Source: Anthoceros angustus
Taxonomy: Eukaryota > Plantae > Anthocerotophyta
NCBI GenBank assembly: GCA_010909165.1
Contig: MU008162.1
Location: forward strand, 744,001-808,000
Reading direction: 5' to 3'
DNA: 64,000 nucleotides
Shown: positions 1 through 64,000 of the stretch, piece by piece
Layout of the letters: the number at the start of each line of letters is the position of its first letter
How positions within the stretch are numbered: the stretch's first letter is position 1
The notes under the pieces: generated by a model
Databases searched by the model: none
Seen by the model: only the letters and a program-made list of their open reading frames with translations
Told to the model about the DNA's origin: nothing
Made by a program: the position numbers and the translations under genes

Positions 1-1494
1 GGTACCCCCGAGATGCGAAGTCCCTGTGCGAAAACAATGTTCTCCCTAGGATATTGAAGAGACCATATCCCAGCGGGGACCAAACCTTGCACTTCAGGAT
101 CTTGACCCTCAAACCCAGGCGGAATAAACTCTGAGGAGAAGAGTTCAAATACCTCCTTGACCTTGTCTTTTAGTCCTAAGATATGAATGTCATCGCCACG
201 GACAGGAAGAAACACTCCTCGATCGCGAAGGCAGTAGTAGATAGTGCCCTGAAAGTGCGCCATGACAAAGAGGGCACCTCTAAGAGATCCTCTTGTCTCA
301 TGGCCATTGCGGAGTAAAGTACGGAAACCCCTTCCATAGATGCCCCATGCTGAAAGTAAAGGTTAGACGGAGAATCGTAGAAAGAGCCAAGAAATGGAAT
401 AAGACTTGCTAACTGCCCGCCCCGTACTTGAGTTCCGTGAAAATAGCCGTTCTAGAGCCCCCAAAGTGGCAATCCCAAATTGAGTGCGCATGGAACTGCT
501 CCCGGAGTTAAATGACAATGTCGTAGGCTTATGAGGCACAAGAAACCCTCCCCGATGGCGATAGGGCGCACTCTAGGCAATATTGGCTTTTCCATAGCCA
601 GTGACCTGCTGGAACCCAACACTTGGGAAATCTGGTGGGGAGTCTCTCCGCTCGCCACGGCCGCCACTAGAATGAAAAGCTCTGAAAAACCTCTAGAAGG
701 ATTCTCGAGAGAAAAATAATCCGGAAGGTGATCGTAGATTGTCCCAGACAGACCACTCGAAGAAAGCCGTGGTGCAGTGGTAAGGGCCTTGCTGAAGAGC
801 GTCCTGTCAAGACAAAAAGGCTCCTCCGCCACGTTATCCAGGATATCCTCTGGAATGAGGTCACCTGGCTGGATGAATGGCGCGGAGAGCAGCAACGATC
901 TCCTCAGAGGCTAGCGCCACCAGCTCCGAGCGACGAGCCCGGGCAGCCCTGACGTATTCCCGAGCACGGCCCAGGATGAGGCACCTCTTAAGACGCGCCT
1001 TGGCGGGGTCTGAACAGACCTGATCCACCTTAGCCGACTCCAGCCTAGACCTCGCTGCGCGCCCGCCCTGCTTCTATAGGGCCTCCTAGTCCCCGGCCCG
1101 GAATCGACGGAGACGGGCAGCCGCCTCCCTATGCCTTCAAGGACCACCCTTGGAGTGGCGAAGACACCATCGAGGGAGAAAGAGAAACAAAGTCCAAGCC
1201 ACCTCGTCCCCGGGGGTCGAGTGCGAAGCACTCCATGGGAAGCTAGTAGGCAAGGCGAACGTTGTCTTGAAGGCACTTCAGGAGACGCCAGAAAAGGCGG
1301 GGTCCCAGAAAACGCACTTCGTACAAGCGAGCAGGTGATCTGATTGCAAGCGCAACCACTACCATGACTCTGGAGGCAAAGTCCTTGTGCTTGTGCCCAA
1401 TGTGATATTTCAACCCCTTAATCCCATAGCAAAGCTGAGCACAGACCGGGCAAGGAGTATTTTTCATTGTTCCTGAAGGCATGGACTGCACCAT
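1..1494 (-). mobile_element. CRE/R2-group (early-branching) non-LTR retrotransposon ORF, frameshifted, running off the left edge
   Basis: Minus-strand pieces in the expected order: C2H2 finger CPVCAQLCYGIKGLKYHIGHKH (~1390-1460); RT N-terminal motifs APRLSSSGLSG and LAMEK...VRPIAIGE (ORF 452..895); RQEDLL, a QGDPL-like motif (~280-300); GDDIHILG (~175-200); GLRVKILKC (~90-115). RPIAxGE plus an N-terminal zinc finger is typical of CRE-clade elements. Confidence 0.7.
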
Positions 1495-3058
1495 TGGGGA
1501 GAGCTTAGAAATAACTAATAGCGTGATGCAAGCGCTTAGGACAAAGTGCGAAAAGAATGTAGAGAAAAAGAACAACTTAATTTATGTCCGCTTAGAATGA
1601 AAGGAGCATCATGGGACAGAGATAGTACAGCATAAAAGAGGGGGAAAACCGAGTACACATACATACGTTTGAACTAGGTAGACATTAACTGTTTGAGAAG
1701 AGAAAAAGGAGGAAAAAAGAGGAAAAAAAGAAGGCGAAACCAATAAGGAGTCCAACAGAGCCTACCGACGGTCAAAAAGCTCAGAGAGACAGAGTTCAAA
1801 AGAGAGCTTAGGAATATAAAAAGAGAAGAAGATGCGCAAGGAAAAACCAGTAACGAGCTCGAATATCAACATGGGCGGGACAATAGAAGAGGAAATACGA
1901 TTCAGATTCAGAGTCCAAGGAACAGAGCTTGCAAATCCGTTGTTCTTGAGGTGATGCGAGTTTGAGTCAGCAGTTGGTTTCGATCTGATGATGGAAGCTA
2001 ATGCGAAATTTACGAATGAAAGTACGCAGAAGGGGAGAACTGAGATATAATGGTAGGGCAAGAAAACCAGGGAAAATTAACAAAAGACTCCTCCTTATAA
2101 AAATAAAATCTAGGCCTAAAAGGAGAGGGAAAAGAGAGAGGAAGTAACAAAGTCCAAGCCACCTCGTCCCGGGTCGAGTAAGCACTCCATGGGAAGCTAG
2201 TAGGCAAGGCGACGTTGTCTTGAAGGCACTTGAGACGCCCGAGAAAAAGGCGGTCCTGACGACTTGCATGGCAGTGGTCGATTGCAAGCGCAACCACTAC
2301 CATGACTGAGGCAAAGTCCTTGTGCCCAATGTGATATTTCAACCCTTAATCCCATAGCAAAGGCGAGCCGCAGAGGCAAGGTATTTTCATTGTTCCTGAA
2401 GGCATGGACTGCACCATTGGGGAGAGCTTAGAAATAACTAATAGCAGGCAGATGCAAAACTGCTTAGGACAGGCGGCAGAAAAGAATGTAGAGAAAAAGA
2501 ACAACTTAATTTATGTCCGCTTAGAATGAAAGGAGCATCATGGGACAGAGATAGTACAGCATAAAAGAGGGGGAAAACCGAGTACACATACATACGTTTG
2601 AACTAGGTAGACATTAACGTGCTTGAGAAGAGAAAAGGAGGAAAAGAGGAAAAAGAAGGCGAAACCAATAAGGAGTCCAATGGCCTCACGGTCAAAAGCT
2701 CAGAGAGACAGAGTTCAAAAGAGAGCTTAGGAATATAAAAAGAGAAGAAGATGCGCAAGGAAAACCAAGAATGTGAGCTCGAATATCAACATGGCGGGAC
2801 AATAGAAGAGGAAATACGATTGATTCGAGTCCAAGGAGGCTTGCAAATCGTTGTTCTTGAGGTGATGCGAGTTTGAGTCGGATTGGTTTCGATCCGATGA
2901 TGGAAGCTAATGCGAAATTCTACGAATGAAAGTACGTGAAGGGAGGCGAGATATAATGGTAGGGCAAGAAAACCAGGGAAAATTAACAAAAGACTCCTCC
3001 TTATAAAAATAAAATCTAGGCCTAAAAGGAGAGGGAAAAGAGAGAGGAAGTAACAAAG
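1186..3058. repeat. Tandem duplication (~960 bp and ~910 bp copies) of the 5' end of the non-LTR element
   Basis: 1186-2145 realigns to 2146-3051. AACAAAG occurs at all three boundaries (1186, 2146, 3052). Confidence 0.9.
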
Positions 3059-3600
3059 CTGGCTTGAGTGCTTTGCAAGAAAGCTCCATGCAAAGGCATG
3101 TTTAGAAGAGCAGCTTACTAAGAGCATGTTAAGCATGCAGCCCTAGGAAGTGTATGGTAGTAAATAATAGCTTAAAGCTTAAGTAAGTAGTTACTAAGAT
3201 TGTAGTTAGGGCTTGAGTATAAAAGGAGACCTAGCCCTGGACTAAAGACAAGACAGTTGAGCCTTGAAAGCACTTGATGCTTGGGCTGTGCCTTGAGAGC
3301 ATTTGTTGCTTAGGCTGTAAGCACCTAAGGGGAGTGCTGTGAAGGAGCTTTGTGGAGGAGGTCAAGTGAAGGGAGAGCTAAGCTCCTAGCTTAGGCAAAG
3401 ATGGGGAGTTCTCTCTAGCTCTCCACCTCTATATGTTCTTGTTGACTCGTGGTTTGAGAATAAAGAGCGGCAAGGGTGTCAGCCGAGTCCTCCTAGAAGA
3501 GGAGGGCGGCTACTTGGAGGCCTAGTGTCAGGTCCGTGTTGATTTATTACCGTGGTTTTGCTTCTAATCGTGGTTTCCCACCCCGCTGAGGGGTGTTACT
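3049..3600 (+). repeat. 5' LTR (552 bp), termini AGTAAC...GTTACT
   Basis: Directly follows the TSD, aligns to 13854-14335 and ends 2 nt before the PBS. Contains TATAAAA (~3218) and AATAAA (~3459). Confidence 0.88.
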
Positions 3601-3602
3601 TG

Positions 3603-3613
3603 TGGTATCGAGC
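3603..3613 (+). other. Primer binding site, tRNA-iMet type (TGGTATCGAGC)
   Basis: One base shorter than the canonical plant PBS TGGTATCAGAGC, immediately 3' of the LTR. Confidence 0.85.
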
Positions 3614-3650
3614 ATAGGTTGAAGCATCTTTGACTAGTACGCTAGTGGAG

Positions 3651-5086
3651 ATGGCATCCCGCCGAGAGTAGAGTGGAAAGGCACACGGAAGGATAAGGCC
3701 CCGCTCAAGCCGTGGAAGAGCCATAGGCGAGTCCGCAAGTTGTGAGAACATCGGAAGAAGGAACTTGAGCAGGACCGGCACCACCATAGAGGACCAAAAA
3801 GATCATGAGGAGACTTGATGCCATGGATCAGGAGATTAAAGGCAGGCGAAAGCTCGTTGAAGAAGAGCCAGAAGAAGTGGAGCTCGAGCCCCGAGCAGAC
3901 CGCCAAAAGTCTAAGAAGTTGAGGGCAGTGCCCCAAAGACTTACAAAGGCTAGCGTGGCGTAGAAAATCAGTTCTTGGTTTTCTCTTTGGAGCGTACCTC
4001 GAATCATGCAGTGCCGCAAGATGAGTACGTGAAGCACGTCACGAATTTCTTAGAGGATTATGCTCTTACTTGGTGGAGGACTTACGTTGAGAACGTAAGG
4101 CAAGGCAATCGCAGAGCCACAATCTTCACATGGGTAGACTTCAAGCAAGCACTGCAACTCGTTTCCAACCCGCTAATGCAATGAAGTTTGCCAAGGATGC
4201 TCGACAATGTCAAGCATACCGGAACTTTGCGGGAGTATGTGAGTGAGTTTAGCTCTATTGTCTTGCAATGTCCAGAGATGCATGAGCAGACAAACTCCAC
4301 AAGTTTATCACGGCCTTAAGAGATGGGTTCAAAATAGGATAGCTTTGACTAATCCTCAAACACTGCAAGAGGCCATGGCAGCAGCAGATGCCATACCGGA
4401 TATGTTTATTCAGGAGGCACCAGTATCAAGAGGAAGATATCCTAGGTCTCAGGGTAGATCTAGAGGGAGAGGACGAGCTACCACCACTGTGAATAGTGGA
4501 ACCAATGAGACTACTGGCAGAGGCCGAGCTAGAGGAGATAACAGGTCGTGGAAGACGACGAACAGTGCCTAGCTTAGGTGTGTGCTACAATTGCGGAGAA
4601 CAGGGACACTTTGCTAGGAATTGTCCACATGTTGGAACTCCCAACTTGAATTTGGTTGCTGCCAATCCACCTGCTCCAAGAGCCAGGATCCAAGAACTTC
4701 CTGAGGAGCCCAGGTGACGCCGGGGGCCACATGTTGTGAAGACATGTGGTGAGTCATCTAGTGTCAAGGATGACACTATAATGAGGAAAGCTGGAGATCT
4801 CATGCATGTATATGTGGGAAAATGAATGGCTTGGATGTAAAGTTGTTGTTGGATTCTGCAGCCACCCACAATTTTATAACTCCTAGTAAGGCAAGAGAGC
4901 TTGGTCTTGAATGGACTGAAACTTCCACGCCATATGGAATTTCAAGCTAAAGGGACTCTGCAATTTCTGGGGGAATTGCATGGAGTAAAGTTGCAAGTTG
5001 AAGCATGGCAAGGAAATGTGAGTTTCATAGTCGTCGAGATGGACGACCATGATATCATCTTAGGCCTGGAGTGGATGAGATCCAAT
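3651..5086 (+). pseudogene. Gypsy gag and aspartic protease (frameshifted)
   Basis: LEDYALTWWR and FTWVDFKQAL (retrotransposon gag), CYNCGEQGHFARNC knuckle (~4583-4624), LLDSAATHNFI (~4846) and DIILGLEWM immediately before the CACTA insertion. Confidence 0.88.
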
Positions 5087-8046
5087 CACTACTAGGAAAA
5101 GTATACTTTTACTAATTGAAGTTTTACAACGGGGGCGCATTTTACCACGGCCGCCCATTTTACTACGTCAATTGAAGGCACCGTTTCAAGTCCATGTATT
5201 ATTTTCAGGTATAGCCCAAAATTTACTATGGCTCATTCCAACTTTACTACAGGGCTTGTTTTGCCAAAGGCACAAAAGCTGACGTGGCAAATCAAAATGG
5301 ACTTTACTACGGGGCACTTGTTATTTACAACAGAGCTTATGGACGTTACAACGATGGCATGTTCGTTTACTATGGGCCTACAATTTACTACAGGACTTTC
5401 TCGATTACAACGGGTTCTTTTACAACATGCCAATGGTATTTTACAACATCCAATAGTTTACTACACCCCTGTAGGGTTTACAACAAGAACCTTTACGACG
5501 AGACACCGGTCGTTTACAACAACACTAATTAAGAATGGGTTTTGATGATAAACCACATCTTATTACCCTAAAAAGCAAAACAGTAGAGGTAACCGGCGTG
5601 TACATCAGTTAAGGCTTGGGCTAGGCCGACTTGTAAAACGAGAACAAAGGGGCTCATGAGGGACGATGCTGAAAAATCCTCCTACGGATCATCTCCACAT
5701 CGCCGTTGGGCAGCTTTATAGTAGACTTCTAAAAAGTGTCGTTGTGCTGCAATCCAGTCAAGGAAGCCACAACCTAGGTCTGGGCGCGCTCGACTGGGAG
5801 CCTCCGAGAGGCGTAATTTCCATGAAGCATCGCCCCATCTCCATCACCCGCCTCTTGAAATCCAAGGCCTCCGAGATTGGCGCGAGGCCCCGCATCCTAT
5901 CATGAAGGTGACCGCCGATTAGGTAAGAAGCCTTCAGCCAATGTTGTGTAGAATAGGACAACAAATACATTTCCCGAATTAATGCTAGGATGAATGAATC
6001 TAGCTGAACTAGATATTTTGCAAACTAGTTTAGAACAAGCTAGATGTTTTCAGGCAAGTTAGGTAAGAACACATGCTGGCTATTTTCCAACTTGTTGTTG
6101 GTGTAGCCCTGGTGCCCAACGTGGGAAGATATCAAAACCTAGGTGACCCAGCAAGGCATCATGGAAAGTAGCAGTCTGTTGCTGATGCAAGGGCGTGAAG
6201 CCAACTCAACGAGAGACTGGATCGTGGAGATGATGGCTGGCGCTAGACAAAAGAGATGTAGGTGGAGTTGTTAGTTGTTGAAGTCGCCTGCACGGACACC
6301 CAAGAGAACCTTGGGAAGTCATGTTCTTTTGAGATTGGGGTTCAAGCTGAGCATGTTCTCAGCAAAATTTCTTCTCATGGTGCAGGCTATGGCGTGATTT
6401 ACAAGCTCATAGCTGCGCAGCATGCGCAACCCCTCACATTTCACCCTCATTGCTGCATGCAAGAGGCAGCAATCTCTTCACTTCAACAGCTAATGTCAAT
6501 CTGGAGCATGGCATGTAAGAGCTAGCGGCGATTCAGATTGGTGGAGGCGGCCAGGCAACTATAGCAAGGCGGCATCACCAACACACCCTATCGTGCTAGC
6601 AGCAGCAAAGATTCCACCGCAGCTGCTGTCCCAGCCTTCCAGAGCTCATAGCGTCCACCACAGAGGTTGGTTGCCTTTGATTCACATACCAGATTGTTTG
6701 CCTTGTTGAGACGAATCTATTGGTATAAGTTTTGTTCAATTTCAAGTGAAATATAGGGACTGAATGCCTTGGAGGATTTGGTCATCTAGGGTTTCAGTGG
6801 GGGAATGTTGCTATTTGCAGCCAACACCCCTCTTGTTGCAGCATAGGGGCTAGGGCTCTTATGGACACTGGCACTTCATGTCTCTCATTACATGTAGCCT
6901 AGCTCTTAGCTTAGCTTTTAGACTGGCTCCTCTGTGTCCTTTTTGCACCGTGACTTTGACATTTCAGTTCTAGACTTGTCTAGTTTTGGCTTTAGAAGCT
7001 CGATCAGAGTGCTAGCTTGCCTTCTTTTCCTCTTCCAGCCTAGCTAGCTGACCTTTTGTTTCTTTGTGTGTTCATGGGGAATGCAACCCGAGGAGCATGA
7101 GACCGGCCCTCTCTGCATTGAGATCCCGCGACATCCTTGGACAAAGCACCCCACCTAGACGTGCATACACACGACGGAGGAGGGCAGCCAAAAGGCAGGA
7201 GCAAGCTCAAGAGTTTGTGGAAGTCCGACCGACACCTCACCAGCAGCAACAAGTTGGTCCCCATTTACAAGTTTCCTCACCCCTGGGACTTCAGATTTGG
7301 AGGGAGAGAAAGCTCCATTTCAGAGCTAGCTACCTGAGGAGGAGTCACAGGTTGAGTTCTTGCCAGAGTGCCTTGGGCCATACACCCTTGGAGCAATCCC
7401 ACTTGTCAACCCGGGTGGATGTTTTAGTTCACCTGCACCTTGGGCTCCATCATCCAGATGTACCATATATCGTGCAATCACGAGCCGAGTATTTTGAGGA
7501 CTCGGACGACATGGAGGGAGGAGCACCCTGTGCATGAGAGGTTTTCGTGAGACTGGTACCGCCTTACGGATTTCAAGTTATCCGTCAATGGCATGATCAC
7601 CGGGTTAAGTTCAAACATGGTGCCGCGTATAACCACCTTTACATGTTTGAACTATGGGCATCTAGCGCATTTAGGCGCTAGACTTGTATGAGGTGCACTG
7701 TCAACAGCGATGGTGGCTACACCAAAAAAATGTCTTAGACAGCGGGTGGATGGTAGGGCACTACCTTCCCCATAAAGTGGCCAAGGATGAGGAGTCCCAA
7801 AAGATGATTAAGGTTAGAGTCTGGCGTCTGTTTTCATCATTTCCATGTTCCATGATTTGTCCGAAATTTCTTGTTCCAGACCTCATATTTTGGGTGTGTA
7901 AATTTTTGTAGGATGCCCGGTTTCTAAGGGCAATGCCATGGATTTGGCTGGAGAGGACAACGCTTGTTTTTGAATACAAAGAAGGGCGGAATTGCGGTGT
8001 ATGACGCTCGATGATGTAGCCTGGGTCTAAGCAGGGGTTTGGTCGA

Positions 8047-8313
8047 ACTCCCTCCTCCTCCTCCTCCCTACATCCTATCCTCGCCCTCCTCCTCTCCACT
8101 CCTTCCCTCCCTTCCCTCCCTTCCTCCCTTCCCTTCCCTCCCTTCCTCCCTTCCTCCTTCCCTCCTCCTTCCCTCCCTTCCCTCCCTTCCTCCCTTCCCT
8201 CCTTCCTCCCTTCCTCCTTCCCTCCCTTCCTCCTTCCTCCCTTCCCTCCTTCCCTCCTTCCTCCCTTCCTCCCTTCCTCCTTCCTCCTTCCCTCCCTTCC
8301 TCCCTTCCCTCCC
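8047..8313. repeat. Compound (CCT)n/(CCTT)n/(CCCT)n polypyrimidine microsatellite, copy 1
   Basis: Directly visible C/T tract. The Pro/Ser and Gly/Arg/Glu ORFs here are artefacts of it. Confidence 0.95.
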
Positions 8314-10968
8314 ACTTATGAAATTGACAACACCGTTATGAATGCATACACTTTGCACCAATCTTTGCTATGTTCCATTTACTATGGAGTCCATTACTAA
8401 ACATTTCACTACAAACTTTTACTATAGCAATTTACTACGACTTTTTATCATAGAATTTTACAACATACTTTTACTATAGAATTTACTATGTATTATTACT
8501 ATAGAATTTACTACATATATTAACTATGATGTTTACTACAATTTACTAGTAATATTTACTATAAAATATTACTACGTGGTCTTTTCTACGAGAGATTTAC
8601 AACGCACTAGGAATTTTACAACGGACTAACGGATTACTTAACTGTGATTAATTAACTATGGTCAATATGTGATTAACCAAACCCACTAATTTAATCGCAG
8701 AATATTATAGTTAGCTAATCTCGTCAACTAATCATTATTTTTAACCACGATTAGGCCAGAGTAAAGTCCGTGGTTGTTCAACTAGTAAATACCGTGGTAA
8801 AAGGTATGGTAATTTAAAGATTAACTAGTATTTAGAACGTACTTATAGAATACAGAGTATAGCCATCATATACGATGTACTGGACTTTACTACGGACACT
8901 AACGCTATGTGTTTACTACTGATGTTTTACTACGGGAGTAGTAATGACCGTTGTAAAGTCCGTAGTAATGTCCGTGGTAAAAGTACACTTTTCCTAGTAG
9001 TGAATGAAGTGTTCATGGATGTTAAGTCTCGCACTATTGAGATATCCAAGAAGCACAAGGTGAGTTGTGCTAGTGTTAGCCAGAAGCTTGAGACTCCATC
9101 AGTACAGCTGATCTCAAAAAGAGAGCTTAAGAAAGCATCATGGAAAGGAGCAATCTGGTCGATGCAAGGGCGTGAAGCCAACTCAACGAGAGACTGGATC
9201 GTGGAGATGATGGTGGCGCTAGACAAAAGAGATGTAGGTGGAGTTGTTAGTTGTTGAAGTCGCCTGCACGGACACCCAAGAGAACCTTGGGAAGTCATGT
9301 TCTTTTGAGATTGGGGGTCTGCCGGCATGTTCTCAAAATTTCTTCTCATGGTGCAGGCGGCGTGATTTACAAGCTCATAGTCACAGCGCGCAACCCCTCA
9401 CATTTCACCCTCATTCGCATGCAAGAGGCAAGAATCTCTTCACTTCAACTAATGTCAACTGGAGCATGGCATGCAAGAGCTAGGATTCACATTGGTGGGC
9501 CAGCAACTATAGCAAGGCGGCATCACCAACACACCCTATCGTGTTAGCAGCAGCAAAGATTCCACCCGCAGCTGCTGTCCCAGCCTTCCAGAGCTCATAG
9601 CGTCCACCACTGAGGTTGGTTGCCTTTGATTCACATACCAGATTGTTTGCCTTGCTGAGACAAATCTATTGGTATAAGTTTTGTTCAATTTCAAGTGAAA
9701 TCCAGGGACTGAATGCCTTGGAGGATTTGGTCATCTAGGGTTTCAGTGGGGGAATGTTGGCTATTTGCAGCCAACACCCCTCTTGTTGTAGCATAGGGGC
9801 TAGGGCTCTTATGGACACTGGCACTTCAGGTCTCTCATTACATGTAGCCTAGCTCTTAGCTTAGCTTTTAGACTGGCTCCCCTGTCCTTTTGCACCGTGA
9901 CTTTGACATTTCACAGTCTAGACTTGTCTAGTTTTGGCTTTAGAAGCTCGATCAGAGTGCTAGCTTGCCTTCTTTTCCTCTTCCAGCCTAGCTAGCTGAC
10001 CTTTTGTTCTTGTGTGTGTACATGGGGGAATGCAACGAGGAGCATGAGACCGGCCCTCTCTGCATTGAGATCCCGCGACATCCTTGGACAAAGCACCCCA
10101 CCCAGACGTGCATACACACGACGGAGGAGGGCAGCCAAAAGGCGAGCAAGCTCGAGTTTGTGGAAGTCCGACCGACACCTCACCAGCAGCAACAAGTTGG
10201 TCCCCATTTACGTGTTTCCTCACCCACAGGACTTGATTTGGAGAGAAAGCTCCATTTGAGCTAGCTACGAGGAGGAGTCACAGTTGAGTTCTTGCCAGAG
10301 TGCCTTGGGCCATACACCCTTGGAGCAATCCCACTTGTCAACGGGTGGATGTTTTAGTTCACCTGCACCTTGGGCTCCATCATCCAGATGTACCATATAT
10401 CGTGCAATCACGAGCCGAGTATTTTGAGGACTCGGACGACATGGAGGGAGGAGCACCCTGTGCATGAGAGGTTTTCGTGAGACTGGTACCGCCTTACGGA
10501 TTTCAAGTTATCCGTCAATGGCATGATCGTTAAGTTCAAACATGGTGCCGCGTATAACCACCTTTACATGTTTGAACAATATGTGCATCTAGCGCATTTA
10601 GGCGCTAGACTTGTATGAGGTGCACTGTCAACAGCGATGGTGGCTACACCAAAAAAATGTCTTAGACAACGGGTGGATGGTAGGGCACTACCTTCCCGCA
10701 GTGGCCAAGGATGAGGAGTCCCAAAAGATGATTAAGGTTAGAGTCTGGCGTCTGTTTTCATCATTTCCATGTTCCATGATTTGTCTGAAATTTCTTGTTC
10801 CAGACCTCATATTTTGGGTGTGTAAATTTTTTGTAGGATGCCCGGTTTCTAAGGGCAATGCCATGGATTTGGCTGGAGAGGACAACGCTTGTTTTTGAAT
10901 ACAAAGAAGGGCGGAATTGGTGTATGACGCCTCGATGATGTAGCTCGGTCTGCAAAGGGTTTGGTCGA

Positions 10969-11231
10969 ACTCCCTCCTCCTCCTCCTCCTCCTCCTCCTC
11001 CTCCTCCTCCCTTCCCTCCTTCCTCCTTCCCTCCTTCCTCCTTCCTCCCTTCCCTCCTTCCCTCCCTTCCCTCCCTTCCTCCCTTCCTCCCTTCCTCCCT
11101 TCCTCCCTTCCTCCCTTCCCTCCCTCCCTTCCTCCCTTCCTCCTCCTTCCTCCCTTCCTCCCTTCCCTCCTTCCCTCCCTTCCTCCTTCCTCCCTTCCTC
11201 CTTCCTCCTCCCTTCCTCCCTTCCCTCCCCA
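10969..11231. repeat. Compound polypyrimidine microsatellite, copy 2
   Basis: Same position in the duplicated CACTA segment, with a different repeat phasing. Confidence 0.95.
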
Positions 11232-11964
11232 CTTATGAAATTGACAACACCGGTTATGAATCTGCATACACTTTGCAGCCAATCTTTTGCTATGTTCCAT
11301 TTACTACATGGAGTCCATTACTAAACATTTCACTACAAACTTTTACTATAGCAATTTACTACTGACTTTTTATCATAGAATTTTACAACATACTTTTACT
11401 ATAGAATTTTACTATGTATTATTACTATAGAATTTTACTACATATATTAACTATGATGTTTACTACAGAATTTTACTAGTAATATTTACTATAAAATATT
11501 ACTACAGGGTCTTTTTCTACAACGGAGAGATTTACAACGGTACCCAGCGGGAATTTACAACGGACTAACGGATTACTTAACTGTGATTAATTAACTATGG
11601 TCAATATGTGATTAACCAAACCCACTAATTTAACTGCAGATAATATATTATAGTTAGCTAATCTCGGTCAACTAATCATTATTTTTAACCACGATTAGGC
11701 CAGTAGTAAAGTCCGTGGTTGTTCAACTAGTAAATACCGTGGTAAAAGGTATGGTAATTTAAAGATTAACTAGTGTACGGTAGAACGTACTCCGTACATA
11801 TTTCGTATAGAATACAGAGTATAGCCATCATATACGATGTACTGGACTTTACTACGGACACTAACGCTATGTGTTTACTACTGATGTTTTACTACGGGAG
11901 TAGTAATGACCGTTGTAAAGTCCGTAGTAATGTCCGTGGTAAAAGTACACTTTTCCTAGTAGTG

Positions 11965-13855
11965 AATGAAGTGTTCATGGATGTTAAGTCTCGCACTATT
12001 GAGATATCCAAGAAGCACAAGGTGAGTTGTGCTAGTGTTAGCCAGAAGCTTGAGACTCCATCAGTACAGCTGATCTCAAAAAGAGAGCTTAAGAAAGATC
12101 CCAGGAAAAAGAAGGAGCTATACTTAGTTGTACTCCAAGGACTAGAGGATGGTCTGGAAGAAGATTCCATAGAGGCGAAAGACTTCCCAAAAGAAGTACA
12201 AGCTATACTGGATGAGTTCAAGGATTTGATGCCAGATGAGTTGCCACCGTTGCCGTCTCGCAGAGTAGTAGATCATGAGATTAAATTGAAGCCAGGGAGT
12301 ACGCCTCCTTCAAGAGCACCGTATAGATTGTCACAGGATGAGTTGCAAGAACTTAAGCGACAACTATCCAACATGTTGGCAAAGGGATATGTCAGAGTTT
12401 CTAAGTCTCCTTTTGGTGCGCCTGTATTGTTCACGCGCAAAAAGAATGGAGGACTCAGATTGTGTCTGGATTACAGAGCTTTGAATAAGATTACAATCAA
12501 GAATGCATATCCTTTGCCTAGAATGGATGATATGTTTGACAGGTTGAAGGGTGCCAAGTATTTCACCTGGATCGATGGCGGTACTATCGGATCGATTCGA
12601 GGGCATGAGTACAAAATGTTTTGTCGGACTGTATGGGGCTTTTGAATTTGGTCATGCCATTTGGACTTACTAATGCACCGCCACATTTATAATTATGAAT
12701 ACTATATTCATAGATCTTGTGGACAAGTGTGTTGTAATCTATCCGGATGACATTTTGATCTTTAGCCATACCTTGAGGAATATCAACACTTAAGAGAAGT
12801 GTTACAAAGGCTAAGAGAGAATTCTTTGTTCTTGGCAATCAAGAAGTGTGATTTCGTCAAGACAGAAATTCCATTCTTAGGTTTTATTGTCTCTGCCAAG
12901 GGCATCATGATGGACCATGATAAAGTTAAAGCCATTCAAAATTGGCAGCCCCCTCGAACATTCATGAGGTACAGAGCTTTATGGGTTTGGCTTTTGTGTA
13001 CAGGAGGTTTGTACATATGTTTGCTAAGATAGCAGCCCCCATAACTGACCTCTTGAAGACATCAAAAGCTTGGAAGTGGGATGCTGATTGTGAAGCAGCC
13101 TTTGAATACTTGAAAGAGAAGTTGAGTACTACTCCGGTGTTGGGAATATATGACCCCAAGAAAGATGTAGAAGTGTATTGTGATGCCTCAGACATGGTTA
13201 TAGGTGGAGTTTTGATGCAGGACCAAAAGCCGTTAGCATTTGAGTCAAGGAAGTTGCATCCTTATGAGATGAAGTATCCCACCTATGAGAAGGAAATGAC
13301 TGCTGTCATCCACTGTCTAAAGGCTTGGAGGCACTATCTCTTGGGTACGCCTTGACATAGTCTAATGTATCATGATACATTCCTCGCCAGTAAAACAGCT
13401 TCTTCAACTTCTCATAAGTTGAATCGCCTCCATGGTGTTTGTCAGCAGGATAAGGTAGAACAGTCTAAACCAAGAGGTTTGTTACAGCCCGTACCTATTC
13501 CAAGAGGCCATGGAAAAGTATTTCTATGGACTTCGTCATGCCTTTGCCTCCCACTAATGGTTATACAGCTATCATGACAGTGGTGGATAGGTTCACCAGG
13601 CAAGCGCACTTCATCCCCACCAAGAAGCGAGTGAGCGCTTCTGAGGCAGCCAACTTGTTCAAGAAGTATGTGTACAAGTATCATGGCTTGCCCGTGCAGA
13701 TTGTGAGTGATAGAGAATTCTGGCAACACTTGATGAGAAGTTTGAATGTGCAGTTATGCATGAGTACTGCATACCATCCAGATACTGATGGGTTAACAGA
13801 GCGAGTCAACCGAATCCAAGAAGAATACTTGAGGCACTATGTACAGATTGATTAG
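11965..13855 (+). pseudogene. Gypsy pol: reverse transcriptase, RNase H and truncated integrase
   Basis: [63 protein letters not shown]...VVDRFT and MSTAYHPDTDGLTERVN. There is a deletion after RNase H, and the integrase C-terminus and PPT are missing. Confidence 0.93.
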
Positions 13856-14335
13856 CATGCAGCCCTAGGAAGTGTATGGTAGTAAATAATAGCTCAAAGC
13901 TTAAGTAAGTAGTTACTGAGATTGTAGTTAGGGCTTGAGTATAAAAGGAGACCTAGCCCTGGACTAAATACAAGACAATTGAGCCTTGAGAGAACTTGAT
14001 GCTTGGGCTGTGCCTTGAGAGCACTTGTTGCTTGGGTTGTAAGCACCTAAGGGGAGTGCTGTGAAGGAGCTTTGTGGAGGAGGTCAAGTGAAGGGAGAGC
14101 TAAGCTCCTAGCTTAGGCAAAGATGGGGAGTTCTCTCTAGCCCTCCAGCTCTATATGTTCTTGTTGACTCGTGGTTTGAGAATAAAGAGCAGAGGCAAGG
14201 GTGCTGTCTGCGAGTCCTCCTAGAAGAGGAGGGCGGGCTACGTGGAGGCCTAGTGCTGTGTCTGGTGTTGATTTATTACCGTGGTTTTTGTTTCTAACTG
14301 CGTGGTTTTCCCCACCCCATTGAGGGGGATTTACT
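13854..14335 (+). repeat. 3' LTR, lacking the first ~80 bp
   Basis: Aligns to 3132-3600 from AGCATGCAGCCCTAGG onward. Ends TTTACT, followed by the TSD GAGGA. Confidence 0.9.
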
Positions 14336-14975
14336 GAGGAGATCAAGTGAGCCAAAAAGGGGTTCAAACTCCAGCCTTTTAAGCCCAAGCGGCGGGTTGA
14401 GAGCGCCAAAGCATTGGACTTCAATAGAATTCTTCTTCTTCATTGGACTGTAAACGCAAATTCCTTTTCCGGCACGTAAGACAACTAAAATGAGTTTGCT
14501 GTCGTGGTAGATGTATGTCTGCCGACAAACTTTGCATCCCGAACCTTCCACGTACTTTTACCGTACAAACGAAGATGGTTTTTCAGGTACGGGGAAAAAC
14601 GAGTTACTCGAAGTCACGGGCCCCTTGAAAGGTCGGAGCTGGCGAGGCTTGCAAAAAAATGGGGTCTGGAATGAGGCGATGCTGGCTTAGGCTGTTTCGG
14701 TAGCGATTGCGCAGAGAATGTCTTGGTACCAGGTGGAGGATCTCTTACCGGTTACAGTCCAAAGCAGGAAGTTTGGCTCAGATCTACGACAATGAGCTCG
14801 CAAATATCATGTTGCTCTGGTTTCTACATGAGGATCTGATAGTGGCGGATGCCAATCTCCTATGCTTGTTTTGCTTAGGTCGCAGGTCTGTAATTCAATT
14901 CATGGTAGGTGAAGTGGTCAATTGGCCGGAGGCGACCAGCGATTTGCCGGTTGTGGAGCCTGTGATCCGACCGAC

Positions 14976-17846
14976 ATGGCTGCCAGTATTATGGAATCTC
15001 TGTTTCAGAGAAGCTTGGATGATGTGGTCAAGGGGCTTCGGGTGCAGATAATCGGCGAAGGACGCTATTTGGCCAAAGTTTTGGAAGAAGTGAGGAAGGA
15101 GATCAAGTCCAGTGATGGTCCTACCAAGGTCGTTGCCCTCCAGAAATTGACCTACCTCAACATGTTGCAGGGAACTGATATGGGTTGGGCGTCGTTCCAT
15201 GTGATTGAGGTGATGAGTATGCCGAAATTTTCTCACAAGAAAATTGGGTATCTGGCTGCGTCCCAGGCTTTCTCTGAGGCCACTGACGTGCTTGTGCTCA
15301 TTACCAATCTGCTACGGAAGGATCTGTGCTCCAAGAATGAGTTTGAGGCGGGCCTGGCTTTGGACTGTCTGTCCAGGATTGCCACGCCTGACCTGGCGAG
15401 GGACCTGACACCGGAGCTATTTACAATGCTTGCTAGCCCTCGCGTGTATATCAGGAGAAAAACCACCTTGGTCCTCTTGAGGGTTTTTTCCAAGTACCCA
15501 GATGCCATCAAGATTGCTTTCAAGAGGTTGGTGGAGAAGATGGAGGATCCAGACCCCCAGGTGGTGGGCGCAGCAGTCAGTGTGATATGTGAACTGGCTT
15601 TGAAGGATCCCAAGCCGTACCTTCCCCTGGCTCCATTGTTTAACAGGCTTCTTGCAGGGTCTTACAACAACTGGATGAATATCAAGCTTGTGAAGATTTT
15701 CGGAGTCCTGGCTCCACTGGAGCCACGTCTGGGCCGAAAAATTGCCGATCCTATCTGTGATCATATGCGAAAGACCCCAGCAAAATCCCTCCTGTTTGAG
15801 TGCATCAGGACGGTGATGAGTGGGTTGTCTGACAATCAAGAAGCGGTGAAGCTTGCCGTGGAGAAACTTAGGGACCTGCTGGAACAAGATGACCCTAATC
15901 TGAAGTACTTAGGGCTTCAGACGCTGGCAACTATCATGCCTATCCATCCGTGGGCAGTGGCAGAGAACAGGGAGGTTATAGCGAGGTGCCTTAAGGATCC
16001 AGATATCAGTGTACAAATGGGTAGTCTGCGGCTTGTGATGGGAATGGTAACGGAGGCTAACCTGATAGAGAATGTTCAGGTGCTGTTGCAGTATGTACAG
16101 TCTGCAGAACCACGTTTCTGCAATGAACTCATCTCCAGCGTGCTCTCAACGTGCAGCAGAGCCCTGTATGAGCTCGTTTCTGATTTCTCATGGTATGTCA
16201 ATGTATTAGGGGAGATTGCAAGAATTCCACATAACCAACATGGGGAGGAAGTGGGAAGGCAGCTCATAGATATAGGACTAAGAGTAGCTGAAGTGAGGGA
16301 GGACCTTGTCCGGGTGGCCAGGTATCTGCTTCTGGATCCTGCGCTTCTGGGTATCTCGTCACTCCATGACGTGCTCTCAGCGGCTGCATGGGTATCAGGC
16401 GAGTATGTGAACTTTTCTCACAATCCTTACGAGCTGATCCAGTCTCTTCTACAACCTCGCACAAGTTTGTTACCTCCTGTTGTCCATGCTGTCTATCTGC
16501 AGGCAGCACTGAAAGCCTTTGTACATTTCTCGCTGACATATTTGGAGAGTGAGGCCAGTGCTGGAAAGCTTGAACTCTCTGGTGATGTTGATAGCAGAGG
16601 CAGGGGAAATGCTTCTCCGTTGACAGCTCCAGGTCTGGTCGCGGAAGGTGATAACCACCTTCGTGAATCTGATGATCAGCTTGGGGAACAACTGTCAACG
16701 AAACCCGTTCCGAAGCCTCAGTCTCTGGGTGGCTCGTTGTCAAGCCTTGTGAAGTTGCTGGAGGAGAACGTGACACCGTTGGGTAGCAGTGTGAACGTTG
16801 AAGTTCAGGAGCGAGCATGCAATATTTTAGGCCTCCTTCAAGCTTTGAAGGATGCACATGGGTTCCTGGAAGAGGAGGCTCAGCTGCCTGACAACAGATT
16901 ACACGATACTTCTGATTTGCGGGCTATAGATATTGTCCGAGCTATGAGCAATGTTTTCGCACAGGATCTTGGCCCTGTGTCTGTTTATGCTCAGGAGAGA
17001 GTGTCTGTCCCCGAAGGCCTCACACTTATAACTAGCTTGGATGCCTTAGGACCTTTGGATGATACTGATGATGGTGCTGGGGATGCTGGGAATGACGCCT
17101 CCAGTCGTCAGCGGGAGTGGGATGGTCCTATTTTCGCTCCGCATCACAAGCAGGAGGTGTCTGCGTCTTCTGAGGGTGCTGCTATGCTAGCCCAGCACAG
17201 ACAACGCAATGAGCATTTCTACCTTCCTAAGGATCCAACTCCAATCAATGACCTGGACTATCCGGCCCCAACTATTGCAGTGGAGGATGCCTTGACACCA
17301 GCAGTGAAGCCGGCTCAGGATGTATCGAGCAGCAACTCGAAGTCCAAAAAGCCCAAGGTGCGCCCTGTCGTAGTGAAACTGGAGGACGAAGGCATTGGCT
17401 CCGAGCAGCCCAAGCGCCAAGCGATAATATTGAAGGACGAATTCCTATCAAATGCTATCAGGGATGTTCTGACAGGTGACTCGGCACCCAAGCCGAAGCA
17501 CTCTACCACGTCAGAGGGCCCGGAAGCAAGTGCACGTCCGAGCTCATCAAGCAGGCAGCGTCGTCGAAGCCATCGCTCTTCCCGTGCCCATGACAAGACA
17601 GGCCAGGAAAGCAGCAACACTGGTGTTTCCGACGGGAGTCACCTCGACAATAGTAGCCTGGATCCCGGGGAGGCCGTCCCGAGAACAAACAGGAAACATG
17701 AAGCAAGAAGTGCAGAAGGCGAGGCTGGAAGAAGCGAAAAGAGCTCAGGAAAGCAGAAGCACCGCCAGAGTAGTAGCAAGCATCACCGACAGAGGGCAGG
17801 GAGCACGATCAACATCATACCCAGCACCCAAGATTTGCTTCTATAG
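14976..17846 (+). CDS. AP3D: AP-3 complex subunit delta (delta-adaptin), single coding exon
   Basis: MESLFQRSLDDVVKGLR, KLTYLNML, KKIGYLAASQAF, NNWMNIKLVKIF, AKSLLFECIRT, DDPNLKYLGL and VEVQERA, then a low-complexity hinge ending DLLL. First ATG at 14976. Confidence 0.95.
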   Translation: MAASIMESLFQRSLDDVVKGLRVQIIGEGRYLAKVLEEVRKEIKSSDGPTKVVALQKLTYLNMLQGTDMGWASFHVIEVMSMPKFSHKKIGYLAASQAFSEATDVLVLITNLLRKDLCSKNEFEAGLALDCLSRIATPDLARDLTPELFTMLASPRVYIRRKTTLVLLRVFSKYPDAIKIAFKRLVEKMEDPDPQVVGAAVSVICELALKDPKPYLPLAPLFNRLLAGSYNNWMNIKLVKIFGVLAPLEPRLGRKIADPICDHMRKTPAKSLLFECIRTVMSGLSDNQEAVKLAVEKLRDLLEQDDPNLKYLGLQTLATIMPIHPWAVAENREVIARCLKDPDISVQMGSLRLVMGMVTEANLIENVQVLLQYVQSAEPRFCNELISSVLSTCSRALYELVSDFSWYVNVLGEIARIPHNQHGEEVGRQLIDIGLRVAEVREDLVRVARYLLLDPALLGISSLHDVLSAAAWVSGEYVNFSHNPYELIQSLLQPRTSLLPPVVHAVYLQAALKAFVHFSLTYLESEASAGKLELSGDVDSRGRGNASPLTAPGLVAEGDNHLRESDDQLGEQLSTKPVPKPQSLGGSLSSLVKLLEENVTPLGSSVNVEVQERACNILGLLQALKDAHGFLEEEAQLPDNRLHDTSDLRAIDIVRAMSNVFAQDLGPVSVYAQERVSVPEGLTLITSLDALGPLDDTDDGAGDAGNDASSRQREWDGPIFAPHHKQEVSASSEGAAMLAQHRQRNEHFYLPKDPTPINDLDYPAPTIAVEDALTPAVKPAQDVSSSNSKSKKPKVRPVVVKLEDEGIGSEQPKRQAIILKDEFLSNAIRDVLTGDSAPKPKHSTTSEGPEASARPSSSSRQRRRSHRSSRAHDKTGQESSNTGVSDGSHLDNSSLDPGEAVPRTNRKHEARSAEGEAGRSEKSSGKQKHRQSSSKHHRQRAGSTINIIPSTQDLLL

Positions 17847-19404
17847 ACTCTGTCCATCGCTGCTCTGCTGCACTTAGGAGCAAGCTCACAGTCAGCATCG
17901 CACTTTTGGTTTCCGTGTAAGTACATCGACATGTTTCCATCCCCGTCCCGAAACCCATCCATGCCTGACATGAGACGTGGTGCTTGTTGCAGCAAAAGCA
18001 GCCCATTCAGCCGTGGTGGCAGTGAAGCAGAATCGGAGCAGCAGATTTAAGTGCAGAATTGGGTGCAAGTACGTTCTGTGTTGGCAGGCAGCAATCCGGC
18101 CAGGACCAGTGTGACTAAGCCGCCCCCTTGTGTCTGCATGAGTATTAGGTGCCGGAGGCAGGCAGGGCCGATCTGGGTCGCAGAGATCCAGGTGATGAGG
18201 CATGATCCCATCCATACAGATGTACATACATACGGCAGGGCAGTGCACCTACAGGCATTATCGTCATACAGAAAGGCTTGTGAGTGGAGCTCGGGGCACG
18301 TGTGTGGGCTTGTCCTAGAACCCTCCGGACTGGCAACGCAAACAGTGTGATCGGCTTGTGGCACACTTGTGTGTGCCCTGCACTCCTCACTGCTCTGCTC
18401 TGCTCTCCACAGTGTGGCAGTGTGCCAGCCACCATCTTGTTCCTTCCTGCCTTCTTGCTGGCGCCCACGGGTAAAAGGCAGGCAGTCTTTGACTAGTTCC
18501 TTGTTTAATCTTTCCTCCTCCCCTTCTTGCTTCCCTCCTCCCTTCCATCTTGCTTCCCTCCTCCCTTCCATCTGCCTTCCCTCCTTGGTGTTTACCTTGT
18601 CCGTCACACCAGGTCAGTCGGCCATGTGGTCTCGCAGCAGTCAGTGCGGAGTCGATGGTCGATGCATGCCGAATGGCATGCGCAAACGGGACGGACGGGG
18701 CGGAACGGATCCCGTCCCGCCACGACGCCACACAATCATGGCCACAATGACGTTCCACCAGCGGTGACGGCGCCAGCTTGAAGACGGGCTCGTGCCACCC
18801 TGCGCCACGACGCCGGCCCACGTTCCGCCCCACGGAACGGAACGGGACGGGGTGTGAATACTGCCGGAGTGAGGCAGTTAAAGCGATAAGCCTGGTGCCA
18901 GTAAACCTAAGGCAGGCAGGAAGAGAGTGCCCGCCCCGCGTTCATTTTTCGAAGACGTAGGCGGACGAGCGCAGCAGCGCAGTGTGCCATAGCGCTGTGC
19001 AGCAGACGCGTGAGAGGCTGCCGCGTTCACGACCCGACCCGGCACGCCCGCCCGCGCCGTCCTGCCCTTGCTCTTGCCTTCGCTGCTACCGCCATCGCCC
19101 GGAAGCACTGAGCTCTGCACGCATTTGTGCGGCCTGGTGCCAAGGGAGGGAGTGAGCTGGGGGAGGAGATGCGACTGCGCCCTGGGAGGGGCAGGGATCC
19201 AGAGGATGCAGCAGGACCGGATCCCGCGGCATTGGGAAGGGGGCGGCGCTAGGGCGGGCAGATGCAGGCGAGGAATGCCAGCATGAGTAGAGGAGGCCGG
19301 GAGGGGCACAGGCAGCAGCCGCGGCGGCAGAAGGAGAGGCAGAGGCAGACGGTCAGGATTGTGGCCGTGGTTTTGGAGGAAGGCGGGAGGGAGGAGGAGG
19401 AGGC

Positions 19405-20961
19405 ATGGGGAATTGCCTGCGCGCGAAAGCGGAAGAACGGAGGCCTAAGAAGCCGAATCCGTTTGCGAACGATGGAGTCAGGGTACCGCACCAGCAGGGG
19501 TTGCCTAAGAGCGAGAAGGTGCTCAAGAATCTGCCGGTAGGGGAGGACATCAATGACAAGTACGGGCTGGGGAGGGAGCTCGGGCGGGGAGAATTCGGCA
19601 TCACGTATCTGTGCACCGAGAAGCAGTCGCAGGAGCAGCTGGCTTGCAAGTCCATCTCCAAGCGGAAGCTTAAGTCGGCGGTGGATGTGGACGATGTGCG
19701 GCGGGAGGTGGCCATCATGCAGCACCTGCCGGCGCATCCTAATATCGTCACGCTCAAATCCGTGTACGAGGACGACAACGCCGTGCACCTGGTGATGGAG
19801 CTGTGCGAGGGAGGGGAGCTGTTCGACCGGATTGTGGCCCGGGGCCACTACAGCGAGCGGGCCGCGGCGGGGCTGACGAGGACTATTGTGGAGGTGGTGC
19901 AGCTGTGCCACAAGCACGGCGTGATGCACCGGGATCTGAAGCCAGAGAACTTCCTCTTCGCTAACCGCAGGGAGAGTTCTCCGCTTAAGGCTATCGACTT
20001 CGGGCTGTCTGTCTTCTTCAAGCCGGGGGAAAAGTTTACGGAGATTGTCGGCAGCCCTTACTACATGGCGCCCGAGGTTTTGAAGCGGAATTATGGCCCC
20101 GAGGTGGATGTGTGGAGCGCCGGGGTTATTCTCTACATTCTGCTCTGCGGTGTGCCTCCCTTCTGGGCCGAGACGGAGCAAGGGGTTGCCCAGGCTATAC
20201 TTCGGGGGCTCATCGACTTCAAACGGGACCCCTGGCCCAAGGTTTCCGACAGCGCCAAGTCGCTGGTGCGGCAGATGCTGGAGCCGGATCCTAAAGTGAG
20301 GCTGTCCGCGCAGCAGGTTTTGGACCACGGGTGGCTGCAGAAGGCTAGCAAGGCCTCTAACGTGCCTCTCGGCGGGGTGAGGGCCAGGTTGAAACAGTTT
20401 GCTGCATTGAACAAGTTCAAGAAGGCGGCCCTGAAGGTGATGGCCGAGCAGATGTCGGCAGAGGAGATCAAGGGACTCAAGGATGTGTTGGAGGGATCCG
20501 GGGCAGCTGCCGCGGCCTTCGACGCCTTGAAGCAGGACATTCAGAACGACGCTCACCTTCATGACTCTGAGGTTAAGCAGGCCATGGAGGCCTCGGGAGT
20601 GGATGGCAACTACGGGAAGTTTGAGGCTGCTGCTAAGCACCTGCAGCAAATGGACAATTTTGAGGGCTATCTGCGCAAGGCCTTCTCCCACTTCGACAAG
20701 GATGGAAGCGGCTTCATCGATATGGGCGAGCTTCAGCATGCCCTGGGGGATGAGCTGGGCCCCAATGACGGGGATGTGCTGCAAGACATCTTGAAGGAGG
20801 TGGACTTCGACAAGGACGGGCAGATCAGCTTCGAGGACTTTGCACAAATGATGCAGACAGGCACAGACTGGCGGAAGGCGTCTAGACATTATTCACGGAA
20901 GAGATTTGACAGCCTCAGTAGCAAATTGGCTAGTGATGGCTCGCTCCTGGCCACAGCGTAG
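19405..20961 (+). CDS. CPK: Calcium-dependent protein kinase (group III-like), intronless, with only two canonical EF-hands
   Basis: MGNC acylation motif, [37 protein letters not shown], junction [16 protein letters not shown], and EF loops [12 protein letters not shown] and [12 protein letters not shown]. Confidence 0.95.
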
Positions 20962-22218
20962 GTGCGATGTGTCTTTGCAGGATACACAACTTGACAACCC
21001 TGCAGGCTGGTGGCGTCCAATAAAGTGTGCATGAGACGGGACAGATCAGAAATTCCTTGCGATTACCTGAAGCTGTACTGTATGCAATCCAGAGTTCTCA
21101 TCTTGCGTGCGTGAAGCCAATCCTTTATCTTCAGGGAAGCAAAGGTTCCCCCATCTGCTCGCCAGCAGCAACTGGTGGCTGGCAACATGGCCTGAAGACA
21201 TGCATCTAACTCAGAGGGGATTTACCTTGAGTTGTGCTTCTGTCTACTCACAGAGCAGGCAACGCTTGTAGGAAGCGAATGCTGCCAGTTGCACATCAAA
21301 GTGCCTGGTTGAGTTGCCGGTTTCAGAAACTGTGAAGGGGAGGTGGAGAAGCAGAGACGAGCATCCTTCAATTCAATTCATGTATAGATTTTTTCTCTAT
21401 GTTTCGCTAGTCTCCATGTACTTTTTCTTTAGGTGTATGCAAACAGTGAAGCAGACGATTTGCATGTGTTGTCGAGGATGGCGCTACTTGAGGATATGCT
21501 ATTTTTAAATGTGCACATTCAAGTTTGTCTGTCTATGATCCAAGACTCCTAGGCAAAATTCGTTTACCTGTAGAGTAAGCATGCTATTGTTGTCTTATTT
21601 CTTAATTCAAGGCTTCCGCTTCATCCATGGATCTGTCTTTGACATTCAATCTGACTCTAGCACTGCTGTTGTGTATTCCTGTGCTTCTCGTTTGCTCTCT
21701 GACAGATTCAAAGCAGAAAATCAAGCTGTCCGTTGCCGAGTCAAGTTTAGTACGGTGAGTTTGATAAGCAGACTGCAGTGATCAGTGGTCTACGAACTTC
21801 TCCAGCTAGGTATGAGGTGTAGTGAAGATTCTAGAAGTACTATGAGCATCAGCAGTCTTGGGGGTCTCACTTGAGACTTCATCCCTGCGAGCTCTTTCTT
21901 CGGCTTGGTCAAATTATGCATATACGCGCTTTCCAGCGCTACCAGCCAGGTGGTAGGTGTTTACTGGACTGCCTGACATTCCCTGTACGAAACGTTCGGC
22001 CAGTTGTGTGACAAACAAGGAAGACACAAGATTGGGTGCCTAGTTAGAAGGATATTATTGGTCTTATTATAGCAGGCTCCAACTCCTACATTCCTTCAAA
22101 GCACAAAGCGTCGGGTTTCTAACAACCCGGTTCCCTCTACGTACCGAACGTGCGAATGCAACGTCATTGCACTCCTCACTTCGGAACTTCGTATCCCACT
22201 AACTACGGCCCGACGTCA

Positions 22219-23603
22219 TCAGGCAGCGTTGGCAAGAAGATCGCCAACCGTCACTCCTATTGCTGTCGCCGGGCACTGCAGGGGGATGTGTTCTTTACTT
22301 CCGCAACCGCTGCAACGGGGGCGAGTGTTGATCGTCGGCGGACTCGGACGCTGCAGTTTCTTCAGCGTTTCCGGGGACACTTCTTTGATCTTCTCCGCGC
22401 AGCTCAGGATGTTGACGCAGTAGTTGAGCGCAGCCTGCCTATCCAGATCGATCTGGTGATCGAACGTCGTGTGCTCACCAGCGTACGCCGATGCAATGTG
22501 CTGCTTCAGACGGGCGTGCGCCCTCCCATGCTGGTCGCACAGCCAGCCTGCCACTTCCAGTTCCGTCTCATTCTCGTCGTGGATGTGCTGCTTCTCGGCC
22601 TTTCCCTTGCCGGGGTAGATCGGCGCCATCGGAGCAGGCTCGTCCTTCGCCGGCGAGGCAGCCTTGAGCTTCCCCAGAGTCACATCCTGCAGCGCTGCCG
22701 TGCTAGGCTTCTTCTCTGAAAGCGGTGCCTTCCCCCCGCTGTTCTTGCTCGAGCCAGGGCTCGCTGAGGTTGTGTGCATGAAGTCCGAGAGCGGCCTGGT
22801 CCTGCCAAGCACAGGGCTCGGAGTCCTGAGCAAGCTCACCTTGTTAGTATCAGTGTCCGGGCTTGGTGTCTTGCTCGGTCTTGAGCGGATCACGCCCTTC
22901 GCCTGTTGCTTCTCAGGAAGAAAATTTTCCTCCACTGTGCGAGCTCGGGGATATGACTTCGCCTTTTCCGCGTACTCCACATCCTCTGCCCTAACTCGGC
23001 TGCTTTCCGCGTAGGGAGACGAGGCAGTGCTAGCCTTCTTGGTGCTGCCGGATGCCGGAGTCGCCAAGCTCGAAACCTCTGATTGCGGAGTGCGCGGTGG
23101 AGAGTTTTCGTCCCCTTCTCGGTTCTCGGCACCTTCCATGCCGTCTTCCCCGCGGGCCAGTGTGCGTGCCGAGCATTTCTGCCACGTTGCAATCCACTCC
23201 TCGATGGATGGAGTCGGTGAGTTCGGTTCCGTGTATCCGAGAGCTTGCATGGCATCACGGGTTATGTCCGACTGGCCATCGGTGTCGTCGCCGCTGTGCT
23301 TGCGGCTGACCTCCTGGAGCACGCTCTTAACCATCTGCACCACCGAGAAGGCCTGCTCCACCTGAGCCATGGCTCCAGGCAGAGTGTCGCAGAGCAGCTC
23401 ATCCACTATCTCGATGGCCCGTGTCACATCCTCAAACGTCTCCGCATCGGAAACAGGACTTGCCAGTTCATGTTTGGCCAGGCTTCTGTAACCTGCAAGT
23501 TGTGGAGGTTATGTCAGAGGAGGGAACTTCAGTGACATTCAGTTCCTCTTTGTCCAACAAGGAAAGAGCAAGTTTGCTTACTCAAGGCCTCTACTCCAGA
23601 CAT
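22219..23603 (-). CDS. Hypothetical protein (~430 aa) with a Ser/Pro-rich middle and a C-terminal CCHC zinc knuckle
   Basis: 402-aa ORF that extends through an 89-bp GT-AG intron (23581-23493) to an ATG at 23603 (MSGVEALSYRSL...). CSGCGSKEHIPLQC fits CX2CX4HX4C. Confidence 0.6.
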
Positions 23604-24250
23604 GGTAAAGCACTTGGTAGCTGCCTGCATTCCAAGACAAGCAGCTTCAGTTCAAAGCGTGCGTAGACGTGGTCTGCATACTCTGCTCAAAAATCGCAGA
23701 ACCGTAACACCGAAAAGGAAAAGCTTCCACAGGAAGAGTTGTTGATGCTTCACACAAAAACTGTTGAAAGCACATAACTCACCAACAAATCGCCCCAACG
23801 AGACAAGCAAGCTGCTTACTAGCACAAAGAAGGCTCGGGAGCTTGCAACGAGACAACCTGAAGTAATCGCTTGATGCATTGTGAAAGTGCACAAGGTGTG
23901 CTTAAATAATACAAGGACACAGAATACAGAATGTAAAGCGGATCAACGGAACAGACTACCAAACAGGCGTTCCTACTGAACGAAGGAGACTCCTGGCTTA
24001 TCGAGCTCCAGTCTTCCTCACTTCAACTTCCTGCATACCCGGTGGCCTGCTCTGGTGCGAAGGGAAACCCTCCCGTCACAAAACAGACAGAGATAACAAA
24101 CAGGGCATCCCAAACGACCAGACTCGGCCACTTCGATCCCTTGCAATGCACGAGAGGTGCCAGGAAGCCGCTGGTCGTGGAGAACCGGCCCCGACAGTGG
24201 ACAGCCATCCATACCCATCAGGGGACCGAAGAGGCAGCAGGTCGAGCGAC

Positions 24251-25878
24251 CTACAGAGCAGTGTTGTCGATGAAAGACCGGAAGAGATGCAGACCTCTCG
24301 CAGGCTGGGTGTAGGGCACCATGTGCCCAGCACCTCGGACGGTGGCAAACGTGAGCCCATCATACACAGTGACGTAGCCGCCCACCTGCCGATCGACGTA
24401 GTACGGCCTCCAGTCCTTGGTAATCTTCAGCCCCAGAGTGGAAATCCACTTCCTGGACCCCGTCACCGGCACGATGGCATCCGTGTCTCCACTGTAGATC
24501 AGAATCTGCAGCTTCGCATCCACCAGATCACGGTACACGGGGATGATGCTGGACAGGACATCCGCCCAGGAGTAGCGGACGACGTAGCTGCAGTCCGTCC
24601 ACTTCCACCGCAGCCCGGTGGTGTTGGCGTGCAGCGCCCTCTGCACCTCGGGGATGTTGAGGTAGGCTTCCACCTCGTCGTCCACGCAGGGATCGTACCC
24701 ATCCGCGGTCTGCAGGAGCGGCCGGGTGGCCACCCCGCCCAAGGGCGTTCTGCTGAGCTGGGTGGCGAACTGCCGGGTCTGGGCCTTCGCGAAGGGGGAG
24801 ATGCACACGTCGACGTAGATCTCGTAGATGTTGATCTGCCCCAGCTCCCGGTCCGCGGCGTCCAGCACCTTGGAGCACTCGTCGCGCTTCTGCAGCAAGG
24901 GCCCGACGGAGGAGAAGTTGCAGGATTCCATGATCCCGAAGAACGTCTTGTCGGACAGCAGCGCGTGCGACCACCAGTAGAATGCCGCGCCCCAGTTGTC
25001 GATGTCCGCGTCCGTCCATGCGTTCCCGATGGCCACCCCCTTGAGGTTGATCTTGAAATCCTCCTCCTTGTTCTTCTGCACGATAAGCTGGGCCAGCTGC
25101 GGGACGTAGTGCCCGGCGTAGCTCTCGCCCGTGATGTAGAAGCCGCTGGATGCGTACTTGGGGTACTGTTGGAAGAACTTCACCAGGAAGGTGTAGGAGT
25201 CCGCCGCCGTCTTCTGGTCCCCGGTCTTGTAGTCGGCCGAGGTGTTGGAGTAGGAGAAGCCCACTCCCGCGGGGGACTCGAGGAAGAGCAGGTTCGAGAC
25301 CTTATTCCAACTGTGCGGATTCACCTGCCCGCAATCCCACACCTCGCAAGCTCAGCACATCTAGGTCTCTGTCATGCACTGCTTCTCCGTGCAATGAATC
25401 CATCTCTAGTAGAAAGCATTGCACCAAAACGCAACAACATTGGAAGGTCGGGACGCAGCTCACTCATCCACCAAGACCGAGCTTTCACCTGCAAAGTCTT
25501 GCCGTCCTTGTTGGGGAAGTAAGGGCCCAGCTCGCTGAGCATGCCACCCCCGACGGACGAGCAGCCGGGGCCGCCGTTGAGCCACAATGTGAGGGGGGCG
25601 GAGTCGGGGTCCGGCACATCGGCCTCCACGAGCCAGTAGAAGAGGGCTCTGCCGTGGGCCTCGTCGACGGTGATGTACCCCGACCGCATTGCGAAGGGCA
25701 CGGGGGGCGCCCCCGGCAGCGAGGTGATCAAATTGGGGTCCTCGTCCACGGCATTTCCCCCCACCTGCTGGATGAGGAGAGGCTCCTGCGACGCCGCCGC
25801 GGCCAAGGACGAGGCCAGGAGGATCGCCACGGCCACGCCACAGATGTGGGCATGGAGGCGGCAAGCCACGGCCGCCAT
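24251..25878 (-). CDS. SCPL: Serine carboxypeptidase-like protein (peptidase S10, clade II), 2 exons: 25878-25489 and 25324-24251
   Basis: Signal peptide, SGYITVD, LWLNGGPGCSS, LFLESPAGVGFSY, GESYAG (Ser), SGDTDAIVP (Asp) and VRGAGHMVP (His). GT-AG intron joins LQ|VNPHSWN. Confidence 0.95.
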
Positions 25879-26299
25879 GGCAGCAGCGGCAGCTGATGCT
25901 GGATCTCCTCGCTCGCCTGACGAGAGGAAGGAGGAGGAGGAAGGAGACGACGGCCAGCCCACCCACGGCCCTCGTTGAACCCTTTTTAAATGTTCCTAGG
26001 GTTTGGAGGATACGAGCGTTGGCGTTCCTTATTGGTGGGTCCAGGCTGTGCCAGGCCGCGATCCCGGCACTAAGCGCCACGCCATGTCTTGCAAGACTTC
26101 GGCAACCAGAAGCCCGCCAAGAGAGAATCCCGAATGTGTGTACTTGAATACACTAGCGGATAGCCCACATTTTCCGCCTACTTATTACCTACTTAGTGCA
26201 AAGCTTTGCGACAGGCAAAACTTTGTCACTAGCAGGGCATGAAGGATGCTACGTCGGTGAGTTCAATGTCCACGGCCAGGGTGGGAATCGAAGCATTCA

Positions 26300-26840
26300 A
26301 CATTAGTATGTTATGTAATGGTTTCCTGGTTTAGCGTTTCTGCGTTTAAATGGGTGTGAAGAAACTTTGAGCACTGATGGGGTGATAATCGTGCATATGA
26401 ACATCCATGAGGTTGAAGAGTGTTGGCTCCGACTCTGCGTTGAAATATGTAGTAGGAGCAGGGCCGTGGTGGTAGTAGTGGATTTCCATCATGGATCTCT
26501 CGGGGTCCTCAAAATGGTTTTGTGGTGCTCACAACTCGACCAACCTTCACCAGCATATGGGTCTCGACCTCAAGATTCCCCCTTAAAGTATGAGAGCTCC
26601 GCGCTACCCAGTCCTTCACAATATTACCCCTTCATAAACCAATTATGGTATTCCATCCAAATGCTGAAATATCTACACACAAGAACTTTTGCCGCACTGT
26701 CTTCAAATACTTCAGAAAGTATGCACGTCACATCAACTTCCTTGCACGAGCAACATCCGGCAGAGGCCTTCATTGAAGGAGGAGTGACATCCACACTAAC
26801 ATGGGTTCATTGGAACTCCACATTCAAGCTCTTCCCATAC
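26300..26840 (-). pseudogene. Possible highly decayed F-box gene fragment
   Basis: Weak minus-strand similarity (VWEEL...CKEV...ILSEVF) with stops and frameshifts. By eye only. Confidence 0.2.
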
Positions 26841-26995
26841 TAGTACTCGGATGGGTCTTATTCATTCTCAGCTATAAATCATGCCCTGCTATCCATTCTC
26901 GGGTATAAATCATGTCCTTTATCAGCTATAAATCAAGTCCTTATCCTCCACCTGTTAGTGTCAATGCCGTCAGGGTTACTCCAAATTGACACTCT

Positions 26996-27119
26996 CAGTG
27001 TATATTTTAAAATATTTATATAAAATCTCCGAATTCTCTAGAAAAAAAATCCGGCACCCAGTGTATATTTTAAAATATTTATATAATATCTCCGAATTCT
27101 CTAGAAAAAAAATCCGGCA
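26996..27119. repeat. 63-bp AT-rich direct tandem repeat, 2 copies
   Basis: CAGTGTATATTTTAAAATATTTATATAA...AAATCCGGCA begins at 26996 and at 27059. Confidence 0.9.
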
Positions 27120-28222
27120 GGCACTACTTCCTGGTTTGTCAGCTTACCTCATACCAGCAAGGTTACATGTGAATGCTGCGATGGGTAGCCTCCTCATCGA
27201 TCTTCATCGTCCGAGATATATATGGTACATAATGGCGGTAATGCCGGATAAGGACGCCATGCCTTGATCCAGATATGTTCGTAGACCAACGTCAGCCCTG
27301 CCCCGTACATGAGCAATATATCCGGTACCAGCAAGTCCTGCTAACTTGTCTTGTTCCAACACCGCTAAATGTACTCCATATGTAGCTCGGTGATCCCATG
27401 CAAAGGATCCAATTGAGAGAAGCAGCCTGAGTACCCGGGAAAGACCACACCACTTGCAATCGAGGCCCGATCGGCACAATTTCTCAAAAGCACGATAACA
27501 AGCCTCTAGCCTCAGCGCTGTGCGCATTCACATAAACCTTACAACAGCTCTCCAGATGAGCTCGCAAAGATGCAGCTCCATTACTCACAGGGAACGGTTG
27601 CTGGCGACGAATCCCAGTTCGGACACAGATGTGGAGGCGAGCGTGCTGTCGCTGCATGCGGTCGGGGGGACAGTAAAATGCACTTTCTGGCTTGCACTTT
27701 CATTGGCCGAGAGCGGAAAGCCTGAAACGGATATCACAGTACCACTCCAGTCTGAGTTGGAGTCGAATAAAAGGATAAAACGGCCAAACAAGTGTGCTGT
27801 GCCTCGACGCGTTTCTTCGTCTCTCAGCTGGCGCTCGTTGCAGTGCCGTTCGGCATCAGGAGCCTCACAGCGTTCTGGTATGCTTCCTCGGCCTCAGGTT
27901 GTTTTAGGCCTAGGGAACCAGCTTTGCGGTTTTCTGTTGTGCTTTGTGCTGTGCAGTGTGAAGGTGGCAGATGTTGAAAGGCGGTGATCTGTCTTAGGAC
28001 TGATGTAGGCTTGAGTCGACAGCTCTGTCGGAGTGTGATTGTGTTGTGAGAAGCTGTGCATGCGATTGTTCGGAATTTGGTAGTGTTGCTGGCTGCATTT
28101 TCTGGTTTTGAAGGGAGCTGGCTTGGTAAGGATCTGGAGGGAGCGGTTTGACCACATTTGACAATTTTTAGCCAGATTCGTGCAACTGACTTCCCCGGGG
28201 TGCGAGGGAGTTTAGCACAGCC

Positions 28223-29923
28223 ATGGCTGCGGCTACCGTGCCGAGTGTTGGTGCTGTGCATGCGGGGGGTGCAATTCTTCCTCGGACTTCATTCACCGGC
28301 TCATCTGTGAAGCTGGTTCCTTGCAAGAGTAATTTGAGGGACACTAAGCCCTTGGGCGTGCGGGCGTCCAGTGGGAACGGCGCAGTTGGAGGCAGCACAA
28401 GGTTTCACCGACTGATTCAAGAGAATGGGGTTGTTCTTATGCCCGGCTGTTACGACGCGCTGTCTGCTGCAATTTTGGAGAAAACGGGTTTCAATGCAGG
28501 GTTTATCTCAGGATACGCCATGTCTGCTAGTCTGCTGGGGAAGCCTGACTTTGGATTTTTGACGTAAGTGCCCTGTCAGCGTTTGCCTTATCTTTCTAGC
28601 CGGATTTCTTTTGCCAAATCTCGAGCCTATGACTATTTGTAACTTACCTTCACGTGGAATGTCTTCGTGGAACAGACCTCCGGAGATGGCAGCAAATGCT
28701 CGGCTGATTTGTGCAGCTGCTTCCACGATACCCATCATTGCTGATGCTGGTGTGTCACTCGTTCTTGCAGCCTTGACGTTAGTAGGCAATCCTTCTTCAT
28801 TTTGACACGAAAGTTCTTCCAATGTTGCAGACACTGGAGGTGGTAATGCTCTGAATGTCCAAAGAACTGTTCGAGATCTCATTGCAGCGGGGGCAGCAGG
28901 CTGCTTCCTGGAAGTAAGCTATCAGTGTTACTTTCTCAATCTAAGCCCTGTTCCTCAGGGCTAAACTGATGCGAAGCTGTTGTGATGTCTGCAGGATCAA
29001 GTATGGCCCAAAAAGTGTGGTAGGTGGCTCATGTAAAACCTTTCCCAAGTTTCCTTTCCCTGAAGTTGATGCTTCTCAGAGGCATTACAGATATCGCAAG
29101 GGTTGGGTAGCAGCTCTACTTTAGACTCCTCCTCAATGTCTCAGGAAGATGACGCTGATCACATATCTTCAACTCCTGTGTCTTATGATTGATATCAAAG
29201 GTCATATGCGTGGAAAACAGGTGTTTTTCTCCCTTTGTTTCTTCTGTGTATTGGTTGTCTCCAACTATCCAGTGGGTTATGTGCTGAATGTGTGGTGTGA
29301 TTCTTTCTTGAATTGAAGGTCATACCTGCTGAGGAGCATGCTGCGAAGATTGCAGCAGCAAGAGATGCTATAGGCAGTGCCGATTTTTTTCTGGTAGCAA
29401 GAACGGATGCACGAGCAACTTCAGCTAAAACAGGGCTGGAGGATGCCATCGCCCGTGCTAACCTGTACATGGAGGTAACAACAAGCAGAGTAGCCGATTC
29501 ATCCACTTCCATCCGGTCATCCACTTTCTCATTCTTGGGGTGTTGTATACACAGGCTGGTGCAGATGCTAGCTTTGTCGAGGCTCCTCGAGATGATTCCG
29601 AGCTTGTCGAGATAGGCAAACGGACAAAGGGACCGAGGGTGTGCAACATGCTGGAAGGAGGGGTCACTCCCTTGCACACTGCAGACGAGCTTCAGGCCAT
29701 GGGGTTCCAGCTGATAGTCCACCCTCTGACAACTCTGTATGCATCAGCCCGAGCTTTGATGGACATTGCCAAGGAGTTGAAGGAGAAGGGCACCACCCGG
29801 CACAAGCTCGACACCCTCGCCACATTCGAGGAGTTCAACGAGCTGGTGGGCTTGGAGTCTTGGTTTCAGCTTGAATCCAAGTACTCCCCGGCCAAAAGCC
29901 CTGTGAGCAGCACCACCAAGTAG
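28223..29923 (+). CDS. Isocitrate lyase/PEP mutase family protein (carboxyPEP mutase / 2,3-dimethylmalate lyase-like) with a plastid transit peptide, 7 exons
   Basis: Exons 28223-28563, 28676-28749, 28831-28913, 28995-29019, 29201-29220, 29319-29474 and 29555-29923, all with GT-AG introns. Motifs MPGCYDALSA, IIADADTGGG, LEDQVWPKKCGHMRGK, VARTDAR and NMLEGG. Confidence 0.93.
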
Positions 29924-29966
29924 TCTAGCGGCTTGGAAGTAAAACCAAGTTGGGAAGTTTTTGCTC

Positions 29967-30187
29967 TTGGATTAGGAACGATGGGCTGATTCCATCAAAT
30001 TTTGGATGATATGACTTAATGCCATCAGATTTGGATTAGAAAGGATGGGCTGATTCCATCAAGATTTGGATGAAAGGACTTCTGCCATCAGATTTGGATC
30101 AGAAAGGATGGGCTGATTCCATCAAGTTTTGGATGGGGGGCTGATGCTATGATATACTGGACTAGTGAGGATGGGCTAACCCCATCG
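29967..30187. repeat. ~63-bp tandem repeat, about 3.5 copies, with an internal GATGG...CCATC palindrome
   Basis: TTGGATTAG(A/G)AA(C/G)GATGGGCTGATTCCATCAA recurs at ~29967, ~30031 and ~30094, and in degenerate form at ~30157. Confidence 0.85.
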
Positions 30188-30425
30188 AAGAAAACAAAAC
30201 GAAACAAAATGGAAGCAAATTTTGAGCTTTAGCAACTTAACTATCTAAAAGTATGTAGACTCGCATTGTCCGCATCTCACCAGAAGCTGCCGCAAGGAAC
30301 AGCGAAGAGGCCAGTTCTTAGTCTCTGTCACCTGGAATTGAAGAGTGGAGATGGTGGGCGCTTCCTGAACTCCGTCGGGCCTGTGATGCCAGTCGACAGT
30401 AGCAGAGCATGAAGTAGTTGCGGAC

Positions 30426-31482
30426 ATGAGCATGGAGGTGGCTGTGGCAGCTGATGCACATCCAGACACGGCACACTCGTTGCTGGCAAACGCCGGCAGC
30501 GCTGCCTCGCTGTTCGCCAATCTGCCGCTGGTGGCGGCCTTCCTGGCCTTCGCCGTGGCCCAGGCGCTGAAGGTGCTCACCACGTGGTATGCGTTCCTCC
30601 TGCTTCCTCAACCTTAATTGGATGCTGCAATTCGGCTTTTTGAGATCCTGAACCGTCCTCTCCTCATCTGGCTGCCCCCTGCGTGAACGGAAGCTTCTGG
30701 ATGTTGCAGCATGGGGATGTGACTTGAGAGAGCACACGCTTTGCTCTCACCTGCCTCCCAGGCCCTGCCCCTGCCTCTCATTGCTGTTCCGAGATTGCGC
30801 AATTTTAGGTACAAGGAAAAGCGCTGGGATGTCAAGAGGCTGGTGGGATCTGGAGGCATGCCCTCGTCGCACTCTGCCACGGTTATGGGACTCACTGTGG
30901 CCATTGGACTCCGAGATGGCGTCGGAGGCTCCCTTTTTGCCCTTGCACTGGTGGTGGCAAGCGTTGTAATTACTTCTGCCCTCTCAGCTCAGCTGGACTG
31001 CTTGTCATTCTCTGGTTGCGATTTTCTGGCCCTTCGTGCCAGGGCAGGTTAACCTTGTCCATGTTTGTTCCAGGTAATGTACGATGCGTCGGGTGTTCGT
31101 CTGCAGGCTGGTCGCCAAGCAGAGGTGTGGCACAATTCCTTCTAAAAGGCACAGCATTTTGTTGTGACATGTTTAGGAGGGAATGGACTTGCTGAAACAA
31201 CCAACTTCTTGGCTGCAGGTGTTGAACCAGATTGTGTACGAGCTGCCACCTGAACATCCCCTCTCTGATTCTCGGCCTCTCAGAGAACCTATAGGACACA
31301 CACCACCACAGGTCTCATGGCTCTCCCCTTTTCCGCCTCTTTGGCTCTGGTGCATGATCATGGCTAGGGTTTCCTGACCTTTTTTGTTTCCTTCTTTGTG
31401 GCAGGTTGCCGCAGGAGCAGCCTTAGGGTGTATCATAGCTTACTCCATTCACCTGGCTTCTCTGATAGGAAGCCATTCCTGA
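30426..31482 (+). CDS. DUF212 family protein (acid phosphatase/vanadium haloperoxidase-related, YuiD-like), 5 exons
   Basis: Exons 30426-30586, 30809-30965, 31074-31124, 31219-31311 and 31405-31482. Motifs AQALK, GSGGMPSSHSA, VMYDASGVR...AGRQAEVLN and LREPIGHTPPQV. Confidence 0.93.
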
Positions 31483-32726
31483 ACGAAACAAGGGAACCTC
31501 CAAATGCAGAAATTTCTGTGTAATCCGGCAATGCCCTTCCCGGACACGCTTGACACAAGTGTCAGAGGACCGCAGGATGGAAATCAGCATATTGCTGATA
31601 CCTTAACTAACTGATCCGTGCTGTTTCTTGTGAAAAACCAGGTGCCAAGATCTTGCTTGGACTACATTAATTCACTGTTGGGTGTAGGTAGTCACAGTTC
31701 AAACCAGCAAGCTGCGGGTGATTCTCTAGCTAGAATACGGTGATCTAGCTAGAATGAGATTTTGGAAGACAGCTCGATTGATGTCTGGGCTGGCATGCCC
31801 TTGTCGCATTTGTGAGCGGCAGTATGGACTAAGCATCTGGTGTCTCTCGACTGAGGTCTTCGAAAAGTCATGGACTCAGTTCGTCCACCCGGGCATGTGG
31901 GATCCGTGGCTGCTCACACCACGTGTAGGTAGTACGGCAGTTGCGGAAAGAAACAAGAACTGCAACTGCGGTCCTTCCTGTCTAGTAGCGGAGTCGTTCT
32001 TTTGAAAATGTAGGTATTTCGCTGTTATGATTATTTGAAGACCTATATCAAATTGCATGAGATCGAGCGCAATGCTGTTGTACCGGACTGGCACTTGCTA
32101 TCAGCGTATCGCCCACCTCACGGGGAGGCACGAGGACGCTAAAACGCTGGCAACATATCAAAATGAATCGTTGAGACCTTTCTGCAATACTCCATCGTTG
32201 CCAACATTTTCGTTAGAGCAAGTATTTAAGAAATATGTGCGTTTCTCCGACTTTCGCGTTTCACAAAATTTCACATACACGAACCAACAAACCCGTCCCC
32301 TATGTCAGCGCAAACGGAATCTCTTTCGAGGTGTGAAAGAGATGGATCGGCGAGAGAGGAGAGTGCAGGATACACAACGAGGAGCAAGTCAGTCCCTAAG
32401 AACAGATGAGCACAAAGATAAGCCAGCGCTCCCCAAATATCACGACTTCAAAGAGCTCGGAGAGCAAATAGGACCCCGGGGTTGCACTCAACCTCTAACG
32501 TAGGAGCTACCTAAACTGCAAAAGTGATAAATGCTTTAGGCTGACGCCTTGCAAGAGAATTCCACGCGGTTGCAACAAAATTCCGCTACAATAGCACGAA
32601 GAACAACTCGGATGTTCCCGCGGCCATCCCTCTGGCGGCCAGATAATCTCTACTGAACACCTAATCCTGCGCGCATCTCCTTCACACATAAAAATGAAGA
32701 CTCTCACTAGAGGCACTCCTGACCTC

Positions 32727-33174
<448 letters not shown>

Positions 33175-33283
33175 CTTTCTCGCGCTCGGCTGAGCCGGAC
33201 ACCGTCCTTCAGGTTTAACTCACGAGCGATGGCGAAGCGAAAGGAGAAGACCGCCGCAGGCACCCGATACAAAGAGCAGAAGA

Positions 33284-33292
33284 AAACCCTAA
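33284..33292. promoter_or_regulatory. Telo-box (AAACCCTAA) upstream of RPL38
   Basis: Exact motif ~110 bp 5' of the ATG. Telo-boxes are an established element of plant ribosomal-protein promoters. Confidence 0.65.
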
Positions 33293-33914
33293 AACTGGTC
33301 AAGGGACATTTTATAGTGTGAACAGTGTCTTTTTTAGATCCTCTTTCCACCTAGGTATTGTTTTTCAATAACTATTGATGAATTCTTTTTCCAAGTGCAG
33401 TGTTCCATGGCTCAAGCCTATGTATTTAGTACCTGGTGTGAATCCAACCAATGGTTGAAGTATGGAATGTTGAGTTCGTGATTCGTGATTAGTGATTCTT
33501 CGTGTTCTGCATCGGCAGACAAGGGCGCACTCTTATCATGTAGAGTAGACAGAGGTCATGGAAACACGGGGTTCGAAAGAGTGGAGATGTCGGAAGGGAG
33601 GAGGAAGCGCCATTTACTGTAGATAGAAACATAAAGCGTGAAGAACTGGGAGACATAGGTAGGTACGTTGCCAGGAAACCAGGCTCATCAGCTTCTGTAC
33701 GTACCTATTTGGTTCCGAGTCCCAAGAAACCCTGTGGTTGAGTCGGCACTTTGTGAAAATCGGTGTGTGAATCCTTGCGCAGCACTAACGCGGCTTCTCT
33801 GACACCACCGGCATGGATTTCCTCTGATGGCGACCGCTCAGGGGAGAGACTTGAGGAGCGGACTGGGCTGCGTGGGAGCAGGCACCTTCGATTTTCACTC
33901 CCTTTGTGTGCGGG

Positions 33915-35293
33915 ATGGAATCCACCTTGTGGACAGATTTGAGGAACCTGGACTGGGAGGCAGAGAGCTATCCCTCTTCAAAAGATTTCATTCTGGTGCC
34001 GATTTTCGCGGTTCTGTTCCCGACAATCCGGTTCTTGTTGGATCGGCTGGTGTTTGAGGTGAGTTTCCTTCCTCGCCTTTGGATTTAGGGCTCCTGGCGG
34101 TAAGGCTGCTGAGCTGGATCTGTGTGCTTGTAGCATTTAGGGAATGTTTTCGTCTACAATCGAGCTGTGCCTTCGATGAAGGGCATGAGCGCTGCCGACA
34201 AAGATGCTCTACGAAAAACCGTTGTCAAGTTCAAGGAATCTGCGTGGAAATGTGTTTACTATCTGTCAGCTGAGATTTTCTCCCTCGCTATCACGTACAA
34301 CGAGCCGTGGTTTACCAATACCAAATTCTTCTGGATTGGGCCAGGTGAACAGACCTGGCCCAACCAGATGGCAAAGTAAGATGGCTGGCTTTGCTTCTTT
34401 GTTGTTCTGACGAAGGAGTTGCTACTGTGGGAAAAGGTACACTGTGTCTTAATGGGCATGCTTGGCAGGCTGAAGTTGAAGGTCTTGTATGCTTATGCAG
34501 CCGGCTTCTACACGTACAGTATTTTCGCTCTGATATTTTGGGAAACAAGGAGGAAAGACTTTGGGGTCAGCATGGGACACCACATAGCGACTGTTGCTCT
34601 CATTATTTTCTCATACCAAGCCAGGTTAGTTTTTGTTCCGCTTCCTATTGGTTGTCTGAAATCAGCAGGAGGTGCACAGGTTCTGATGTCTCGTCCATGC
34701 TTCCCCTATACCTTCCAGGTTTGCGCGGGTGGGGTCTATGGTGCTGGCACTACATGATGCCAGTGATGTTTTTCTAGAGATAGGGAAGCTGACAAAGTAC
34801 AGCGGCTCAGAGATCATCCCAAGCATTGCATTCCTCATCTTCGCTCTTTCCTGGGTTCTACTTCGCCTGCTTTACTTTCCCTTGTGGATCATCAGGAGCA
34901 CTAGGTATGGTTCCAGTGGCCTTGTCTTCCGGCATGCTCTGAAGCTGTTCCCTCTGACAACCTCGGACACTTTGTGTTTGTTTGCAGCTACGAGGTTGTC
35001 ACGTTGCTAGACCAGAAGAGCTATCCAGAGGGTCCTACATACTACTACCTCTTCAACTCACTTCTCATCAGCCTCTTCGTCTTACACATATACTGGTGGA
35101 TACTCATCTACAGAATGATTCTGAGGCAAATTCAGGCAAAGGGAAAGCTCGAGAAAGATGTCCGATCAGGTACTCTTTCGTCTCATCCTCAGCATCTTGC
35201 AGTGCGGACTCTTTCCTTTTCCCTTTCTTTCATTCTGACATCGTCGTCATCCGCACAGATTCTGAAGATGATGATGACGACAAGGAGGAATGA
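33915..35293 (+). CDS. LAG1: Ceramide synthase (LAG1/LOH1-LOH3-like, TLC domain), 6 exons
   Basis: Exons 33915-34058, 34134-34375, 34469-34624, 34719-34904, 34988-35169 and 35259-35293. Motifs [36 protein letters not shown] and the acidic tail DVRSDSEDDDD. Confidence 0.95.
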
Positions 35294-35587
35294 TCCCACG
35301 TCTTACAGCTGTGACGGGGATTCATCTTCTCCAGCCAACATGAAAGCAGTGGCTCCGTAGGGTGTTGATGAGATGTTTGAATTGTCTCATATGTCAGTCT
35401 TGGCGCTAGAAGACAGCGTTCGATTATTTTTTCTTTTCGATTCTTTTGGCTTTTAACTCCTCAAAATGGAGTTTTTCCCTTCCTGGACATGCCGTGGTTG
35501 TCAACTTGTCGAGTTTGCAAATAACTTTGTGAATGTGTTCAAGTTCAGTGCCAAATCTGCTGGTCCCTGGGGCTCTACGGGAAGTGA

Positions 35588-35880
35588 TCGCCCAATTCAG
35601 GCCAACCGCTCAAAATAAGGGCTGCCAATCGCCAACATAATCTCTACCTATCGCCCAACATGATGTCTATCAATCGCCCGACGTAATCTTTATCAATCGC
35701 CCAACATATTCTCTATCAGTCGCCCGACACAAATACAATCTCTATCAACCGCCCAACATCAGCGGTGTCAATCGCCCTCACCATGAGCATGAGCAGCGCC
35801 AATCGCCCAACACAATCGCTGCTATCGCCCAACACAATCGCTGCAATCGCCCAACACAATCGCTGCAATCGCCCAACAAA
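35588..35880. repeat. Minisatellite, ~21-24 bp units with core ATCGCCCAACA
   Basis: About a dozen core copies. The older units are degenerate, and the last ones are near-identical 21-mers (ATCGCCCAACACAATCGCTGC). Confidence 0.85.
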
Positions 35881-36065
35881 GTTATGGCCTATAAGACCTG
35901 GTGATGTCCCTTGGCAAGCGCCGAACGGGAAGTCGTTGAAATTCGGTGTCGAGGTTGCGGGATCTGGTGGAGCGGAAATGGATATGGGCCCAAGCATTTG
36001 CGCAGCAGGCGCAGCGGACTCGGTTTTGCTGTTCTCCACGGGGTCAGTCTATCCTTGTGCTGATC

Positions 36066-38432
36066 ATGCGCTTTGCTCGTCATTCGCACAGGGCAACCCG
36101 TCCAAGAGGCTGTGTGGTTGCGGAGCATGGCCGCCAGGAGCTCTTGTTGCGGCAAAGTTTTCTGGATGTGAAAGAAGGCAGGCTTGTAGGATATCAAAGG
36201 GGCACCACGGCTGAAACCGTGAGCCAGCTATGCGAGCAAGGGCAGCTCGTTGAGGCAGTGGAGGCGCTGGGAATTCTGGTGCAGACAGGGTGTTGCACTT
36301 CCCGGTCTCTCTTCTTTACAGTCCTTCAAAAATGCGTGGTTGCCAGGGATCTGGCTCTGGGCCGCCGGGTCCATGCTCTGGCTGTGAGAAAGGGGTTCGA
36401 GTCGGATACGTTCCTGTGCAATCACGTGATGCGAATGTACGCTTCCCATGCCAGGTTGAAAGACGCGATGGATGTGTTTGCGGCGGTTGACACAGCTGAT
36501 GCCTTCACATGGTCAGGGATAATCTCTGCGCATGTGAGGCAGGGACGGGATCAGGAGGCCGTCGAGCTGTATCGTCGGATGCGGAGGTCCGGTGTGGAGC
36601 CTGATGGCCATGTTTTTGTGGCAGCCCTTCAGGCCTGTGCAAGGGGAGCAGACTTGGGTACTGGGCAGCAGGTGCATGCTGATGTTTTGGGTAGCGGGGT
36701 TGAGCCTGATGCCTTTGTTTTCAACGCGCTGGTGGATATGTATGCGAAATGTGGCAGCTTGGAGGATGCTCGGAGGGTGTTTGATGGACTTGGACAGAAG
36801 GATGTGGTCGCGTGGTCAGCTCTGATAGCAGGATATGCCCAGCATGGTATGGGTCTTGAGGCCCTGCGGCTGTACACTGCCATGGAGGAAGAAGGCATGG
36901 TTGTAGCAAATTCTGTGACTTTTGTGTCTCTCCTGCAAGCATGTGCAAGTGTGGGGGCCCCAGGTTTAGAGAACGGGAAACAGCTTCATGCACAGATGAG
37001 AGAACGAGGGATCAAGGTTGATGTCGTTGTAGGTTCGTGTTTGGTGAATATGTATGTAAAGTGTGGCAGCCTGGAGGATGCTCAGCTGGTGTTTGATGGA
37101 CTTGGTGAAAAGAATGTGGTTACGTGGACTGCTTTGGTAGCAGGATATGCGAGAAGTGGCAGCTTGGAAGAAGCTCGAAGAATGTTCGACAGGCTTCCTC
37201 AGAAGGATGGGGTGATGTGGAATGCCATGATTGCAGGATATTCCCAAGAGGGCATGGGGCAGGAAGCTCTGCATTTATATAAGGCTATGGTAGAAGAAGG
37301 TGTGTCCGTACCTGATTCTGTGACATTTGTTTGCGTCTTGCAGGCGTGTGCAAGTGTTGGGCACCTGGCATTGGAGATAGGGAAGCAGCTGCATGCACAA
37401 ATCCGAGAACGCGGGCTCCAGGCTGATGTAGTTGTAGGAGGGAGCCTGGTAAACATGTACGCAAAGTGTGGAAGCCTAGAGGATGCGCAGGACTTGTTTG
37501 ACGGACTCTATGAAAAGGATGTTGTGACATGGACTGCCCTGATAGCAGGATATTCCCAGCAGGGCATGGGTCAGAGAGCTCTTCGTCTATACAGTGCAAT
37601 GGGAGAAGAAGACATTGTCCCGCCTGATTCAGTGACATTTGTGTGCCTCTTGCAGGCATGTGCTAGTATGGCAGCTTTGGATGTGGGAAGGCAGCTTCAT
37701 GCACAGATCGAAGATCAAGGGCTTCAAGCGGATGCGACTCTAGGGAAAAGTTTGATAGACATGTACTCAAAGTCGGGGAGCATGGTTGACGCACAGCAGG
37801 TGTTTGATGTGTTGCAAGAAAGAGATGCAAGTGCCTGGAGGGCTCTGATTGCAGGATACACCCGTCAAGGAGACAGTGAAAAGGTCTTTGCCCTGCTGCA
37901 CAGAATGAGAGAGGATGGCATTCAACCAGACAGCATCACATTCCTTAGTGTGCTAACAGTATGCAGTCATAAGGGCCTTGTGAACAAGGGCCACGAGTAC
38001 TTCGAGGTTATGAGCAAACACTACGGCATCGCTCCCATGGTGGAGCACTACACGTGCATGGTGGCTCTCCTCGGCGGTGTGGGCCATCTGGACGAGGCAC
38101 TAGCTGTGGTAAGGACAATGCCTGTACTGCCGAATGCTGCAATTTGGCACACTTTATTGGGTGTTTGTCGGAAGTGGAGCAACGTGGAGGTGGGACGCCA
38201 TGCTTTTGCTGAAGCAGTGAAGCTAGACAAGAAAGATGCCGCAGCGTATGTCCTGATGTCAAACATATACACAGGAGCCCAGATTTGGGAGCAGGCGGAG
38301 CAGATGCAAGCGAGGAGAATAGGAATCAGGGCATGGAAGCAACCAGGGCAGAGCTGGTGGACAGACGTTGATGGATTGGTGCATAGCTTCTTGGTTGGGG
38401 ATACGAAGCATCTCGATACGGGAGCGATGTAA
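36066..38432 (+). CDS. PLS-class pentatricopeptide repeat protein with E1/E2 and a WW-type PG box; DYW domain truncated
   Basis: Repeated P-L-S motifs (NALVDMYAKCGSLEDARRVFD, VTWTALIAGY), EHYTCMV..LG..GHLDEA, AAAYVLMSNIY and WKQPGQSWWTD..VHSF.VGD, then a stop. First in-frame ATG at 36066. Confidence 0.93.
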   Translation: MRFARHSHRATRPRGCVVAEHGRQELLLRQSFLDVKEGRLVGYQRGTTAETVSQLCEQGQLVEAVEALGILVQTGCCTSRSLFFTVLQKCVVARDLALGRRVHALAVRKGFESDTFLCNHVMRMYASHARLKDAMDVFAAVDTADAFTWSGIISAHVRQGRDQEAVELYRRMRRSGVEPDGHVFVAALQACARGADLGTGQQVHADVLGSGVEPDAFVFNALVDMYAKCGSLEDARRVFDGLGQKDVVAWSALIAGYAQHGMGLEALRLYTAMEEEGMVVANSVTFVSLLQACASVGAPGLENGKQLHAQMRERGIKVDVVVGSCLVNMYVKCGSLEDAQLVFDGLGEKNVVTWTALVAGYARSGSLEEARRMFDRLPQKDGVMWNAMIAGYSQEGMGQEALHLYKAMVEEGVSVPDSVTFVCVLQACASVGHLALEIGKQLHAQIRERGLQADVVVGGSLVNMYAKCGSLEDAQDLFDGLYEKDVVTWTALIAGYSQQGMGQRALRLYSAMGEEDIVPPDSVTFVCLLQACASMAALDVGRQLHAQIEDQGLQADATLGKSLIDMYSKSGSMVDAQQVFDVLQERDASAWRALIAGYTRQGDSEKVFALLHRMREDGIQPDSITFLSVLTVCSHKGLVNKGHEYFEVMSKHYGIAPMVEHYTCMVALLGGVGHLDEALAVVRTMPVLPNAAIWHTLLGVCRKWSNVEVGRHAFAEAVKLDKKDAAAYVLMSNIYTGAQIWEQAEQMQARRIGIRAWKQPGQSWWTDVDGLVHSFLVGDTKHLDTGAM

Positions 38433-38710
38433 GCCAGCGTGGAACAGCTTTCTTCAGAAACGAAAAACGAAGAATGTATGCCACATTTGGGCTCGTAAGC
38501 ATCTGACGGTGGAAAGGAACCTAATTTTTCTGAGCACAGGGAGAAGAAGCTAGCTGTCACATATGCCCTCTGAACCGGACATTCTTCGTGAAAAATCTGT
38601 GGGTTCGGGACTCTCGCACTGCCACAGTTTAAGTATAGACGATGCAGAAGTGCAGAAACAAACTTTTAACCTGCAGGGATTCAAGCCTGCTGCATGTCTA
38701 GAAGGCAAGA
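38433..38710 (+). pseudogene. Decayed DYW deaminase coding relic behind the PPR stop codon
   Basis: Read-through gives EHREKKLAVTYAL (compare HSEKLAxAFGL) at ~38532 and, in a shifted frame, VKNLWVRDSRTAT (compare KNLRxCxDCHxA) at ~38588. Confidence 0.65.
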
Positions 38711-38827
38711 TGACAAACCTATCAATGCTCAAGAGTCCGGCGTTGCAGAAACGTACTAGTGAATATCAACTAGAAGGCGGGATGACAAACCTATCAATGC
38801 ACGCGTTGCAGAAACGTACTAGTGAAT
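38698..38827. repeat. Imperfect ~60-70 bp direct repeat, 2 copies
   Basis: CTAGAAGGC..GATGACAAACCTATCAATGC...GCGTTGCAGAAACGTACTAGTGAAT at 38698 and 38770. Confidence 0.85.
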
Positions 38828-39394
38828 TGACAAAACGTTTCCGGAACTACGAATCGAAACGTGTGGTTCACACCAAAAGCCCGCTCTATGAAGCCCAGCT
38901 TGCGAAGTGCGTAGATCTTGCTGACTGCAGATCCTTCGCATGCCTGACCGAGACCCCGAGTATTCTGGCCGAATTGCCAGGATTTTTCAAAGTGGTGGAG
39001 TTACCTATGAAGTTGATGTTCAGGCACTAATTGGAAGATTTCTGCTCCCGACCAAACAAGAGTTGGAGTCCCGCTCTTTGCAGGGCTGCGGGCTGTACGC
39101 GCAATCCTTGAGGGGAGGAGTTTTGTGCTGCGGGGAACAGAGTTGCGAGAGTGAAAGTTTGTTGATGCTCACGGTTTCGATTTGCCTTTGAGGACGTTGT
39201 TTCGTTTGGTGTGTTGTGGTATGGTATGGTGTGGATCGGGGGAACGAGGGATTTGCGGATGAGGCGATCGCCTGGTGGGGGTGGAGGGATTGAAGGGAAT
39301 CTCGGTGCGGTATGCCATTCATCGTAACTCTGTTACAGATCGGACCTTAGAGAGTTTCCCGTGTACTTGTGTCTGTGCTCCTTCGCACCGACAG

Positions 39395-40777
39395 ATGAAT
39401 CAAGAGCTGGTGATGGCCAGCAGACGGAAGATCGAGGAGATCCGGCATAAAAAAGCTGCCAGTGCCGGAACTGCAAGCGCGGTCTTGGCATCCGTGCTCG
39501 GGGATCGAGACTTTGCATCGGCTGTTCGAGCTCCGGATTCCAGTGCAGGGGATCTGCAGAGGTTCGATGAGATGGAGCAGGAGATTGTTTCGCTTAGGTT
39601 GTCACTGGAGAGCATGACGATGGAGAGAGATGCAGCCGTTGTTGCTCGGGAGGATTTGAATGCGCAGATTAGGGTTTTGAGGAGAAGGCTCCAGGATGCG
39701 GAGGAGGAGCAGTACAGAGCGGAGGAGGACGCTGCTGCACTGAAGAAGGAGCTGGAGTTGTTGCAGCATGTTGAGCAGCCGTTTGTGCAGAGCTCCGGCT
39801 TGTCTCCGGATGCTGAAAGATTGAAAAGTGCGGAACAGGAGATCGATGCTTTGAGGTTTGAGTTGCAAGGTCTTGTACAGCAGATGCGGCAGGAGCAGCA
39901 GAAGACTGCCGCGCTGTACGAGCAGTTTGAGTCGGTTACGGCCGAGAAGTGTGAGCTCCAGAACGCTCTGGCGGCTGCGGGGTCGGACAAAAGCAGACTT
40001 GAGGCAGCATTGGCAGCGACTGTAGGTTCTGAGAACGGAATGCTGAAAGAAGCTTTGACAGCAGCTACAGCAGAGAAGGCTGAATTGCAGAAGGCTCTGG
40101 CAGCTGCTCTTGCCTCACCAGCAAACCTAGGACATGATTTCGACTCCTCCACAGCTACGTCCAGCCGACGAGCAGGATCGTCCATTGACCGTGGGTTAAG
40201 TTATGTCACTGATAGAAGCAGGCCTGAAGAGCAGGTCCACCAGTTGCAGTATCTGTTGGAGAAGCAGGAAAGGGGCCAACAGAAGCTTCTGAACGAAATC
40301 GATTTGCAGTCCTTGGACATTGAAAGGCTGTTCGCTGAGAATTATAGCCTCTCAACAAGCCTGAAGGAGACCTCGGATCTCGCTGCCAAGTGGGAGGGCC
40401 AGCTCAAGGAGAGCTTGAAGAAGAATGCTGAACTACGGTTCAAGGTATCTGAGCTCCAGACGTTGCAGTCGCTCCAGTCGTCGCAGAGGACCTCACCGGA
40501 CTTCAGCAAGGATGAACAACCACCACCACCAGAGAATCTTCAACAAGACGAAACTCTTGAGCCTCTCGGAAGTGAGAATGTAGGGTTGAAAAAGGATTTG
40601 GTTCGCGTCACTGCCAAATCCGAGGAGCTACAGTCCCAGCTAGAGCAGATGTCAGTGGATCTTAGTCACGCTCTGCATGTGCTAGATAACTTGACCAGGG
40701 CTTATCAGCCTGCACTGTTGAACATAGAGAGCAGGCTTGCGGGATTGCACCAGGACTTCAAGCGCTCTATCTACTAG
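39395..40777 (+). CDS. Coiled-coil protein resembling plant 'myosin heavy chain-related' proteins, single coding exon
   Basis: Long heptad-rich ORF with AEEEQYRAEEDAAALKKEL and QKLLNEIDLQSLDIERLF.EN. The ATG at 39395 follows a pyrimidine tract and ACAG, a likely 5'UTR intron acceptor. Confidence 0.8.
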   Translation: MNQELVMASRRKIEEIRHKKAASAGTASAVLASVLGDRDFASAVRAPDSSAGDLQRFDEMEQEIVSLRLSLESMTMERDAAVVAREDLNAQIRVLRRRLQDAEEEQYRAEEDAAALKKELELLQHVEQPFVQSSGLSPDAERLKSAEQEIDALRFELQGLVQQMRQEQQKTAALYEQFESVTAEKCELQNALAAAGSDKSRLEAALAATVGSENGMLKEALTAATAEKAELQKALAAALASPANLGHDFDSSTATSSRRAGSSIDRGLSYVTDRSRPEEQVHQLQYLLEKQERGQQKLLNEIDLQSLDIERLFAENYSLSTSLKETSDLAAKWEGQLKESLKKNAELRFKVSELQTLQSLQSSQRTSPDFSKDEQPPPPENLQQDETLEPLGSENVGLKKDLVRVTAKSEELQSQLEQMSVDLSHALHVLDNLTRAYQPALLNIESRLAGLHQDFKRSIY

Positions 40778-41147
40778 CTACTTTTGTTCATCAGCACCTT
40801 TGGGACCACGTCGGTCTTGTTCTGAAGAGCTGTGATTCGGCTCACCAAGCTCACCAAGCTCATCGAGCTCACCAACCTCATCGAGCTATCTCAATGTCTC
40901 ATTCGTCACCCGATTCAACTTTATCTCCAGCTTTCAGCAAAATAGATTGAACTGCACTTTATTTGAGCACTTGAGACAGTGGACACCATTGAGAAAGAGC
41001 AGGGGATAGCTTGGCCCCCTCATAAGTAACTTAGCTCATGGTGAAGCTGTTGTTGTGCCATCGGAGATGAAGTCTCTTCTCACACCCTGCCCAAGGGCCG
41101 TTTCAATATCACCCTTATGTGCCTTGCGTGTTGTAAGGGTGTATTTT

Positions 41148-41225
41148 GTATCACAATTATATCGGATCACCTGTTGATACTCGTAAGTATCACAATTATA
41201 TCGGACCACATGTTGATACTCGTAA
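41148..41225. repeat. 39-bp direct tandem repeat, 2 copies, at the left edge of the large array
   Basis: GTATCACAATTATATCGGA(T/C)CAC(C/A)TGTTGATACTCGTAA at 41148 and 41187. Confidence 0.9.
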
Positions 41226-42678
41226 GTGTTCAAAATGATATCGTACTTTGAAATATCGATCTTTCCTTCGCAGGATCAGCTCCCATGATGGCGTCTCTCA
41301 AGGCTGACTTAACTTTTACCGGGGCTTAGGGCTGACTAACGTTTATCAAGGGATTAGGTCTTTCGTGCAAATGTGATGGTAACAAACCCTACCGATATAG
41401 TTTGCAACGTGTCATCATTAACCCTGGGTTGGGTGGCGACGGATGGGCGACTCCCAAGGTCCACAAGTACACCCCATGCAAGAAGGTCATGCTTACATGC
41501 CCTCGCTAGTGAGACTCATGGGGCCATGGGTAAAAGGTTTTGAGGCTCATTAAATGTTGTGCTAAAGCCTACCATAGCTAAAAGAATGCGGTAGGTCTCC
41601 CCTTTCCTATGTGGTAGCCTTCTTGCAATAGTGTGCATCCATCGCCAGAAAGGGTAACTTGGCAAACGCTATTTACAAGACGACGTTGAATTCAAGAGGC
41701 GTTGCATCTTGACTCCGGTGGTAAGTGGGCTCTTCCCTATGCGACTACAACATCTTGTGTGGCGGCAAGGGTGGACAATCCGGGAGCTAGTCCCCTTGGC
41801 ACAGGGCACTTTATTGGGTTGGTCCCCACCACCATATTGTAGATGGGACTTTCCATCTCTACAAATTTTATGAAGTCTCCATTCTTATAAAGTCTCCAAA
41901 TTCACTAAAATTATATGGTAAAATGTTATAACGTGCTACAACTTTGTTACTTTATCTTAGTATCTAGCATATGGAGAGTAGGATAAACATACCAAACCTA
42001 AAGACTATAAATGGTCAATAACAATCAATAAAAGATTAGAATGGACTCGATTCTTATTATCTTGATTTTTCTCAAACAATCGGTCAAGCTATTTTGGTTT
42101 AGTGGCCTCGGTTCGAAAGTGCAGCACCACGTGTACCGAAAAGCTTGGCGTTGACCATAGAACTCTAGCCCTTTCGCCGACACGGGTTTTATAAGAGCCT
42201 CTTCAATCGAAACCCTTTGGTGGGTACTACGACCATCGTTACCTTGGCATGATGGCTGCTATTTCGGAAGGTATCTAGATTGGGACTTATTTTATATATA
42301 GCACATCGAGTGTAGAGATATATATGCCAAGCTCAAGGGCTATATATGTGGTGCCCCATGCATCAAATTTATAAGCGAGGCAATTATACCAAGTTGAGAG
42401 GTACCGAGATGGACCAAGGATTGTACTAAGTGTACATCAATATGCTATCTTATTTGCTAGTATAGATCTAGTAATGTTTGTTGCTCATAGGAATAGCGAC
42501 CACGTGGTATCAAAGCTTTGACACGTTTGCAAGTAGTACCTTCACAGTTGTCTATCCTCAACTTCTTATAAACTTACTCAAAGCGCTTCTTGTGAACTTA
42601 CAATTAACAATTAATTCGTGTTGATCTAGCAAGGCTACATGGAAAGGTTGGACGTGGATCAAATGTGAGGATGATACT

Positions 42679-44276
42679 ATGTCTCATAATGATATCCAAG
42701 TTGGTGGGGATGACATTGACAACTTCTTAGATGCATACGGCCTCCCTACGTTCGTGGGAGACTTCAAAAGCGTCTTGGATCACAAGGTGAGGCTCACCTG
42801 CAACATGGCGTGGGAGGTTGGCAACCCGCACGTACAGCAACGCGGCGATCTCTTGTGGATGGAGAAGGCAAATGTAAGGATTGGAGAAAGAAATTGTACC
42901 GAGTGTGATTCTCAATCAGAGGAGCCGCACTTTTTGATTCACGTTCTACAAGGCAACCTGGTAAAGCGGCCCCTAGATGGAGCGGAAACCATGGATCCGT
43001 CGTTGTGGAGCACTTTGCCGGAAGACCTGTTGAAGAGAAGTTTGTCCATGCTTCCGGCCACCAGTAGGGTGTGCTTAGCTAGTGTACAGAAGTCATGGAG
43101 GGACCTCCTCTTAGGCCGCGACTTTAAGCGCTTGCAGAAATGGGTCGACGCACCACCAGTTGTTGAGTCAGCACTGCCGATTTGCGTTGTGGAGTTCATG
43201 CCTGGTAGATTGGCACGATGCAGGCGTAGGCCCTCAGACATTGCGTGCCAGGCTAAGGCACAAGGGCTTGAGGTTCGGAGGCAAGGAATCTTGGCGGAAA
43301 TGGGTTACCTCCTTGGGACAATTGTTTTGTGCAGCGAGGATTACTATGCTTCTATCACAACGAGCCTATAGACACCATTGCCGATATCTATGTTGCTAAC
43401 CTCTAGCCCAAACTTGGTCATGTTTGCCGAGAATGCTCCCCGAGAGACATAGCTTTAACAAGCGCACATTCGAGAAAGCGCAGCTTGAATCACTTGAAGA
43501 CGGGTATTTCCGGTTCACGATTGTGAGTTATAACATAAGAGAATACCCGGGAGTATCAGCTACCATCTACTCAAGTTCTACGGGCGCTTGGAGAACGGTG
43601 GTTCTCGAGGAGGCGTACTGGATTTGGAGTTTTGGTTTCAAAGCTTGCAAGCGGAACTGAATTCATGGATTGTGCTATATGGCCACAATATGTTATCGCC
43701 AAGAGAAACTATATGTTGCCACATGTATGCACCACATTCTCCGATTATGATGATATTGTCATCTCGTCTACAACTTGGAAAATGGAGCGCAATTACAAAT
43801 TCAAGAACCAAGATCGATGGTTTAAAGGAGATGATACTTTTGTACTTGCACATCGTCCGTGGTACTTGGTTAGCATAATGGAGTATCGTGGGAGAGTGTT
43901 GTGTGCCGATTGGAGGATGAGTCGTGATGACCTTGAATACGGATTTGGGAGTTGGATTTGGATAGTCTTACTTGGCACAAACTCTCCAAAGATTCGTAAA
44001 CAAGCATTGACGGAGGCCGATCTTCAAGAACCAAATGCGGAGTTATATGTTCTCATGGAAGACAGTTCCATGCATTTTTGGAGAAGGCGATGGTGGATAA
44101 CATTTGCCTCACCCTTGGGGTTAGGGACGTACCTACCATCACCCACACCACACCCACTTAATTGCTTATAATATCACAACCAATTCGTGGTCCGTTGTGT
44201 TGAGTGACTTGGTCCGTGACCACTTGAATGCCCGTACCATATTTTCTCTCCCAATTTTCAAAATCTTGGCTTGTGA
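42679..44276 (+). pseudogene. F-box protein gene, copy 1 (apparently frameshifted)
   Basis: MDPSLWSTLPEDLLKRSLSMLP...ASVQKSWRDLL at 42991. Downstream YVANPL..TW..LP, IYSSSTGAWR and IAYNITTNSW are typical of plant F-box C-terminal propellers. Ends FSPNFQNLGL*. Confidence 0.8.
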
Positions 44277-47028
44277 AGATGTGGTATGATTTTTAGAAAT
44301 AAAATGATTATTTCTTAATTGTTATCCTCCACATCGATTAAATCACAAACACTCTTGTTAACCCTAGGCGATGAAATGTCCCAAATTGGAACATTCTTAC
44401 GGTCTTGAGCGCTTTACAAACAATTAATTATTCAAGAATTGAAAAGAATATTTTCTTTCTTTTTACAAGGTGTTGTTCAACATTGGGCGCTCCCTCCTCC
44501 CATGCTTTTATCACAAAAACTTATGCGAAATGGGCGAAGAATCAAGAGAGATGCATGGGAAATGTCATTGCCACTTCTCGAGCCCCATCAAGGCATGTAA
44601 CCAGCTCGGCCAAACTAAGTCAACTGCCATGACAATAACTCTACACCACACTACGTTCGACAAGCAAGCTCGGCAGGCTAGAGTCGCAGTGACAACTAAT
44701 TGCGAGGGCCACGACTAGGAGATTGGGCACATGCCGGTCCTCTTGTTTGGAGGCGTCGACAATTCTTTCCCAGTCGAGTTTGGGACACTTCTCTCTATTT
44801 GTGGAACACATCGTTCAACTCTACAAAGTGTGGCGAATGAAAGAATATGCTCATAGAGTTTTTGACGGGCTTGGTCAAAAGATGTGATCAAAAGTTTTTG
44901 ATGAGCGTCATCTTCGTTAGCTCGGCTCAAGAGTTGGGTTAAGTATGATCACCATAGCTTTTATATTTGTTGTTGGAATGAATCTTCTCCTAGCTCGTTG
45001 GATAAGATTAGTATGGAGAACCTTGGACATAATTTTATAATTTAAAACAAAATACAAAATATTTAATTTCCAAGTATTTGTTTTTTTGTCCGGAATGGTT
45101 GCCCTGGTTGAACTCGGAATGGTCGGGTTGTTTTCGAAATTGTCCCAAAGCGAATTATCATCTTCTTTATGATCCACTTCTACACGTGAAAACCACTTCC
45201 AAGGACGCCGTAGCATTAGCCCAATGTTTTCTCACAATGATAGCAATCTCCTTCCGTCCACCCAAAAGGCTTCCCACCAATTGTACTCTTTAGCGTCACC
45301 TATGGACGCAAATCTTTAACCCTTCCTACAAATGGGCCACACCTTGAGTCGGTGATAGGATACCCGCTCCTTCTTGTCCCCCCTAGCTTCACTGCATGCA
45401 GTAGGCGGTGCTAAGGAGGACGCCCGACCCGGCCGGCGCCTTCATAGCACCACCGTCGGTGCATGCGGAAACTAGGGAGGCTGGCAGGCGCCCTCCCCTA
45501 GCACACCGCCTATGGGCGGCCGTCGGCGTCACAAGTAAGTATCACAATTATATCGGACCACATGTTGATACTGTAAGTGTTCAAAATGATATATATGCTG
45601 AAATATCGATCTTTCCTTCGCAGGATCGGCTCCCATGATGGCTCTCAAGGTGACTTAACTTTTACTGTGGGCTTGGTGACTAACGTTTATCAAGGATTAG
45701 GTCTTTCGTGCAAATGTGATGGTAACAAACCCTACAGGATATAGTTTGCAAACGTGTCATCATTAACCATGGGTTGGGTGGCGACGGATGGGCGACTCCC
45801 AAGGTCACAAGTACACCCCATGCAAGAAGGTCATGCTACATGCCTCGCTAGTGAGACTCATGGGGCCATGGGTAAAAGGTTTTGAGGCTCATTAAATGTT
45901 GTGCTAAAGCCTACCATAGCTAAAAGAATGCGGTAGGTCTCCCCTTCCTATGTGGTAGCCTTCTTGCAATAGTGTGCATCCATCGCCCAGAAAGGGTAAC
46001 TTGGCAAACGCTATTTACAAGACGACGTTGAATTCAAGAGACGTTGCATCTTCACCGGTGGTAAGTGGGCTCTTCCTATACGACTACAACATCTTGTGTA
46101 TGTAGGCAAAGGGTGGACAATCCGGGAGCTAGTCCCCTTGGCACAGGGCACTTTATTGGGTTGGTCCTCACCACCATATTGTAGATGGGACTTTCCATCT
46201 CTACAAATTTTATGAAGTCTCCATTCTTATAAAGTCTCCAAATTCACTAAAATTATATGGTAAATGTTATAACGTACACGCAACTTTGTTACTTTATCTT
46301 AGTATCTAGCATATGGAGAGTAGGATAAACATACCAAACCTAAAGACTATAAATGGTCAATAACAACAATCAATAAAAGATTAGAATGGACTCGATTCTT
46401 ATTATCTTGATTTTTCTCAAACAATCGGTCAAGCTATTTTGGTTTAGTGGCTTGCTCGAGGAGTGCAGCACCCACGGTACCGAAAAGCGCTGACCATAGA
46501 ACTCTAGCCCTTTCTCGCCGACAGTTTTATAAGAGCCTCTTCAATCGAAACCCTTTGGTGGGTACTACGACCATCGTTACCTTGGCATGATGGTGCTATT
46601 TCGGAAAGGTATCTAGATTGGGACTTATTTTATATATAGCACATCGAGTGTAGAGATATATATGCCAAGCTCAAGGGCTATATATGTGGTGCCCATGCAT
46701 CAAATTTATAACTCGAGGCAATTATACCAAGTTGAGAGGTACCGAGATGGACCAAGGATTGTACTAAGTGTACATCAATATGCTATCTTCGCTGCTAGTA
46801 TAGATCTAGTAACAGTGTTTGTTGCTCATAGGAATAGCACTGACCACGTGGTATCAAAGCTTTGACACGTTTGCAAGTAGTACCTTCACAGGTTGTCTAT
46901 CCCTCAACTTCTTATAAACTTACTCAAACTGCTTCTTGTGAACTTACAATTAACAATTAATTCGTGTTGATCTAGCAAGGCTACATGGAAAGGTTGGACG
47001 TGGATCCGTTAAACAGGAGGATGATACT

Positions 47029-48595
47029 ATGTCTCATAATGATATCCAAGTTGGTGGGGATGACATTGACAACTTCTTAGATGCATACGGCTCTCCACGC
47101 CCGTGGGAGACTTCAAGCGCCTTGGATCACAAGGTGAGGCTCACCGCAACATGGCGTGGGAGGTTGGCAACCCGACGACAAAGAACGCGATCTCTTGTGG
47201 ATGGAGAAGGCAAATGTAAGGATTGGAGAAAGGAATTGTACCGAGTGTGATTCTCAATCGAGGAGCCGACTTTTTGATTCACGTTCTACAAGGCAACCCG
47301 GTAAAGCGGCCCTAGATGGAGCGGAAACCATGGATCCGTCGTTGTGGAGCACTTTGCCGAAGACCTGTTGAAGAGAAGTTTGTCCATGCTTCCGCCACCG
47401 AGGGTGTGCTTAGCTAGCAAGTCATGGAGGGACCTCCTCTTGGGCCGCGACTTTAAGCGCTTGCAGAAATGGGTCGACGACCACCGCTTGTTGAGTCAAG
47501 ACCGCCGATTTGCGTTGTGGAGTTCATGCAGTAGATTGGCACGATGCGCGTAGGCCCTCGGACATTGCGTGCGGGCTAAGGCACAAGGGCTTGAGGTTCG
47601 GAGGCAAGGAATCTTATGAAATGGGTTACCTCCTTGGGACAATTGTTTTGTGCAGCAGGATTACTATGCTTCTATCACAACGAGCCTATAGACACCATTG
47701 CCGATATCTATGTTGCTAACCTCTAGCCCAAACTTGGTCATGTTTGCCGAGAATGCTCCCGAGAGACATAGCTTTAACAAGCGTGACATTCGAGAAAGCG
47801 CAGAATCACTTGAAGACGGCATATTTGCGGTTCACGATTGTGAGTTATAACATAAGAGAATACCCGGAGTATCGCTACCATCTACTCAAGTTCTACGGCG
47901 CTTGGAGAACGGTGGTTCTCGAGGAGGCGCACTGGATTTGGAGTTTTGGTTTCAAAGCTTGCAAGCGGAACTCGAATTCATGGATTGTGCTATATGGCCA
48001 CAATATGTTATCGCCAAGAGAAACTATATGTTGCCACATGTATGCACCACATTCTCCGATTATGATGATATTGTCATCTACGCCTACAACTTGGAAAATG
48101 GAGCGCAATTACAAATTCAAGAACCAAGATCGTGGTTTAAAGGAGATGATACTTTTGTACTTGCACATCGTCCGTGGTACTTGGTTAGCATAATGGAGTA
48201 TCGTGGAGAGTGTTGTGTGCCGATTGGAGGATGAGTCGTGATGACCTTGAATACGGATTTGGGAGTTGGATTTGGATAGTCTTACTTGGCACAAACTCTC
48301 CAAAGATTCGTAAACAAGCATTGACGGAGGCCGATCTTCAAGAACCAAATGCGGAGTTATATGTTCTCATGGAAGACAGTTCCATGCATTTTTGGAGAAG
48401 GCAGTAATGGAGATAACATTGCCTCACCCTTGGGGTTAGGGACCGTACCTACACCATCACCCACACCCACACCCACTTAATTGCTTATAATATCACAACC
48501 AATTCGTGGTCCGTTGTGTTGAGTGACTTGGTCCGTGACCACTTGAATGCCCTGTACATATTTTCTCTCCCAATTTTCAAAATCTTGGCTTGTGA
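47029..48595 (+). pseudogene. F-box protein gene, copy 2 (apparently frameshifted)
   Basis: Same sequence as copy 1, with the F-box ATG at 47330. Its indels fall at different positions. Confidence 0.78.
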
Positions 48596-50129
48596 AGATG
48601 TGGTATGATTTTTAGAAATAAAATGATTATTTCTTAATTGTTATCCTCCACATCGATTAAATCCACAAACACTCTTGTTAACCCCTAGACGGCGAAATGT
48701 CCCAAATTGGAACATTCTTACTAGCCTTGAGCGCTTTACAAACAATTAATTATTCAAGAATTGAAAAGAATATTTTTCTTTCTTTTTACGGTGTTGTTCA
48801 ACATTGACGCTCCCTCCTCCCATGCTTTTATCACAAAAACTTATGAAATGTAACAAGAATCAAGAGAGATGCATGGGAAATGTCATTGCCACTTCTCGAG
48901 CCCCATCAAGTCAGTGTAAACTGTGCTCGGCCAAACTAAGTCAACCCGCCATGACAATAACTCTACACCACACTACGCTCGACAAGCCCGCAGCTAGAGT
49001 CGCGGTGACAACTAATTGCGAGGGCCACGACTAGGAGATTGGGCACATGCCGGTCCTCTTGTTTGGAGGCGTCGACAATTCTTTCCCAATCGAGTTTGGG
49101 ACACTTCTCTATTTGTGGAACACATCGCTTCAACTCTACAAAGTGTGGCGTAATGAAAGAATATGCTCATAGAGTTTTTGACGCTTGGTCAAAAAGATGT
49201 GATCAAAAGTTTTTGATGAGCGTCATCTTAGTTAGCTCGGCTCAAGAGTTGGGTTAAGTATGATCACCATAGCTTTTATATTTGTTGTTGGAATGAATCT
49301 TCTCCTAGCTCGTTGGATAAGATTAGTATGGAGAACCTTGGACATAATTTTATAATTTAAAAACAAAAATACAAAATATTTAATTTCCAAGTATTTGTTT
49401 TTTGTCCTGAAACAATGGTTGCCCCGTTGAACTCCGGAATGGTCGTGGTTGTTTTTCTAAATTGTCCCAAACTCGAATTATCATCTTCTTTATGATCCAC
49501 TTCTACACGTGAAAACCACTTCCAAGGACGTTGAGCATTAGCCCAATGTTTTTCTCCACAATGATAGCAATCTCCTTCGTCCACCCAAAAGGCTTCCTAC
49601 CAATTGTACTCTTTAGCAACACCTATGGACGCAAATCTTTAACCCTTCCTACAAATGGGCCACACCTTCCGGTGATAGGATACCGCTGCCCCTTCTTGTC
49701 CCCCCTAGCTTCACTGCATGCACCGTAGGGGCGGTGCTAAGGGAGGACGCCGACCGCGCCTTCCTTAGCACCACCCGTCGGCATGCGGGTGGAGTTAGGG
49801 AGGCCACCGGCCGGCCGCCTCCCCTAGCACACCGCCTTAACACGGCCACAAGTAAGTAAGTATCACAATTATATCGGACCATGTTGATACTCGTGAAGTG
49901 TTCAAAATGATATCGATTTCAAATATCGATCTTTCCTTCAGCAGGATCACCCATGATGGCGTCTCTCAAGGCCGACTTAACTTTACCAGGCTTAGGGCTG
50001 ACTAACGCTTATCAAGGATTAGGTCTTTCGTGCAAATGTGATGGTAACAAACCTACCGGATATAGTTTGCAAACGTGTCATCATTAACCCCGTGGGTTGG
50101 GTGGCGACTTGGATAACTCCCAAGGTCCA

Positions 50130-53100
50130 TGTGGGCTATGCACTTCCTGGGGTTAGAAATAAGTGGGGTTTGTTTTTTGTAGGTTGGAATAGTAAAATAA
50201 AGGAAAAGGAGGAATAAGCACGGATGGCGCCTGGACGACTTCTGAGGCGACCACCCGAGTAAGCAACGGACCCCGATACCACTATGGAAACTCCGGATAC
50301 CCTTGGAGTACGGTAAGTCCGGACCTCACCCAGGATAAGATAAGTACGGGAAAGTAACTGAATGGAGTCGTGAGGATGACTAGGCGGCGCCACGTGGACG
50401 GCCCCGAGGTCGGCATGCAAGCAGGCCAGACCGTAGTTTCGCCAGGGCCGACAGGCAGTATTCACGCCGGCGCGGCGCAAGGCTAGAGGCCCGAGGGGTG
50501 AGTACGCCATGCACTCGCGCCATGGATAAATAAGAGGCGCCTTCCCAGCGCTCAAGAAAGAGGGAATTACTTCCAACCTCCGATTTCGCCCTCGCCCGCA
50601 TCCGGCCTTTGGAGCTTCGCGCCAAGGTGTCCCCACGCTACCCACGAGGAAGGAGGAGGAGGAGGAGGAAGCACGCCAAACCAAGAGAGGACAAGAAGTC
50701 ACACCCAAAAGCCGGAGGAGGTGCCATGGACCTCGGAGGAGCGCAACATTGTGACCCGCGCTATCCGGACTTCGGGCCCCGGGCCGGAGGAAGTGGAATT
50801 GCGAGTGGCATCCGGACGTGTTCCAAATGGTCTCGACCTTTGACAACATACCTAGTCCGGAGTTTGCCCGAAGATGCCGGGCGATCAACAAGGAGGTCCG
50901 ATCCAAGAACCTCCGGAGGACCCGAGGCGATGGACCTTGAGGTCCCGAGGATGGCCTACAAATCAAGGAGGAAGAAGGGGCGTGGTGCAGGCCCCTTAAG
51001 GCGAAGGGAAGATAGGGCGCCGCGGCGATGAGGCTCGAACGCAATGACAACCAACGGATGGTTGATATCCGATCTGGCGGGCCGGTCGAGTAAGGCGGTA
51101 GCCGGATCATTGTCCATTGAACTCGCCACCAAGGTGGATCACCTTGGTGATAACCTGGTATTCTCGCGCCCAATGGGAAGAGAGCGGACTGGGAAGGATT
51201 ATCTTCCCCTGCCTGGGCCAGAGGAGCGAAGGCAGCGACCCACCCATACCGATTCATGTATGGGGACATTTCGAGCTCTGAAGGAGGAGAGCTTGAGGCG
51301 CCCGGGGGCCGGAGGCCCCGCTGTAGAGCGCAAGGGCGCCTGAGGTGGGGGTCGCCCTTCAAGACCAAGCGGACTCGGGAGGAGGACGATCGAGGATTCC
51401 TGACTCACGTCGAGCGAACCCCTCACCACCTGTGGAAGTTTGGGAGGCGATTCCCCTTCCCTCCTTTTGGTGCCCCTCCGAGCAGTGAGGGAGCGATGCC
51501 GGAGGGCGCTGCACCGGCTGCAATAACAAAACAACCACGACGCCGAGCCCCGACGAACCCGGGAGCCAAGAGGCGGAAGACCGCTTACCAACGCAAAGAC
51601 TCGAAGGTGCCAGACTTTACCCCCGCCACCTGAGTGGCAAGAGGTCAAGAGGCGTAAGGAGGGCAGAAAGGGACGTGGCCCAAGGAGCAGGAGGTCAGCA
51701 GCCCCACCTCGAGCCGGTCCCTGCCCCGATGAAGGGGCAAAAGAGCTTGCTCCCGACCCCTCACCTCCTCCGAGCCCTGTGAGAAAGAGGCACAAAGGAG
51801 TTAGAGGCCAAGAGGGCCAAGAGGGTGAGACTGACCACCACTGTGACCCGAGGGTCCCGATTAGGTCCGAGAACCCACCGACTTACCGATCAGATGGAGG
51901 TCCTTGGCGATCGAGAAATGCCGGCCCCACTACGGACTTTGTGGGGGCCTCACGCCGCGGGAAGAAACACGGCAAGTCCTGCCACCGCCATGGACGGAAT
52001 GCTTTGGGGTCTCGTGGTACATGGAGAAGACCTGTGAAGTGGAGGCCACCCGAGGAGGATGGTGGAACCCAAGAGCAAGTGAAGGCGGCGAGGAAAAGGC
52101 GGAGTCCCTCGCTCGGATCGAGGAAGGAAGCGCCGGGTGGCGAGGCCAGGCGGTTGAGGGCCGGGCCAAGGTTCTTGTATGTGAGCAGTGAAACAAGCTC
52201 GAGAGGCCCAGCGGGCGGAGGACCTTCTGCGGCGAGAGGGAGGCGGAAGAGGCCGGGCTGGAGAGCTCGGGACTGGCGGAGGCGGCCCGGCTAAGCGGCG
52301 CCAAGTGGGCGAGGCCAGTAAAAGCGGCGAAGAGTGAGCCGCGGCAAGCGGCAGGATCACTCTGGGCGTGATCGGGCCGGTGGAAAGTCGGTATGACGGA
52401 GGCTAACTCGAAGGCGGAGGCGGCGGAGGCGGCCTCGGGAGATAGGGGATCTCAAATGCAGTGCGAGTAGAAGGAGGCGGCGGCGGATGGAGGGCAGCAA
52501 GGACCTGGAGCTACAACTCCAAGATCGTCGGAGGCGGCGGTGATTCTCAGCGAGAGAATCCACGACTTGAGCACGAAGCGAGTGCCTCGGCTCCGTCGAG
52601 GCGGAGGAAAATCGGCGACTATCGAGGAGTTGGGCGTTGCCGAGCTGAGAAGGCTGGAGGAAGTCGGTCGGACGGAGGTATCAGCTTTGGAGAGGGAGGC
52701 GGAGCTAAAGGCGAGAATGAGCGGAGGCGAGCAGGCGAGAAAAGAAGGCTGCTGGTCCGGTGAGAAAGGCGGAAGGAGCAGCTGCGCTATGGCGGTGGTG
52801 GCGATGGAGAAGCAGCGGAGGCTGGGCGGTGGAGCAACGGCAGTGCGGGAGGTGACGAGGCCTTGTAGCCTCGCGTGTCTGACCCGGCTCCAGATCCGTC
52901 GGAGAGGTGGCCCAACAAGCGGCACGCCCGGCTCCGGAACACTTATGGCGGAGGGAGTATCGGGTGCTCGGGCACACGTGGAAGAGCAATTCAACAAGTC
53001 GATTCGGACTTTGCCTATTACCAGAGCTCTGGCGATGAAGCCTCGGCGGCGCAAGCAGACGGACCCACGGAATCGAGAAGGAGATGAAGGCCACGGGGCA

Positions 53101-54394
53101 CAGGACCCTAGTGGCCTGTTTGGAGATAGCGGAGGCGGAGGAGCGGCGGAGGCGAGCGAGGAGGCGGCGGATGCGGCGAGGTAAGCACCCGCACCTCACC
53201 ATGGAAGGAGGGCCAGCGAAGGTCACTTGAGGCGATCGGGAGCAGCGGAGGACTTGAGGAGAGCCACGGAGGAGTCCGTGAGGAGGAAACCCGGGTGGGC
53301 GTGAGTCGGACTTTGTCGGACCCCGGAGGCCGGACCACAGTCGGACCCGTGTCGTCGGACCACGAGTCGGACCCGATAAGTCGGACCACAGTCGGACCCG
53401 TGTCGTCGGACCACGAGGTCGGACCCAACAGTCGGACCTGGCGGACCCGGAAATAAGCGGACTCACGAGTTGAGTCGAGGCAGACCTCGAGGCCGGTGCG
53501 GCGATGAGGAGCCCCGCCGACTTACGCTAGGGAGCGAATGGTGGTGGCCCCGTGAAGGACCCGAGGAGGCGAGGGAGGATGGCGTCGTGGTGCGGTTGTC
53601 GACCCGCCGTGTAACAGGCGGGATTCGGGAGAGGAGGGGCCCGCCTCACGGATCATCCGATTGGGTGCACAAGCTGTCGGGGAGTTGGACCACCCATTCC
53701 GGGGGCCAGGACCTTCCAGACGGTCGTGAAGGAGATAGGGGAAAATGGTAGGCGGCCGATTAGGGTATCTGGTGGCTATCATTTCGAGAATAGGGGTGTA
53801 ATAAAGCGCCTTGGCGCGATATAAGAGTGAGGCTGCTCTAGTAAAGCATCTTTCTCTTGGTGTTGATGCAGCGTTCTTGCGAGACCTTTGTGAGTCTTCT
53901 TGCTAACGTGAGTCTGAGTCAGCGGCGAGCCAGCGGCTCGGGAGATTGATCAAGGTCATTGGCGGACTTAGCGTTGTGGTGTGTGCGGGGAAGGGTGGCG
54001 GTGACCGTGCTCGTCCGGGCAGCGTCCGGCCAGAGCAATGTGGCGGAGGAACTCGGGAGGCGTGTAGAGCACGGAGGCCGGCGGAGCAGCGGAGGAGGTC
54101 GGCTGCGTAACCAGCGTCTTTTCTAAGGCGAAGAGTGTAGCGTGAGGAGAGAGGAAAGGGGGATCGTGAGGATGTATGTGAGCAATCTGAGCAGGTCCTA
54201 AGCGTTTAGCCATAGGGCTGTCGGTGAAACGTTGTGAGTAGTTAGGAGTATGTGTGTGTGTTGAGGCGAGCAGGCGCTAAGGGCGGTAGAATCACACGAA
54301 GCAGCGATAGCAGGCCTATCATTCCCAGGAGCGGACTTCTTCCTGCGACACGGGATTGTCTGCTTGGTAGCCATCGGCAAAAGTCGCGCCCACA
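50130..54394. mobile_element. 4,265-bp GC-rich insertion with TGTGGGC...GCCCACA ends and a 5-bp TSD (solo-LTR-like)
   Basis: GTCCA flanks both sides (50125-50129 and 54395-54399), and the empty site is visible in units 1 and 2. No paired LTRs or gag/pol motifs were seen. There is Glu/Arg/Ala-rich coding-like sequence on the + strand at ~50.6-53.2 kb. Confidence 0.85.
53305..53450. repeat. GTCGGACC-core short repeat cluster, including a ~50-bp unit in 2 copies
   Basis: CGGACCACAGTCGGACCCGTGTCGTCGGACCACGAG is repeated, with about ten (G)TCGGAC cores. Confidence 0.85.
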
Positions 54395-55610
54395 GTCCAA
54401 GTACACCCCATGCAAGAAGGTCATGCCCTGCCTCGCTAGTGAGACTCATGGGGCCATGGGTAAAAGGTTTTTGAGGCTCATTAAATGTTGTGCTAAAGCC
54501 TACCATAGCTAAAAGAATGCGTAGGTCTCCCCTTTCCTATGTGGTAGCCTTCTTGCAATAGTGTGCATCCATCGACCTGTAGAAAGGGTAACCAGCAAAC
54601 GCTATTTACAAGACGACGTTGAATTCAAGAGGCGTTGCATCTTGACTCCGGTGGTAAGTGGGCTCTTCCTATACCCGACTACAACATCTTGTGGGCGGTA
54701 GGCGGCTTAAGGGTGGACAATCAGGGAGCTAGTCCCCTTGGCCTGGGCACTTTATTGGGTTGGTCCCCACCACCATATTGTAGATGGGACTTTCCATCTC
54801 TACAAATTTTATGAAGTCTCCATTCTTATAAAGTCTCCAAATTCACTAAAATTATATGGTAAAATGTTATAACGTGCCATACTTTGTTACTTTATCTTAG
54901 TATCTAGCATATGGAGAGTAGGATAAACATACCAAACCTAAAGACTATAAATGGTCAATAACAACAATAAAAGATTAGAATGGACTCGATTCTTATTATC
55001 TTGATTTTCTCAAACAATCGGTCAAGCTATTTTGGTTTAGTGGCCTCGGTTAGAGTGCAGCACCACGTGTACCGAAAAGTCTTGGCGTTGACCATAGAAC
55101 TCTAGCCCTTTCTCGACACGGGTTTTATAAGAGCCTCTTCAATCGAAACCCTTTGGTGGGTACTACGACCATCGTTACCTTGGCATGATGGCTTATTTCG
55201 GAAGGTATCTAGATTGGGACTTATTTTATATATAGCACATCGAGTGTAGAGATATATATGCCAAGCTCAAGGGCTATATGTGGTGCCCCATGCATCAAAT
55301 TTATAATCGAGGCAATTATACCAAGTTGAGAGGTACCGAGATGGACCAAGGATTGTACTAAGTGTACATCAATATGCTATCTTCACCGCTAGTATAGATC
55401 TAAGGTGTTTGTTGCTCATAGGAATAGCCCGACCACGTGGTATCAAAGCTTTGGCGTTTGCAAGTAGTACCTTCACGGGTTATCCCTATACTTCTTATAA
55501 ACTTACTCAAACCGCTTCTTGTGAACTTACAATTAACAATTAATTCGTGTTGATCTAGCAAGGCTACATGGAAAGGTTGGACGTGGATCCTAAAGCAGGA
55601 GGATGATACT

Positions 55611-57145
55611 ATGTCTCATAATGATATCCAAGTTGGTGGGGATGACATTGACAACTTCTTAGATGCATCGGGCTCTCCTACGTCCGTGGGAGACTTCAAA
55701 GCGCCTTGGATCACAAGGTGAGGCTCACCGCAACATGGCAGGTTGGCACGCCACGTGGCGATCTCTTGTGGATGGAGAAGGCAAATGTAAGGATTGGAGA
55801 AAGGAATTGTCGAGTGTGATTCTCAATCGGAGGAGCCGCACTTTTGATTCACGTTCTACAAGGCAACCTGGTAAAGCGCCCCTAGATGGAGCGGAAACCA
55901 TGGATCCGTCGTTGTGGAGCACTTTGCGGAAGACTGTTGAAGAGAAGTTTGTCCATGCTTAGGCCACGCAAAGGGTGTGCTTAGCTAGTGTCTGAAGTCA
56001 TGGAGGGACCTCCTCTTGGGCGCGACTTTAAGCGCTTGCGTAGATGGGTCGACGCACCACCGGTTGTTGAGTCAAGACCGATTTGCGTTGTGGAGTTCAT
56101 GCACGGTAGATTGGCACGATGCGCGTAGGCCCTCGGACATTGCGTGCGGGGCTAAGGCACAAGGGCTTGAGGTTCGAGGCAAGGAATCTTGGCGGAAATG
56201 GGTTACCTCCTTGGGACAATTGTTTTTGCGCGATTACTATGCTTCTATCTGTGAGCCTATAGACACCATTGCCGATATCTATGTTGCTAACCCTCTAGCC
56301 CAAACTTGGTCATGTTTGCGAGAATGCTCCCAGAGACATAGCTTTAACAAGACATTTGAAAGCGCGCTTGAATCACAAGACGGCATTTGGTTCACGATTG
56401 TGAGTTATAACATAAGAGAATACCCGGAGTATCATTACCATCTACTCAAGTTCTACGGCGCTTGAGAACGGTGGTTCTCGAGGCGTCTGGATTTGGAGTT
56501 TTGGTTTCAAAGCTTGCAAGCGGAACTGAATTCATGGATTGTGCTATATGGCCACAATATGTTATCCGCCAAGAGAAACTATATGTTGCCACATGTATAG
56601 ACCACATTCTCCGATTATGATGATATTGTCATCTCGTCTACAACTTGGAAAATGGAGCGCAATTACAAATTCAAGAACCAAGAAGTGGTTTAAAGGAGAT
56701 GATACTTTTGTACTTGCACATCGTCCGTGGTACTTGGTTAGCATAATGGAGTATCGTGGAGAGTGTTGTGTGCCGATTGAGGATGAGTCGTGATGACCTT
56801 GAATACGGATTTGGGAGTTGGATTTGGATAGTCTTACTTGGCACAAACTCTCCAAAGATTCGTAAACAAGCATTGACGGAGGCCGATCTTCAAGAACCAA
56901 ATGCGAGTTATATGTTCTCATGGAAGGATGCCCATGCATTTTTGGAGAAGGCGTTGGTAGCGGAGATAACATTTGCCTCACCCTTGGGGTTAGGGACCAT
57001 TCACACCATCACCACCCACACCCACTTAATTGCTTATAATATCACAACCAATTCGTGGTCCGTTGTGTTGAGTGACTTGGTCCGTGACCACTTGAATGCC
57101 CTGCATCATATTTTCTCTCCCAATTTTCAAAATCTTGGCTTGTGA
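55611..57145 (+). pseudogene. F-box protein gene, copy 3 (apparently frameshifted)
   Basis: Same sequence, with the F-box ATG at 55900. ORF 56756..57145 ends FSPNFQNLGL*. Confidence 0.78.
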
Positions 57146-58139
57146 AGATGTGGTATGATTTTTAGAAATAAAATGATTATTTCTTAATTGTTATCCTCCA
57201 CATCGATTAAATCCGTCAAACACTCTTGTTAACCCTAGACGATGAAATGTCCCAAATTGGAACATTCTTACGGTCTTGAGCGCTTTACAAACAATTAATT
57301 ATTCAAGAATTGAAAGAATATTTTCTTTCTTTTTACGGTGTTGTTCAACATTGACGCCCTCCTCCCATGCTTTTATCACAAAAAACTTATGCGAAATGGG
57401 CGAAGAATCGAGAGATGCATGGGAAATGTCATTGCCACTTCTCGAGCCCCATCAAGTGTAACCGCTCAGCCAAACTAAGTCAACTGCCATGATAACTCTA
57501 CACCACTCGTTCGACAAGCTCTGGCGGGCTAGAGTCGCAGTGACAACTAATTGCGAGGCCACGACTAGGAGATTGGGCATCATGCCTCTTGTTTGAGGCG
57601 TCGACAATTCTTTCCCCAATGAGTTTGGGACACTTCTCTCTATTTGTGGAACACATCGCTCAACTCTACAAAGTGTGGCGAATGAAAGAATATGCTCATA
57701 GAGTTTTTGACGGGCTTGGTCAAAAGATGTGATCAAAAGTTTTGATGAACGCCATCTTCGATTAGCTCGGCTCAAGAGTTGGGTTAAGTATGATCACCAT
57801 AGCTTTTATATTTGTTGTTGGAATGAATCTTCTCCTAGCTCGTTGGATAAGATTAGTATGGAGAACCTTGGACATAATTTTATAATTTAAAACAAAATAC
57901 AAAATATTTAATTTCCAAGTATTTGTTTTTTTGCGGAAACGATCGAGTTGCCCTGGTTGAACTCCGGAATGGTCGGGGTTGTTTTGAAATTGTCCCAAAC
58001 CGAATTATCATCTTCTTTATGATCCACTTCTACACGTGAAAACCACTTCCAAGATGTAGCACATGGCCCAATGTTTTTCTCCACAATGATAGCAATCTCC
58101 TTCTGGTCACCCAAAAGGCTTCCCACCAATTGTACTCTT

Positions 58140-60000
58140 GGGGTGCTGGGCACACACCTATCTGATGAAGCATCTGGAAGACATATCTCCATCGAAGGCG
58201 GATACCAATGGATGGAAGCCCATGTATTGTGGGCTCACTTTACCGAGATGAGGGTTCCGCCACCACCACAACACTATGTCGACAAGCGGCGGAAGATGAA
58301 TTTCATTGAGCAAGTAAGGTACTGTAGATGAGTTGCGATTGCAAAGAGAGATGGTGTCAATATGAGCATGAACTGGAAGTTCAACTTTGTATAAGGTGCT
58401 AGGCTTGATAGATGATGATGAGGCCGAGAGGATGAGCAAGATAAGCAAAACAAGGTCGACAATCGCACACACATATCCTTTGCATCGCCAAACCGAAGGG
58501 AGAGTGTGGGAAAATGTTGATAAGATCTTCACGAAGTGGGAGGCCATGGAGTTGCAGAACAAGCCAAACATGTTGTCACAGGAACAAGCAAGAAAAGCAA
58601 GGGAAGGCTGCGGATGAGGCGAAGTCGGTGGACCAAAGTTTGTGAAGCCAAAAGACATGCAAGGAAGCCTTGGCGAAGTTTTCGTGGTATTCCACCGGGT
58701 GAGACGGCCAAAAATGTTGATCGATGTCACCGAGAAGGTCGACAGTCTCATAGACCTCAATGGTATGGCCAAAGAGATCACTCTTGGAAGAAACTACATG
58801 TGATCCAAGTGGCTATGGCGAAGCATCTAGGCTGCAATTCATTCGAGATGGTGAGGAAGGAGTACGGTGCACTCAACGGATGAAGTCACGATTTGCACCG
58901 CTCAAGGGAAGGTGAGTTTCTTATTCTTACCAAGATAGAACTAAGAGGCGGGCATGCAGCGCCCTCCCTATTGTCCCCGCAATCGACTTTCGCAATCTCA
59001 CTTATGTGTGTTATTTTGCAGCAAGTTAAAGATGTTGAAGACCAAAAGCTACCAAGATTTCCGTGCTTTTATATTAGAGGTCCACACATGGAAAGGGCTG
59101 GAGGATGAGCAGAGGGCACTTGCGGACATGGACATGGAGGAAGGGCTGCAATCTTTATGCCCAAAACAGAGGAGTTAGTGAAGTATCAAGTGGTGCAGAG
59201 ATGTGGCGTAAATGAGAGGGTTTCTTTGAGTCAAGTATACAAGGTTATGGATGTCCCTAGATTCAACAAGGGAAGTATGATGTCAAACTTGAGCAAGAAA
59301 TGGCAAACATATTTCATTCCTTCCATGATATGACAATGTGCGACGAGATCAGAATGATAGTAATGCATGGTGTGGAAGAGCTGCATATTGTCAGGGAGAG
59401 TATGAGGAAGTGGTGTGCAGGTGGAGGCATGGTCTCATTTGTTTGGGACAAAACTAATATGCACAATGACCAAGGAGGCTTTGACACTGTGGAGTACATC
59501 ACTGTGGGGTGGGGTGTGACGTGCACGAGCAAGAAGACAAAGGTGTCCATGCTGCCGAATACCTTGCAGGGCTCTTTCAATAATGGACGAGCGGTTATTG
59601 CACACGACGCTGTGGTGAAGAAGTTATTATACATGTCGCCGACAAGCGGTTGTTTCCGCGATCGAGGCCACCGGGTCTAATGATGAAGTTGATCAAGAAC
59701 TTCTCAGAAGGAGATTGGATATTAGATGCATGTGGAGTGGAACAACGACATTAGCGGCACTCCTTTGTGGCCGAAATTGCATTGCCGTGGAGGTTGACAA
59801 ACGCTGTGCCGAGTTCATTCCGCAAAGGATTCATGGCTATGAAGTTTTACCGGACGCAGAGGAGGAGTTGACCCATGAGCCACACCGAGGCCCCACCCAC
59901 CTCGGGCAAAAGAATTGAGCTTGTCCGAGAAGGATGCATCCCGAGCCCGTAGTCCCACTTGGGTTGAGCAGATGAAAGAGAAGACGGAGATCTTATAGAT
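58140..60000 (+). pseudogene. Gene with a C-terminal beta-class N6-adenine/N4-cytosine DNA methyltransferase domain (N6_N4_Mtase-like), 5'-truncated, apparent frameshifts
   Basis: In order: motif IV-like VMDVP(R) at 59244-59261; FVWDK...VEYITVGW (ORF 59300..59680); RPPGLMMKLIKNFS-EGDWILDAC-GSGTTTLAALLCGRNCIAVEVDKRCAEFI.QRI at ~59665-59832. Putative GT-AG intron at 58912-59021. Confidence 0.75.
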
Positions 60001-60639
60001 GATCGCCAAACCGTCTGCATTGTGGCATCCCGACTATTTGGAGAAGAGCAAGGAGGATGCGGTCGATATGGAAATGCTATGGTCGAAAACGACAATTTCG
60101 AGGATCCCGAGGATGCTCGACCAAGGACGGAAGTTGTGTTAGATAGCGTGTCGGGACAATGCCTCCGAGCTCCCCTCAAGCCGAGAATCCTCGAGGGAAG
60201 TGAGTCTAGTTTAGTTTTGAAAGTTCCATAACCGCATGGTTAGAATTAGACAGGCCGCATGCCGCCTGCCTCCTTCTTTAACTATGAGCGACATTGTTAT
60301 TCGTTTTGTCAAGGATGACTTCTGTTGACGGCTGCAAAATATCCATAGAGCTCGTTTCACACCTATAAGACATTCGTCGTGCACCGTACGAGAGGTCCAG
60401 AATGCACCAACATACCCACATTCGTGTGAAAGCACCCACAAAACGGGGATGCGCAAACTGAAGCACTAAACTTGCAGACTACCGGACTGGATGGGGAACC
60501 CGAATTTGGTCCCGGGTTTTCGAAAGCGGGTTCGTATATTCCGCCGGTTCAAATATTATGGTGTTCATGAGTGCCATGATCTGTCAGGTCATAGTGAGAG
60601 AGTTCATAAGTGTCCTCACTATCTTCAGGTGTGGGAACA

Positions 60640-61880
60640 TGAGTGTGTGCTCCCACTGACGCCCAAGTACTGGTTTCATCAAATGTAACACTCCGAGCAT
60701 AGATGACTCTATTGGTAGGGACATCATATAGCTTGTAAGCTTTAATCCCTCTCAGATACCCCAAAGATAAGCAATGCATGACTTATCCGACAGCCATCGC
60801 TTCGCTTAGGGATGAAGGCATATGCTAGACACCAAGGTCCTCAAGTGTTGAATAGAGGGCTTCTCAGAAAAGCCTCATAAGGAGTTTTGCCTTCAAGCTG
60901 CGGTGGTGGGTAACCTGCTCGAGAAAAGTTGAAGTCATCACCAAGAGGGTAGTGGCAAATGAGCATCATGTAACAATGAGGAGACCATCTCTCGCAATGT
61001 GAGATTCAAGCGCCCGCCACTCCATTCCGTGGAGTGTATATACGAGTTGGCCCAATGCCTTCGCCTTTACGTAATCTGGAATTCATTAGATGTAAATTCC
61101 CGCCATTATCGATCTCGTGTCTTGAGTCGCTTTTCCGCCCAACGCTCATAATTTGATGTATTCCTTGAAGTAGGAGAAACATTCGCTTTTGTTCTTCGTG
61201 ATATAGGTGGTGACAACCGCTTCTTGTCATCAGAACGTTAGAAAATAACGCCCACCTCCTATGGACGCTTGAGATAAGGGTCCACATAGGTCAAGATGTA
61301 CAAGCTCAAGGAGATCATCGACGATGAGGTGCTTTGTTCTTGAAGGCGACTTGGTGTTTCTTCGACAACACACAAGCCTCACATAAAGGTATGGCGGTCA
61401 AAGGGCCAATAGGTCCATCTTTATACAGTCACTCACCAATTTTTGCAGCTTTGCCATGAGGGTGACCCAAACGTGCATGCCACAACTTAGACTTTGCTGT
61501 TTGTTGTGCAGATGCAAGGGAGACGTCTTGTGTCAGGTGGGACTCTGCTATTCCACTGTGCAAATGGAGACGGAATAGATCGTGGTCCGAAGACCCATGT
61601 GCAAGGACCTTTCTAGTGTCAATAGCATCGATAATTCTACAATCTGTCCTAGTGAATACAACGTGACTGTTGTTATCTGCATTTAATCGTCTGACTGAAA
61701 TAAGGTTTCTAGTCATTTCTGGCACATAGTAGACTTCTAACAACATGAGTGTGATCCCTGTAGGAACTAGCAACTCAAGCGTACGCGACCGGTGAGACTA
61801 GAGACTGTCGTCCCCAAGGTAAACATACCGATCCGAAAAGACCTATATGTTTTGAAAGCATTTCTATCAAAGCGGATGTG
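60640..61880 (-). mobile_element. Ty1/Copia pol fragment (protease-adjacent domain, GAG-pre-integrase, integrase), degenerate
   Basis: VYYVPEMTRNLISV, LWHARLGHP, YTPRNGVA (compare YTPQQNGVAE) and CLSLGY..GIKAYKLYD...VIYARSVTFDE. Confidence 0.85.
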
Positions 61881-62399
61881 CGTGCACTTTTGTATCTAAA
61901 TACCATTCATCTATTGGTTTTGATTAGCTTTGGCGAGAAGGCAAGTGGGAAGCGACAATGGACTATGAATTCCCTAGTCCCAAAGAGGGGAGAGGGGGGC
62001 GGCGGCATGGGTGGGGAGCCTGGCCTCAACATATCTAACACGGTGAGGAGGAGTGGTGGAGTGACTTGGGAGGATCAAGAGGAGATCGCAACTATTGTGG
62101 ACAATAACATCGGCCTTTGTCTCGAAAAGACGATTGGAAGTGGTATGTGATCTGCGGCAGATGCACTTGTACCCAAGTTCCGGAGGAGGCTATATTGGGC
62201 GAAGCCTTATTGCGAGGCGTGCCTCCACGGACATGTACTTGGGAGCTTACAGTGTGGAAGAGGCGAACAAGAGGTCGGCGGATGAATGGTGACATCATGG
62301 AGATAAAAAAGGTATGTTTATTGTCACCCCTTGTGAGGGGACACTCACAACACAGGCATTACAGGTTGCAAAGGTCTTGAGTGTGCACATGACCGATGA

Positions 62400-64000
62400 C
62401 CCCTACTTCTGGTGCAGTGGCCAGGAGCACCTGAGATGCATACGAGGGCAAGTATGTCGGGAATACTTTGTTAGGACCGGGAGGACAGAGAACTACCTCC
62501 TACCAACAAAGGTGCAAAAGCATGGAAGCCTCCCAACATTGAGTTGTTTGTCCATAAGGCGGTCATTGTGTACTATGGGTTCAATCTCACTTCTAGGAAA
62601 CATCATGCTGGCGGATAAAAAGCTATCAAAGAAGTTAAGTGCCCTCCGTCCCCATCTTCAACCACTCCCTCGTGTGGGCGGAGGATGATGGGGATAGCGA
62701 GTCTTGGGCATGGAGAACCCGACGGTCTCGAGTCGGTGAGGAGTGAATAACCCGGCTTGAAATATATTCCGATCATGGTCCGCTCCTAAGAACTTATGGC
62801 ACAACCCTTTGTAACACCTTTGCGATGGCATGCCGCACTCCTTCCGACCACATTTTGTGCGTCTATTCCTAGTGGCCCCTTCCATTGTCGGCTGCCATGG
62901 CTCTGTTATTAGTGGATTCGTTTAATGGTGGCGCCAACCCAATGTTTCCGTGAAACTTGGCAGCCCCTTTCGAGCAGTATGCCAAATTGTGGTTTTGTTG
63001 AGGGTTCACGGGAACATGGTACACTACAAGAGATTTCTCCGCTCACGGATATCAAAAACCATGTTGGACTGTTTGGTGCAGGAATGGCTAAGGGCCTTTC
63101 GCAAGGTGTGCATGCGATGGCGCATCACTGGCGATCGCGTTATGATGGTTTCTCACCTTTCTACCATAGAGGAACCGCACATTTTCCATACCTTGCCACC
63201 GTAAATGTGAACCCGAGATGCAAAAGTGGATTCCATTCCTTGATAAGACAATACTCCATCCTGTGCGATCCTTTTCCTTTCTGTCCTTAGAGCTAGCGTG
63301 GTTGTAGGTCCAATCTCATTTGGAATAAAAGACAAGAACTCCAGCCATCTTCTGTTTCCCATAACGGTGAGGTCGAATCTTTTACTCCGAATAAGCAGTT
63401 ACTTTCCTCCCAGCGTGTGTTGGTATGATAGATTGTTTAGCTTGCGAACATGACTTTAAACTTCCTGCAGCCTTTCCTGCTTCAAAGGCAGACGAAAGAA
63501 GCAGTCGGAACCTCAGTCGGGACCTTCACTGGGTTTGGCGTGAAAGCCTTGCTCAATATATCCCGCATGACGGGAAGAGTTTTTGCCTCTTTGTGCTTCA
63601 AATGTTTGGAAAAACATGAGAACATTTGGTCCACTGGTCATGTGTGTGACCTACAAGAAGAAAGCCCACCTTCACTTTTTCAAAAGTCCTCACCCACGAG
63701 CATATTCGATAAGCAAATGAGCTTGATTCTTGTTCTCCGACATGTGTTGTCCAAATTGCAAATATAGAACCTTGGAAGTAAGCCAACATATGTATGTATC
63801 ACATCTTGGATAATGCATATGGTTAAATTAGCATCATTCCAAATTTGCGAGAGTGTGATACGCCTGACTTGAACGTGATTGTGGATCATACACCCCACCA
63901 CATGGACAAGAATACACTTCTTCCTTTAGCTCCTTAGGCCATCTAAGTATATGCGGTAAGGATGTTTTTTCGATCCATGCCATCGATACATAACAACATG
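62400..64000 (-). mobile_element. CACTA (TnpD/Tnp2-like) transposase, C-terminal part, degenerate, continuing beyond the right edge
   Basis: Minus-strand remnants in the correct order: KHPYR...DG (~63960), IIQDVIHT (compare DVMHI, ~63800), VKVPT...SLKS (compare VKVPxGY...GLKSHD, ~63520-63450), KMCG (compare GP, ~63180) and MHTLRK (~63105). The left boundary is approximate. Confidence 0.55.

Follow-up and report, generated by a model that had tools for sequence, protein, structure and literature searches.

Decayed remnant of a DNA-methyltransferase-like gene in Anthoceros angustus, very probably the accessory gene of a Sola1-type DNA transposon

Sequence resembling a DNA methyltransferase of the prokaryotic type occurs in a 64,000-nucleotide stretch of DNA from the land plant Anthoceros angustus (hereafter the window). 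How did such a gene come to lie there? Could it still place a methyl mark on DNA? Does it belong to a mobile element, and if so to which superfamily, or is it a gene of the host? A sequence-only reading of the window had suggested that it may be cargo of a large CACTA transposon, writing 6mA or 4mC for self-marking or anti-silencing. All the strings quoted in that reading are present where it placed them. The region in question can be described as follows.

58,140-59,918, plus strand: relic of a methyltransferase-like accessory gene, 5′-truncated and spread over all three frames with many stops (three-frame translation, stop-free segments, HMM matches in the 3′ part).

An intact gene is absent. 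In a three-frame translation the coding-like signal switches among the three plus-strand frames, all of which contain stops, and the last of them closes with a stop codon at 59,916-59,918. The longest stop-free stretch has 139 codons (59,261-59,677), followed by stretches of 119, 102 and 99 codons. The region is a dead, 5′-truncated fragment of a bacterial-type DNA-methylase-like gene, and nothing at the locus is functional. A copy that is dead and has lost its 5′ part cannot write any mark, so that the proposed role as a writer of 6mA or 4mC self-marks has to be given up for this copy.

What, then, identifies the fragment as a methyltransferase? The evidence lies in two adjoining blocks near its 3′ end.

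59,668-59,739, plus strand: block preceding motif I, PPGLMMKLIKNFSEGDWILDACGV, in the frame of 59,584-59,751 (phrog_18293 'methyltransferase', profile positions 42-73 of 119, E 0.09-0.24).
59,736-59,843, plus strand: block from motif I to motif III (SGTT...AVEVD...), in the frame of 59,619-59,915; the sole methyltransferase segment with statistical support.

The motif-I block is divided between two frames, PPGLMMKLIKNFSEGDWILDACGV at 59,668-59,739 and then SGTTTLAALLCGRNCIAVEVD from 59,736, and the shift of frame near 59,736 interrupts the LD..G / SGTT motif. The piece at 59,715-59,915 matches PHROG 67 'DNA methyltransferase' with an E-value of 7.5e-7 (profile positions 312-348 of 743) and three further methyltransferase PHROGs, phrog_8769 (E 1.4e-4), phrog_3008 (E 8.4e-4) and phrog_18293 (E 1.2e-3). 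On phrog_18293 the upstream piece (59,584-59,751) covers profile positions 42-73 and the next piece positions 72-113 of 119; since consecutive positions of one profile are matched in two frames, the two pieces are collinear across the frameshift. The motif-I piece also matches the CcrM profile of NCBIfam (NF050803, E 0.023). In Pfam, the best stop-free piece matches N6_N4_Mtase (PF01555), the profile by which the identification was to be checked, at its C-terminal end (positions 192-217 of 221, E 0.073); the match is there, but its 13.4 bits stay under the gathering threshold of 26.7. All these figures refer to exons and frame pieces queried separately. Judged by these profiles, the DNA METHYLTRANSFERASE identity is real for the SAM-binding block at the C-terminus of a beta-class amino-methyltransferase, and the remainder of the gene is without statistical support.

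The rest of the relic gave no such matches. Neither the piece at 59,109-59,330, which contains DVPRF, nor the 139-codon middle piece matched anything in Pfam, PHROGs or NCBIfam, and the middle piece (59,261-59,677) had no match at E ≤ 1e-3 in a HMMER search of 1.84 billion representative proteins; either its sequence is too decayed or it follows the true frame only in part. The motif-I piece found only a spurious helicase (E 0.4) by phmmer in the PDB and no match at E ≤ 0.01 by tblastn against 50,697 phage records. An ESM Atlas result for the 139-residue piece, which pointed to unnamed viral clusters, was discarded, its recognition value being under the useful level.

Upstream of the SAM-binding block, a candidate for the catalytic motif can be found by eye.

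59,252-59,266, plus strand: motif-IV-like DVPRF (GATGTCCCTAGATTC), by-eye assignment, non-canonical.

Some 156 codons part it from motif I downstream, which is a plausible distance for the beta class with its permuted order from IV to I, and the ..AGGGMVSFVW.. stretch that comes after it is similar to the usual LKPGG motif. No other candidate is present; the DVPRF sequence departs from the canonical (D/N/S)PP(Y/F/W) and is detected by no profile. The Asp of motif IV had been taken as leaning towards 6mA. Since DVPRF is not a canonical (D/N/S)PP(Y/F) motif, that leaning is without basis.

Is this a solitary gene or one of many? One public DNA run yielded 173 short variant contigs over exactly 58,140-59,887 and none beyond. 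Compared with the window copy, 71 of the 173 are identical at 99% or more, 61 at 95-99% and 41 at 90-95%, and the summed word depth over the relic rises to about 240. This number of variant contigs, together with the high summed depth, places 58,140-59,887 in a multi-copy family. Within the 64-kb window, no further copy of the methyltransferase-like or of the transposase gene was found. The sole candidate RNA run yielded no contig on the relic, a result that does not prove silence.

The window copy differs from the contigs by many length differences of one or two bases. A high-depth contig has an extra A after 59,294, which is the exact shift that aligns the frame of DVPRF with the 139-codon frame and supports the view, taken in the sequence-only reading, that the neighbouring frames were formerly one open reading frame. 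No variant at the DVPRF codons is among the differences listed for the DNA-run contigs, which is weak evidence that DVPRF is family-wide. Downstream of the relic lies one more stretch.

59,919-60,313, plus strand: possible C-terminal tail or 3′ region of uncertain membership in the gene (open frames at 59,968-60,228 and others; DNA-run contigs absent beyond 59,888).

The relic also contains a sequence that has the appearance of an intron.

58,912-59,021, plus strand: putative 110-nt GT..AG intron, beginning with GTGAGT at 58,912 and ending with TTTTGCAG at 59,021 (sequence, frame arithmetic, contig depth).

Besides its GT..AG ends it has a pyrimidine tract, and by arithmetic the removal of 110 nt joins the open frame at 58,754-58,912 to the one that continues as far as 59,175. 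The summed contig depth is 5.5 in the bin 58,900-58,975, where the bins on either side have 173 and 108, and loose contig ends at 59,007 show a diverged version of this stretch in other copies. This pattern may reasonably be taken to fit a non-coding stretch within a once-constrained gene. A second intron-like stretch (GTGAGT..CAAG) lies at 60,199-60,313 and has a short central similarity to the first.

On its left side the relic adjoins DNA of another kind.

54,389-58,139, no strand assigned: flank outside the element, third and partial copy of a 4.3-kb unit (self-BLAST, 92-93% identity; three-way junction alignment).

By self-comparison the unit occurs three times, at 41,183-45,806, 45,535-50,127 and 54,389-58,139. 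At the junction 58,139/58,140 the homology stops in the third copy, and copies 1 and 2 extend about 500 bp further. From its sequence the unit resembles a family of host genes in tandem. The 1.1 kb of coding-like sequence that had been described upstream of the catalytic motif turns out to have stops in every frame; it starts abruptly at 58,140 and is all that remains of the 5′ part. Nor was the DNA-binding domain suspected in the 5′ region found: no ParB or other DNA-binding domain appeared in the stop-free pieces of 58,023-59,330, for which Pfam, PHROGs and NCBIfam were all blank. A GC-rich block at 50,130-54,388 was considered as the missing 5′ part and rejected, having no Pfam matches and a composition unlike that of the relic. 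Weak F-box and Kelch matches were noted in the 4.3-kb unit.

On the right side two further remnants follow, both on the opposite strand.

60,549-61,773, minus strand: 1.2-kb fragment of a Copia-type retrotransposon between the two genes, spanning protease end to integrase end and lacking LTRs.
63,485-64,000, minus strand: frameshifted relic of a Sola1-type (DUF7869) DDE transposase core (three collinear PF25273 matches; the N-terminal part lies off the window end).

The Copia fragment has Pfam matches on the minus strand to gag_pre-integrs (E 1.6e-5) and Pol_BBD (E 1.9e-5) at 61,429-61,770 and to SH3_retrovirus (E 4.4e-9) at 60,549-60,776. The transposase relic matches DUF7869 (PF25273) at 63,683-63,925 (profile positions 9-85, E 1.9e-6), 63,601-63,798 (88-105, E 1.9e-4) and 63,485-63,637 (107-141, E 2.9e-7). 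The methyltransferase relic (58,140-59,918, plus) and the transposase relic (63,485-64,000, minus) are on opposite strands and convergent. A prokaryote-type methyltransferase-like gene with a eukaryotic gene structure, lying tail-to-tail with the relic of a DNA transposase and parted from it by a Copia fragment, is just what had been reported for this locus.

To which superfamily does the transposase belong? Ten minus-strand pieces of 62,661-63,998, searched at E-values up to 10, matched none of the CACTA families (Transposase_21, Transposase_24 and similar), and DUF7869 alone was found. The motifs of the relic are LDNTCR, ENKNQ, LLVGHTHDQ and VDQMFSCFSKHL. Their counterparts in Sola1-1_Ec32, an element of the brown alga Ectocarpus, are VDNTVAENKNN and, after about 25 residues, MMVGHTHIQIDQIFSCFAKAV, so that the motifs and their spacing are equal in a by-eye comparison with this one published sequence; DNT..ENKN, VGHTH.Q and.DQ.FSCF.K are common to both. 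On these motifs the transposase relic is classed as Sola1-type, the link between DUF7869 and Sola1 being drawn by eye from the same single sequence. In place of CACTA, the neighbouring transposase is thus assigned to the DUF7869/Sola1 type, on three DUF7869 matches and on the motifs shared with Sola1-1_Ec32.

Sola1-1_Ec32 is a 21.5-kb Sola1 transposon that carries a gene for a 1,104-aa protein with a ParB domain and an N4C/N6A methyltransferase domain, opposite to the transposase gene (Genome Biol 2025, PMC12477816). According to the supplement its termini are AACCG..CGGTT, its TIRs are 282 bp long and its TSD has 4 bp (PMC12477816); a passage of PMC3845634 citing Bao et al. (2009) describes a 4-bp TSD with AWWT preference as typical of Sola1. 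In the description of the protein the ParB-like domain is named first and the methyltransferase second (PMC12477816), which we read as placing ParB at the N-terminus. The Anthoceros relic is like Sola1-1_Ec32 in its transposase core motifs, in the methyltransferase-like gene on the opposite strand, in the nested foreign transposable elements and in being multi-copy. It differs in its host, a land plant and not a brown alga, and in that the copy here is dead, has no visible end and has DVPRF as motif IV. The N-terminal ParB-like domain of the Ectocarpus type is missing from it, and the truncation at 58,140 probably took that domain away.

Other known systems share less with it. The prokaryotic and phage beta-class enzymes (PF01555, PHROG 67, CcrM), which are often adjacent or fused to ParB, likewise have a C-terminal block of motifs X and I to III and a permuted order with motif IV upstream; unlike them, the relic has intron-like stretches, no canonical (D/N/S)PP(Y/F), a Pfam match under the cut-off, no restriction partner and a eukaryotic transposon around it. 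Fusions of ParB-HTH to Dam-type enzymes have been described in chlorophytes and chytrids (Iyer et al.). Giant Plavaka/EnSpm elements of red algae encode PAG2, an N6-adenine methylase with a SET domain, and PAG3, a ParB-like domain with a 2OG oxygenase (Bostrychia preprint, bioRxiv 10.1101/2025.02.11.637652). They too are DNA transposons with DNA-modifying and ParB-like accessory genes, and systems of this sort are what the sequence-only reading had in view; the superfamily is CMC/EnSpm in the one case and Sola1/DUF7869 in the other, and the domain make-up differs.

The relic is very probably the decayed 3′ two-thirds of an accessory gene of a cut-and-paste DNA transposon of the Sola1 superfamily. 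The ancestral element would have been a Sola1 transposon with a methyltransferase-like accessory gene opposite the transposase. In the present copy the gene has lost its 5′ part, any ParB domain included, at the 58,140 breakpoint against the host-like repeated unit; it has many frameshifts and stops, and a Copia fragment parts it from the equally decayed transposase. As to what such a protein does in the family, the literature suggests that the ParB-like part may attach to repeats within the element and that the methyltransferase part, targeted by it, may mark the element's own DNA. If DVPRF is family-wide, the methyltransferase part may do no more than bind DNA or SAM. The proposal that the gene was cargo of a large DNA transposon is the best reading and was right in kind, the superfamily being Sola1/DUF7869 instead of CACTA.

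Do the two relics come from one and the same copy? On the left the element is truncated at 58,140, its right end lies past the window end, and within 48-64 kb only two short, chance-like inverted pairs were found as possible TIRs. Since neither end of the element is visible, the two gene relics could stem from different copies: members of the same family, but separate elements or fragments juxtaposed by nested insertion and deletion. This is a minority possibility. In its favour are the break at 58,140, the mosaic make-up of the region, with repeated unit, Copia fragment and, at 61.8-63.1 kb, DNA that has no explanation, and the contig cover of the family, which ends at 59,887, well short of the Copia fragment. 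Against it, the Ectocarpus element likewise has its two genes on opposite strands, and neither gene occurs a second time in the window.

That the relic is instead a gene or pseudogene of the host, derived from a domesticated methyltransferase of prokaryotic type and with no tie to a transposon, is very unlikely. The intron-like GT..AG stretch and the eukaryotic setting would agree with one, and a precedent is known in a bryophyte, as Marchantia DN4MT1a/b is a beta-class host enzyme with the catalytic motif TSPPY (bioRxiv 10.1101/2021.02.12.428880). DN4MT1 and the N4CMT of bdelloids (PMC8885841) resemble the relic in having a prokaryote-derived beta-class fold in a eukaryote. They are, however, intact and expressed host genes with TSPPY, whereas the relic is a broken multi-copy transposon passenger: it has many stops and frameshifts, it occurs in a highly multi-copy family with many variants, no RNA-run contig covers it, it has DVPRF where DN4MT1 has TSPPY, and its neighbour is a transposase relic of a family in which such a gene is known.

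The CACTA (EnSpm) reading first proposed, with the gene as cargo of a large element, is very improbable. The giant EnSpm/Plavaka elements of red algae, with their methylase and ParB-like accessory genes, lend it some plausibility, but the transposase matched no CACTA family and has three DUF7869 pieces with the motifs of a published Sola1 transposase. A chance likeness without any methyltransferase ancestry, or contamination of the assembly by bacterial DNA, is scarcely credible: the sub-threshold Pfam score and the blank PDB, phage tblastn, Atlas and 1.84-billion-protein searches for the pieces tried are outweighed by PHROG 67 at E 7.5e-7, by the agreement of four methyltransferase families and by an adjoining piece that is collinear, and on one and the same contig the stretch has plant-type repeats and fragments of retrotransposons around it.

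The accessory gene of a Sola1-type transposon thus stands as the preferred reading. What does it tell us? The pairing of Sola1 with a methylase gene is already published for a brown alga in 2025, and the present copy is an ordinary one; as one decayed copy of a transposon family, the locus alone is of little weight. A full-text literature search found no paper on a pairing of Sola1 with a ParB-methyltransferase in land plants. As a data point, the locus indicates that a land-plant genome, too, was colonised by Sola1 elements whose passenger gene resembles a prokaryote-type methyltransferase, and that they rose there to a high copy number. It is a long shot that a land-plant Sola1 lineage has intact members, in this species or in relatives, whose ParB-methyltransferase binds the DNA of the element and marks it with 6mA or 4mC or, given DVPRF, acts as a non-catalytic DNA-binding module. 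If that were true, it would mean a transposon-encoded epigenetic layer other than 5mC in a land plant, and enzymes such as DN4MT1 might have been domesticated from elements of this kind.

To the left of the methyltransferase relic, a broken, 5'-truncated amino-DNA-methyltransferase-like gene, lies a 4.35-kb repeated unit, two copies of which are arranged in tandem with 93% identity (window 41,183-50,129) and a third, partial copy of which is found at 54,389-58,139. A piece of about 280 bp occurs three times in the tandem:

41,183-41,463, start of the tandem
45,535-45,806, middle of the tandem
49,856-50,129, end of the tandem

This placement gives an arrangement resembling LTR-internal-LTR-internal-LTR. 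Within the unit, an F-box match at 42,679-43,368 and a Kelch match at 56,756-57,142 were the only matches obtained, and both are weak. The array may therefore be a cluster of tandem F-box/Kelch genes or, alternatively, an unclassified repeat.

The second and third copies are separated by a GC-rich block (0.59-0.63; 50,130-54,388), in which GC skew and AT skew are both strong and both strands carry long ORFs, with no Pfam match. Within this block, positions 53,315-53,416 form a 51-bp tandem repeat.

On the 3' side of the methyltransferase relic there is a second intron-like stretch of 115 nt (GTGAGT...CAAG; 60,199-60,313), which shares a central likeness of about 35 nt (TAGAA.TA..A.GC.GCATGC...CCTCC) with the first putative intron of the relic (58,912-59,021). 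Further to the right, about 1.3 kb (61,800-63,150) separates the Copia retrotransposon fragment from the recognisable Sola1-type transposase core. This interval has a family match on neither strand, and it may represent the C-terminus of the transposase together with its 3' region, or other inserted DNA.

Near the left end of the window, 3 kb of DNA are duplicated in direct tandem orientation (6,153-9,139 versus 9,132-12,100; 93% identity). Short tandem repeats lie inside the duplication near 8,050-8,310 and 10,970-11,230, and a faint reverse-transcriptase trace is seen at 11,773-12,642.

Elsewhere in the window, three host genes are present as long uninterrupted ORFs:

14,922-17,843, adaptin N-terminal-region protein, 974 aa
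19,405-20,958, CDPK with EF hands, 518 aa
35,946-38,429, PPR protein with an E motif, 828 aa

These adaptin, CDPK and PPR genes have few introns, and their ORFs identify the contig as nuclear DNA of a plant.
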